Assembly (NCBI GenBank): GCA_965235115.1
Contig: OZ249436.1
Span: 22,134,001-22,198,000 of the forward strand
Direction of reading: 5' to 3'
Source: Laetmonice hystrix
Lineage: Eukaryota
DNA length: 64,000 nucleotides
This document shows positions 1 to 64,000 of this stretch, piece after piece; positions within the stretch are counted from its first letter, which is position 1, and the number at the start of each line of letters is the position of its first letter. The notes below the pieces were generated by a model. It had not been told where the DNA came from and searched no databases. It saw nothing but the letters and a program-made list of their open reading frames with translations. A program made the translations under genes and the position numbers.

Positions 1-1358
1 ATACTTCATACCAGAGTACGTTTGTATACTATGGTATACCACTTACACTCATCTAATGTCTCTCCTTCATCTTGCCATAATACAATGTTGTTCACTTGGT
101 CAGTATTCATACAGAAGAATGCCATTATCAAGACCATTATTTCCCGAGTGTGCTGAAATTGTAAATTGTGTGTCCGTTCGTGTAGTGGTAAACAAACGGC
201 AGCGAGAAGATTACATCGATGCCGAACATCGGTGGGCTTCAGGTTATCGTTCTGGAATGTTTATGTTGAGAGAAATCCGAGTGTGGCTTCCGCACACTGC
301 CCACAACGGAGCATCTCCAGTTTCTCGTGCCTTTAATCTCAAGGCCCAGCTAACCAGGGCTTCAGATACCGACTTCTTCATGTTAAAGACGTTGTTTTAT
401 CGCCCGGGGCTCCTAGCGTACGTCTATTTATTCTTACTTGCCGGGGGTAGAGCCCGTCTCCCTAATTTACTTATTTTAGATTAAGACGTGTGTTCTTATC
501 TCGGTGAGATAGGCGTCTGCCTCGTGTGATGGTAAGGTCTATTTGAGAGAACAAAGGTGCAAGCGTTCGTGTAGATATCAATATAGTGATACGCTTACGT
601 AACCCTTGTCTGTCCATTAAAATACGGGCTCTCTCGACATGGTAATCTAAGGACTGGCAGAGATAAGTTTGGCAACCCCTGAGGGCAGTGTTTCCCCGCT
701 GCTCAAACAAACTGGGCCGTGGTCCTCGTCTGTGTTGGCACCATCTAATTGGCCTGAAGTAATTCGGAGAATAATCAATTGTGCTGCCACGAGAAGTATC
801 ACTGATAACTGCATGAAATATTCCCCCTGCGAAATGATCATCAGTATGAGTCGACTGGTGTTGTTCTTCGTGCTACTTTCTCAAACAGTGCATCCGGTGA
901 CACATTGTGACGTCACATGTTGTGTGAACGCGCGTCTCTGGCCGGGACGTGTCGTCATGACGAGATCATGGCGGAGTGAGTGCTTGTCAAACAACACACT
1001 CCTGGCAACAGACAACGATTAAGCACTTTGATCAAAAGAAATCTATGAAAAATGCTTCTACGATATGATAACCCGAGGTCTCCCTGAATGCGATCCTTGT
1101 TCCGAGATTACCTTAAATAGCTCGATTTATACGTAACTTTTGTATCTGAGGATAAGCTATACCTACAATTAAGACAATGTCGTCAGCCGTCGTTTCACGC
1201 CTGATTTCTAGCGGCCAGACCCACCTGGCTGATGGCCAGGGAGGTAGGGCATGGTTGGTTTGGTGGCGAGGTCACAGACGCCGGCTGTCTGAAGCTGCCA
1301 AATCCTGGCCACCAACCCGTCATCGTCCTGCTAGCATTAGTTGGTCAGCTGACGTAGA

Positions 1359-1694
1359 GAGGTAGTTTTTATTTGGCGTGCCTCACGCAGCAGTGCGGAT
1401 GCGACACGTGCAGCGCGCTTTTCTAAGAAGAAGCCCTTGGTAATTTTTATGATTTGTCAGTGTCAGAAATGGTCGGTACAAACTCATCCACTACGACTGC
1501 CAAATGTCGTCCACATTCGCTTTGATTTTTCTCGCCGAACTACGCCTGTTGGCGAGAGTTGGCGGCACGTGCTGGTGGACACGTGGATACCGGAAGTGTC
1601 GCTTTGTCGTCGTGCGCATGCGTTTATCACGACTGACCGGGTTCTGTGTCTACCATTTCGGTGGGTCTGAGCCACGCCAAGACAAACTCGCCTC
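1359..1694. mobile_element. Small non-autonomous TIR element (MITE-like) upstream of the terminal exon
   Basis: Imperfect TIRs: left gaggtagtttttatttggcgtgcctca; right tgagccacgccaagacaaactcgcctc, whose reverse complement is gaggcgagtttgtcttggcgtggctca. No clear TSD. Confidence 0.4.
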
Positions 1695-1837
1695 ATGACT
1701 CGCCTCATGGATTCTCGTATTGTTATATCTTCCTCATCGATCAGCCCAGCCTGCTGAAGTGAGAGAGACTAGTCTTTGTTGTGATGGTATTTGTGAGTGC
1801 AATATCTAAACTATTGTTTTTGTTTGTTTTTGTCCAG

Positions 1838-1990
1838 GTGAATTCGTTCGATCACATGGATAATCTGTCAAACGGGTCGAGTTACCTGATGCATGATGAC
1901 GGCCTATCGCACCCTCCCACCTCCGTCTCTGACGACGTACCCGGAACGCCATCGGTAGGCTCAGAACTAGGAAGTCCCATGAGTCAATAA
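1838..1990 (+). CDS. Terminal coding exon, tentatively of a LIM-homeobox Islet-family gene (VNSFDHMDNLSNGSSYLMHDDGLSHPPTSVSDDVPGTPSVGSELGSPMSQ*); upstream exons lie outside the window or were not recognised
   Basis: Strong acceptor (tttttgtttgtttttgtccag|GTG), phase 0, open for 50 codons to TAA, followed by a UTR with poly(A) signals. Islet proteins have the motif FQQL-VN, and as I recall the last intron falls at QQL|VN, followed by a Ser/Pro-rich tail with a P-x-T-P motif. The family assignment is from memory, not a search. Confidence 0.5.
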   Translation: MNSFDHMDNLSNGSSYLMHDDGLSHPPTSVSDDVPGTPSVGSELGSPMSQ

Positions 1991-3372
1991 CCAAGATGGC
2001 GCCCTCGACTTATGTATAGCAGCCTTCTCCTCTGTGACGCCATCGTTCTCACGGGTCGTCGTCAAACCTGCCTCCGGATGACCTCAAAACAACCAGAAAG
2101 TTATTGTTATTGGCACAAAAGGATAGATACAACGTCTGGTCCGGCACGACTTCGCGGTGCTCGGGTCTTTGCTAGGCCGTTGTCATGGGTAACAAACTTG
2201 GTGACGCTATCAGGGGCGGATGTACATAGTGAAAGTGGCCGTGCACGGTCCAGTTATGACGGTCCAATCAGTGAATAGAATCTCCGACATCTCATCGTGA
2301 ATGTTCATGTATAGATTTGAGATGGGTTGAAATGGGTGATTTTTGAGTTGAATCATCCAGCTTCCAAAAATAGCATTTCATCTAAAGCCGAGAACCCTCA
2401 CGTTTCCCCCAACAAATCCGCCCCTGTTGTTGCATATCCTTGTGCTACAGAGACATTGTGGAGACTCAGCTCAAAGTCAGATGTCCTAGTGGACACTCGC
2501 CAACTCAGCGTTCGAGGGTTCGCGGATCAATGATACAGACTTTAAGACTACAAAACGCTGTACGGACTTCTGCTAGCGCCGCACGTGTACCTGTCATGAC
2601 TTCGCGCGTCAGCCTGGATCATTTTCAAGGATTTCGACTTTCATGCAGCGGGTGAACCTTCAGCAAAAAAAACACTCCGAAATGGATACAAAAAAACAAT
2701 GTGAAACATGCCAAGCCAAGCTTCAGGGCGGACAGAGAATCTCTCTCATACATTATGCGATCTTACCTATAGTTGTCAAAAGAAGAATGTGTCTTTCTGT
2801 GTTTCGTCGTGTGTTAGAGACAATTCGTGTGCGCCAGTTACGTAACCTGTACAAAAGATGTTTAAATGTGGAGGGCGGTCGGACGGAGCTCGATGAGTAC
2901 TGTATGTTTATTTTGTGGGGACGCTGCGTCTGTGACGTAACGTATGACGGCAGCTCTGGACGCTACGTTCGTGACGTAACGCATGACGTCAGCTCTGGCT
3001 GCCTCATAAAACCATCATCATGCATAGTTACCCATTCCATTACTTGCCTGTCCGGCGCTTATGACCCCCCCAAAAAAACCCTGGGTAATTCTTTCTCAAA
3101 TCTCATGTTCCCGAATTTCTATTTATGACGTAGAAGAATGGCGACACGAGGGTCACAGTTTACATGTGATTCCCATGGAATTGTTTGATATGAAATCATC
3201 TCATTTTACTAACTTATGTGTTCATTTCAATCAAACCATACAATCAAGCTCATCATCATCGTATATATCATTTACTTCATCGTCAGCAGATCATCTGCCA
3301 CGTTATTTATCACAAAACGATTGCTATAAACTCGATATTCACTCGAAGAGGAACCTTTAACTGGATTGACTT

Positions 3373-3450
3373 AATAAAATGAAATTAATAAACATCTAAA
3401 ACTAAACCTCTGGTATTTGGTCGTGTTGTTTTCAGTGTAGACGTGTTTCC
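3373..3450 (+). terminator. Polyadenylation signal region for the upstream terminal exon
   Basis: AATAAA at 3373-3378 and 3387-3392, followed by a GT/T-rich downstream element (ggtatttggtcgtgttgttttcagtgt). Confidence 0.5.
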
Positions 3451-5766
3451 TGCATGAGTGAGAAATAGACGTTGATACAGGACAAGTGATACCCCTGGAC
3501 ACCAGGATTGTTCGCTCTCGCTGGGGCATGTGAAAGGGACAGTTAAGGGGGTATTGTGGGAGAATAGAAACAGTTGACCCCTGGGGCTAGACGGTTCCCG
3601 AGAGGACTCTATACGTGCTGGTTACTCACGTTGTTCTTAGCGTATGCGGACTTTTTTCCGGTTCGATGAATTTGATAGATAAATACAGCTTTAGCGGGGA
3701 CCGAATCGTGAAGTTTATTTGCACGTCACTTCATGCCCGGACCATTCAGTTGAACGTCGCTATCCGTTCTCACCCCACGCGAGTTCTGTCAGGAGTAGAT
3801 TTAAAACAACATGACGATTTCACTGAGTTCGAAAATAAAGAGTTTATGTCTTCAGCGGTTTCCTGTGTCAGGGCTTACGGCCGTGTTTGGTTAAAGGTAT
3901 TTCAAAGTGACGCAATGAAGAACAATAACCGTGAGGGCATAGATATAAGGGATTGTTGAATATAGAACAATTGTGTCCTTACTCAACCCACCCGTTTTAA
4001 TTTATTCGCTGCATGTTGCAAAGTATACGAAATATAAATATAAAAAGCTGCAAGTATCTCTGAAGTTTAAAATGAGAAGGCTATATAACAACAAATATAA
4101 AGTAACATAGTTCCCCCAACGAGCAGGGTTTAGGGTAACCAGACTCGCTGATATCGCCTTCGAGACCAAAAGTTTAGCGTTTCTAGAATGACTAACATCA
4201 ACTGAAGCTGTTTTGTGTAGGTATCGCAGTGCAACCCGTCGATGCGTTGAATTCTGAAGTGAAGATTTCGGACAGGCGTCGAAAGGCGCGCCATATACAT
4301 GTACTGCCGTCGCGCTCTCAAATTTTCAAAGCACCATGCACATTTTGAAAGGAGCAGACGACGCCGAATGTCGAGTCGCGCGGCGCTCAGTGCACGCACC
4401 GTAACAATGGCGGTATTTTAACCGTAGTTATCGACTCGCTATCCGTGAATAACCTCCCTGGATACCTATCGCTGCCCCTTCACGCCCGCCAAATTGAAAG
4501 ATTGACTTTGCTCAGACGATATTTTATACACCGAGGTAGACGCCTGCCATTCCGCCCTGTTTCAAAGTATTTATTTTCTGACGTTAGCACCTTTTGTTGA
4601 GCGGTCTGTAATTAAATTACGCTTTCTTCCATGCTGTTTATTGGCCGCGCCATGACCACCATGCGTGCCCGTGTCATTTAAAGAAGACTCGCCGACGTTG
4701 ATTATAGCCTGTTAATTGTCTCTACGATTGGTCTGGAATTGAGTTAGGGGGCAATGGGGCACCGGCCGCACCCCAAGCCCTGATCGACCCGAGAGATAGG
4801 CAGAGTGAATGGAGAGCTATAGATGGCTGGGCAATGAATGGTTCGGGCCCAGGCCAGCCGGGACTTAGAGGGTCAGTGTGACAGGGTTGTGAATCAGGCC
4901 TTGAAAACCTATGGCGCCAGTTCGTATATAGAGACCGCGGTGAAGGCGAACTTCTAGGAACACACACCTTTATGAGAGGAGGTGAATACCTGCAAACCGC
5001 AGGTGTTTCCCATTTACTACAAAGGGCACCTTTAATTGTCGATTTTAGAAAGGAGAAAGTCTTTTATCTGGGTGTTCGCCATCATAACGTTTGCCTATAG
5101 CATCAGGCTTACGTCGTACTGAAGAAGGAAGGGGATAGTCCTGCTTTACAATAGATTCCAGCACCGGTTTCATACATTTAGCCTATCTATTATACACAAT
5201 TATTCCTCTAACATAATGGTTAACCCCTTTAAATCGCTCACAGCCGTTCTTTTGTCTAACGGGGCCATGTTACATGGCACTCCAAACCTACATCTAATAG
5301 TAATGATGGTAAGGGTTTCCCACTACCGTCTGAGCGCGAGCACCGACCGGAGCGCCTCTCCCACCCGACCCCGGCCTCCAACCCTACGTTTGGCCGACGC
5401 AGGTGGTCGGGTTCTACGCTCGGGGATTAAAACCACGCACCCGTCCTTTTCTTCACTCCATTGCCGTCCCAAATTTACCCGACGTAAACCCCCCAACCAC
5501 AAAACCTTTCCGCCAAACCAGATACGTCGCCTCCTTTGTGGAGCACTATTTTACCGTAATAGGATCAGTTGTGTGACGATTGTGTCGCAGGGCGGCCCCG
5601 ACCCGCCAGCTGAGGTGGCGGCCGGTTATAAGCCTGCTTTGCCCGGTCGCCCTAGGCCTGGGACCGGCCGAGCATACCGAGCGGCCTAAGCCGATTTTGT
5701 CTTCAGGGAGGTAGAAGGAGGGATGGTCTGTAGGAGAGGGGGGGCTAACACACGGACACTACTCAC

Positions 5767-5874
5767 TGTTGTGAATAGCAATAGGGTGGTGGCGTTTGGT
5801 GTCTGACTCAGCCTATTCATACTCCCAGTCGGAGAATGGAGGCCCCATATTGTGTGAGGAGAACCTGCACAAGC
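5767..5874 (-). CDS. Candidate internal exon, unassigned (ACAGSPHTIWGLHSPTGSMNRLSQTPNATTLLLFTT)
   Basis: Acceptor ttatttcag| and consensus donor |gtgagt; 108 nt, phase 0/0, open frame. No homology recognised. Confidence 0.25.
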
Positions 5875-8060
5875 CTGAAATAACGTTCGACTGGAGGTAA
5901 ATTTTACGATGACAGGTCAGAGACTTAGGGCATGTGGTGTTAATACACCAACCGACCGTTACACTGCCACTTATAAATATTATACCCTGACATAACTTGG
6001 GCAAAATAACATACATAAATATTGTCCAAATTCTCTCGATGGTAGCCAAACCTCAGAGAGAAATGCTAAACATGTTTAAAAGATCATGCTGAGAAAAGCA
6101 TGATGCATATAAAAGAAACACTTTTTTATTAGTCCCTAAACAATAATCTCTTATGTTTAGTAAGATGGCAAGTCATATCTACGTTATGAACTTGTATCTC
6201 CGTTGCCATCCCGAAGTTTGTGGGCCTGTTTCAATGTAAAACAAAAGGAAAAATAGGTGTCAGTTTCTACCGCGTCCACACATGCGAGACAGCAGTAGTA
6301 TATGGAAAGAGTGGTTTAATGAAGGCTATAAAATAATGTAACACTACACTAAAACGCGTGTGCTACAGTCTATAATATACTATTATTATCAGAATTGATT
6401 TTTCACGTTTCTAAATATGTTTTTGCTTTGCTATATACTTCAGTATACGATTTCTAAAAAAAAACATACTTCGTCTTACGTTCCATTCCCTTGCCACATT
6501 CAGTGGTACAAATGTAAACACGCTCACGTTGTTTACTCTTGACGTTCGGCCCGCCATCGTACAGAATCCATGGCCTATATTATAAACCATGTATAGTATA
6601 GAATAATGCTGGTGGCTGCAGGAAGCCAGATTGTCTGATCAGAAGGACAGAAAATACCACGCTAGAACGCTGTGATTTTCGAGAACGCTTACAGTCACAA
6701 GTATCGATCGTGTAGGCAAGGCTTTTTACGGAGCGTCCCACGCTAATCGGTCAGGGCGTCCCCACTCCCCGGCCCCTTTTGTCTACAAATTGTATGGGTG
6801 CACCTTCAAATTAGACGCTGCTAACGCCCCACCCCTGTCACTGTTTCCTCCCAGAGACACTGGCCTAATGGAAGCGTACGAACGAACCCGTTCCACTGTT
6901 AGCCCCAGCAAACAGCCTACAGACGGACCCTTTGTGGCACAGTGTAAGAACCACCGACCTCGACTGGATATTCCCATGTGAAGTGGTCCTTGTAGGCGCG
7001 CCGCAGTAAGGCGCAGCACACTCGAGCTTGCTGACATAAAAACTGTATTAAAATGTCGACATTTTAATAACCCACCGGTCACGTGCCGGTGAATTGTGCC
7101 ACTAATCTGTCGCAAACGTGTGATTAACTGATGTTACACGTGGGATTAGTAGATTTTCATGGGACGTTGAATATTTAATGGAGAGTAAAGATGTTGGAGG
7201 GACGGGAAGGAGTGAGACTATCCCTCCATCAGTCATGTTGACGTCACACGGTCGGGGCACGCCGCCCGGCGGGTACACAGGGCAGTACTATACTATTCCC
7301 CACTCTTCTATACCCAACAAAGTATCATCTTCAAATCCCGTCCTCCCGTCTCGGGTTACTTGGACATTGAAGCAGATAAAGACTCGAAACAAATATTGTA
7401 CGTAGGCGTTGCTCGAATATCCCCTCATATGCGGTTGTATACATGTAAATATAGATGTACGTACATGGAAGTATTATGTAGGTCAATAGATCTATGTATT
7501 ATGAATCGTCTATACTCGGCGTCCCACACCTGAGTTCCCCCTTGGTACAGATACGATGAAAGCTGTGTAGAATCTGCAGGGCCATTGTGGTTTAGCTGTT
7601 AGAATTCGTTTATTTACATGATTGAGTACAGAACGGTTAGACATTAACAAAGTTACTTTCAATCAATGTGTCTCAGATCGAAAGTGTTACAAGCGTGAAT
7701 AATGAGGTACAAAGGTGGCTTACGTTGAAGTAATTATGACGGTGAAACCTACACGGGCGATGTGCCGTGGCTAGCGGCGTTTTCCATGTTTACACGGATT
7801 AGTGAAGTCTGTCCCCTGTGGTCCGGGCGTTGTGATGATTTCAATTATTAGAAAATTTAATAATCCACCTCGTCTTTCATTACGGCCAGGCCTGACGAGG
7901 CGGCGACTGGGACCAACTGACGATTAAAGTTGGGACAGTCTTTGTGCACGTATTGTCAGTCCCAATTGTCTCAGTGAGACTCCAACACCCCCCACTCCCC
8001 ACCCCTCCCACCCCCAACCCACACACACACCCCTCCGAGCCACACGTCTGCTACCCTATA

Positions 8061-8140
8061 CACTTGACCACACTAACAATATTATGTGAATGTGTATGCA
8101 CACTTGACCACACTGACAATATTATGTGAATGTGTATGCA
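8061..8140. repeat. 40-bp tandem duplication (x2)
   Basis: cacttgaccacact(a/g)acaatattatgtgaatgtgtatgca occurs twice. Confidence 0.9.
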
Positions 8141-9118
8141 CACACTAAAGCGACCACTCATTATTGAATCCTTTCAATTGGGATTTCTGAAGGAGAACAT
8201 GATACTTGGAGAATACTCCAGGCAGACAGATTGTTTGTTTCGGGTGTGCACGCCGTTTTATGGACTCTCCCACAAAATCCTAGAATGTGTGTGGTCTGTA
8301 GTAAATGAGCCTTGAAGGCGTCTGCCTTTAGTTCGAGCCACCGACTGTGGCGTAGGAATCCATCAAGGAAACAACCCACATCGTATTTTAGTTGAGACGA
8401 CCTGTACGTGAGGCGTATCCTGTGGTCGTTATTTTGACCACTTTTGGAAGGCCTTGGATCTTAGAGCACGTCGCACGTATTTAGTGTGATCGTGTACTCA
8501 GTGACACGCCGGCAGTCAGGACGTTGTATCGTCACCCCGGTAACGTACGTCACCACCCGGTCGTCAGTGGAGAGTGTCGGGAGGGAGGGTGAGGGTGAGG
8601 TGGTGTGAATACCATGTCGGTGTACCCATGCTGGTGACAGGCCCGCTCCGCTACCTCATCAATCACCAGCGCCCTCTACCGTCAGCGCCCCTACAACAAG
8701 TGTTGGCGCTCACTCGGAAGCGAGCAGTGCACATTGATGTATGAACAGACGATGTGCCGTAATGCTGGACGAATTTTTTTTTTCGCTCTTCTATTTTTTA
8801 AATGAAATATCTAACATTGTTAGAGCACAGATATGTTATGTGACATGGCACAAGGAGACCAGCGGGACGTGCCTCAACACCTTGCCCCCCACGAAGAATC
8901 TAGTCAGTCGCTGATAGTGACAATAGTTTCAAGTTACGTATACTATTTGTGTTATGTGTCTTACTTAAACGTTCTTTATTCAGAGTTTAATCTATTCAAA
9001 ATATATCGGCATATAGCCTTAATGATCTATGTCTACATTAGTAGGGGTAATTATTATTATATTTAAATAGGATTATGGTCTCCCTGACAAGCCACAGGTA
9101 TAGCATGGCCAAAAGGGA

Positions 9119-9467
9119 CATTTGCCCCCCGGACATCTGCCCCCGGACTTCTGCCCCCTAGGAATCTGCCCCCGAGACATTCGCCCCCGGACATTAACCC
9201 CTATAGTACTTCTGCTCCCCTAGGACCCTAACTTAACCCTAACCCTAACTCTAACCCTGTCCTACGGGTAGTACTTCTGCCCCCCTAGGACATCTGCCCC
9301 CAGACATTAGGTGGGCAGATGTCCTACAAGGGTTAATGTCCGTCGGGTGAATGTCTGGGGGGCAGATGTCCTAGGGGGCAGAAGTCCTCCGGGGGCAAAT
9401 CTCCGGGGGGCAAAAATCCGGGGGAAAATGGTCGGGGGGATGATGTACGGGGGACGGGGGGCAAATG
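9119..9467. mobile_element. Foldback/palindromic non-autonomous element with subrepeats and an internal (CCCTAA)-like tract
   Basis: Ends catttgcccccc ... ggggggcaaatg. The left arm has repeated ggacatctgccccc motifs, mirrored on the right as gggggcagatgtcc. The interior contains aaccctaaccctaactctaaccct. Confidence 0.65.
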
Positions 9468-9572
9468 CCATAGAATCGACTAAAAGTAACAAATATTAAA
9501 TACAGACTTCGGATATTCTCCCTCTCTTTCCCTCTCTCACTCTGTCTCACATTCTCCCTCTCTCACTATCTC

Positions 9573-9736
9573 NNNNNNNNNNNNNNNNNNNNNNNNNNNN
9601 NNNNNNNNNNNNNNNNNNNNNNNNNNNNNNNNNNNNNNNNNNNNNNNNNNNNNNNNNNNNNNNNNNNNNNNNNNNNNNNNNNNNNNNNNNNNNNNNNNNN
9701 NNNNNNNNNNNNNNNNNNNNNNNNNNNNNNNNNNNN
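9573..9736. other. Assembly gap (N run) following a CT-rich microsatellite
   Basis: Run of n characters. Confidence 0.98.
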
Positions 9737-11491
9737 GTTAGAGCGGGTCGTGGTGATTTGTTTTATCTGATCACATGAGTAGGACTGGGAGAGATGGATC
9801 TCAGCCTGTCTGTGGTCCCAACATCCATGTACAGTGACGTAAGGTTACCCTGACCGGCCGTCGTTTATCACTCACCCCTCCCGGCATGTGATCCCCCCCC
9901 CAACTACCCTACCCTCCTGCCCCTCCTCCTCCTCCATCTCCACTGCCGTATCTCATGTTGGAGTCCCGGTTACATGTGTAAGTTGTGGGGCCGTGGGGCT
10001 GGGCAGTGCTGGAGCTCGGCCATATCTGCCTGGTCCACATCGCGGCTGTTTGCTTTAGGCGCAAACTGACCCGCTACCACAGTCTGCCCCAAGTGGAGCC
10101 CACGTGCAGCTGTTGATGTGGACGTTATACGTACAACAATACACAGATCGACCAAGGTCAGGGGCCACAGGCCAAGGTCTCAGACTCACTCGGTGGGCTA
10201 GCTCAGAATGACAACAACGTTTAGTGGTATTGGGACCCAGAGTCTGGTAAGACTGATTGGTACGCGGAGGGAGGAGAGCATACGCTATATTTTATGCTCA
10301 CTTAAAGGAGTCAAGTGTTTTGTCCAACTTCATTCTTTCACATGTACACATGTACATGTATCATTATATTTCAAGTGTAATAATTCAGCCTAGATTGCAA
10401 TACCATCGATTGGATGTACACTTGCTAGTTCAGTGATTGCACAACAAATAATATGATTTTGTAGGTTTTGATTTTGTACTTTTTTTTATACAATCATGTC
10501 TCATGTATATGTTTTTCTTAAAGCAATCCAAAATGGAGACATGGGCTGTCGGGTTAGATAAGACATTAGACTAGGCCTACATGAATCAATAAATGTTTAC
10601 CCAGAGAAATGGAGAAATCTAATGAAATTCAATAATTCCAGTTGCCCGTTGTCGTCATGAAGCGAACGTCTCATGGCTGGTTGTTGATCTGGCATTGACT
10701 TGAACAGCCCATGAAATTAATTGGGCAATGAACCGGTGAACCGATGAAGCGATGAACAGATGTCTCCATTTTGGAGTCATTGAAATGAGAGCTAGTCTGT
10801 GATTGCTTTAAGGGTATAGAGAGAAGAACACTACGCATGAGCGTCAGACTTAACTCACCTAACAGTTCAATTGTTCCAACGCACAAATTATTAAGTACCG
10901 AAGTGCAATCGACCCCCGGCTCGAAGATTAGGCCATGCACATAAAAAATACTTGTTTAGCGTCCCCGCCCGACCTGAGAAATGTCCCCGACCTAGATTTT
11001 ATTTTATTTTTTATTTTTCAAAGCAACCTGTAAACCTGTCAAAACAACGTTTCCCCACCTATTTAGAACTGTACAGGTTTAGCTTTCACTGGAACAAAGA
11101 TTTAAACAGCAATATTTTCATGTTTTCTTCTTCAATTTCTAGCACTAAAACAAGTATTTTTTTGTGTGGCCTTAATGGCAATCGCATATCATAAGGTATC
11201 GTGCCCAATACCAACTACATGTACACCACTGACACCTCCTAAAACGATGGTGAAGCAGAACAATTGACCCCTACACATCATGTTACGGAATCCATGTGTC
11301 CTATAGATGGGCTATACATCATTTTGAGGACCCATTCCGATATTAAACTATAGTTCTGGCACTGGTTTCGTGTATATTATGGTATATAAAAGTTCTCTAT
11401 CATTGAGCACGACAGCATGAGTATGGATGAATGCAACATGATAGGTTAATAATTATATTGGATGCACACTATAATGAGGTACAAAAATGTA

Positions 11492-11721
11492 TATAATAGA
11501 TAGATAGAAAGAACGGGTACATTAGTATTTATTGAGAACGTCTCCGAATACTTTCTGTTATAGGATTCTGGTTCTCGATCAGACTACTGGTCGCATAGAA
11601 ACGTATAATAGATAGATATAAAGAACGGGTACATTGTGTACATGTTTATTGAGAAGGTCTCCGAATACTTTCTGTTATAGGATTCTGGTTCTCGATCAGA
11701 ATACCTGTCGCATAGAAACGT
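11492..11721. repeat. ~115-bp tandem duplication (x2)
   Basis: gatagata..aagaacgggtacatt...ccgaatactttctgttataggattctggttctcgatcaga...gtcgcatagaaacgt occurs twice. Confidence 0.85.
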
Positions 11722-14700
11722 GTAAACTTTACAAAAGACGCCGATATTATATTACATCCTGTCCCTTACTCGAGACGCCGCGCAGAAGCAGAAACATGAC
11801 GACGTTGTAGACTTTCATGACAATTTCAAGGGTCGACCTAAACATTATGGCCCAGTCATGCGACCAGTTCAATGGAGCCATGCAGTAGACATCTCTGGCC
11901 GGGATCCGACACACCTGGATGGCAGGTGTGGGCGTCCACCGCAGACATATATAAACAATTACAGGTGCGATCCCCGACCTGAGCATCAAAGGGCCGTCTA
12001 GAGGTGGTGGATTATATGTGAAGTATGTGTAAGGAATGCCCTATGTCTTCATGCAGAGACTTCAGCCCGACGACCCTCTACTCTCCCCGGCTCAAGTCTG
12101 TCCCTGGCCACCGCCCGTACACCTACACACCGTGCAGCCGGCCGTCGCCGACCTACTCCCAGACCCGCCGTCTCTCTATATATGACAAGGGTTATAAATT
12201 TTTGGTTAGATCCTGACAGACCGCCTTGACAGCGGGCAAGGTTATGGCAGCGTGGTTGGCGTCAAGGCAGGGGCGCGGAGGGCGGCTACTGACGCTCCTT
12301 TTCTGGTTGCCGACCGCGGCCGGAGCCTGTATGCGGCCGCGCGTTGTCTTGACGGTTTCTTGTCTAGACGGAAGGCGACGGTCTTATCGGAACCGGCATC
12401 ACGACCGGCCACTCGGGCGTCTTTACACCGCCGGCTTCTTGTGTCGTTTCCTTACGTCGAGCTGTCCTGTCACCCCACCGGACGCCTAGCCTGGTGTGAG
12501 GCTATACAAGCCCGGGTACGGCACATAGAAATGTTGCGTTTTTCTCAGGGTGCTGTTGACAGCGCCCCACGCGGGACGCTGACGTCAAGTTACGGAATCA
12601 TTGAATGTGATAATGATCTGTGAGCTATATGCGGCGGGCGGCCGACCCCACCCCGCCCATCACGGCACGCTATTAGGTCGATCAGATGATGTTCGATACG
12701 CAATATGTCTTCAATCTGCGCAATATGGTAGGATGGGAAAGCTCGCTAAACAAACGTTGGCAGCGGGAGGTTTGTCTAGGTGTGACCATTATGGTGTGAC
12801 TGGCCGTCATTGCGGACGGAAGGGTTGTGGTCACATTATCCCCACGGCTATCAACCTGTATAATGTCCCCACCTACATCAACTGTAATACACTTCAATCA
12901 GTGACGCCTGATTTTTTCTCCTCGGTTAATATTACAGTAATCTAAATGTAATGTCATTGTAGTTACATAACCCCAGTCCTAAAGGTTTGTATATCGATAC
13001 TATCCCCGTGGTGGCTTAGTGATCTGTGAGATAGAGAGCTGCATAATTGTTAAAACTGCGTTCTCTTTTTCTTTGCACAGAGCATAAAAGGTCAGAAAAA
13101 GAATACGTGCATACGTTAACACGTATGGAGAGACATGTAGTACTGTAGTTGTAAATTTAAAAATATTCCTCTAATCCCTTCTAAGCTTCATTAGACCAGC
13201 AACTAACTGTCTCTCAAGGTTTCATGACCTGAGGCCTTGTGATGCCTTAACCCATTTCAAGATGCACACAACGTATTTCTTCCCACCAGACCTTGACCTG
13301 TATAATACTTTCCTATATTTAGGGCCAGTATTGCTCCCTTGATGTCACCTTTGTAGCCGAGTGTGTTTACACTGCACCATTCTCGTCTATAGAATTTACT
13401 CCGTTCCCGAACCGAGGTATGTATGTGGTCGGTCTCTCAAGTACCTGTTAGATCCTCGATCGTTGCGTTCAAATTGTAAACTCCTGTAGCCCCCTCCCCT
13501 TCCTAGCCCCCCCCCCCCACACACACACACACGGTCTACTTTTCGCTTTCTCCTGCGTGGGTGGGAAGACCCTGTATGTGTTATATGCCGGGAAGTAAGA
13601 AATGTGTGTTGGAGGGGGCACAATGCACGTAAGTCTTCAGTGTAACACCTCAAAAGAATGTCACGAGCAGGAGAAATACCTGTATACACTGCAGTTGAAT
13701 GTGGATATGTTATGTGTGTGTGTTTTATGTGGTTCCATGATGTATGTTTCATGTGTTGAATTGTCTCCATCCGTATACGTTATCAGTTAAATGGTCAAAC
13801 GGATACCGCCTTATGTTGGCCGTGCGGTGCATGCATGACTGGATCTTTTTTAAGCCTATGTTTAGATTGATGAGCAGTGCTCCAGCTGTATACAAAATAA
13901 ATGTATACTCTCAATACACATAATATCTCTCGCGTCTTTTGTTTTTTCATAGCTTGAACTGGCAGAGACTTGACTTGATTTATGTGCAAAAAAAAGTGAT
14001 AAATCCATAGAAGTGCGGGTGCATGGGAGGGTCGGACTTCCGAACGGTTGGATCTAACATCGACGATAACAACCAGTTGACGTGAACGCCACCATATTAT
14101 AAACTGCGCCTCTCGACCGGCCCTCGATCGTAGGTCACGGCCAGTTGTGTTGTTGATATAAACGAAAGTGTTCCTCACTCCTTTGTTAGGTTTTAGATGC
14201 CAGCTTTCCAGTCATCCCTGTCACGTTACTCCCATATGAATTGTTAATTACCTCTAATTAATCGCGCCGTGGGTTCGTGCATCAAAATTAAAAGTAAACA
14301 AACAATTAGAGGCGTGTCACGCTCGTTAGCCAAAACAATCGTCGCCAACCGGTCCGATTAACTGCGGCGAATTTCCGTGACGACACGAACTGTTCTCGTT
14401 CCGTCATGTTAAGCCGACACGAAAATCTCGACGCAATTCTCGCGTACGGCGAGACGAGCGTTTTACGACATTGGACCGGAAGCGGGCGTCTGCTTCCACG
14501 TTCTCCGTTACAGGACGGATCCGGAGTGTGAATATGAAAACATCAAGTTGAGCGTGTAAATACTAAGACGTGTTTGGGATGCAGCATGGTGTTTAAACTG
14601 CTTCTGTTTGACATATGAAACGCGATACATGGCTATGTGGCGGCCAGCCTCGGTACCATATACCTCCGGCGTCGAACGATGACATGTCTGATCCTTTGTC

Positions 14701-17667
14701 GCCATGCCGAGCAGTAAACACAGTCGGCCAGATGAGACGCCCGTCATAATACAGTAAACGTGGCTATTGTTCTCAGTGACGCCACGGGCTTTGAGGCCGG
14801 TTCTTGCAGTTTCCGATCCTACCACGTTGGCCGTGTTCTTGGCCGGATTTCGGAAGCACGGCGACTCGCCGAGTGTTGAGTTGGAGATTACTACGCGAGG
14901 CACTTGTTGTGACTGCTTTCCGTTTACGCCGCGTATCAGGCTTTGTTGCCACCCTGCTGGTATTGTGTTAGGAACGTTCGGCAAACAAAATAATCTGACG
15001 GGCTTGTGTACTGTCTCCACCCGCTCTGCCAATGGTCAGACGGGTATTAGTCTATCGCCACCATTGTCGACGTCTTCTCGCCTTTTTAAATTTCCGTTAT
15101 TCCGATCACAGCGGTTTGGATATGGCAGCAAATCCCTGCGATCGTCGAGATATCTGTACGCAGTGACATGGAGGGGTTGGCCAGAGCTTTACACGTCGAT
15201 CTCTGGGACTATAGACGGCAGATGTCGTGTACCCCCCGACTCAGCGGGCTATCTATGACCCACATGGTACGGGGTGGGTGGGGGTGGGGGCTGAGGGGGT
15301 TGGGGGGTCGTCTCATCGCCATATGCTGCACTGATTCGGACTGAATACAGATACGAATAGCGAGAAAAGTGTAGAACATCTTCATACATAAACCAATATA
15401 TCCCTTTAAATAAGTTATATTACTTGTCCATTTTTAAAAGGTATAAATAGCATTATTACCATCACATTATGACTATGACTCACCATTATGATAACGGTGA
15501 TGAAACAATCATGATGATATTAGTAATAGTAACGATGACAATACCTGAGAAATATACATCAGACTAATATCTCCACATTTATTAATAATAATCTTCTATT
15601 GCCCCTGGCATTTTTTAAACCAAACTAGAACTCCTAAAGGTTTCCAATACAGGTTAATTCACTCACAATCAAGCTCTACAAAGTACCACCTGATTTCTAA
15701 TAATATAGTCCTAATTGATATTCTTTTCTCTTTATTTTGTTGCCTTTAGACGTCCAATTAATATAGATTCGGATTGTTAACCCAAATATGGGGTCATAAT
15801 TCTGTATAAATAAAAGTAGGCTAATAATTAATGATAATGATTTACACGTATATTATACTCAATCATCGGTAAAATGAATGACAACCAGTGACAGCGTGGT
15901 ATCCGCTTCTTGTCATTTTGGCTGACGTTACGTCACGCATCACCTTTTACACATGTAGATCTCGTCAACACGCCCGTCATCTGTCAATGCTGCATGGTAT
16001 TAAGGAATCCCAGTCCGACTGCTTACCAGGTAATATATCTTTTGCTTTACATACTGACACCTGCCAATAGCTGTCCTTTCTTCCCACTTAGTATACTAAG
16101 TGTCAGTTTATACAAGACGAGTCGTGTTCCTGAACGATGGCTAGCAGCCTCGACATTTAACGTTTTTGATCATGCGACTTTCTCGAACAGATTGAGGTGT
16201 TCGTCTCAAAGCGACTAACAAGTGTTCCTTGATTTGCATTACAATAGTTTTCGTCTACCATGAAGGCTGCCCGGCCCGCGAGGCTATCGGAAGGATTTGG
16301 CAGGACCATATGGCCTGGATTTTACACCACACAAAGACAACTATTGTCTTCAGTGCGGGACTTGTGATTAGGTGCGGGGCTCGTCGCCTCCCTCGGCTGC
16401 CACCACCGCCGGCTATTCGGGCACTTCGTGTTGCAAAAACCCTGCCCCGTGTTTGTTTTCTGTCAGCAGTTGGCCTCGCGTCCATTCAACCTGATTGTTT
16501 TTACAGTCTAAAATGTTGATTCCGTGAGACACGACGTACAATTTCAGACTCCCATCCAACCCGCTTTGCTATTGTTGGGATGTGCGAGTGTATATATTTA
16601 TATCTAAAGCGATTTCGATTTTTGGAAAGTTATGGTGATATTATATCAGTGCCTGTCAGTGTATAAGACAAACATTTTCTATTCCAATAGACCAATATAA
16701 TACAGATGGTAACAATTTTGTAATGATTTAGATCTACTCAAGATGTAATTCAATCCAATAAAATATAGCATTCGGATGAAATGAGTTGAAACACATGTGA
16801 AACGCTTCGAAAATAAACCTAATAGCTGTAACTCTCCTGCTCTCTCTCTCTTTATTAAATCATCTCTCTTTATTAAATCAGTTTCTTTCCATTTATCACA
16901 GTTCAATCATTTTGTTGACCCTTTTCTAAAAGTAAAACCCTAGAATTTGTAAGGGCAAAAAGGAAACCCCAGACAACATAGCTACATGTGTCAGCCACAC
17001 ACCTTCCTTGACTTTACCAATACATGTTTCTTAAGGTTGTTGTTGACTTTTTGGGGGCTCCATGGACATGTAAGAAATGTTACCTTTGACACACATTTAT
17101 CTGTATAGATGTTCTCGCTCGACTTCTGGAGGCAGTGAGCATCTCAGAGCGTCCATTCACAGTCGGCACATAAATAAAATCGTGCTGCTATAACATCGTA
17201 AACAGACACGGACAATTTGATGTCGCTCGGAGGGATGTGGTTGGAGTTTCTACCGCTAGCATCACGCATACCATCCAGAGGTGGGGGCGTTTTTTTGTTA
17301 TTACTTTTATTACATAGCTTGATTTATCACGGATTGCCCGGTGCATGGCCCGCCTCATGTTATGGAGCGACACCCAGGAGAATGCTGGCGCCATTTGGAT
17401 CCCTGCCACAGACCACAATGGAAAACAGACACAAAAGAAGCACCGTACAACAATAGCACTAGCCCACACGAGACAAAACCCGCGCCTAAACAGATTACGC
17501 GAACGGCAGTGCTGTTTTTGCCTGCCCCAGCGTGTAAATAACCACAGCAAAGAAGGCCAAGGTAGGCTTGAACCTGCTCATACCAGTCATGTTTTAACTT
17601 CATGTAGAAAAGACGACTCACATCCCGAGTTTGTCTTTGACTTCCCCGCGCGGTGTTAGCAATGATC

Positions 17668-18854
17668 CTATGTAATCCCGTGTACCGAAGATGAAGGCAT
17701 GCACACCTTCTTGGCTGTAAACCCTTCATTGTTTGCCTTGTCAAAAAGGAACTCGACTGCTTGGAAGACATCTTCTTTCGTTACGTCGCTTACTCTCTTC
17801 GAGAGGCAAATGGGAACTCCATACAAACACTGCACAATCTGTTGGTCCTTGTCTATTAGATCATGCTGCTTAAAGGAAACCATTGTACTTTCTTTTGCAT
17901 CTTGAATTGTTATGAATTGTGGATTTCTGTAGTGGATTTTCTTTTCAGTTAAATGTTTTTGGGGTTTTTTTTTCAGGAGGGCCTAGGAAAAATTGACTTG
18001 TAAACACCATGCATACGTTCACGCTGCTTTGTATGAAAAGGTAAATGTAGAACTTGTGTCGATATTTTGGTAAAAGACGGGTGAATATCCCCCACCCCAC
18101 CCCCTACACCCCAAAATTGGTACAAAGACTATTTAGAGCCAGGCTAGTGTTAAAACATTTATCGTGCCATCTTTACTTAAGTTCGCCACTTTCACGGCAA
18201 TTTGGACAACAATTGACGTAAAGGTAAGGTCTGCTAATTGTATGCATTATTCGAGGTAGTCGGGTGTTCCTATTATAGGGTTAATTAGCCCTGATTTCAG
18301 TGTTGTTCCCCTAAACACTTACACGTGAAATCTACGTCACTGTCACTTTGGAGAACAATGACGACTGAGTTGTTATGTAAGGTTGAACTTAACCTGTTCT
18401 AACTCACAGCCTAATTATGTCAAGGATTTGTACTCCGAACTCACCATGCGTGCACGTAATGATTTTTTATAATTTGGCAAGTTAGAGGGTTCAGGGGTGT
18501 CGAGGTATTCTGGGGTTCAGAAATCAGGGTCACCCAGTTCAGGGGCCATCACACGCAATAAGAAGATGAAGAGTATACCTGGATACCCTGACTATTTTAA
18601 GTCATTTCCTTACGTCCATGCACACCCTTATAACGTGATGAAGAAACTACCGTAAATGGGCTCTTGAAAGTAGAGCTAGCTTCAGACGTCTCGCGATGAC
18701 GGGACGCACGTGACGAGACTAGCCCCAGACTGGTGTACATCGCCCTTGAAACGACCTTCACACGCCTAGCATAGGGATCATATTGGTCGTTTAGCAGTTG
18801 ATGGAACTGCAATGGGTCTTGTGTTGTCAGTGAGGACTTGCTCGTGGATGCCAT
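17668..18854 (-). CDS. Candidate three-exon gene of unknown function, ~206 aa (exons 18854-18614, 18509-18445, 17982-17668); possibly a TE-derived gene or pseudogene
   Basis: gacATGG start; donors |gtaagg and |gtgagt; acceptors ccccag| and aatttttcctag|. Phases 1 and 0 join into one continuous ORF (MASTSKSSLTTQDPLQFHQLLNDQYDPY...QYLDTPEPSNLPNYKKSLRARM-ALLKKKPQKH...EFLFDKANNEGFTAKKVCMPSSSVHGIT*). No homology recognised. Confidence 0.33.
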
Positions 18855-21800
18855 GTCGTAGTATCATTGACGTAAACTGGATCGGAAAGGTGTAACGTGT
18901 GCGTCATGCCGTCAAGCGGTGGCACCAACCACCGAGGACGACGTGTGTTGTGGTTTGACGTGTCTCGTTGCCGCCAGCTATGCCAGAACCGTGACGTTTT
19001 TGCATGACTTTCTATGGAGCCATTCGAGTTGATAATGGACAGTGACGTACATTAAGGATCACGAGACTCTACTCCTGTTTCATGATTAAAGCTATAACGG
19101 GTATCAGGGATATCATGTCTTATCTCAGAAGTGCGGGTTTTTTTCTCATTCTAATGTGCCCCCAGAACTGGTGTGTATAAAGTATATAACGCCAGTGGTG
19201 TAGGCCCATCCTCAATATAATAATTATAAAAATCCTATTTCTCGCATAGCAAAGGCATTGCTATATGTAGGCGCGGTGGAAAGACCAGGCCTTTCACCTT
19301 TGAATAATATAGCCTAACGTATTTAGTATACGGTTTTGTTTTTTTAAACCATGCAGGCGCGATCATTTTGTTGAAAAAAAAATGTATGGCAAACAGGGAT
19401 CTAGTATATAAGGTTGGAGAATGTGTGTTTTATGCCGTATCTCAGCAGAGTGCGGCTGATATATCTATATTCTGAGATGATTTTATACATGTATAATGCA
19501 CAGAGCCTTTTTGGGTATCACGAACACCTGCAAATAGCGTAACTGGCATCTCACGGAGATTATCTCGAACTCAGTCGTATTATGCCATGATACAAGTATA
19601 ATTCCCTCTGAACATTGCACCCTGTCAACACCATCTTATAGCCACCTAGATCTCTATCGCCTTCTTCAGCTTTGATCATCCGAGACAATACCTTAGAGAC
19701 GGACTGCGCTAATTGCCGATGGTTTCAGTCGCAAATGGCCTTCACATCCAGACCCATCTTGTCAGGCGATCTCTGTGTCTGTAAAGGTGGGAAATGTTTT
19801 AGTCCAAGGAGCGCGGTTAAATTGGCTCTCATTGTCTGTCTCTGGTGGACATGATTGGCCTTTTGGGGCAGAAGGCGCTTTTCTGGACGGGTTATTGTTT
19901 CCATTGGCAATTAACAGCCGGGCACCGGGCCCCTCTTAAACAGGCCCTGATTGTTGGATAACGAGGAAGAGGATGTTTTAAGTAAGAATGCTTCAAACGC
20001 CTGCATAACAAATGGCCCACGAGGCGGCCGTCTTTTGTCCCAAACCTCATAAGGCCACCTCCTTTCTCGTGAGACCGAGGCAACCCTTTGTAAGACCGTT
20101 ATAAAAACTGGTCTCAAAAAGGATACATGAAGAAAGTCTTCACATTGCGATGAAGTTGTTACGCAAGGAAACGATTTGAAACAAATTAAAGGAATGGCGC
20201 GAATCCACTGTTAAATATTGGTGTCCGGAGTTCTTTGGTAATATGGACAGGTTTCCTCGTACATATTCCCACGATCCCTCAGTGTATAGCACATATTGTA
20301 TCCAATACAGTTGTATGTATGCTGATCTAAATGTATTTAAAATGCATGTACTGTGGCTTATTACGTAGACCGCTTACATATATACTTGCGCTATTTTTCT
20401 TTATTTCTTTTTTTGAAAGAGGAACGAATCATGTTTCATGACATCTGTGTCACAAGGACTGTTTAACTTTGAAAAAGAGATGCCTATAGGTTGATGGAAT
20501 ATAGTTTAGCCTACTAGCATCATTCAAAGTGTTAGGTTTTTGGTAGAAAGAAGCATGAACTTTGTCCTTTCATATTATCAGCTGCAGTTGGTGATGTCAT
20601 AGAAGGATTCAGCGCATAGATTATCCTGAGCCAGTTGTTTTAATTGTTGTGGAATCTTAGCGCGTGTCACCACTTGGCCATGCCCAGGCCTTACCACCAT
20701 AATCCCTGTTCTTTGTTGGCCCACCCGGCCAACACAAACTGAAGCCTGGGCCCTCGAGCGGCGGCGTGAAATCGGACCGGCCCGTTTCGAGGGCTTCTGG
20801 TCGACTGGCCAGTCTAAACCCTGCAATCTGACTCCGGTTCGAGGCTATACCGGGAAACGCTATATTGAACCAGTCAAATCCTTTTGGACCGGGAAATCCC
20901 AGAATTCCATTCGTTTTAACCCTGCGCCTTTCACTCAGGCGTCCTCCATAGCCAGGTCACGTGACCATCTAAGTGGATGAGCCATCCCGGGGCCCACGCT
21001 CCTTAACCCCCCTTGCACCCCCCTTGGCCCCCTCGCCCCCTCCCCTCCTCTACCCGGGGGCTCGGGCAACCCGAGCCGACCGCCTCGGGTCTTATCGGAG
21101 CCTTCATCGGAGGATGGGGACAGAGGCGGGGGGGGGGGGAGATGGGATGTCACTGCCCCTATTATCGCCCTACTGCTTACATAGGTGTGCTCTAAAACAC
21201 GGGACTGCATTCATATCCACTATGCCACACTGTGAGGGTGAATCTTCTTCTTTATAACAAATAAGCCAAAAATATTACAGATAATATAGGGGTTTTAGGT
21301 TTTTTTGGCCTGGCTACCAGTTAAAGATGGTGATGGTTTTGCTTGGTTTTAAATTTTCCCCTCAAGTCCCATTCCTGTAAGCTTTCGATTCAAATTATCA
21401 AATTAACATCAAATCTAGACGGTTGTATGTCTTAATATGTGCACGAGGCGAAGCCGAGTGCATATCAGGCATTAAAACGTGGAGACATCGCTTCGAGAAG
21501 CTCTATGCATTAGCACATGGCTGATCCTTCTAAAATACAATCTAATTAATCGAATCGACACAAAATGGCCTCGCTAACAGTGCATTATGCTCTGATACTT
21601 GCATTCAGATGGTATATAGTGCATCGTTAGCTCCGCGGTGTGGTATGGAATATGAGGATTTATCATACGCTAATGGAGAAGTAAAAATGGACCAACGTTT
21701 TTAATTTAACTGTATGGGATTCCCGTCCCATCATTGCTGTCCACCACAACTCCCATCCCACCCCTCTCTCCGCCCCTCCCCTCCTCTAACCCCCACCCCT

Positions 21801-22111
21801 CACCCCACAGCCAGTAGCGGGATGAACCGTGAATTGATAGACTACCCTGACCCAGGGTGACGGTTCAACCATTTATAACCTCGAACCCTCAAACCGTGAA
21901 CGGCCCTATCTATGAGAGCGACTATCGATATTATTATTATTAACCCACTTTATCGGTGAGAGGGTCGACCGACCACAGACCGTCAGTCTGTGGGGTTCAA
22001 ATTAAACATTACGATCCTCGTCCTCGTGATGACAGGCTAGAGTGGAACCCAAGTCTCTTAATGAATGCGCGTTCATGCATTCTCTCCGGCATCGTTCATT
22101 TGACCTGTCAA

Positions 22112-22711
22112 AACGACGATGAATGTTTCGTCCAAGGACCACTTCTCCCTGAATGTGGGTGTTTTATTCGGGACGACGATGAATGTTTTGTCCAAGGACC
22201 ACTTCTCCCTGAATGTGGGTGTTTTATTCGGAACGACGATGAATGTTTCGTCCAAGGACCACTTCTCCCTGAATGTGGGTGTTTTATTCGGGACGACGAT
22301 GAATGTTTTGTCCAAGGACCACTTCTCCCTGAATGTGGGTATTTTATTCGGGACGACGATGAATGTTTTGTCCAAGGACCACTTCTCCCTGAATGTGGGT
22401 ATTTTATTCGGGACGACGATGAATGTTTTGTCCAAGGACCACTTCTCCCTGAATGTGGGTATTTTATTCGGAACGACGATGAATGTTTTGTCCAAGGACC
22501 ACTTCTCCCTGAATGTGGGTGTTTTATTCGGAACGACGATGAATGTTTTGTCCAAGGACCACCTCTCCCTGAATGTGGGTGTTTTATTCGGAACGACGAT
22601 GAATGTTTTGTCCAAGGACCACTTCTCCCTGAATGTGGGTGTTTTATTCGGGACGACGATGAATGTTTTGTCCATGGACCACTTCTCCCTGAATGTGGGT
22701 GTTTTATTCGG
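22112..22711. repeat. 60-bp minisatellite, 10 copies
   Basis: Unit acgacgatgaatgttttgtccaaggaccacttctccctgaatgtgggtgttttattcgg(g/a); copies differ by substitutions only. Confidence 0.97.
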
Positions 22712-23787
22712 TCACGATTAAGTCCAAAGAAACAAGAGTCGCCAACGTCATAATCATTGCAAACCTTTATGGATGCTTTCATAGTATTCTGGAATATGTA
22801 TGGTATGTTTGGAATATACATTGTGGTAACCGAACAATAATGTTATTGTCATCCAGACAATTAAATACTGGACAATGGGATATCAGGCACTCGGAGGTTC
22901 CAGTGAAGTGGACAGTGAAAAATAGTGATGAAACAAGCGTTTCCGGCACGGAAGGTTTCATCAATAGAAAAATGTATTCTCGTAACAATGAGACAGAAAG
23001 TGTTGCATACACAACCGTTACGTTATGTTTTAATAATTTAGAACTTAGATCCTGTCTATTCCTGCATAATGTGAACATAATGTCAGAGACCGCAAGGCAT
23101 TCGAACTTTCAAAGTGTCCACTTTTAGTTGAGAGATAATTTACCGACTCAAATCTCGTAACCATCTAATTATTTTGTCGATATGTACCCGGGAGAGAACA
23201 CGACGTAATTAGTCTAGGGGGTGAAAGCCTTACCTATATTCTCTCCGTGGGAACCGTTACCGTAGGAGTGACATAGGCTCAGGCGTAGTTACATAAATCA
23301 GAGTTAGGCACACCTAAAACGGATGATGCCCCTAGTAAACCTCCAACACCACCGCCACCCTTTCCACCTGTCACAGCGGATACTGTTGGGTAATGCGTTA
23401 TGTAAGCTCTCTAAGCCAGCCAGTCACCTAACACTGACATCTCTACTGCCAAATGTAGGCTAAATGTGCCTGTAATCCTCATTTAAATGTACCAGACCAC
23501 CATACATTTGTTAGAACCGTACGGTATCTTATCTTCAAGATGGTTAAGGGAAGTCATTCAGTACTCCTTACAATATATGAAATCACGTCGTAACAAAGTC
23601 CCTGATAGATTTCTGGTAATAAATAATTGTGATTCCATATCAACTTATTGTGATTCCATAATCTGTTTGCAGTCCGCGTCATAACGTTTTTCAAATCTCA
23701 ACAAATCGAAACAAATCTCAAGTTTTTGTTGCTCTTCGTTTCTTCATTCATGACATTTTATCATAGCATTTTAACATGCATATGAAT

Positions 23788-26053
23788 CATACCTCAGTAT
23801 GCAATAGTATCTAATGACAACATGTGGGCACACCCCAATATGTAGCTCGTATCTAGTGATACTAAGTGGATACACCTCAGTATGTAGCTGGCATCTAAGG
23901 CACACCTCAGTATGTAGCTGGTATCTAATGATATTAAGTGGTCACACCTCAGTATGTAGCTGGTATCTAATTATATTAAGGATGTACACCTCAGTATGTA
24001 GCTGGTATCTAATGATATTAAGGGAGTACACCTCAGGATGTAGCTGGTATCTAATGATATTAAGGGCGTACACCTCAGGATGTAGCTGGTATCTAATGGT
24101 ATTGAGGGAGTACACCTCAGTATGTATCTGGTAACTAATGATATTAAGTGGTCACACCTCAGTATGTAGCTGCTATCTAATGATATTAAGGGAGCACACC
24201 TCAGTGTAGCTGGTATTTAATGATATTAAGTGATCACACCTCAGTATGTAGCTGGTATCTAATGATATTAAGGGAGCACACCTCAGTATGTAGCTGGTAT
24301 CTAATGATACTAAGTGGACACACCTCAGTATGTAGCTGGTATCTAATGATATTAAGTGGTCACACCTCAGTATGTAGCTGCTATCTAATGATATGAAGGG
24401 AGCACACCTCAGTATGTAGCTGGTATCTAATGATACTAAGTGGGCACACCTCAGTATGTACCTGGTATCTAATGATATTAAGGGAGCGCACCTCAGTATG
24501 TAGCTGGTAACTAATGATATTAAGGGAGCACACCTCAGTATGTAGCTAGTATCCAATGGGAGCACACCTCAGTATGTAGCTGGTATCTAATGATATTAAG
24601 GGAGCGCACCTCAGTATGTAGCTGGTATCTAATCATACTAAGTGGGCACACCTCAGTATGTACCTGGTATCTAATGATAGTAAGGGAGCACACCTCAGTA
24701 TGTACCTGGTATCTAATGATACTAAGTAGGTACACCTCAGTATGTACCTGGTATCTAATGATATTAAGAGAGCACACCTCAGTATGTAGCTGGTATCTAA
24801 TGATACTAATGTAGCTGGTATCTAATTATATTAAGTGGTCACATCTCAGTGTCGCTGGTATCTAATGATATTAAGTGGTGACACCTCACTGTAGCTGGTA
24901 TCTGATGGTATTAAGGGAGCACACCTCAGTGTCGCTGGTATCTAATGATATTAAGTGGTGACACTTCACTGTAGCTGGTATCTAATGATATTAAGGGAGC
25001 ACACCTCAGTATGTAGCTGGTATCTAATGATAATAAGTGGGCACACCTCAGTATGTAGCTGGTATCTAATGATATTAAGGGAGCACACCTCAGTATGTAG
25101 CTGGTATCTAATGATACTAAGTGGGCACACCTCAGTATGTAGCTGGTATCTAATGATATTAAGGGAGCACACCTCAGTATGTACCTGGTATCTAGTGATA
25201 CTAAGGAAGCACACCTCAGTATGTAGCTGGTCTCTAATGATATTGAGGGAGCACACCTCAGTATGTAGCTGGTCTCTAATGATATTGAGGGAGCACACCT
25301 CAGTATGTAGCTGGTATCTAATGATATTAAGTGGTCACACCTCAGTATGTAGCTGCTATCTAATGATATTAAGGGAGCACACCTCAGTGTAGCTGGTATC
25401 TAATGATATTAAGTTGTCACACCTCACTGTAGCTGGTATCTAATGATACTAAGTGGGCACACCTCAGTATGTACCTGGTATCTAATGTTATTAAGGGAGC
25501 ACACCTCAGTATGTAGCTGGTATCTAATGATACTAAGTGGGCACACCTCAGTATGTAGCTGGTATTTAATGATATTAAGGGAGCACACCTCAGTATGTAG
25601 CTGGTATCTAATGATACTAAGTGGACACACCTCAGTATGTAGCTGGTATCTAATGATACTAAGTGGACACACCTTAGTATGTAGCTGGTATCTAATGATA
25701 TTAAGTGGTCATACCTCAGTATGTAGCTGGTATCTAATGATACTAAGTGGACACACCTCAGTATGTAGCTGGTATCTAATGATATTAAGTGGTCACACCT
25801 CAGTGTAGCTGGTATCTAATGATATTAAGTGGTGACACCTCACTGTAGCTGGTATCTAATGGTATTAAGGGAGCACACCTCAGTATGTAGCTGGTATCTA
25901 ATTATACTAAGTGGGCACACCCCAGTATGTAGCTGGTACCTCATGATATTAAGGGAGCACACCTCAGTGTAGCTAGTATCCAATGATATTAAGTGGTCAC
26001 ACCTTAATGTAGCTGGTATCTAATGGTATTAAGGGACCACACCTCAATATGTA
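23788..26053. repeat. ~42-bp minisatellite (40-42 bp variants), about 54 copies
   Basis: Unit cacacctcagtatgtagctggtatctaatgatattaagggag. Confidence 0.97.
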
Positions 26054-28825
26054 TGGCGCGTGTTGACGCTGGCGCCACCTCGCATCAGCCGGCGCCGGGT
26101 CAGCCAAGCGTAACCACTGGTCACGTTGACACGGTGTGAAATGACACCACTGGCCTGGACTCAGGTGACTGACCCCCTAATTCCACATCTAGGCGTCTGC
26201 CTTTTAACATTTCAGGTTTAATTAGAAAACGCCAACCAAGTGAGTGACACCTGAAAAAGATGTCGTTGACGTCTCGTGGCAGCGATCGGCCAATTAGTGT
26301 GAAGGTACACTGAGTGGGGGGAAGCCATACGGAGGGGCGAGCGATAGCCCGGGGGTACGGGGAATGGGGCCGGGGGAGAGGTGAGGGAGGGGGCCCCTGT
26401 AGAGGTTCGGGTTTGACTAAGGGTTACCGGACAGGGTAATACTAGTTGATGTGTTACTCAACCCCCTCCCCGGATCCGTACCCTAGTAGACATGCGCACA
26501 GTTCTTCCCTCGTTGACCGTCGCCCCAGTGAGAGAACCCGAGGGTGGTATACGGGGGGCGGCCAGGCAGCTGGATTATACCTGAGTCCGTTAGGGAGCAT
26601 ATGCAACCCTAGCTCCGGCTTATGACAGGGTAAAACCCGACACCCTGTGGGGGTAAAGGTGAGCCCGGTGTAAGTGCAAGGGAGGGGCGGAGAACCGTGG
26701 TCGAGTCTGCTGCTTTTGAAGTCCTTTTTATGTCGCGGTGGAGGAAATAAAAGAACAACTTCACTCTATTCATGAAAGACGTTAACAGGTTATATTTAAA
26801 TATTTGTGCGTTTATATAATATATTTTTCATTCGTTCCATGTTTATGTATAATGACCTATAACGAGCTTGTAGTAACGTGAGACGGCGACTGTAGCCAAG
26901 TTTAAACTGACTTGGGTTTTCATTGGTTCGTCGTGTACAGCGTACAACAGAACCTCAGCTCCTCTACGCGACAAGACATCGCATTATTTGTATTAACTTT
27001 CAAACTCTTCATTGTGTAGAGTTATACTTTACCGCAGACCGAGACACTAGTAGAGGGAAAGTCAGTGTATGGCTTAGATCATATACTAACTGGTCGGTTT
27101 AACGATTGGTGTGTGAATGTACATGTAGCTCTATAACATGATTGGATGACGTACAAAAGTTAAACGTTTTTGTGAATATAGAATATACAGCCTGTCCACT
27201 CCGGTGGCCATCCTTCAATCCATCCATCCATTCTTACTTCACTCACCCGTCCCTCCCTCCCTCCGTACGTCCGCCCTCGCTGCCTCCAGTCGTGCCCCAT
27301 CTCTCCTGGGGCCACAAACCAATTACAAACCCGGCAAGCGATGAAAATTAATCTGATCTCGGTGCGGACAAAAAGCATGAAACTGAACCGGTCAGGGACC
27401 GCAGCGCGTGGACACCAATGTTTACAGGCAAATCGGTTGTGCATACTTTCTCGGCCAAAATTCATTTGTCGCGGGATATTAAGTTATCCGAACGGGCGCT
27501 TAAATACCACCAAGTGATATAGTGAGACTGAGGTGGGCAAACAGCGGGCGGGGTATGCTTCTCTCTGGGTAATATGCTGTTTGTTTGCCCCCAACTCCGG
27601 CGGGAAATTGGGCGTGCCACTGCGGACGTGAAACTGGGCACCCTTCTTGGACTCCTGCTTTGGCCGCGGAGTGCAACGGCACAGAGCGGAATTAAAACGA
27701 CAAAAAGGTTATGAATTTCCGTCTGGTGGTAGGAAATCATTTGACACAATGGGATTTACACAATTGTATGAATTGTCCCATGATGCGCCATGAATTAATC
27801 CAACCCCCCTAAGGTTTAATCTGTGCGTGTGTGTTGATTATACAGACATACTGCATGACGTATACCGGACCACCATAACGAGGCCATTTTATGAGGCGGG
27901 GATCGGTATGAGATTCATCAAGTTTTTACATCTTTTCTATGTGTGTTGGGATGTGCGTGTGGGTGTGCAAGTTTTTTTACAATAACATGCAGTATTGGCA
28001 TGTTGATCATATTAAGATCATACTAAGGATTTTATATAATAGATTGCATAACATTGTACATGGTCTATTGTACATGAAAATTGGTACACAGAGAATAATT
28101 ATTACTTACTACTGCCTATATCACGTATTGTATACTTTTGTCTTTACAATAGGTATCATAAACATAACATAATCATAACGTTTTGTCAGATGTATTACTG
28201 TAAATGCTTGCAAGTTCCAGTTTCCAGGATGTCATGTACCATGCAGTTTCCATGCAGATACAACCCGACGTAAAGTCAACCAGACTGTCCTTCATCCTCA
28301 GTGTTTTTATTTTAGTTATCATATACAGTTAAGTTGTGATTATCAGTGAAGCTGTAGTAAAACAATCAGCTCTCTGTCAACCATTGTTTTCATGGATCTC
28401 ATGGATCTGTTCGTGTACCTCACTGTTATTATGTATTAAAGTGTACACGGACTCGGCCTTATACGAGTCTATCGTTTGCCAAATACCCTTAGAACCTAAT
28501 GTGTAAAGTGACATCTCATTCCACATCCATTCGACCTAAGCAAATATCAAGGTAAACATAATAACGCCGTCTGTCTGTCAATGATTCCTTGATATAAATC
28601 GTCTACCACACGCGCCACGCTGGAGGGAAACACCACAGAGCCCCGATTCGCCTCGTTCACACAAAGACCCGTTTGCTGCGACTATTTGATGATATCATTT
28701 CATTAAGTGAGAACTTATTGGATTTGATGAACTCTGTTCGTTGGGCAAATTTGGGCACGAAATGTAATCAATAGGAGCGCTGGCCGAGAGCGACGTGACC
28801 AGAGTCGGCAGGGTTCTTTAGAAAG

Positions 28826-29299
28826 AGTCGAAACAATGGTGGAACAGTCGTGTGGACAATCGAAGCAATGGTCGAACAGTTGTGTGGACAGTCGAAGCAA
28901 TGGTCGAACAGTTGTGTGGACAGTCGAAGCAATGGTCGAATAGTCGTGTGGACAGTCGAAGCAATGGTCGAATAGTCGTGTGGACAGTCGAAGCAATGGT
29001 CGAACAGTCGTGTGGACAGTCGAAGCAATGGTCGAATAGTCGTGTGGACAGTCGAAGCAATGGTCGAACAGTCGTGTAGACAGTCGAAGCAATGGTCGAA
29101 TAGTCGTGTGGACAGTCGAAGCAATGGTCGAACAGTCGTGTGGACAGTCGAAGCAATGGTCGAATAGTTGTGTGGACAATTGAAGCAATGGTGGAACAGT
29201 CGTGTGGACAATTGAAGCAATGGTCGAACAGTCGTGTGGACAATTGAAGCAATGGTCGAACAGTCGTGTGGACAATTGAAGCAATGGTCGAACAGTCGT
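28826..29299. repeat. 32-bp minisatellite, about 15 copies
   Basis: Unit agtcgtgtggacagtcgaagcaatggtcgaac; the ORFs across it show a 32-aa period (3 units). Confidence 0.96.
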
Positions 29300-31381
29300 T
29301 GATCCAAGCAGTCAGTGGACCCTTTTCTATAGGGAGTCCAGGGAGGGACAATGTTCAATCCTGATCAAATGTCACATTCACAAAATGTAATACTAGCTAC
29401 ATAATGTATGAAATGATAGAAATAACAATGTTATAGTTACGTCGGACTATGTCAACCCCGTCACTGCGTACTGCAGTAGAACACCAATAATAACCATCAG
29501 CATCAGCCGACTGCAGAATGAGAACAATAGTCATATGACGTAATGATTATTGAAGTAATCAAAGCATGAGTGTGACAATAACAGTCTACAAACTCTGGGG
29601 GGGGGGGGGGTGAGACAAAGTGTCAGTCAGGGGCTGTCCTTGAAGGTTGGCAGACTGACAGGGCATGGGTCAATGGTCCCCTCGGGATTATGGCAGAACC
29701 CTCATTTATCATTGATCATATACTGGAACCAAATGTTGCTGACATACGACAAGAACAGGAAGATCAAGATATTTAGTTGTAAACATCATGTTGTAATGTT
29801 TAGTTTCAATCGGTTTAATTTTCTTGCTTCGTAAGATTCTTAATGTATTAATACGGTTGAGGTGATGCGGTGTTGTAATTTCCTGACAACTTTATTCATG
29901 AACTCCAAATCAAATAGACTCTGTAAAACCGTAGAAAGAGGCAAGAGTCAAGTATCTGTAAGGATTGCAAGACTTGACTTCAAACAACGTAGAATATTGT
30001 TAAGAAATTTTTTACAGACTTGTATTAAATGGAATTTATTGCGTCTTTCAATATTTACCGTCTCTATATCATCAACCCTCATATCTTCCGATTTCACACT
30101 GCACTTAGATTTTTACTTTCTGGGTTTCACATGACATGATTGGGTTGCTATGTGATGCCTTTTGATTAAGGCCATTTTGATATCCTGCTTTTACTTAATA
30201 GTTGGTGAAGTTGAAAACGAGAAATACAACTCCTGAATGTTGGAGTTAAATGTCGTTTGTTAACAATGTGAGCAGCACGTGCCTACTTGACAAGACCCTT
30301 GTTACCGGCCAACTTGACAGGTGCTCCGTCGTGAAATGGACTTGGGGTCAACTGTAAGGTCGGAGTCATGGTCCAGCGGCGCTCTGCCATCTGGTATACA
30401 GGATGATACGGTCAAATAAAAGTTCGTTTACAGCTTCTGTCGACCAAGTGTGAATAGACCGTCGTCGTCGTTATTTCAACCAGGACAAATAAATAAATTG
30501 CCTTTCACCTCGAGTTTATTAGAGAGAGAACAGACAGAAAGTCTAGATTCTAGGATTGAATAGAGTCATCTATCCGGTCATCATGTCGGCTCAGAGCCAA
30601 TCGTGAGGGTCACGTGACTTACGTTTGAACATTTTAATCGCGAGGTCGGATTTTCGGGGCAGTGGTTCATTGTTTATAAAGTCGTGTCCCCCTCGACGTG
30701 GCACGTGAGCAGACGACGAGCGCCCATCGCCCGGTTGGCTTGGCATGAGGAAGACCAAATGCGGCTAGTTAGGCCAGTCGCAGCGGGCCGAACCTCTCTC
30801 TGGAATATTAGCTCAATAACCGGAAGTTCGTGAAGACAAGAAAAAGTCGGCAGTGACGGTATTGTGGTGGTACTATTGGCGTGCGCAGACCTGAATACAT
30901 GGACCGTGGTTGTCGTTCTGGTCGGGGCCACCTCCTGGTCGAGGGTGACACGGCCGAGTGTGCCGCCCGACGTAAACAAGGCATTACGGCTAAATTTGAT
31001 GTCAATGAAGGCCACAAGGTGGGCGATAAAACGGCGTGTAACAAGCGAGGTTCACTCACAGGTCGGGGCGAACGTTTCCTTCGTTCAGTCCCGTGACTAT
31101 ATGACTCCCACAACGACTGGCATTATTCAGCTTTTAAATAGGAACCGATTCATACTGTGTCTGCGATGTCGAACGCTTAATCTGACCGTCTATACCACGG
31201 TATTTACGAAATAGGGGAATTTCATTTGATATTTTTGGATGTAAAACGCGAGAAGAACCCCATAATTGGTTGACAAAAAACTGGCCCCCAAAACCTTCTT
31301 TCTCACAAAAGTAAAGGTTGAAAAGCAACAAAGCCTAAGATAGAACTAGGTCTGAGACGTTTACTTAGAATTTGACCAATT

Positions 31382-31645
31382 CAGGCGCGTGTCCAGGATT
31401 TTCAGCAGGGGGGTCTCAAAATTTTTTTTAAATTAGAAGTTCTGAAACGCGATTCCCCGCCATTTCGGGGCCATTTTAGGGCATTGTAGATTCATCGATC
31501 AACAGGTTCAAAACGGCGGAAATGCTTAGAAAAAAATTGCTGAACGGGTTCAAAACGGCGGGAATGCTTAGAAAAAATCTATGCTCTGTGAGAGCAGGGG
31601 GGTCCGGACCCCCTGGACCCCCCCCCCCCTCTGGACACGCGCCTG
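31382..31645. mobile_element. MITE, 264 bp, with perfect 15-bp TIRs
   Basis: caggcgcgtgtccag ... ctggacacgcgcctg, flanked on both sides by caatt. Contains an internal ~45-bp duplication (aac(a/g)ggttcaaaacggcgg(a/g)aatgcttagaaaaaa). Confidence 0.85.
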
Positions 31646-32920
31646 CAATTGTCGGATTTGAAATATTCATCAACCCCACAACAATGCGAGTTTGCATGGT
31701 AAACTAATTTGTATAGAAATGCAAAATGTTCATATACTTCTAAACCCATGACACACATCATCGTAAACTTTCAGGTAGCCTACATGGTCCTTCTAATCTG
31801 CACACCACCACAACCCGCCAAATGCCAAATCCTAGCACTGACATTTAGGGCCCAGGCGATAGGATAATTAAAGCACAAAGAAAAAGGCAATTTCAGCAAA
31901 GCACATGTCATGGCGTTTGGAGGAGCCCCCCCCCCCCCCCCCCCCAGCACACCCACACCCACACCCACCCTTTCTCTTATGATATCCCTTTTGTTATGCC
32001 CCCTATAATATCCTCCCCACGTTTTCTTGGCCTTCGGCATACATCTAGAACGTTAGGTTCCCTTCCGTATAACCAGGTGGTTATCAGGTGGTCCTGTTTT
32101 TTTTCCCGTCCAGTCACTCAAAACGGTAATCCGTGGGTGTTGGTGGAGACAGAGCGTTAGGTGACCAGCCGGCCGTGTGGCCGACTGAGCCCGGCGCCGA
32201 CCCACCTGGGCCAGGTCTCGGGCGGAGCGCCCACCCACTGCGCCGGCCTCCACCCTTGGTCCTCTGGGTGCCCCGGTGGGCCGCTCTCCCCGGCTCCTGT
32301 TACCAACACTTGCGTGACACCTTCTCCACCAAAACTCCTCCTCCTCCTCCATCCTCCAACGTTATCAACCAGCTTGCCGTCTGAGTTAGCATCTCTTGTG
32401 GAGCCCGGTCTCACCGTTCATGAAAGGAAGCGGCGGAAAAACAGCCTCCGGCGACGTCGCAACGAATTTGTAGAACTAACTCCGACTAAAGTGAACTTCA
32501 TCACGCACGTTACCTTTGATAGTCGATAAATTGAGCTTTTATCAATTGCGTTCTCCGCCTTTCTGACATAGCATCTTTATAAGAACACACGGCCGCGTGG
32601 AGAAGAAGCAGCCAAGTCCAAGCCTTGGTTCTGTAGGTCCCACTATACCATACACTGCATGCGCCTTTATTTCAGTAACTCAGGTCAAAGATCCCGCCTT
32701 GGGCGACGTACAGCCAACCACGCCGTCTATTTCCTACTTCCTTTTGTCATATATTATCCTATAATTATCAGATAAATGCCGCAACTGTAGTAAACCAAAT
32801 GAATCGACGTCATCAGCATGAAAAAATATAGTGATTAACGACATATATAGTGATGTAATGATGGCTTTGTTTTTAAAGGACCACCCGCTTATTTCTCCAT
32901 CCATCCCACCCCCCAACCCT

Positions 32921-34823
32921 ACCGTGTGGGCCCAGGGGGATATCTAGATTAGACTCCACCACCACCACTACCACCCTCACCGTGTGGGCCCAGGGGGAGA
33001 TCTAGATTAGACCCCACCACCACCACTACCACCCCCACCGTGTGGGCCCAGGGGGAGATCTAGATTAGACCCCACCACCACCACTACCACCCTCACCGTG
33101 TGGGCCCAGGGGTAGATCTAGATTAGACCCCACCACCACCACTACCACCCTCACCGTGTGGGCCCAGCGGGAGATCTAGATTAGACCCCACCACCACCAC
33201 TACCACCCCACCGTGTGGGCCCAGGGAGATATCTAGATTAGACCTCACCACCACCACTACCACCACCACCGTGTGGGCCCAGGGGGAGACCTAGATTAGA
33301 CCCCACCACTACCACCCCACCGTGTGGGCCCCGGGAGGGATCTAGATTAGGCCCCACCACCACCACTACCACCCTCACCGTGTGGGCCCAGGGGGAGATC
33401 TAGATTAGACCCCACCACCACCACTACCACCCTCACCGTGTGGGCCCAGGGGGAGATCTAGATTAGACCCCACCACCACCACTACCACCCTCACCGTGTG
33501 GGCCCAGGGGGAGATCTAGATTAGACCCCACCACCACCACTACCACCCCCACCGTGTGGGCCCAGGGGGAGATCTAGATTAGACCCCACCACCACCACTA
33601 CCACCCTCACCGTGTGGGCCCAGGGGGAGATCTAGATTAGACCCCACCACCACCACTACCACCCTCACCGTGTGGGCCCAGGGGGAGATCTAGATTAGAC
33701 CCCACCACCACCACTACCACCCCACCGTGTGGACCCAGGGAGAGATCTAGATTAGACCTCACCACCACCACTACCACCACCACCGTGTGGGCCCAGGGGG
33801 AGACCTAGATTAGACCCCACCACTACCACCCCACCGTGTGGGCCCCGGGAGGGATCTAGATTAGGCCCCACCACCACCACTACCACCCTCACCGTGTGGG
33901 CCCAGGGGGAGATCTAGATTAGACCCCACCACCACCACTACCACCCTCACCGTGTGGGCCCAGGGGGAGATCTAGATTAGACCCCACCACCACCACTACC
34001 ACCCCACCGTGTGGGCCCAGGGAGAGATCTAGATTAGACCTCACCACCACCACTACCACCACCACCGTGTGGGCCCAGGGGGAGACCTAGATTAGACCCC
34101 ACCACTACCACCCCCACCGTGTGGGCCCCGGGAGGGATCTAGATTAGGCCCCACCACCACCACTACCACCCTCACCGTGTGGGCCCAGCGGGAGATCTAG
34201 ATTAGTCCCCACCACTACCACCCCCACCGTGTGAGCCCAGGGAGAGATCTAGATTAGACCTCACCACCACCACTACCACCCTCACCGTGTGGGCCCAGCG
34301 GGAGATCTAGATTTGACCCCACCACCACCACTACCACCCCACCGTGTGGGCTCAGGGGAGACCTAGATTAGACCCCACCACTACCACCCCCACCGTGTGG
34401 GCCCAGGGAGGGATCTAGATTAGGCCCCACCACCACTACCACCCCACCGTGTGAGCCCAGGGAGTGATGTAGATTAGACCTCACCGCCACCACTACCACC
34501 ACCACCGTGTGGGCCCAGGGAGGGATCTAGATTAGGCCCCTCCACCACCACTACCACGCCACCGTGTGGGCCCCGGGTAGGATCTAGATTAGACCCCACC
34601 ACCACCACCACTACCACCCAGAACGTGTGGGCCCAGGGAAAGATCTAAATTAGGCCCCCTCCCCCACCACTACCACCGTGTGGGCCCAGGGGGATATCTA
34701 GATTAGACCCCACCACCACCACTACCCCCCCCCCCCACCGTGTGGGCCCAGGGAGACATCTAGATTAGACCCCACCACCACCACTACCACCCCACCGTGT
34801 GGGCCCAGGGATACATCTAGATT
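32921..34823. repeat. ~58-bp minisatellite, about 33 copies, with higher-order variant blocks
   Basis: Unit accgtgtgggcccagggggagatctagattagaccccaccaccaccactaccaccctc. Confidence 0.97.
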
Positions 34824-34924
34824 TTTCACATACATCATTGTTTTTGTTCTCAGACCGTAAAGGTATTGGGTCAGTGCGAGATCCTTGGGTCCCCGTGCAA
34901 GTGCTATAATATATCATATAGAGT

Positions 34925-35726
34925 GTTAAACCCATAACCTGGTACAGTGTAGTGTTAACTTTGGTACCTTCGTACACTGTACAGCGTTAACCCCATAAAC
35001 TGGTACAGTGTAGTGTTAACTTTGGTACCTTCGTACACTGTACAGCGTTAACCCCATAACCTGGTACAGTGTAGTGTTAACTTTGGTACTTTCGTACACT
35101 GTACAGCGTTAAACCCATAACCTGGTACAGTGTAGTGTTAACTTTGGTACTTTCGTACACTGTACAGCGTTAACCCCATAACCTGGTACAGTGTAGTGTT
35201 AACTTTGGTACTTTCGTACACCCTACAGCGTTAACCTCATAACCTGGTACAGTGTAGTGTTATCCTTGGTACCTTCGTACACTGTACAGCGTAACCCCAT
35301 AACCTGGGAGGGTGTAGTGTTAACTTTAGTACCTTCGTACACTGTAGGCCTACAGCGTTAACCCCATAACCTGTTAAAGTGTATTGTTAACTTTGGTACC
35401 TTCGTACACTGTACAGCGTTAAACCCATAACCTGGTACAGTGTAGTGTTAACTTTGTACCCTTCGTACACTGTACAGCGTTAAACCCATAACCTGGTACA
35501 GTGTAGTGTTAACTTTGGTACCTTCGTACACTGTAGGCTTACAGCGTTAACCCCATAACCTGGTACAGTGTAGTGTTAACTTTGGTACCTTCGTACACTG
35601 TACAGCGTTAAACCCATAAACTGGTACAGTGTAGTGTTAACTTTGGTACTTTCGTACACTGTACAGCGTTAAACCCATAACCTGGTACAGTGTAGTGTTA
35701 ACTTCCGTACTTTCGTACACTGTACA
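34925..35726. repeat. ~61-bp minisatellite, about 13 copies, each with an internal inverted repeat
   Basis: Unit aacccataacctggtacagtgtagtgttaactttggtaccttcgtacactgtacagcgtta; inverted repeat gtacagtgta/tacactgtac. Confidence 0.96.
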
Positions 35727-36587
35727 ATATTAAACACCAAACCCAGGAGACACGTATCTCATGCAGCTATAGCAGAACATGTGCGGCCCAGTTGCTAACA
35801 GCAAATACTCTCTGTTGCCCGTGTCGCAGTCGTGCCGCAACAAAAGTCAAGAGAAATATTGTTCTTTACCGCCCCACTTGTCTAAATATTGATGCAGACA
35901 TGCGTTCTTTGATCGATCCTTGTGTTTGGGCACGAGTAAAGGGACATTGAACATATATACGGGGAACATAATATAGACATATTGGCTGAGTTGAGGCTAT
36001 TCTTGACAACACCAGAATGGTGTGTATGTTTCAAGGGCAATAATAATAGTTTAAGTATGCATGGCGAGCGGACAGTCACTTAAGTGTGGCGTTCTACAAC
36101 GAAATCTGATTTATTGGGAAAAGAAAGATACACCTTATAAGGGATGTTATGATCGTCTTCCGACACATCGAATCAATGTCGATTGGGTATTATAGGCCTA
36201 TCTAACCTATAATGGTGATACTCATATGTAATTAAATTATTATTACGGAAATACTACTCAAACGAGTTAGGATAACCAAGTAAGTATTTAGTAAGCCAGC
36301 GCTGTTCGAGAACAAGAATGTACATCCAACTTCTACTAGAGACCGAGAGGTCCACCTAATTGTTTAACGTTCAGGGCGAGGCTCTAGTTGGATGCTGTTC
36401 TAATTATACCCCTGGAGACAGGATAGTCAGGGACAGTAAGCTCCCGTGATTTCCGTCCTCTTGTATTGATGTAATATTTATGTATCTGCCGCTGTCATTA
36501 GTACGAGTAGCACGGGGCCCATGTTACATAAAGGTATAACGTTTTCGCCAGAGCCCGGGGGAAGGTTAGTTAGACTCTCAAACTTAA

Positions 36588-36927
36588 AGGTGCTATTCGT
36601 GAACAAAAATTCAATTTTTTTATTTTTAATTTTGTTGACGTTTATGTGATCCCACCTATCATGGAAATAGATTTACAACAAAGGAAATAAAAAATTTTCA
36701 TGGATAACGGCACAAATGGGGCTCTCTCAGAAGGCCTGTGGAGACCCTGACACGCCCCACCATAGGAAATGGCTCTATCTCGGTGCGCACCGAGATAGGT
36801 TTCAAATGCTGCACACAAACTAATAGAAAGTTTATCAGGCCAATGGTATCGGTAGTAATTTTTTCTAGTACTATGTGCACAATGTATGGTAGGAGAAATG
36901 CCATTCTGTGCGAGACGAATAGCACCT
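36588..36927. mobile_element. Kolobok-like non-autonomous DNA transposon (MITE), 340 bp
   Basis: Perfect 13-bp TIR aggtgctattcgt/acgaatagcacct, with TTAA on both sides (36584-87 and 36928-31). A TTAA TSD with purine-purine termini fits Kolobok rather than piggyBac (CCY termini). Confidence 0.85.
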
Positions 36928-37901
36928 TTAAGACATCCGCTGTCAGTCAGCACCACCCAAGTCGCTGTCCATTCTTACCGCCACAATTTTGTCCTGGACA
37001 ATCGGATGACACCGCGCTGACACCTCGGTATTCAGGCCCGATTAGGCGGGCTTGGGGCCGCCGGGGGCCCGGGTCTTAGCGGCGACGTCAGACCGCGGTC
37101 ACATTCACCGCTGACGGCCAGGACGGGACGGCCCACTATATAAAGTCGACGGGTCCGGAGGACGGGGATGGCCCGGCTTGCATGGATTCACCTGGCCCGA
37201 CCAACCCGACGTCTCTATCTCATGACGATCATATTTCACCACTAAAGGACCGCGACACAAACGTTAGCCCGGGGCAAGCTCTTCCATGGAGACACTGAAG
37301 GGCCTACTGAGAGTACTCGGCAGGAGTATGGAGAGTGTGAAGGCTGCTATAGGGTAAACAATCCGGGAGTCGGCTCGTTCTGTCAAAGGAGCAGCACAGC
37401 CAGCCTCTATAAGGATGGACCCTTTGTAGCAACAGCTTAAAGTACCGGCAATATCTCGCCCAGTCAACAGGGGCACATTGTGGACGGAACTTTACGGAGT
37501 CCCGGGGGATATTGTGAACGGAACTTTACGGAGGTCCCGGGGGACATCTGACAGAAACTACTCACATGGATATCTGTGTCCGGCAAGGTGGACGTGCATT
37601 GTTTCCATGTGTTATCAGTGATTTTGAACTTTCCCGGTTAACATTTCTACCTGATGGGACTACGGAATCAAAAGAACTTTGGTGATTTTTTTTATTTCAT
37701 CTTCTTTTATTATTAACCCCCGCATATTTAATGGGCTTGATATTGATGCAGTACCACCTTCCCAATTAATGCATGCACATGTAGATCTCGAAAGTACGGA
37801 AGTGCAGTGCCCCATAAAATATGGACCCATCAAAGACTATTCTACGAAAAGGTCGATAGAAAACGGATATTATACGGATATCAGATTATAAATAGAAAAC
37901 T

Positions 37902-39110
37902 AGATTGTGGGTCCGTGTAGCTGTCATTGTCCCTCAGTCAGACACTGAGAGCTGAACGATACGGGCAGTGTTTGATCCTCCGCTCGCCCGCCGTCACTCT
38001 GACCGACTCCAGATTGTGGGTCCGTGTAGCTGTCATTGTCCCTCAGTCAGACACTGGGAGCTGAACGATACGGGCAGTGTTTGATCCTCCGCCCGCCGTC
38101 ACTCTGACCGACTTCAGATTGTGGGTCCGTGTAGCTGTCATTGTCCCTCAGTCAGACACTGGGAGCTGAACGATACGGGCAGTGTTTGATCCTCCGCCCG
38201 CCGTCACTCTGACCGACTCCAGATTGTGGGTCCGTGTAGCTGTCATTGTCCCTCAGTCAGACACTGGGAGCTGAACGATACGGGCAGTGTTTGATCCTCC
38301 GCCCGCCCGCCGTCACTCTGACCGACTCCAGATTGTGGGTCCGTGTAGCTGTCATTGTCCCTCAGTCAGACACTGAGAGCTGAACGATACGGGCAGTGTT
38401 TGATCCTCCGCCCGCCGTCACTCTGACCGACTCCAGATTGTGGGTCCGTGTAGCTGTCATTGTCCCTCAGTCAGACACTGAGAGCTGAACGATGCGGGCA
38501 GTGTTTGATCCTCCGCCCGCCCGCCGTCACTCTGACCGACTCCAGATTGTGGGTCCGTGTAGCTGTCATTGTCCCTCAGTCAGACACTGGGAGCTGAACG
38601 ATACGGGCAGTGTTTGATCCTCCGCCCGCCCGCCGTCACTCTGACCGACTCCAGATTGTGGGTCCGTGTAGCTGTCATTGTCCCTCAGTCAGACACTGGG
38701 AGCTGAACGATACGGGCAGTGTTTGATCCTCCGCCCGCCCGCCGTCACTCTGACCGACTCCAGATTGTGGGTCCGTGTAGCTGTCATTGTCCCTCAGTCA
38801 GACACTGAGAGCTGAACGATACGGGCAGTGTTTGATCCTCCGCCCGCCCGCCGTCACTCTGACCGACTCCAGATTGTGGGTCCGTGTAGCTGTCATTGTC
38901 CCTCAGTCAGACACTGGGAGCTGAACGATACGGGCAGTGTTTGATCCTCCGCCCGCCCGCCGTCACTCTGACCGACTCCAGATTGTGGGTCCGTGTAGCT
39001 GTCATTGTCCCTCAGTCAGACACTGAGAGCTGAACGATACGGGCAGTGTTTGATCCTCCGCCCGCCCGCCGTCACTCTGACCGACTCCAGATTGTGGGTC
39101 CGTGTAGCTG
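37902..39110. repeat. 105-109-bp satellite, 11 full copies plus one partial
   Basis: Unit agattgtgggtccgtgtagctgtcattgtccctcagtcagacactg(g/a)gagctgaacgatacgggcagtgtttgatcctcc(gccc)ngccgtcactctgaccgactcc; length varies with the number of gccc. Confidence 0.97.
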
Positions 39111-39131
39111 AGTAGCCGTGTAGCCGTGTAC

Positions 39132-39235
39132 GGAGGATCAAACACTGCCCGTATCGTTTAGCTCTCAGTGTCAGCTGTCACTGTCCCTCAGTCAGACACT
39201 GAGAGCTGAACGATACGGGCAGTGTTTGATCCTCC
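39132..39235. repeat. Hairpin with 41-bp arms, built from the adjacent satellite unit
   Basis: ggaggatcaaacactgcccgtatcgtttagctctcagtgtc, a 22-nt loop, then gacactgagagctgaacgatacgggcagtgtttgatcctcc; one mismatch. Confidence 0.92.
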
Positions 39236-39334
39236 TGGATCCGGACTGGATCAGACCGTTCTGTGATCCAAACCGGCACCTGGGCCCGGTACGACCAAAT
39301 GTTTGTACAACGACAGACCTGACAGTCACAGTCC

Positions 39335-40014
39335 CTGAGGGCGGGGGTAGGGGGTTTGAGTGTGGGGGTAGAGGGTCTGAGGGCGGGGGTAGGGGATTTG
39401 AGGCTGGGGGTAGAGGGTCTGAGGGCGGGGGTAGGGGGTTTGAGGGTGGGGGTAGGGGGTGTGAGGGCGGGGTAGAGAGTCTGAGGGCGGGGTACAGGGT
39501 CTAAGGGCGGGGGTAGGTGGTTTGAGGATGGGGGTAGGGGTCTGAGGGCGGGGGTGGGGGGTCTGGGGGCCGGGGTAGGGGGTCTGAGGGCGGAGGTAGG
39601 GGGTCTGAGGGCGGGGGTAGGGGGTCTGAGGGCGGGGGTAGGGGGTCTGAGGGCGGGGGTAGGGGGTCTGAGAGCGGGGGTGGGGGGTCTGAGGGTGGGG
39701 TACGTGGTCTGAGGGCGGGGGTAGGGGGGCTGAGGGCGGGGGTGGGGGGTCTGAGGGTGGGGGTGGGGGGTCTGAGGGCGGGGGTAGGGGGTCTGAGGGC
39801 GGGGGTAGGGGGTCTGAGAGCGGGGGTAGGGGGTCTGAGGGCGAGGGTAGGGGGTCTGAGGGCGGGGTAGGGGGTCTGAGTGCGGGGGTAGGGGGTCTGA
39901 GGGCGGGGGTAGGGGGTCTGAGAGCGGAGGTAGGGGGTCTGAGGGCGGGGGTAGGGGGTCTGAGGGCGGGGGTACGGGGTCTGAGGGCGGGGGTAGGGGG
40001 TCTGAGTGCGGAGG
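39335..40014 (+). repeat. G-rich 20-21-bp minisatellite, about 32 copies, with G-quadruplex potential
   Basis: Unit tctgagggcgggggtaggggg; three G-runs of 3 or more per unit. Confidence 0.95.
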
Positions 40015-40658
40015 CAGATATAGTTCATCGCTGACCTTGGTATGGATATTTTACTTTACCACAGTACACCAAAGATTGTACTAGGATACAATCTTTGAGT
40101 ACACCTTAAGTCATTAATGAAGCGTCATATAATAGGAATATCTCCTTTATGTTTCTATCATTTATTTTATACCACAGCTGGCAAATACGCATGCTACATT
40201 TCAATATGGCAATGGCTGCTGCCAAAGTACTTTGGGCGGAAGACCACCAAAAGGTTATTGCCAAAGTACCAATCAAAATACAGTATTTCTACTTTGGCAG
40301 CAACAAGCCAGGGTAATTGCTGCCAAAGTACCAATGGGCGACTGGCTTACAAACTGCTTGTTGCCTGATCCTGCCAAAGTACTTTGGAAGCAAGAAACAT
40401 GTATACGGTCAACTCGGGGTTGATGCATGTAACAAAGTACTGTGTCCGCATTATAAAGCCACACGATTGTGCAGAAGACCGGCCGTGGGCTTCAGTATCA
40501 AAGTACTTTGTCAGCAACTTTATCAGGAACTCTTATTGCACATGTGGACGAAGAACTTTGTCTGGAAGCGCTGTTACCAAAGTCTATGGGTACACATGCA
40601 CTGAACTGTGAAAGCACAAAAGTTGTTAGGGGACGTTCAGACTATTACCGCGTTATAT

Positions 40659-40808
40659 CAGTGGCGGATCCGGGGGTAGGGATTTAACCCCCTAGCCAAT
40701 TTTGTCTTTTTTTCACCATTGAACGGTCTTAATTGTCCATGACTACTCCCCTCCCCCAGAAAATTCTTCCCTTAACCCCGCCCCTTCCTAAATCCCGCAT
40801 CCGCCCTG
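40659..40808. mobile_element. Small MITE-like insert
   Basis: Ends cagtggcggatcc ... gcatccgccctg (imperfect TIR); no TSD found. Confidence 0.4.
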
Positions 40809-41400
40809 TATCAATACGGTTTTTAATACCAAAGTAGGCCTACTTTGACAGGAAAAAGTGTAATTAGGCCTATACTACAATTTCGAAGCATGACCTACTG
40901 AGCCAACGTCCCTTTTGTCTGGAAACATGAAATATTTGGACCTGAGATTTAGTGTTGACACACTTTTTCATGACACACAAGGACGTTTTTGATGGCGAAG
41001 TACTTTGTCAGGTGACGCTGTCTTAACGTGACGTTTATTGACAGGAAGTAAGTCAGGAAGTCAAGTGGTACTATATGTTGAACATGAGCTTTATTGCTAA
41101 CGACCCTTCACATTGGACATAGAGAATTACAACTGTCGGTGTGGAGAAAATCTTAGGTGTAAAAGCAAAAGGTATACTCGTAGTTTGCTGACGTAGTCAA
41201 GGTAACCTGGTAATGTAGGCCTACTTATACATGTAGGCCTATATAATTTGGAGATGCCAATTAACATGCGAAACTGTGTAACCCTGAAAAAAAGCCTTTC
41301 AGAACTTCCTTCGCGAGTTACAGTAAAACAGTAATTTGGCCTGAATCTGTATAGTAATATGGAACACTTGGAAAAAGTGGACACCAGTGGCAACAATAAT

Positions 41401-42152
41401 TTGGTAATCGCAAAGCAGCCTAACCCCCTACCCCTTGCTGCCACAGTACTTTGGTAATAGCAAAACAGCCTAACCCCCTACCCCTTGCTGCTTCAGTACT
41501 TTGGTAATAGCAAAGCAGCCTAACCCCCTACCCCTTGCTGCCGCAGTACCTTGGCAATAACAATGCAGCCTAACCCCCTACCCCTTGCTGCCACAGTACT
41601 TTGGTAATAACAAAGCAGCCTAACCCCCTACCCCTTGCTGCCACAGTACCTTGGCAAAAACAATGCATCCTAACCCCCTACCCCGTGCTGCCACAGTACT
41701 TTGGTAATAACAAAGCAGCCTAACCCCCTACCCCTTGCTGCCACAGTACCTTGGCAAAAACAATGCATCCTAACCCCCTACCCCTTGCTGCCACAGTACC
41801 TTGGCAATAACAATGCAGCCTAACGCCCTACCCCTTGCTGCCACAGTACCTTGGCAATAACAATGCAGCCTAACGCCCTACCCCTTGCTGCCACAGTACC
41901 TTGGCAATAACAATGCAGCCTCACCCCCTGCCCCTTGCTGCCACAGTACTTTGGTAATAGCAAAGCAGCCTAACCCCCCTACCTCTTGCTGCCACAGTAC
42001 TTTGGTAATAACAAAGCAGCCTAACCCCCTACCCCTTGCTGCCACAGTACCTTGGCAATAACAATGCAGCCTAACCCCCTGCCCCTTGCTGCCACAGTAC
42101 CTTGGCAATGACAATACAGCCTACCCCCCCCCCCCCCCTTGCTGCCACAGTA
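41401..42152. repeat. 50-bp minisatellite, left array, about 15 copies
   Basis: Unit taaccccctaccccttgctgccacagtac(t/c)ttgg(t/c)aataacaa(a/t)gcagcc. Confidence 0.96.
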
Positions 42153-42401
42153 ACAATTTGTTAACCGATGTTGTCAGCTTTGGTTTCCATTGTCTAAGCT
42201 GTTCACATTGATAATGAAACCAGACATGACAATTGTCGCACTGGATTTTTTTTGGCGCGGCCAGTCCCTGTGCAGTCCCTCGCTCCACAGTCATTTGAAT
42301 GGTTCGGCCAAGAACTGCTGGTACGTATGTTGGCGGTAGTCTGGTACGTGGAGCTGCGTGAGTGATGGAGGTGCCACTCCTCTCACGAGTGCATCTGCAT
42401 T
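42153..42401 (-). pseudogene. Frameshifted exon encoding a Ulp1(C48 peptidase)-C-terminus-like helix followed by a PHD finger, probably from a DNA-transposon gene
   Basis: Acceptor attcttgttaattcag|AAT. Removing one A at each of two A-runs (~42295 and 42246-53) gives NADALVRGVAPPSLTQLHVPDYRQHTYQQFLAEPFNDCGARDCTGTGRAKKIQCDNCHVWFHYQCEQL. C-x4-C ... IQCDxCxxWFHxxC is a PHD pattern. The Ulp1 resemblance is weaker. Confidence 0.6.
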
Positions 42402-42562
42402 CTGAATTAACAAGAATGTCGACACTCATCAATAAATCAATTTTATTTTTACCAAATTGATCAGTCTCTTTGCCATAAATGGTAAAGTTTATGGTTACAG
42501 TGCAAGTAATCAAAGAGTCTATCAATTTTAATTGAAATGACAGATGGCATGGTTTCTGATTG

Positions 42563-43800
42563 AATATTACCAAGATAATGTGAGAGCAAGGGGCAGGGCG
42601 CTAGGCTGTATTGTTATTGCCAAGATACTGTGGCAGCAAGGGGCAGAGGGTTACGCTGCATTGTTATTGCCAAAGTACTGTGGCAGCAAGGGGCAAGGCG
42701 TTAGGCTGCATAGTTATTGCCAAAGTACTTTGGCAGCAAGCGGTAGAGGGTTACGCTGCATTGCTATTGCCAAAGTACTGTGGTAGCAAGAGGTAGGGGG
42801 TTAGGCTGCATTGCTATTGCCAAAGTACTGTGGCGGCAAGGGGCAAGGCGTTAGGCTCCATGGTTATTGACAAAGTACTGTGGCAGCAAGCGGCAGAGGG
42901 TTACGCTGCATTGCTATTGCCAAAGTACTGTGGTAGCAAGAGTTAGGGGGTTAGGCTGCATTGCTATTGCCAAAGTACTGTGGCAGCAAGGGGCAAGGCG
43001 TTAGGCTGCATGGTTATTGACAAAGTACTGTGGCAGCAAGCGGCAGAGGGTTACGCTGCATTGCTATTGCCAAAGTACTGTGGTAGCAAGAGTTAGGGGG
43101 TTAGGCTGCATTGCTATTGTCAAAGTACTGTGGCAGCAAGGGGCAAGGCGTTAGGCTGCATGGTTATTGACAAAGTACTGTAGCAGCAAGGGGCAGGGGG
43201 TTAGGCTGTATTGTTATTGCCAAAGTAACTGTGGCAGCAAGGGGTAGGGAGTTAGGCTGCATTGTTATTGCCAAGGTACTGTGGCAGCAAGGGGTAGGGC
43301 GTTAGTCTGCATTGTTATTGCCAAAGTAATGTGGTAGCAAGAGGTAGGGGGTTAGGCTGCATTGTTATTGCCAAAGTACTGTGGCAGCAAGGGTAGGGCG
43401 TTAGGCTCTATTGTTATTGCCAAAGTACTGTGGCAGCAAGGGGTAGGGGGTTAGGCTGTATTGTTATTGCCAAAGTAACTGTGGCAGCAAGGGTAGGAGG
43501 TTGGCTGCATGGTTATTGCCAAGGTACTGTGGCAGCAAGGGGTAGGGCGTTAGGCTGCATTGTTATTGCCAAAGTAATGGTGCAGCAAGTGCAGCACAGT
43601 TAGGCTGCATTGTTATTGCCAAGGTACTGTGGCAGCAAGGGGTAGGGCGTTAGGCTGCATTGTTATTGCCAAAGTAATGTGGTAGCAAGAGGTAGGGGGT
43701 TAGGCTGCATTGTTATTGCCAAAGTACTGTGGTAGCAAGGGGCAAGGCGGTAGGCTGCATTGTTATTGCCAAAGTACTGTGGCAGCAAGGGGTAGGGCGT
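42563..43800. repeat. 50-bp minisatellite, right array, about 24 copies; reverse complement of the 41401-42152 array
   Basis: Unit ttgttattgccaaagtactgtggcagcaaggggtagggggttaggctgca. Confidence 0.96.
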
Positions 43801-43902
43801 ATCATAATCACATCTGTAATAGCTAAGGTCTGGCCTTGTTGCACCCCTATAACAATCATGGCAAAATGATTTTAGCTTCGCTCTGAGTTACCGTTAATCA
43901 TG

Positions 43903-44238
43903 TCAAATAATGTAGAAATGAACTAACCTTATCCCCTCTGGGATCCGTATGTCTTGTCTTCCTGGGTGTTTTTGTAGATACGTCTTCACAGTTTCTGAGG
44001 CGTATATGTGATAAAAAACATTCCGACCCTGCTTGTACTGGTCAAATGCCTCAGAAAAGCTATGGTCCGTCGAAAACGTGTCACCCAGCTTCATTACAGC
44101 AGGACTAGTCAAGATGGCACCTCCTGGTCCTAGTCTTGGCGCCAAAAAATCTAGGTCATATGTAACAAAGCTTCTGATTGGTACTTTGACAATAGCGTTT
44201 TGGTCGTCTTCCACCCAAAGTACTTTGGCAGTAGACAC
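43903..44238 (-). other. Protein-like ORF fragment (~110 codons), possibly part of the same decayed gene as the PHD exon
   Basis: Open, non-repetitive frame (…YDLDFLAPRLGPGGAILTSPAVMKLGDTFSTDHSFSEAFDQYKQGRNVFYHIYASETVKTYLQKHPGRQDIRIPEGIR) on the same strand, with a possible donor ag|gttagt. No family recognised. Confidence 0.25.
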
Positions 44239-45797
44239 TCCGTTTCAATATACTATGTTTTCAAGCATATTTATGCTTTATGTTCAGCCCCATCACGATA
44301 TGTTCTCATTGATAACTGTCAAGACAGGGTCAACCTTGCATGGTTCATACACCTTGTAATCAACGAGTATGGAATAATGTTATACTGTTTTTTTTACGAA
44401 CCCTCCCCCCTCCCTGCCCCCGCCCTGGTAACTATTACAGAGATATTCTGACAGGCAAGGAATCAGTACACGACAGCTTGTCTGAGCTGTACTTCTCCTT
44501 CATCACTGTCTATTAGCAATGTGACCGTATCGTGAATAGTCGACCAGTTGGCCACCACGTGTTCACCATTTCTCTTCCATGGTATAACAAAGAAAGGTTG
44601 GGATATAGGAGGCTTTTCTTCACGCGTGCCTCCGAATATTATATTGTAAGATATGTAAGACATCGTTCGAATTAAAAGGCACTAATTTATTATTTTTGTG
44701 TGTGCAATTAGACATATAAAATGTATACTTTCTGCGTAAAACAGTAGAACAATTATTGTGTCACTCATTGCGTCAGGTGAGGACGATGGATTCAGCGTCC
44801 CGTGTCAAGGATTTACGAAAAACACGACGACCAACAAAATATGCTGGGATGGCATTAACACATCTGCGACTCTTACGTAAAGAGTCGGGGGTGAATTGAA
44901 GCGTGACTCGCCCCCGGCGGCGATAAAAGCCAGCCCGGGCGGGGTGGGATTAGAACCCGGCTCGGCGCTCCTTAATACACCCCCACGGTGCCAGTGTCCG
45001 CCACCCCAGCCATCAGGTCGACTTCACACGGCAAGGACGGGGTGTAGAAAATGACGCCAACGGGTCAGTGACTGTGATTATGTTGATTTCACGCTGGTTT
45101 ACTCTCTCACCTGTGGGCCTGCGAGGTGGGCCCGTGTTTTGGGTACATATTTAGGAGGCAAATTCAAGCTTAATGAGCTGAGAGTAAGTCTCAGCTAGCC
45201 CTCCCCCATTGACCATTGTCAGTATTACCACAAGCGAACATTTCCTCACTTAGTCTGGTATAACTTTAAGATCTGGTGATTTTCTACTCACCAAGGTACC
45301 ATGTGGACTCTAACATAACCAGACAAAAGCCACATTGGGACTGAACTTTACAAGAAGTCTGTCTGGAATAAAATACGGTTGTTTCAGTGTGTAGAATATC
45401 ACTAAATGATGCCCCTTGTCAGCAAATTGAGTCTGTATAGTATACTGTAGGTGTGTGGAGGGGGGGGGGGGGTCGGGGGCCCCTTTTATCAAACAGTGCC
45501 CCTAAAATGTTCAAGATTGATAATGAAGTGGAGTTGGCAGCTTCTGGAAGCTCTGTGTTGACCAGGTGCCCCATGAAGTCGAATTCGACCCACCCTTTGG
45601 AAATCCTGGAGACACCTATGTATGGACGGATATTTATAAAGCTCCCAAAATAAGTAAATTCCAGTGACATATAATTTATAGTCTCTTTATGCCCTAATCG
45701 GGTTAAAAGGGCGATCAGTGGATTCCTAATGATAACAGGAAGTGATATGTAATCTCTCCTCCAAATATAGTGGAGACAACTGATGGGTTATTGTTAT

Positions 45798-47329
45798 TTA
45801 GCACACGCCTGGCTGCTCCCAGCGTGTGTTATAGGCCCAAAACCGTGAAATTATTAGAGCCATAATTCACGGGTATGACGCGTCATGAATTGACCAATCG
45901 GAGAGGGTGCTCATTCGAATTCATTGTGTTTGCCTGTCCTCGCTTTAAGGTTGTCAATAGGTAGAACTAGCAACTAATGGAGTGTTAATGGCTGAGACTT
46001 CGCAGTTGTTATAGAATTACGAGAAGAAACCCGTCTGTATAGTTCAGTTGGGTCGTTTCGATTCGATATGCCCACAGCGAACTCTGTTTACATCGTTTAA
46101 ATGACGCGCCGAGTCCATTTGCCTAGTAGAGGGGATGGCGCTATTGCTGAATGCATGGCCTTAATGTTCCGTCCAATCAGAAAGCTCCTTTTATAGGCTC
46201 GCTAAGTCAATGAAAGTCACGTGATAACGATCGACCAATAGTGAAGCGTGGTACAAATCGGCCGGTTCAAAGGTCATTGTGGGAGGCCCCCCGACCTCAG
46301 AATGTAAACAAGATGTGGTGGCCGCAGTTGCTGAATGAAATCGCCGGTAAAAGCTCAACTGGGTGTAGTTTTGGCACTGTTTGAATTGTTTATAGTTATA
46401 GGTTGTGTGCTAAAGTAAATAAAGCACTGCCAGAGCCAGTCTCGACGTTGTTCTGGCGATATAATGCACTCGCCTTCGGCTCGTGCATTATTTCGCCATA
46501 ACAACGTCTCGACTGGCTCTGACAGTGCTTTATCCACTAAATAGTCCATAGCCCTATATACGACCACAGTGCCTTATTTCTAATTAGCACACGCCTGGCT
46601 GCTCCCAGCGTGTGTTATAGGCCCAAAACCGTGAAATTATTAGAGCCATAATTCACGGGTATGACGCGTCATGAATTGACCAATCGGAGAGGGTGCTCAT
46701 TCGAATTCATTGTGTTTGCCTGTCCTCGCTTCAAGGTTGTCAATAGGTAGAACTAGCAACTAATGGAGTGTTAATGGCTGAGACTTCGCAGTTGTTATAG
46801 AATTACGAGAAGAAACCCGTCTGTATAGTTCAGTTGGGTCGTTTCGATTCGATATGCCCACAGCGAACTCTGTTTACATCGTTTAAATGACGCGCCGAGT
46901 CCATTTGCCTAGTAGAGGGGATGGCGCTATTGCTGAATGCATGGCCTTAATGTTCCGTCCAATCAGAAAGCTCCTTTTATAGGCTCGCTAAGTCAATGAA
47001 AGTCACGTGATAACGATCGACCAATAGTGAAGCGTGGTACAAATCGGCCGGTTCAAAGGTCATTGTGGGAGGCCCCCCGACCTCAGAATGTAAACAAGAT
47101 GTGGTGGCCACAGTTGCTGAATGAAATCGCCGGTAAAAGCTCAACTGGGTGTAGTTTTGGCACTGTTTGAATTGTTTATAGTTATAGGTTGTGTGCTAAA
47201 GTAAATAAAGCACTGCCAGAGCCAGTCTCGACGTTGTTCTGGCCATATAATGCACTCGCCTTCGGCTCGTGCATTATTTCGCCATAACAACGTCTCGACT
47301 GGCTCTGACAGTGCTTTATCCACTAAATA
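45798..47329. repeat. Head-to-tail duplication of a 786-bp unit (second copy 3'-truncated); probable non-autonomous TE dimer
   Basis: gcacacgcctgg starts at 45801 and at 46587; cactaaata ends at 46543 and at 47329. The copies differ at only a few positions that I could see. Confidence 0.95.
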
Positions 47330-47772
47330 TTGTATATTTCATCCTGTTTGCTTGCTAACGTATCCGTTGGCAGCAATTCATCAATTATGACATGTGATAG
47401 ATGTCTAGCAGAAAATGATGAATTATTATGTGAGCCTACTTTGCCTCAGGTAAGTATGTCCATTACTAACGTTCAAGTCACAGGACATCGCCGTAATGTG
47501 TCCTTGATTAGGAACACCTAAGTGCATAATATACATAACATGTGGCTGGCAATAACGTACCGTATGTCATAGGTGTCTAATTGATACAGCCCATGTCACA
47601 TGTCGGAAACCGAGCGATATTATGTGCACATACAGCGTCGTCCTGTAACTATTAATCGGATGTGTATAATGCATCATATAATGCATCAGAAATCAACTTT
47701 TGAGCGATGTCGAGACGTTTTTATGCCTTAATAATATACCGTCAACACGGCCAAACACCTAATCTCGTATAG

Positions 47773-48418
47773 TGTACGTCAATCATCTTGACCTGTATGT
47801 AGTACGTCAACACATCAACATACAACACCAACACATCTTGGCCCGTATGTAGTACGTCAACACGTCTACATACAACACCAACACATCTTGGCCCGTATGT
47901 AGTACGTCAACACGTCTACATACAACACCAACACATCTTGGCCCGTATGTAGTACGTCACCACGTCTACATACAACACCAACACATCTTGGCCCGTATGT
48001 AGTACGTTAACACGTCTACATACAACACCAACACATCTTGGCCTGTATGTAGTACGTCAACACATCTACATACAACACCAACACATCTTGGCCCGTATGT
48101 AGTACGTCAACACGTCTACATACAACACCAAGGCATCTTGGCCCGTATATAATACGTCTACATAATAACACCGACACATCTTTGCCCGTATGGAGTACGC
48201 GAAACGTCTATATACAGCACCAACACATCTTGACCCGTATGTAGTACGTCAACACGTCTACATACAACACCACCACTTCTTGGCATGTATGTAGTACGTC
48301 AGCACATCTACACAACACCAACACATCTTGGCCTGTATATAATACGTCTACATAAAACACCAACAAATTTTGGCCCATATGTAGTACGTCAACACGTCTA
48401 CGTACAACACCAACACAT
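47773..48418. repeat. 50-bp minisatellite, about 13 copies, followed by a (CT)n microsatellite to ~48498
   Basis: Unit tacaacaccaacacatcttggcccgtatgtagtacgtcaacacgtctaca. Confidence 0.95.
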
Positions 48419-49289
48419 ATCTCTCTTTCTCTCTCTATCTCTCTCTCTCTCTCTCTGTCTCTCTGTATCTCTCTCTATCTATCTCTCTCTCTCTTCCTCT
48501 ATTATAGATTAGCTACTATGTGACCTGATTTATTCATGCTGGTTCATGGGCCGTGTCATTGAGCGATGGAGACGGGCACGTCTTGGCACGTATAGCTAAT
48601 ACACATGCGTCGTGGTTGAGTGAAACATTGTATTATTCATAGATCTACAGAAACAACCCATTGCAGATAACATGTTTCATGTCGGCCCGGCTATACAGGA
48701 GGGTATCGAGCATGGAAACGGTGTGGTGTGGGCCTATACAACAAAATGTATCCTGGTCATTGGCCTTTTCTCATGTCAGAAATCGATTGTGTGAAGTAAG
48801 TGGCTCCTGGCGAGATATACCGACATGCAACGTTACACTACCTAAGTATAATTATATATAAGAATTCACTTCTCCGTGAAGCCTACAGTCTGATGCATAT
48901 GATACATTATGATGATGGGTGGACATGCAGGATGACATATTGACCCTGGTTGTGCCTGGCTTCAGTAAAGTCATCAGTGACACTGTTCCTTTAAATATGC
49001 ATTAGCGTACGGAGAACACAGGGACGAGTTCACGGAACATATTTAATAATTACTTACACGTCGTAAAAATACAGGTAGAGGACCAATGAAGGTACCCGTC
49101 AAACCAAATTATTAGGAATTATGAGAATCATAACTTTTTTGTCATATTTGATACCTATTAGTTGTATTATTTATACCAACATGAAGGGAAAATAGAGGGC
49201 GTCTACATAGGAAGACTGAGTACGTCTCTGTGTGTATTTAAACCTCAAATGATGGGGCGCGACAAGCCGCAGCCACTGAGATAACACAC

Positions 49290-50644
49290 ATCATCACCGG
49301 TACCATTTTTACTAATATACATGAGGGGTATTGAATCATCACCGGTACCATTTTTACTAATATACATGAGGGGTATTGGATCATCACCGGTACCATTTTT
49401 ACTAATATACATGAGGGGTATTGAATCATCACCGGTACCATTTTTACTAATATACATGAGGGGTATTGAATCATCACCGGTATCATATTTACTAATATAC
49501 ATGAGGGGTATTGAATCATCACCGGTATCATATTTACTAATATACATGAGGGGTATTGAATCATCACCGGTACCATTTTTACTAATATACATGAGGGGTA
49601 TTGAATCATCACCGGTACCATTTTTACTAATATACATGACGGGTATTTAATCATCACCGGTATCATATTTACTAATATACATGAGGGGTATTGAATCATC
49701 ACCGGTATCATATTTACTAATATACATGAGGGGTATTGAATCATCACCGGTACCATTTTTACTAATATACATGAGGGGTATTGAATCATCACCGGTATCA
49801 TATTTACTAATATACATGAGGGGTATTGAATCATCCCCGGTATCATATTTACTAATATACATGAGGGGTATTGAATCATCCCCGGTATCATATTTACTAA
49901 TATACATGAGGGGTATTGAATCATCCCCGGTATCATATTTACTAATATACATGAGGGGTATTGAATCATCACCGGTACCATTTTTACTAATATACATGAG
50001 GGGTATTGAATCATCCCCGGTATCATATTTACTAATATACATGAGGGGTATTGAATCATCACCGGTACCATTTTTACTAATATACATGAGGGGTATTGAA
50101 TCATCACCGGTATCATTTTTACTAATATACATGAGGGGTATTGAATCATCCCCGGTATCATATTTACTAATATACATGAGGGGTATTGAATCATCACCGG
50201 TATCATTTTTACTAATATACATGAGGGGTATTGAATCATCACCGGTATCATTTTTACTAATATACATGAGGGGTATTGAATCATCACCGGTATCATTTTT
50301 ACTAATACACATGACGGGTATTGAATCATCACCGGTATCATTTTTACTAATATACATGAGGGGTATTGAATCATCACCGGTATCATTTTTACTAATACAC
50401 ATGACGGGTATTGAATCATCACCGGTATCATTTTTACTAATATACATGAGGGGTATTGAATCATCACCGGTATCATTTTTACTAATACACATGACGGGTA
50501 TTGAATCATCACCGGTATCATTTTTACTAATACACATGAGGGGTATTGAATCATCACCGGTATCATTTTTACTAATATACATGACGGGTATTGAATCATC
50601 ACCGGTATCATTTTTACTAATACACATGACGGGTATGGAATCAT
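49290..50644. repeat. 45-bp minisatellite, about 30 copies
   Basis: Unit tcatcaccggta(c/t)cat(t/a)tttactaatatacatgaggggtattgaa; explains the 15-aa periodic ORFs. Confidence 0.97.
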
Positions 50645-53600
50645 GTGGACGAGGTAGTTTACGAGGGTGTGCACCTCTACATCTGCCCTGTCCGTTAAAA
50701 TATCAAAGTCCCTGTTACAAACAGTGCACCTTCATTTCTGAGGTAACGTAACGTAACACCATATTCTAACGTAACGTAACACAATGTTTTAACATGACGT
50801 AACACAATGTTTTAACTTCTAATCATCCACAGAGCCCCTTTCGTTCAACCACCGACTCCAAACGTATGCCAACGTGTGACCGGCTTACAAACATTTATTT
50901 GAATCCCTTCTTTTATGGAGTGGTTTGCTTGGGGTGCGAGTCCTCTAACAAACAGCCGGGGAACGTTACGAGAGCTTCACACCCTCGTCCTGCCAATCTT
51001 GTATGAGGAAAGGAACAGGGAATTGCAAAACGTGTTGGCTAATAAAGGACTTTGTCCAGCAGCTACTGAGCTGGCTTTCTTTCTTTTCTCTCCTCTTCCC
51101 TCCCCTACTTCCGCCTCCTTCCGTCCCCTTCTACACAGTAAGTTGTCACCTCTGGTTTTCTCTTTCTCTTTATTTAAAATTCTGTCTCTGTTCTCCGGTA
51201 TCAGGTCAGTAACAAAAGGCGGTGGAGCATGCAAGACTCTGCATGTTTGTATTTATTTGGAGCAGAGGCCTACCGTAATATACATGTATTAGATACAGGT
51301 AAATTATATCGGCTCTAATTGTCATCAACTAGATTTCTAACTGGTTAACGCACGTTAGGAACTCGTAAAGGTAAATCAAAACAAGCAGTATACTTTACAG
51401 CATACCTTGAAGGAATTATAATAATTAGTGTAAGGGAGTTCTGTTAAAGAAGCAATAATGCATAACATTATGTCTATATAACTAGCGGGAGATTGAAAAG
51501 ATTGAAAATTAGCAGTAGTTTTGTATTGCGAGTTCAGAAGTGATGTAGAGGTGACAAGGAATCATACATGATGTATAGATCCTGGGGGTCGGGAGGAGAC
51601 ACACGCCCCCTACAGATCATGTGTCGGATCAGGTGTGATCACACACGCCTAGAATTCACTGAGACCAGACCTGAGAGCAGTGAGGCCTATACTGAGTGGT
51701 CATATTTAACCTAACCTATGGATATGTTTACTTAGTTAATATAACAGTTGTTTTCAGACAGAAGAGATTGATTAGTCTATACTTAATGTTGTCATACACT
51801 GGCAATAAATCTACGTCAGTGAAATACGTCATGAATGGTGACGACAACGTCAAGTCTGACGTATTTCAGCTGACGGCGTCGTGAATCACGCGCTAATTCC
51901 TACGTGAAAATACTCCGTCTCAAATCAAGTGTGATAAATTATTTGAAAAACGTGAGAAATCGAGACCAGCCTGCCAACCTCTTTGTGCCTTAAATTAATC
52001 ATCGTGTGAGCCAAATTGCCTCGACGTTAAGAAATCATCTCTAGCGTCTGACATCAATGGTGGCGCGTGTCACTGTGTCTTGTGGGGCACACATCGTTCC
52101 CATATCGTTCCACCCACCCTTACCTTCCGGCCCCTGCGCCCAAACTGTCGCCCTGGGCGCAGCACAGTCCCTACCGCAGACATCCAAACTCGATTTATGA
52201 AATCAAGGTAATTACACCAACTTTGGTTACCATCGCAACGTCCCCGATTTGCTACCCCTCGCAAACACGGCGCCACGTGCCATGAACAACACTGACGTGA
52301 AATCCCCACAAAATGGGCCTATTTCTACCCCGAGCAGCGCAGACCCCTGTGGTTCGCGATCTGCCGCAAATTTTCCATCTGATTATCTTAACAGTGGGGG
52401 ATTCCAGACTCCCTGTCGCGATAATCGGTCGGCCAGCCGACATCGGGTTCATTCGCGCAGCGCGGACAAAAACCGAGCGGGACTAGTGGACCCCCTATCG
52501 CAATAATCAATTGTAATTGGACTTCCTTCCCTCTCCGCCGCCAGCTTACGACGACTGAGTCGACAGCGCGAGCGACTGGTCTTCATATTACTATACAGTG
52601 GGGCCGAGCATGACGGCATCTGTTAGTAGTATACGGCAAGTGATCTTGTAATCGGGCGCTTACAGTAGCCAGCTGATGTAGGTTTAACTCGATACAGCTG
52701 CAGGAAAAGACGCTATCTTTGGGGTTTTAGAGAAACGCACCAAACGCGGGAATGCCGGGCATGTTGTGAGCCGTTGTTTGATCTAATTAAGCGTGCCCTT
52801 TGATGTGCCGGCGTTCGTTGACCTCCTGTTCTGGGTGTGTGAGAGTGGACAATGATGCTTGCGGCACGTGTTGTTTCAGACTTCCCACAACTCACGTGTC
52901 GTATTCTCACCAATCGTCAGGGGAGTTCATTCTGACTGCACCCAATCATCTCCACGCTGGCATAGACCTGGCCATGACCTTTCATCTTTACTGCCGATTC
53001 TCATTTTATCACAGGCCAAGGAATGTTATAAAGTCTCCTTCTAAGGTGAGAAAATGGGGTACAGTACGGTACATTAAATGACATAATATGTCAGTTAAAT
53101 TACATTCTACAAACTGTAATTGTATCAGTAGCCATCGACGCATATGTTTTGGAACAGGAATAATTGTATAGACAGGTGTATGTCATAATAATTCTATAAA
53201 TTAAAAAGGCCGAGGTAAACTTGGAAAATGTACGCATGACGTACCACCAACCACTAAGTATCTGACATACATATTTATGTATAATATTATGATCTTATAT
53301 CATTTTGACTTTACAAATTGGTTTCAATAGGTCCTATGTTTGTTTACTAAACGCGCGTGGACTGTAGTACCGTGAATTTATTGTTTTACACATACGGTCA
53401 TGTTTATATACCAAACAACGGCAACGTTCTTACATCAACAGGTATAATAGATATGTGTGTGTGTATTATAATACACTAATACACACATACATGATTATAT
53501 ATCAACGCTCGCCTATCGTACCAGGTTACCTCACAGTGACATCCGATACAAGCATCAAATACTTCAGTGTACGTTTGTGTTATCTAAGACGGTCTGACTA

Positions 53601-54980
53601 TATGATTTGCATGACATAGAGCAATGTGCCGGTGATGTTTTGTGTACGCGTGGAGGGAATGGATAGCGATGGCTGATGTAAGTCAGACAGTCACGTGATC
53701 AGTGGATAAAACCAGCCGCTATCATCACCGATCATATATACGCCTTGTACAGAAAGATCATGCAAAAATTGACAGGATCATTGTGCGAACTTAAGCCGTG
53801 ATCGTTCCGGCTAATCCCGTACCGATCCAAGTCCTGTGTGTTATTGATCGGGACCGTGACAGGAAACACCAACGGGACGGATCCGAGTTTGTTTGCGGGA
53901 TCGAGTAACTTCCGCTGAACGTGCTCAGGTGTGAAGAAACGGTGAACGTAAAACACAGATCGCTGGGTTCCGTTTCGGCGTTTGTTTGACTGGTACAGTT
54001 TGTCATGGCAACGGTTGGTGAATGCAATCCTCATTCTACCCACATTCTAGCGGGGGTATCTAGATCGACTTGATGTCTTTATCTTCGATGATTGATCCTG
54101 AAAGTTGATTAACTCAGAAGTAATTATAGACCTAAAAGTATTCGGCGTAGGCCTATATGTACCAGTATAATACAACAGATCAATTTACAAGAGAATTCGT
54201 ATATTCCCCTGGCATTGTATATGGGCGTTGGCTGGTAGTTTCATGTACTTCATACGAACTAAGTAAACCAATATACGGCTGTGATAGTCGCCTGCATGGC
54301 ATTGTGTAATCGTTGCCAACCACTGACTGACTCAATTATACTATAGGCCCATGTCACCGACTACAATATAATAATATAACCTCTGAACTATCATTTTTTG
54401 TAATTTTATTTATCCTTATACATGTATATAGGCCCAGGGTTGCTCAATCATATTGTTGACCCAGGGTCGTTGAGAACCCCCCGAGTTTTGTGAGCGGGTT
54501 TGGTAGAATACGGGATGAGACTGTTTGTCGTCTTGTTTATACTTTGAGGACACAAGTGTTGATGCCGGTTGTTCGTAGTTATCCCTACCCTTGACCCCAG
54601 AGGGTAAGGTCAGAGGGTCCTATGTCCTTACTGCCCTCAAGAAAAAAAAAGTTAAGAAAACAATACTTTGAAATAATGCGTCATGAGACAGAAAAAAAGA
54701 TTGAGTGCTGAAAATGAGATTTCTTTTTTAAGAAGAAAAATAAGTGTTATGATATTGAGTTGAGAGCGCAGGGGGTGGCGGGTGATAGCGGGTACTTGTT
54801 GGCTGTCGAGGAGGTGCGGCAGGTCCCCTGTCAGACCCACCGCCTGGGTGGGCACGGTGTCGGGTTAGACCCTCTCTCTTTGTGGGTTCCGTCCGTCAAG
54901 CCAAGCCCCGGATCTGAGATCTTCTCTCGGTATAAACAAATAGTCGACAATGGTTGGTTCCGACAGAGGCCACTGTATAG

Positions 54981-54997
54981 AGCGCCCCCTGGCGGCC
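54981..54997 (-). promoter_or_regulatory. CTCF-like binding motif
   Basis: agcgccccctggcggcc; its reverse complement GGCCGCCAGGGGGCGCT closely matches the bilaterian CTCF core consensus. Confidence 0.5.
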
Positions 54998-55055
54998 GAG
55001 TCAGGCTACAGAGTCTTGATGACACAGACACTGAGCTATGTTGTGTGTCTCCAGC

Positions 55056-55097
55056 ATGGCAGACTCCGACGACACCCGCGGTCACCCGGGAGGAGAG
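55056..55097 (+). CDS. Candidate start-codon micro-exon (MADSDDTRGHPGGE), unassigned
   Basis: Acceptor ttgtgtgtctccag|c ATGG, 14 codons, donor GAG|gtgagg; lies in GC-rich surroundings. Confidence 0.25.
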
Positions 55098-55940
55098 GTG
55101 AGGAGAGCCGGGTGGTGGGTGACGGAGGGCCTGGTGGGGGCGGGCGGGGCAGGCCGGGCGGGCAGGTCGGGCTGCTTGCCCCGCTGTTGAGGGGAGGAGC
55201 AGGGGTTACGAGGGCCCGAGTGTCTCGCAGTGTGGCGCCGGGGCGCGGTGGGAGGAAAAGGTTTGTTTATGGCGGTGTCGGCGCGAGCCACATCTGGTGG
55301 AGGCTGCCGGGAGAAGGGCCACATTGTCGGGGCCGCCCCGGCCCGACACTTGAGGCCGCCCCATGTTTACCCCCCCCCCCCCCCGCCGCCCACTCCCACC
55401 CTCCCACAATGTGGGGGGGGGCAGCCGTCGAACGCTTTCTTTCAGTCCATGAACTCCAGTAACAGCGAGCACACCAAATTCCAATATCACAACACGCCAC
55501 GACTCCGACAACATCAAACCACTTCAGACAAACTACTCCATTCGTTAGGCCTCAGGCCTATATATTCTTATAACATTTCTTCATTACAATATTAGTGAAG
55601 CAAACACGGAACTCATGTCAAAGTACAGACGTAAAGCTAAGAATATATAGGTCTATAGTTGGAGCACAAATCTGGTACTTTGAGTAAATAATAAATTCTT
55701 AAATCCTATGATGCACCCGTCGATTTGACATCCTCTATCAAGATTTTAACAATTGACAACTCCAGCATAACATCCTCCCTACACTATGATATCACATCAG
55801 GAAAGATCAATGTTTTCTTATCTACTGAAGTCATCTTGTTGATCACACTGTTATCTACTCAACCCCACTGATCCGGCTCAAGGCGCCATATTCCCCGATA
55901 GGGGGCGCACGCTCCTCATTGGAGATGATACATAACGTTG

Positions 55941-56536
55941 TATAAGGTAAATCTTGAAGGAGTTATAGTTGACTGTGTCAATAAATCCGAGGTTATACCT
56001 AACGCTAAAACTTGTACATCACCAGAATAAATATAAGGTAAATCTTGAAGGAGTTATAGTTGACTGTGTCAATAAATCCGAGGTTATACCTAACGCTAAA
56101 ACTTGTACATCACCAGAATAAATATAAGGTAAATCTTGAAGGAGTTATAGTTGACTGTGTCAATAAATCCGAGGTTATACTAAACACTAAAACTTGTAAT
56201 ATACATCAGTATAAATATGAGGTAAATCTTGAAGGAGTTATAGTTGACTGTGTCAATAAATCCGAGGTTATACCTAATGATAAAACTTGTACATCCACAG
56301 TATAAATATAAGGTAAATCTTGAAGGAGTTATAGTTGACTGTGTCAATAAATCGAGGTTATACCTAACGCTAAAACTTGTACATCACCAGAATAAATATA
56401 AGGTAAATCTTGAAGGAGTTATAGTTGACTGTGTCAATAAATCCGAGCTTATACCTAACGCTAAAACTTGTACATCACCAGAATAAATATAAGGTAAATC
56501 TTGAACTAGTTATAGTTGACTGTGTCAATAAATCCG
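55941..56536. repeat. ~91-bp minisatellite, about 6.5 copies
   Basis: Unit atataaggtaaatcttgaaggagttatagttgactgtgtcaataaatccgaggttatacctaacgctaaaacttgtacatcaccagaataa. Confidence 0.95.
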
Positions 56537-56773
56537 TGGTATATATAATATCACAAAGTAACATATGCAGAAGGTGGTTTCTCGAGTAAGATATACATAT
56601 GTTCTTTATACAAAGTTACGGCTCTATTACATACAATGTATAATATAGATATATAGAGAGCCTGAGAGTCTGTCGTCTTGCAAACAGAGACGAGCCGTGC
56701 GTATGATTGAGTTATGTACGTGTACAAGGTCGAAAGGCGATGATATGCCAGCAGAGACACGGACCGTGTGACT

Positions 56774-57372
56774 ACCCGGGTCAGTGGTGGTGAATTGTAT
56801 GCATGTATAAAGATACCAGCTCACCACCACTGACCCGGGTATCTTCATATACAGCTCACCACCACTGACCCGGGTTGTACCCGGGTCAGTGGTGGTGAGT
56901 TGTATGTGAAGTTACCAGCTCACCACCACTGACCCGGGTATCTTCATATACAGCTCACCACCACTGACCCGGGTTGTACCCGGGTCAGTGGTAGTGAGAT
57001 GTATATGAAGATACCAGCTCACCACCACTGACCCGGGTTGTACCCGGGTCAGTGGTAGTGAGTTGTATATAGAAGATACCAGCTCACCACCACTGACCCG
57101 GGTTGTACCCGGGTCAGTGGTAGTGAGTTGTATATAGAAGATACCAGCTCACCACCACTGACCTGGGTTGTACCCGGGTCAGTGGTAGTGAGTTGTATAT
57201 AGAAGATACCAGCTCACCACCGCTGACCCGGGTTGTACCCGGGTCAGTGGAGATGAGTTGTATATAGAAGATACCAGCTCACCACCGCTGACCCGGGTTG
57301 TACCCGGGTCAGTGGAGATGAGTTGTATATGAAGATACCAGCTCACCACCACTGACCCGGGTTGTACCCGGG
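56774..57372. repeat. Palindromic (hairpin-unit) minisatellite with ~100-bp and then ~65-bp units
   Basis: Each unit contains cagctcaccaccactgacccggg-ttgta-cccgggtcagtggtagtgagttg. Confidence 0.95.
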
Positions 57373-59254
57373 AGAAATCCTCAGTGTGAACCTGCCTAGA
57401 CAAACTCGTCTTGTTCAGGGCCTCTGTTTCCTGGCCCTATACGTTCTCAAAACTTCAAGGGTATCTGAGAGGGACGTGCAAGTTGGAGTGGTCTTTACCG
57501 TATAAGGCAGGGTTGGGTGTTAGGCCTTCGTTGCCCCACATGAAAACGTGTCCAAACCAGAAGGGTTTCTGCTGTCACATTGAGCTCCAAAACAACACGG
57601 TCGTAGACATAGAGGCTAGCATTATCTGTGGGTTGTATGGGGCGCATGCGTGCTGGCACAGCCTCGGTATGGCACAGATTGTCGCTCACGTTGTGACAAT
57701 GTCACGCAGTGCTCTATCCCTCCAGTCATGTAGACGTGTATACATAAGGAAAGATCGTATACTGATTATAAAAGATGGGTGAAACGTTTCCATCAGATAA
57801 AACAACCATTGAGTGAAGGGAAACATGCCTTCTCTCGGTAAGCTTCCACAACCGAACCCTCATCACTATTATATGATCACATGATATGACTTAAAGTGTT
57901 CACGTCAAATTGTAGATCTGAGTCTGGAGAAAACCGCAATAATCTCTGATACATTCATCACCTTTCTTTATGTTCATGAAATAAAATGATGTCAAATTTT
58001 TGTCATAATTATGTTCGGATAAAAAAGGGGGTCGAAAACAGGACAAAATTTAAGTGAACAAAACATAATAGAAGGCTTTACATAAGGCTTTCGAATTGTA
58101 AGTACATTCTACATACAATAATGCCGGATTGCGGTATTGAATTTAACTATATCATAAGTGAACTGTGCTGCTGGATAAATCGCCAAAGTAATACTAGATA
58201 TAGATCATGACTTTACTGACCTATGAGACGGCCGGAAACACGAGGGTTGGGTCAAATAAAAAGGTCAAGTGTAGAGAGGTTTCATTGGCCTCTCAGTCTG
58301 ATTATGAAAAGACAACACCTCACATAAAAATTTCTCCTCATAATTCACCAACTTTCTATCTTTTAGTTAAAAGATATTGCCGGAAACTCTTGTTCTGAAT
58401 CTTTTTTTAAACCAATTAAGGCACATGTTGAAGGAATGCACAAAGATTCCATATTATGTGGGAGATATTATTCGACTCTCCCGTCGCAGAACGTTTCGCT
58501 GGTATATTTGCCAGGTCCGGGCCACAGACAGCCACACGGGCAAGTGGCCTACACATGTGGTTGGCATCAGGTCCACGATCAAATGACTGGGCGTCGCGAG
58601 CGGCGCAAAGACATATGTATGCACAACCAAATATTAGGACGGGTCGGAAACATGAAGCGACCCAGTGCACGGAAAGCCCGGTGTATGTTACTGAAGTGTG
58701 GCTGGTAGGTGGGGGAGAGGGTCCGGCGGGCGCGCCTCCCCTGCCGGGCGGCGGGCGCACACGGCCCGGGGAGCTCCCGGTCTGCCGACCCCGGGGCGTC
58801 CAACACATGGACCTAGACAAACAGCATGGAGAATGCGGCGAGTAAAAACGACTATCAGAGAATTCCTTGGGGTGAAGTCTCAAGTAATCGGTGAATACCG
58901 TGTGTCTGAGGCGAGCTATGGCCGCAGACCGAACTACTCCCTCATACACATATTAGCCTACATTTCGCCTCGCATAGATTACTATCGACCATTCCCAAAA
59001 GAATGTAACCCATGTATGTAATATACCATAAAACTACATGTTGCTGTACATTGTGATTAGGCTCCTATATCTAGGATATACTTCAGGTTTTCAATATATA
59101 GAGGCCTACAACTAACAGGTGCACAGAGGCCTAGGTCTACAACCAACAAGTATAGAACTTTACTTACTTACTTATTTAGTTACTTAATTACTTAAAATTA
59201 CTTAATTACTTACTTGTTAACTTTGCTTGCTTTTGTTTGCTTGCTTATACTTAT

Positions 59255-59473
59255 NNNNNNNNNNNNNNNNNNNNNNNNNNNNNNNNNNNNNNNNNNNNNN
59301 NNNNNNNNNNNNNNNNNNNNNNNNNNNNNNNNNNNNNNNNNNNNNNNNNNNNNNNNNNNNNNNNNNNNNNNNNNNNNNNNNNNNNNNNNNNNNNNNNNNN
59401 NNNNNNNNNNNNNNNNNNNNNNNNNNNNNNNNNNNNNNNNNNNNNNNNNNNNNNNNNNNNNNNNNNNNNNNNN
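59255..59473. other. Assembly gap (N run) following a (TTAC/TTGC)n microsatellite
   Basis: Run of n characters. Confidence 0.98.
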
Positions 59474-59831
59474 TACACGCATACATTTTTTGAACACACG
59501 GGCCAAAGTATATTGCAACATGCATCCCTCATTAGAACTCTGTAATAGTGGTATGTAGGCCTACATAGAAAACATGATTGGGTCAATATTACACATTACA
59601 TATCAGATCTATAGTTTATGTGCCTTGCTCTCATTTTGCATAGCAATATATATGTTTTATGTGAGGGAGGTGGGAACCCCGGCTGTGGCAAGCCTATATC
59701 TACAACTATAAGCGCAAAGCGAGAGATTGCAATAATGACTGTCTCAATTGCTCTGATTACATACGCGAAACAAGGCGAGGGACGAGACTGGTGATATAAC
59801 TGGACTGTCTCGTGTGACATTGTGCAAGTGC

Positions 59832-60765
59832 ACCCCTGAACGTGCTTAGATAAAGAGGAGTTTAACCTGTGTTTACCCATGAACGTGCTTAGATAAAGAG
59901 GAGTTTAACCTGTGTTTACCCATGAACGTGCTTAGATAAAGAGGAGTTTAACCTGTGTTTACCCATGAACGTGCTTAGATAAAGAGGAGTTTAACCTGTG
60001 TTTACCCATGAACGTGCTTAGATAAAGAGGTGTTTAGCCTGTGTTTACCCCTGAACGTGCTTAGATAAAGAGGAGTTTAACCTGTGTTTACCCCTGAACG
60101 TGATAAAGAGGTGTTTAGCCTGTGTTTACCCCTGAATGTGCTTAGATAAATAGGTGTTTAACCTGTGTTTACCCATGAACGTGATAAAGAGGTGTTTAGC
60201 CTGTGTTTACCCCTGAACGTGCTTAGATAAAGAGGTGTTTAGCCTGTGTTTACCCCTGAATGTGCTTAGATAAATAGGTGTTTAACCTGTGTTTACCCAT
60301 GAACGTGATAAAGAGGTGTTTAGCCTGTGTTTACCCCTGAATGTGCTTAGATAAAGAGGTGTTTAACCTGTGTTTACCCATGAACGTGCTTAGATAAAGA
60401 GGTGTTTAGCATGTGTTTACCCCTGAACGTGCTTAGATAAAGAGGTGTTTAACCTGTGTTTACCCCTGAACGTGCTTAGATAAAGAGGTGTTTAACCTGT
60501 GTTTACCCCTGAACGTGCTTAGATAAAGAGGTGTTTAACCTGTGTTTACCCCTGAACGTGCTTAGATAAAGAGGTGTTAACCTGTGTTTACCCCTGAACG
60601 TGCTTAGATAAAGAGGTGTTTAACCTGTGTTTACCCCTGAATGTACCTAGATAAAGAGGTGTTTAACCTGTGTTTACCCCTGAATGTGCTTAGATAAATT
60701 AAGAGGTGTTTAACCTGTGTTTACCCCTGAACGTGCTTAGATAAAGAGGTGTTTAACATGTGTTC
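59832..60765. repeat. 43-bp minisatellite, about 22 copies, including some 37-bp deletion variants
   Basis: Unit tgaacgtgcttagataaagagg(a/t)gttta(a/g)cctgtgtttaccc(a/c). Confidence 0.96.
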
Positions 60766-62474
60766 AGTTCTGAACGTGTTTAGCTAAAAGGTAACTAAAC
60801 GTGTTTGGCAGGCAACGTGTCGAAAAAAGAAGGACAGCGAATGCGTTTGGCATTGTGCTTAATATTATAAATATGATCTAAACACTGTTTTTAGAGTGTA
60901 GTGCCTTTTTGTGTAAAAGTAATGTGAAAAAGGCGGTCAGACGAAACATTGAACCGAACCGAGACTTGCCTGTATGTCAGTTCTATCCTGTATTCGCTTC
61001 TCAGACTTCTCAGTACAAGAACGCGATATGACAGACATTGATGGAAATTCTGACCAAAATGTTATAGCAGCTGAATTAGATATTTTCTGACTTAATTAAA
61101 TTAGAAATCACAGGGAGGAAATCCATTCCAGGGCATGACGTCTCTATCAGCAGACATTCTTTGTAACCATGTTCGTTATAATTGGACTCAGCTACAGAAA
61201 ATGTTGGGATTGAGGTTAAACTATAGATTATGCCCACATAAATAAGGAACTACCTTGCTATTATTATATTGTATTGGTAACATCAAGGTAATTTTCCTGC
61301 GCGTACCTTCAACCTATTATAGAGAATTCTTATTTGTTCCAGTCGATGTTGAGAATATAGGCCTAAACTAGCGATGGGCTCAGTGTAAGACCGAACTAAC
61401 AGCGGATACTGACGTCTATAATGCCGATGACCTGCCGCTTTCCATGAAGGTGCCGCTTGCGTTTTGACTTATCCCACAACCTCATTGAGAAGACGTTAAT
61501 CGTCCAACAATACATTCACGCCGCACTGCCCACAAAGTTGTGCTTGTTGCGAGTATTTTCACGCGGGAACGCCGCGCTGCTGGCCATGACGTGCCTTACT
61601 TCCTCCTCTCGATTCATCCAGAACAAATATTTTCCGACGACGTTTTCGGAATCCCCTTTCGACAGTCACGTGACCACACACCTGTGCCAACAGACGTTTG
61701 GCCATATTTGTTGTCCGTTGCTAACGCGCGAGGTCAGTGCAGTAAGAATCTATGGGCGCAGCATTGTTCTTTATCTGCTGCGTCAATATGGACCAATCTG
61801 AAACCTCAACAAAATGCAGAAACTTGCTGCTACCGGCAAGTGCTTGAAAAATCTGTGAGGTCCTCTTGTGGAACAGCCCCAGGCACGGGCTCAAATCGAG
61901 GCTCATATACTGCGCACGCTCACTTAGTTCAATAAACGGGAAATCTTTCACGTCAAAAATCAGCTGCATCAAAAGACCAATGAAAACAATCTGTCATAGG
62001 TCATTGAGATAAAGACTCGGCGGAAAACGTTTACAGCAGTCACTGCCAAGTGAAGTCTCGTAGGGGACAAAACATGTTTTGTGTCATGGCTCATTCCAAC
62101 AGTTTGTGTCAAATGTTTCTATGTCCGATAATAATCAGTATGTGGGCAGACACATTGGAAGGTTTTGTCTACATTATGATTATGGTACTATTCATAATGT
62201 ATGATTATGGTACTATTCATCCTTTGATTCACAATGTATACATATTTACCCTCTGTTGTTTCATTCAAGTTGTCTTTTCATCAGCCACAAGGGACTAAAT
62301 ATGTCAGTTCAGCGGAGAGGTATTTCAACATTATATATTTCACTGGTAGAGTAAAACTATGTTTAACCGTTTGACGGTAATTAAAGATTGTTTTACCAAA
62401 TGATCCTTTGTCATTAAGTTGTGAATGTTTTGACAGAGTCGTCTTCCATGGCGGAGTCAGCGACCTCGGTCATG

Positions 62475-64000
62475 TGTGTGTGACGTGACGTATGATAGAT
62501 TCCGATATCCCTATCGTGTGTGACGTTGTGACGTATGACGGATTATGATATTCCGGTCGTGTGTGACGTGAGGAATGGCAAAATCTGCGCCCTCTGTCGT
62601 GTGTGACGTGACGTGTTACAGTGTCTGCGCCCCCTGTCGTGTGTGACGTGACGTGTGGCAGAGTCTGCGTCCCCTGTCGTGTGTGACGTGACGTGTGGCA
62701 GAGTCTGTGCCCCCTGTCGTGTGTGACGTGACGTGTGGCAGAGTCTGTGCCCCCTGTCGTGTGTGACGTGACGTGTGGCAGAGTGTGTGACCTTGTCGTG
62801 TGTGACGTGACGTATGGCAGAGTCTGTGCCCCCTGTCGTGTGTGACGTGACGTGTGGCAGAGTGTGTGACCTTGTCGTGTGTGACGTGACGTGTGGCAGA
62901 GTCTGTGCCCCCTGTCGTGTGTGACGTGACGTGTGGCAGAGTCTGCGCCCCCTGTCGTGTGTGACGTGACGTGTGGCAGAGTGTGTGACCTTGTCGTGTT
63001 TGACGTGACGTGTGGCAGAGTCTGTGCCCCCTGTCGTGTGTGACGTGACGTGTGGCAGAGTGTGTGACCTTGTCGTGTGTGACGTGACGTGTGGCAGAGT
63101 CTGTGCCCCCTGTCGTGTGTGACGTGACGTGTGGCAGAGTCTGCGCCCCCTGTCGTGTGTGACGTGACGTGTGGCAGAGTGTGTGACCTTGTCGTGTGTG
63201 ACGTGACGTGTGGCAGAGTCTGCTCCCTCTAGTGTGTGTGACGTGACCTATAGCAGAGTCTGCTCCCTCTGGTGTGTGTGACGTGACCTATGGCAGAGAC
63301 TGCTCCCTCTAGTGTGTGTGACGTGACCTATGGCAGAGACTGCTCCCTCTAGTGTGTGTGACGTGACCTATGGCAGAGTCTGCTCCCTCTGTAGTGTGTG
63401 ACGTGACCTAGGGCCGAGACTGCTCCCTCTAGTGTGTGTGACGTGACCTAGGGCCGAGACTGCTCCCTCTAGTGTGTGTGACGTGACCTAGGGCCGAGAC
63501 TGCTCCCTCTAGTGTGTGTGACGTGACCTATGGCAGAGTCTGCTCCCTCTGTAGTGTGTGACGTGACCTAGGGCCGAGACTGCTCCCTCTAGTGTGTGTG
63601 ACGTGACCTATGGCAGAGTCTGCTCCCTCTGTAGTGTGTGACGTGACCTATGGCAGAGACTGCTCCCTCTAGTGTGTGTGACGTGACCTATGGCAGAGTC
63701 TGTTCCCTCTGTTGTGTGTGACGTGACCTAGGGCCGAGACTGCTCCCTCTAGTGTGTGTGACGTGACCTATGGCAGAGTCTGCTCCCTCTGGTGTGTGTG
63801 ACGTGACCTATGGCAGAGACTGCTCCCTCTAGTGTGTGTGACGTGACCTATGGCAGAGTCTGTTCCCTCTGTTGTGTGTGACGTGACCTAGGGCCGAGAC
63901 TGCTCCCTCTAGTGTGTGTGACGTGACCTAGGGCCGAGACTGCTCCCTCTAGTGTGTGTGACGTGACCTAGGGCCGAGACTGCTCCCTCTAGTGTGTGTG
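62475..64000. repeat. 40-bp minisatellite with two subfamilies, running off the window end
   Basis: Type 1 is gtcgtgtgtgacgtgacgtgtggcagagtctgtgccccct. From ~63221, type 2 is agtgtgtgtgacgtgacctatggcagagactgctccctct. Confidence 0.96.

What the first reader, a model, noticed from the sequence alone, without database searches (positions are those of the whole stretch)
40219..44231. Nested inverted-repeat (foldback-like) structure enclosing a decayed Ulp1/PHD transposon-type gene
Seen: a 57-bp outer inverted repeat (40219-40275 vs 44175-44231, 5 mismatches), and inside it two oppositely oriented arrays of one 50-bp unit (~15 and ~24 copies) separated by ~410 bp of unique DNA. All repeats share the palindromic core ccaaagtac(tttgg), which also recurs degenerately across 40200-41000. 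The spacer holds a spliced-type exon that, after two single-A corrections, encodes a Ulp1-C-terminus-like helix plus a PHD finger. Known: Ulp1 and PHD domains are carried by Ginger1 and some Mutator-type DNA transposons, and foldback elements have long modular inverted arms. Inference: this may be an undescribed foldback family whose transposase-binding motif expanded into mirror-image minisatellite arms around captured or residual coding sequence.
Basis: partly seen in the sequence, partly recalled or inferred. Interest (0 to 1): 0.72.

Follow-up and report, generated by a model that had tools for sequence, protein, structure and literature searches.

The report
Non-autonomous Mutator transposon with foldback interior
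This is one copy of an abundant, recently mobile "jumping gene" of the Mutator type that has lost its transposase and keeps only two gene scraps between two mirror-image minisatellites. It is a well-documented member of a known kind, not a new class of element.

Summary
The element is window 40208-44242 (4,035 bp). It has 68-bp imperfect terminal inverted repeats, a perfect 9-bp target-site duplication (TTTCAATAT), and two inverted 50-bp arrays (about 15 and 24 units) around a 432-bp spacer.

It is a transposon family, not a local rearrangement:
- The genome holds 118 left and 117 right termini; reversed-pattern controls give 0.
- 17 of 20 fetched copies have the same layout.
- 13 of 15 copies have perfect AT-rich 9-bp duplications.
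- Read-derived contigs contain the empty site for this copy.

A related species' assembly holds 15.4-15.7 kb relatives with the same termini and 9-bp duplications. Their layout is: exon 1, the same 50-bp array in intron 1, a ZSWIM1/3-like MULE transposase, Ulp1-like protease exons, and a last exon with a complete PHD finger. The window's spacer is that last exon, read in three frames (two frameshifts) and cut inside the PHD finger. The right arm keeps exon 1.

The family is Mutator-type, not Ginger1. The second array is a derived inverted duplicate. No cognate transposase was found in this genome. Verdict: new member of a known kind, modest interest.

The parts
40199..40207 (.). Left copy of the 9-bp target-site duplication TTTCAATAT
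   Evidence: Direct reading. An empty-site contig joins 40198 to 44243 with 9 letters that fit either side.
40208..40275 (+). Left terminal inverted repeat, the 3' end in transposase sense. It starts GGCAATGGCTGCTGCC and holds two CCAAAGTAC motifs.
   Evidence: 58/68 match to the right TIR. The 28-mer has 118 genome hits against 0 for the control. Homology among copies starts exactly at 40208.
40276..41390 (.). Left arm. It has subterminal repeats with exact or degenerate CCAAAGTAC motifs (exact to about 40390, degenerate to about 41000), then about 1 kb of unknown origin.
   Evidence: Present in nearly all copies at 89-96% agreement with the consensus. Only 40208-40394 matches the autonomous relative, at 96%.
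41411..42152 (-). Left 50-bp minisatellite (14.8 units): the derived, inverted duplicate of the intron-1 array
   Evidence: It ranges from 7 to 23 units in other copies. It has no counterpart at this position in the relative.
42153..42584 (-). Spacer: a 383-bp remnant of the last intron/exon junction of the ancestral element, edged by degenerate array units
   Evidence: 81% identity over 383 bp to L054:14696-15077. At least 86 candidate copies in the genome, the top 40 at 95-100% over the full length.
42178..42401 (-). Last-exon remnant after an acceptor-like TTAATTCAG. It carries the Ulp1-domain C-terminal stretch (to about 42297), the first PHD cysteine pair (42298-42248) and the PHD core IQCDNCHVWFHYQC (42252-42178). 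Frameshifts lie near 42297 and in the A-run 42246-42253. The finger is cut before its last Cys pair.
   Evidence: tblastn of the intact L054 exon hits three consecutive frames, E 2.5e-27. Pfam PHD E 6e-5 to 3e-6, profile positions 10-36 of 47 only. Positions.
42585..43800 (+). Right 50-bp minisatellite (24.3 units): the ancestral intron-1 array, in the same orientation relative to exon 1 as in the autonomous relative
   Evidence: The relative has 57 units of the same unit right after exon 1.
43928..44094 (-). Exon-1 remnant of the transposase gene (ATG at 44094, donor-like AAG|GTTAGT at 43927): the start of the ZSWIM3_N-type N-terminal domain
   Evidence: Pfam PF21599 E 1.2e-4, profile positions 1-44 of 102. 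64% identical over 86 aa to exon 1 of the relative, E 1.7e-38. The frame is open in most copies.
44175..44242 (-). Right terminal inverted repeat, the 5' end in transposase sense. Read inward it starts CGGAGTGTCTACTGCC.
   Evidence: The 28-mer has 117 genome hits against 0 for the control. 69/72 identical to the 5' end of the relative (sequence, read directly).
44243..44251 (.). Right copy of the 9-bp target-site duplication TTTCAATAT

Best explanation
Window 40208-44242 is one copy of a multi-copy, non-autonomous DNA transposon of the Mutator (MULE) superfamily.

**How it moves (inferred).** It moves by cut-and-paste using a transposase supplied in trans. The transposase is presumed to recognise the roughly 70-bp imperfect terminal inverted repeats and the subterminal repeats built on the near-palindrome CCAAAGTACTTTGG. 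It makes a 9-bp staggered cut at AT-rich targets. Binding of the transposase to this motif, and any effect of array length on mobility, are inferred, not shown.

**How it arose.** It derives from a large autonomous element of about 15 kb. That element's gene starts with a short exon 1, is interrupted in intron 1 by a 50-bp minisatellite carrying the same motif, and continues through a ZSWIM1/3-like MULE transposase, an Ulp1-like protease and a terminal PHD finger. In this family almost the whole gene was deleted. What remains is exon 1, the intron-1 array, a 383-bp piece of the last intron/exon (Ulp1 tail plus truncated PHD), and both ends. A second, inverted copy of the array was joined inside the PHD coding sequence. 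This created the foldback interior before the family amplified. The origin of that inverted copy, for example template switching during gap repair, is also inferred.
For: **Family and mobility**
- 118 and 117 near-exact termini, against 0 for reversed controls.
- The same layout in 17 of 20 fetched copies, with array sizes varying from 7 to 49 units.
- Perfect 9-bp duplications in 13 of 15 copies plus the window copy, 94% A+T across 15 duplications (13 from this genome, including the window copy, and 2 from the relative).
- An empty-site contig in two runs joins 40198 to 44243, skipping 4,044 bp, with 9 shared letters.

**Superfamily**
- The right-arm ORF hits ZSWIM3_N. Its homologue P0005 (69% identity) carries the same family.
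- P0005 lies in elements L054:3477-18872 and L056:3273-18955, which have the same termini and 9-bp duplications ATACTTTAA and ATAACTCTA.
- These elements contain the same 50-bp array x57 after exon 1.
- They contain exons with ZSWIM1-3 RNaseH-like (E 5e-14 and 8e-21), MULE (E 3e-10) and helical domains.
- They contain a His exon with Peptidase_C48 at E 4.7e-4; 28 of 30 nearest named Atlas clusters are C48.
- Their last exon has a complete PHD finger.
- The two relatives are 99.7% identical over 7.6 kb at different loci.

**Derivation**
- The spacer is 81% identical to the relative's last exon region, read in three frames.
- Homology stops 32 bp before that exon's stop, where the inverted array begins.

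**Constraint on the ends**
- The right end was not used to select copies. It agrees 99.7% with the consensus over the first 60 bp, against 89-96% further in.
- The ends are about 96% identical to the relative, against 74-81% for the rest.
Against: - No cognate transposase was found in this genome. The best protein match is 33% identical. DNA of the relative's interior finds only two 0.7-kb relics at 77-78%, and nothing for the Ulp1 exons. The source of transposase for a family with a polymorphic insertion is therefore unknown.
- The autonomous relatives come from another species' assembly; their flanks match only repeats here at 70-83%. They are cousins, not the direct ancestor. About 1 kb of the left arm has no counterpart in them.
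- The C48 call rests on one exon just under Pfam's cut-off (20.5 versus 20.7 bits) plus a language-model look-alike search.
- Exon joins were not modelled or verified with RNA.
- The high identity of the left end among fetched copies is partly an ascertainment effect, because copies were picked with that stretch.
Confidence: 0.9

Rival explanations
1. A Ginger1-type transposon remnant. Ginger1 transposases also carry Ulp1 and sometimes PHD domains.
For: Ulp1 and PHD occur in Ginger1 transposases (PMC2836005). The window holds an Ulp1-tail-plus-PHD remnant.
Against: Ginger1 makes 4-bp CCGG/CCGT duplications and has TGTNR termini. Here the duplications are 9 bp and AT-rich, and the ends read GGCAAT and CGGAGT. 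The relative with the same ends encodes a MULE/ZSWIM1-3-type transposase, not a Gypsy-like integrase.
Confidence: 0.01
2. An independent foldback family, in the sense of Drosophila FB or other foldback elements of this genome. Its arms would be the functional termini and its transposase would be unrelated to MULEs.
For: It has inverted arrays of tandem repeats sharing a motif with the ends, and 9-bp duplications as in FB. Other foldback families exist in this genome (earlier notes s1-317215, s1-319923; not checked here).
Against: The arrays are internal, separated from the ends by 0.37 and 1.1 kb of non-inverted sequence. Only one array exists in the autonomous relative, where it lies in an intron. 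The relative encodes a MULE transposase.
Confidence: 0.03
3. A local inverted duplication or assembly artefact around a host PHD-protein exon, not a mobile element.
For: The window is crowded with minisatellites, and long inverted repeats are error-prone in assembly.
Against: More than 100 dispersed copies have the same ends and layout, each with its own 9-bp duplication. An exact empty site is found in read-derived contigs.
Confidence: 0.01
4. The family is a dead relic. It has been immobile since the loss of its autonomous partner, and the presence/absence polymorphism is old standing variation in a highly heterozygous species.
For: No cognate transposase was found in the genome. The interiors of copies differ by 5-10%. 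The empty-site haplotype differs from the assembly by 7 substitutions and 2 indels in about 300 bp of flank.
Against: The termini are near-identical among copies, including the right end, which was not used for selection. Most duplications are intact. This is a variant of the best explanation (same identity, different activity state), not a true alternative.
Confidence: 0.3

Closest known systems
MuDR-type (Mutator/MULE) DNA transposons carrying Ulp1 protease and PHD domains. They are recorded in Repbase for hydra and lancelet and described in plants (KI-MULE/CUMULE type), as cited in Bao, Kapitonov and Jurka 2010 (PMC2836005).
   Same: 9-bp duplications and TIRs. In the autonomous relative, a MULE transposase together with an Ulp1-like protease and a PHD finger.
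   Different: This copy is a gene-less derivative with an inverted-array interior. I could not compare it with the Repbase entries, so identity with a named family is untested.
Rehavkus group of Mutator-related transposons (Dupeyron et al. 2019, PMC6446971; Tribolium satellite study, bioRxiv 10.1101/2024.12.02.626372)
   Same: 9-bp duplications, TIR length within 26-400 bp, a PHD finger in the encoded protein, and minisatellites carried inside the element with variable unit number.
   Different: Here the ancestral minisatellite lies in intron 1 near the 5' end, not before the 3' TIR. An Ulp1 domain precedes the PHD. The best Pfam matches are the ZSWIM1-3 families. Phylogenetic membership was not testable.
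Foldback-type elements with MULE transposases (Drosophila FB; Tm1 of root-knot nematodes, PMC3169594)
   Same: 9-bp duplications, composite ends with short repeated motifs, many non-coding derivatives and few or no coding copies.
   Different: In FB and Tm1 the repeats build the terminal inverted repeats themselves. Here the inverted arrays are internal and one of them is a secondary duplication.
Mu killer (Muk) of maize, an inverted partial duplication of MuDR (PMC1563492)
   Same: A rearranged Mutator derivative in which part of the element is present as an inverted repeat.
   Different: Muk is a single locus and duplicates transposase-coding sequence, and it has been shown to give a silencing hairpin RNA. 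Here the inverted part is an intronic minisatellite, the element is multi-copy and mobile, and no RNA evidence exists.

Membership tests
Mutator / MULE superfamily | Target-site duplication of about 9 bp (8-11) | tested here: met
   Window copy plus 13 of 15 other copies have perfect 9-bp duplications. Both autonomous relatives do too. The empty site has 9 shared letters.
Mutator / MULE superfamily | Terminal inverted repeats shared by autonomous and non-autonomous members | tested here: met
   68-bp TIR, 58/68. The ends of L054 and L056 are 96% identical to the window's ends.
Mutator / MULE superfamily | Autonomous member encodes a MULE-type DDE (RNaseH-like) transposase | tested here: met
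   Met in a relative from another species: PF21056 positions 3-57 and 64-128 (E 5e-14, 8e-21) and PF10551 (E 3e-10). Not found for this family in the window's own genome.
Rehavkus group | PHD finger in the transposon-encoded protein | tested here: met
   Complete PHD in the last exon of the relative (PF00628 positions 9-47, E 2.5e-4). Truncated PHD in the window. Whether it is fused to the transposase is unknown.
Rehavkus group | Minisatellite before the 3' TIR or in subterminal inverted regions | tested here: inconclusive
   A minisatellite is present, but in the relative it lies after exon 1 at the 5' side only. The 3'-side array exists only in the derivative family.
Rehavkus group | Transposase clusters with Rehavkus reference sequences | not testable with these tools
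Ginger1 | 4-bp CCGG/CCGT duplication, TGTNR termini, Gypsy-integrase-like transposase | tested here: not met
   9-bp AT-rich duplications, ends reading GGCAAT and CGGAGT, and a MULE transposase in the relative (criteria from PMC2836005).
Foldback elements (structural class) | Long terminal inverted arms built of tandem repeats that reach close to the termini | tested here: not met
   The arrays start 1.2 kb and 0.44 kb inside the ends. The arms between arrays and ends are not inverted repeats of each other.
Peptidase_C48 (Ulp1) domain, for the spacer peptide | Catalytic His-Asp-Cys core | tested here: not met
   No C48 hit in any frame of the window's spacer; only the stretch after the catalytic Cys survives. 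In the relative, upstream exons carry HWVLLVAD (PF02902 E 4.7e-4, 20.5 versus 20.7 bits) and QTDGSSCGVF. 28 of 30 nearest Atlas clusters are C48.
PHD finger, for the spacer peptide | Cys4-His-Cys3 zinc-binding pattern | tested here: inconclusive
   The window keeps Cys3, Cys4, His and Cys5 (PF00628 positions 10-36 of 47, 23-28 bits against a cut-off of 24). A C-x4-C first pair lies in another frame. The last Cys pair is lost at the array junction.

The most novel reading that the evidence does not exclude
The foldback derivative is more than a passive passenger. Read-through or exon-1-driven transcription across the two inverted copies of the intron-1 minisatellite would give a long hairpin RNA. 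That RNA would match the autonomous element's pre-mRNA and the motif-bearing DNA. With more than 100 copies, the family could then act as a Mu-killer-like silencer, or as a transposase sink through its many binding motifs. Either role could have driven the autonomous partner out of this genome, while related species still keep active 15-kb copies.
Probability: 0.06. Interest if true: 0.6.

Novelty: new member of a known kind. Interest (0 to 1): 0.3.

Why it matters
This case settles what looked like a strange nested hairpin around a gene fragment. It is an ordinary product of transposon decay: a Mutator-type element reduced to its ends, one intronic minisatellite (duplicated in inverse) and two exon scraps.

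Three points may be useful to specialists:
- In the autonomous relative, a minisatellite carrying the terminal-repeat motif sits inside intron 1 of the transposase gene, between the exons of the N-terminal domain.
- The transposase is of the ZSWIM1/3 type and is coupled to Ulp1 and PHD modules, which may bear on the origin of the ZSWIM1/3 host genes.
- A family with more than 100 copies and a still-polymorphic insertion has no cognate transposase in the assembly. That gives a tractable case for studying how non-autonomous families outlive or outcompete their partners.

Tried and rejected
- **Library search with the spacer peptide.** phmmer against 1.84 billion representatives gave 4 weak hits, all spurious repeats or generic PHD proteins, and no parent protein.
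- **ESM Atlas with the right-arm ORF.** No usable hit.
- **Autonomous copy among fetched loci.** L040 and L049 are truncated copies. The L046 and L042 insertions are unrelated. No internal sequence is shared among them.
- **Pfam MULE and ZSWIM1-3 hits in the genome.** None lies next to this family's listed termini. The terminus lists were cut at 100 rows, so this is not exhaustive.
- **Candidate fuller copy.** A ZSWIM3_N hit at C12:24926015 lies 148 bp inside a right terminus and has a 205-aa open frame. No transposase or interior DNA match falls there.
- **Solved structures.** Only a non-significant match of the His exon to a chlamydial CE-clan deubiquitinase (E 0.58) and nothing for the Cys exon.
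- The spliced gene model of the relative was searched exon by exon by reference.
- N stretches (9573-9736, 59255-59473) were not touched.
Full report

Yes.
- **Arrays.** Tandem Repeats Finder reports two arrays of one 50-bp unit, 41411-42152 (14.8 units) and 42585-43800 (24.3 units). They are inverted relative to each other, with arms up to 589 nt at 85% complementarity.
- **Core motif.** CCAAAGTAC occurs 26 times in the 64-kb window, all inside the element, against 0.82 expected by shuffling.
- **Borders.** The borders need correcting. Homology among copies begins at 40208 and ends at 44242. The terminal inverted repeat is 68 bp, 58/68. The element is flanked by a perfect 9-bp direct repeat, TTTCAATAT (40199-40207 and 44243-44251).

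**2. It is a mobile family.**

- **Copy number.** The left 231 bp finds at least 279 candidate places in the 627-Mb genome, and the spacer finds at least 86. The 28-nt left and right tips occur 118 and 117 times with at most one mismatch. The reversed control patterns occur 0 times.
- **Layout.** Of 20 copies fetched with 10 kb of context, 17 show the same order: left end, left arm, array, spacer, inverted array, right arm, right end. The arrays range from 7 to 23 units on the left and 7 to 49 on the right.
- **Duplications.** Thirteen of 15 complete copies have a perfect 9-bp target-site duplication. Fifteen duplications (13 from this genome, including the window copy, and 2 from the relative) are 94% A+T.
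- **Empty site.** Contigs built from public reads of the source sample include one, in two runs, that joins 40198 directly to 44243. It skips 4,044 bp, with 9 letters fitting either side. That is the exact empty site. This insertion is therefore heterozygous or polymorphic, and the borders are confirmed independently of the assembly.
- **Artefact excluded.** Mis-assembly or a one-off local rearrangement is excluded.

**3. What the coding scraps are.**

- **PHD in the spacer.** The minus strand of the spacer gives a partial PHD match (PF00628, E 6e-5 to 3e-6, 23-28 bits, profile positions 10-36 of 47). No Peptidase_C48 match appears in any frame.
- **Right-arm ORF.** The minus strand of the right arm holds a conserved ORF. 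It matches the first 44 positions of ZSWIM3_N (PF21599, E 1.2e-4) and ends at a donor-like AAG|GTTAGT.
- **Route to the relative.** A word-based protein search with that ORF found P0005, 69% identical and carrying the same Pfam family. Its encoding contigs, from another assembly (ENA ERZ26222911), gave the key evidence.

**4. The autonomous relative.**

L054:3477-18872 and L056:3273-18955 are 15.4 and 15.7 kb elements. Their tips are the same as the window family's. Their own 9-bp duplications are ATACTTTAA and ATAACTCTA, at unrelated loci.

Their layout in L054 coordinates:

| Feature | Position | Evidence |
|---|---|---|
| TIR | 3477-3547 | |
| Exon 1 | 3644-3922 | ZSWIM3_N positions 1-45 |
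| 50-bp array, 57 units, same unit as in the window | 4098-7038 | |
| Exon, first half of the ZSWIM1-3 RNaseH-like domain | 8291-8605 | E 5e-14 |
| 732-aa open exon: second half of that domain, MULE, ZSWIM1-3 helical | 10001-12199 | E 8e-21, 3e-10, 6e-6 |
| Exon with HWVLLVAD | 13814-14020 | Peptidase_C48 E 4.7e-4, 20.5 bits against a cut-off of 20.7; 28 of 30 nearest named Atlas clusters are C48 |
| Exon with QTDGSSCGVF | 14505-14669 | read directly |
| Last exon with a complete PHD finger | 14828-15109 | |
| Nested reverse-transcriptase element, present in both copies | 15040-17627 | |
| 3' end | to 18872 | |

The two copies are 99.7% identical over 7.6 kb, so the relative is young in its own host. 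I searched these exons one by one by reference.

**5. How the window copy maps onto the relative.**

- **5' side.** The right end plus right arm match the relative's 5' 430 bp at 74%, and the TIR itself matches 69/72.
- **Spacer.** It matches L054:14696-15077 at 81% over 383 bp.
- **3' side.** The left terminal 187 bp match the relative's 3' end at 96%.
- **Frames.** The intact last exon of the relative aligns to the window in three successive frames: residues 1-43 at 42425-42297, residues 44-60 at 42298-42248, and residues 59-83 at 42252-42178. Combined E is 2.5e-27. The first is shared by all copies. The second lies in an A-run whose length varies among copies.
- **Cut in the finger.** Homology ends 32 bp before the relative's stop codon, so the last Cys pair of the finger is missing. 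The inverted array begins there.
- **Which array is ancestral.** The right array has the same orientation relative to exon 1 as the relative's intron-1 array. The relative has no array after its PHD exon. The right array is therefore ancestral. The left array is a derived inverted duplicate that arose once, before the family amplified.
- **Unexplained part.** About 1 kb of the left arm (roughly 40395-41390) has no counterpart in the relative. Its origin is unknown.

**6. Mechanism.**

Shown:
- Cut-and-paste-type insertions with 9-bp AT-rich duplications.
- Ends far more conserved than interiors. The right end was not used to select copies. It agrees 99.7% with the consensus over the first 60 bp and 99.1% over the next 60, against 89-96% further in. 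The left-end figure is partly an ascertainment effect, because copies were picked with that stretch.
- Ends about 96% identical across species, while the rest of the homologous sequence is 74-81% and the flanking repeats are 70-83%.
- An array unit that contains a 16/16 copy of the inner TIR motif and an 18/19 copy of the TIR tip.

Inferred:
- The transposase binds this near-palindromic motif through its N-terminal domain.
- The arrays add binding sites. The Tribolium preprint cites evidence that more repeats in foldback termini strengthen transposase binding and excision.
- The gene loss and the inverted array arose by interrupted gap repair with template switching.

**7. No transposase source in this genome.**

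- The best match to the relative's 732-aa exon is 33% identical (C21), and two decayed fragments reach 41-49%.
- The relative's interior DNA finds only two 0.7-kb relics at 77-78%.
- The Ulp1 region finds nothing but a short unrelated repeat.
- Pfam MULE and ZSWIM1-3 hits are not adjacent to this family's listed termini.
- The flanks of the relatives match only repeats here, so that assembly is a different species.

Who mobilised the family remains open.

**8. Comparison with known elements.**

- **Mutator versus Ginger1.** The 9-bp duplication and a MULE transposase place the family in the Mutator superfamily. Ginger1 makes 4-bp CCGG duplications, has TGTNR ends and encodes an integrase-like transposase. 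It is excluded.
- **Ulp1 and PHD in Mutator elements.** These are already recorded for hydra, lancelet and plants (PMC2836005).
- **Rehavkus.** Rehavkus elements share the 9-bp duplication, a PHD finger and carried minisatellites (PMC6446971; bioRxiv 10.1101/2024.12.02.626372). Membership in that group could not be tested for lack of reference sequences, and the minisatellite's position differs.
- **Other foldback families here.** Earlier notes of this scan report other foldback families in this genome with 8-bp duplications. I did not check them, and this family is distinct.

**9. Verdict.**

This is a new, well-characterised member of a known kind. Interest is modest. The open points are the missing transposase source and whether the inverted intronic arrays have any regulatory effect.

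Noticed in passing
L054:3477-18872 and L056:3273-18955 (ENA ERZ26222911): Two young (99.7% over 7.6 kb), apparently intact 15-kb MULE elements in another species' assembly. They have a ZSWIM1/3-like transposase, Ulp1 and PHD exons, a 57-unit minisatellite in intron 1, and a nested reverse-transcriptase element carried along at the same position in both copies.
   Followed up: partly
window 40014-40198 and 44243-44357: The empty-site haplotype differs from the assembled flanks by 7 substitutions and 2 small insertions in about 300 bp. This suggests a very heterozygous species or a second individual in the reads.
   Followed up: no
window 37902-40011: Two unrelated minisatellites lie directly upstream of the insertion: 109 bp x 11, and a G-rich 21 bp x 32 that ends 188 bp (40012-40199) before the element. 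The window holds at least 14 separate minisatellite arrays.
   Followed up: no
G000:C21:3393866-3395008: A different ZSWIM1-3/MULE-type gene with long open frames (359-495 aa). It is the best hit in this genome for PF21056 and PF10551, and is only 33% identical to the relative's transposase. It could be another MULE or a domesticated copy.
   Followed up: no
G000:C12:24925867-24926161: A copy whose exon-1 frame stays open for 205 aa instead of 111, 148 bp inside a right terminus.
   Followed up: no
L046:1143-7320; L042:4322-6309 and 8778-9731; L048: Some copies carry large unrelated insertions (6.2 kb, 2 kb). Others are short derivatives without the spacer, for example L048, or a 1.1-kb pair of ends at C1:45531348-45532492. 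Read contigs show several internal deletion joints shared by runs.
   Followed up: partly
L031 and L036, right flanks: Two copies have imperfect duplications, and their right flanks both continue with a similar TTAAAGGC-type sequence. This may be a secondary event at the junction.
   Followed up: no
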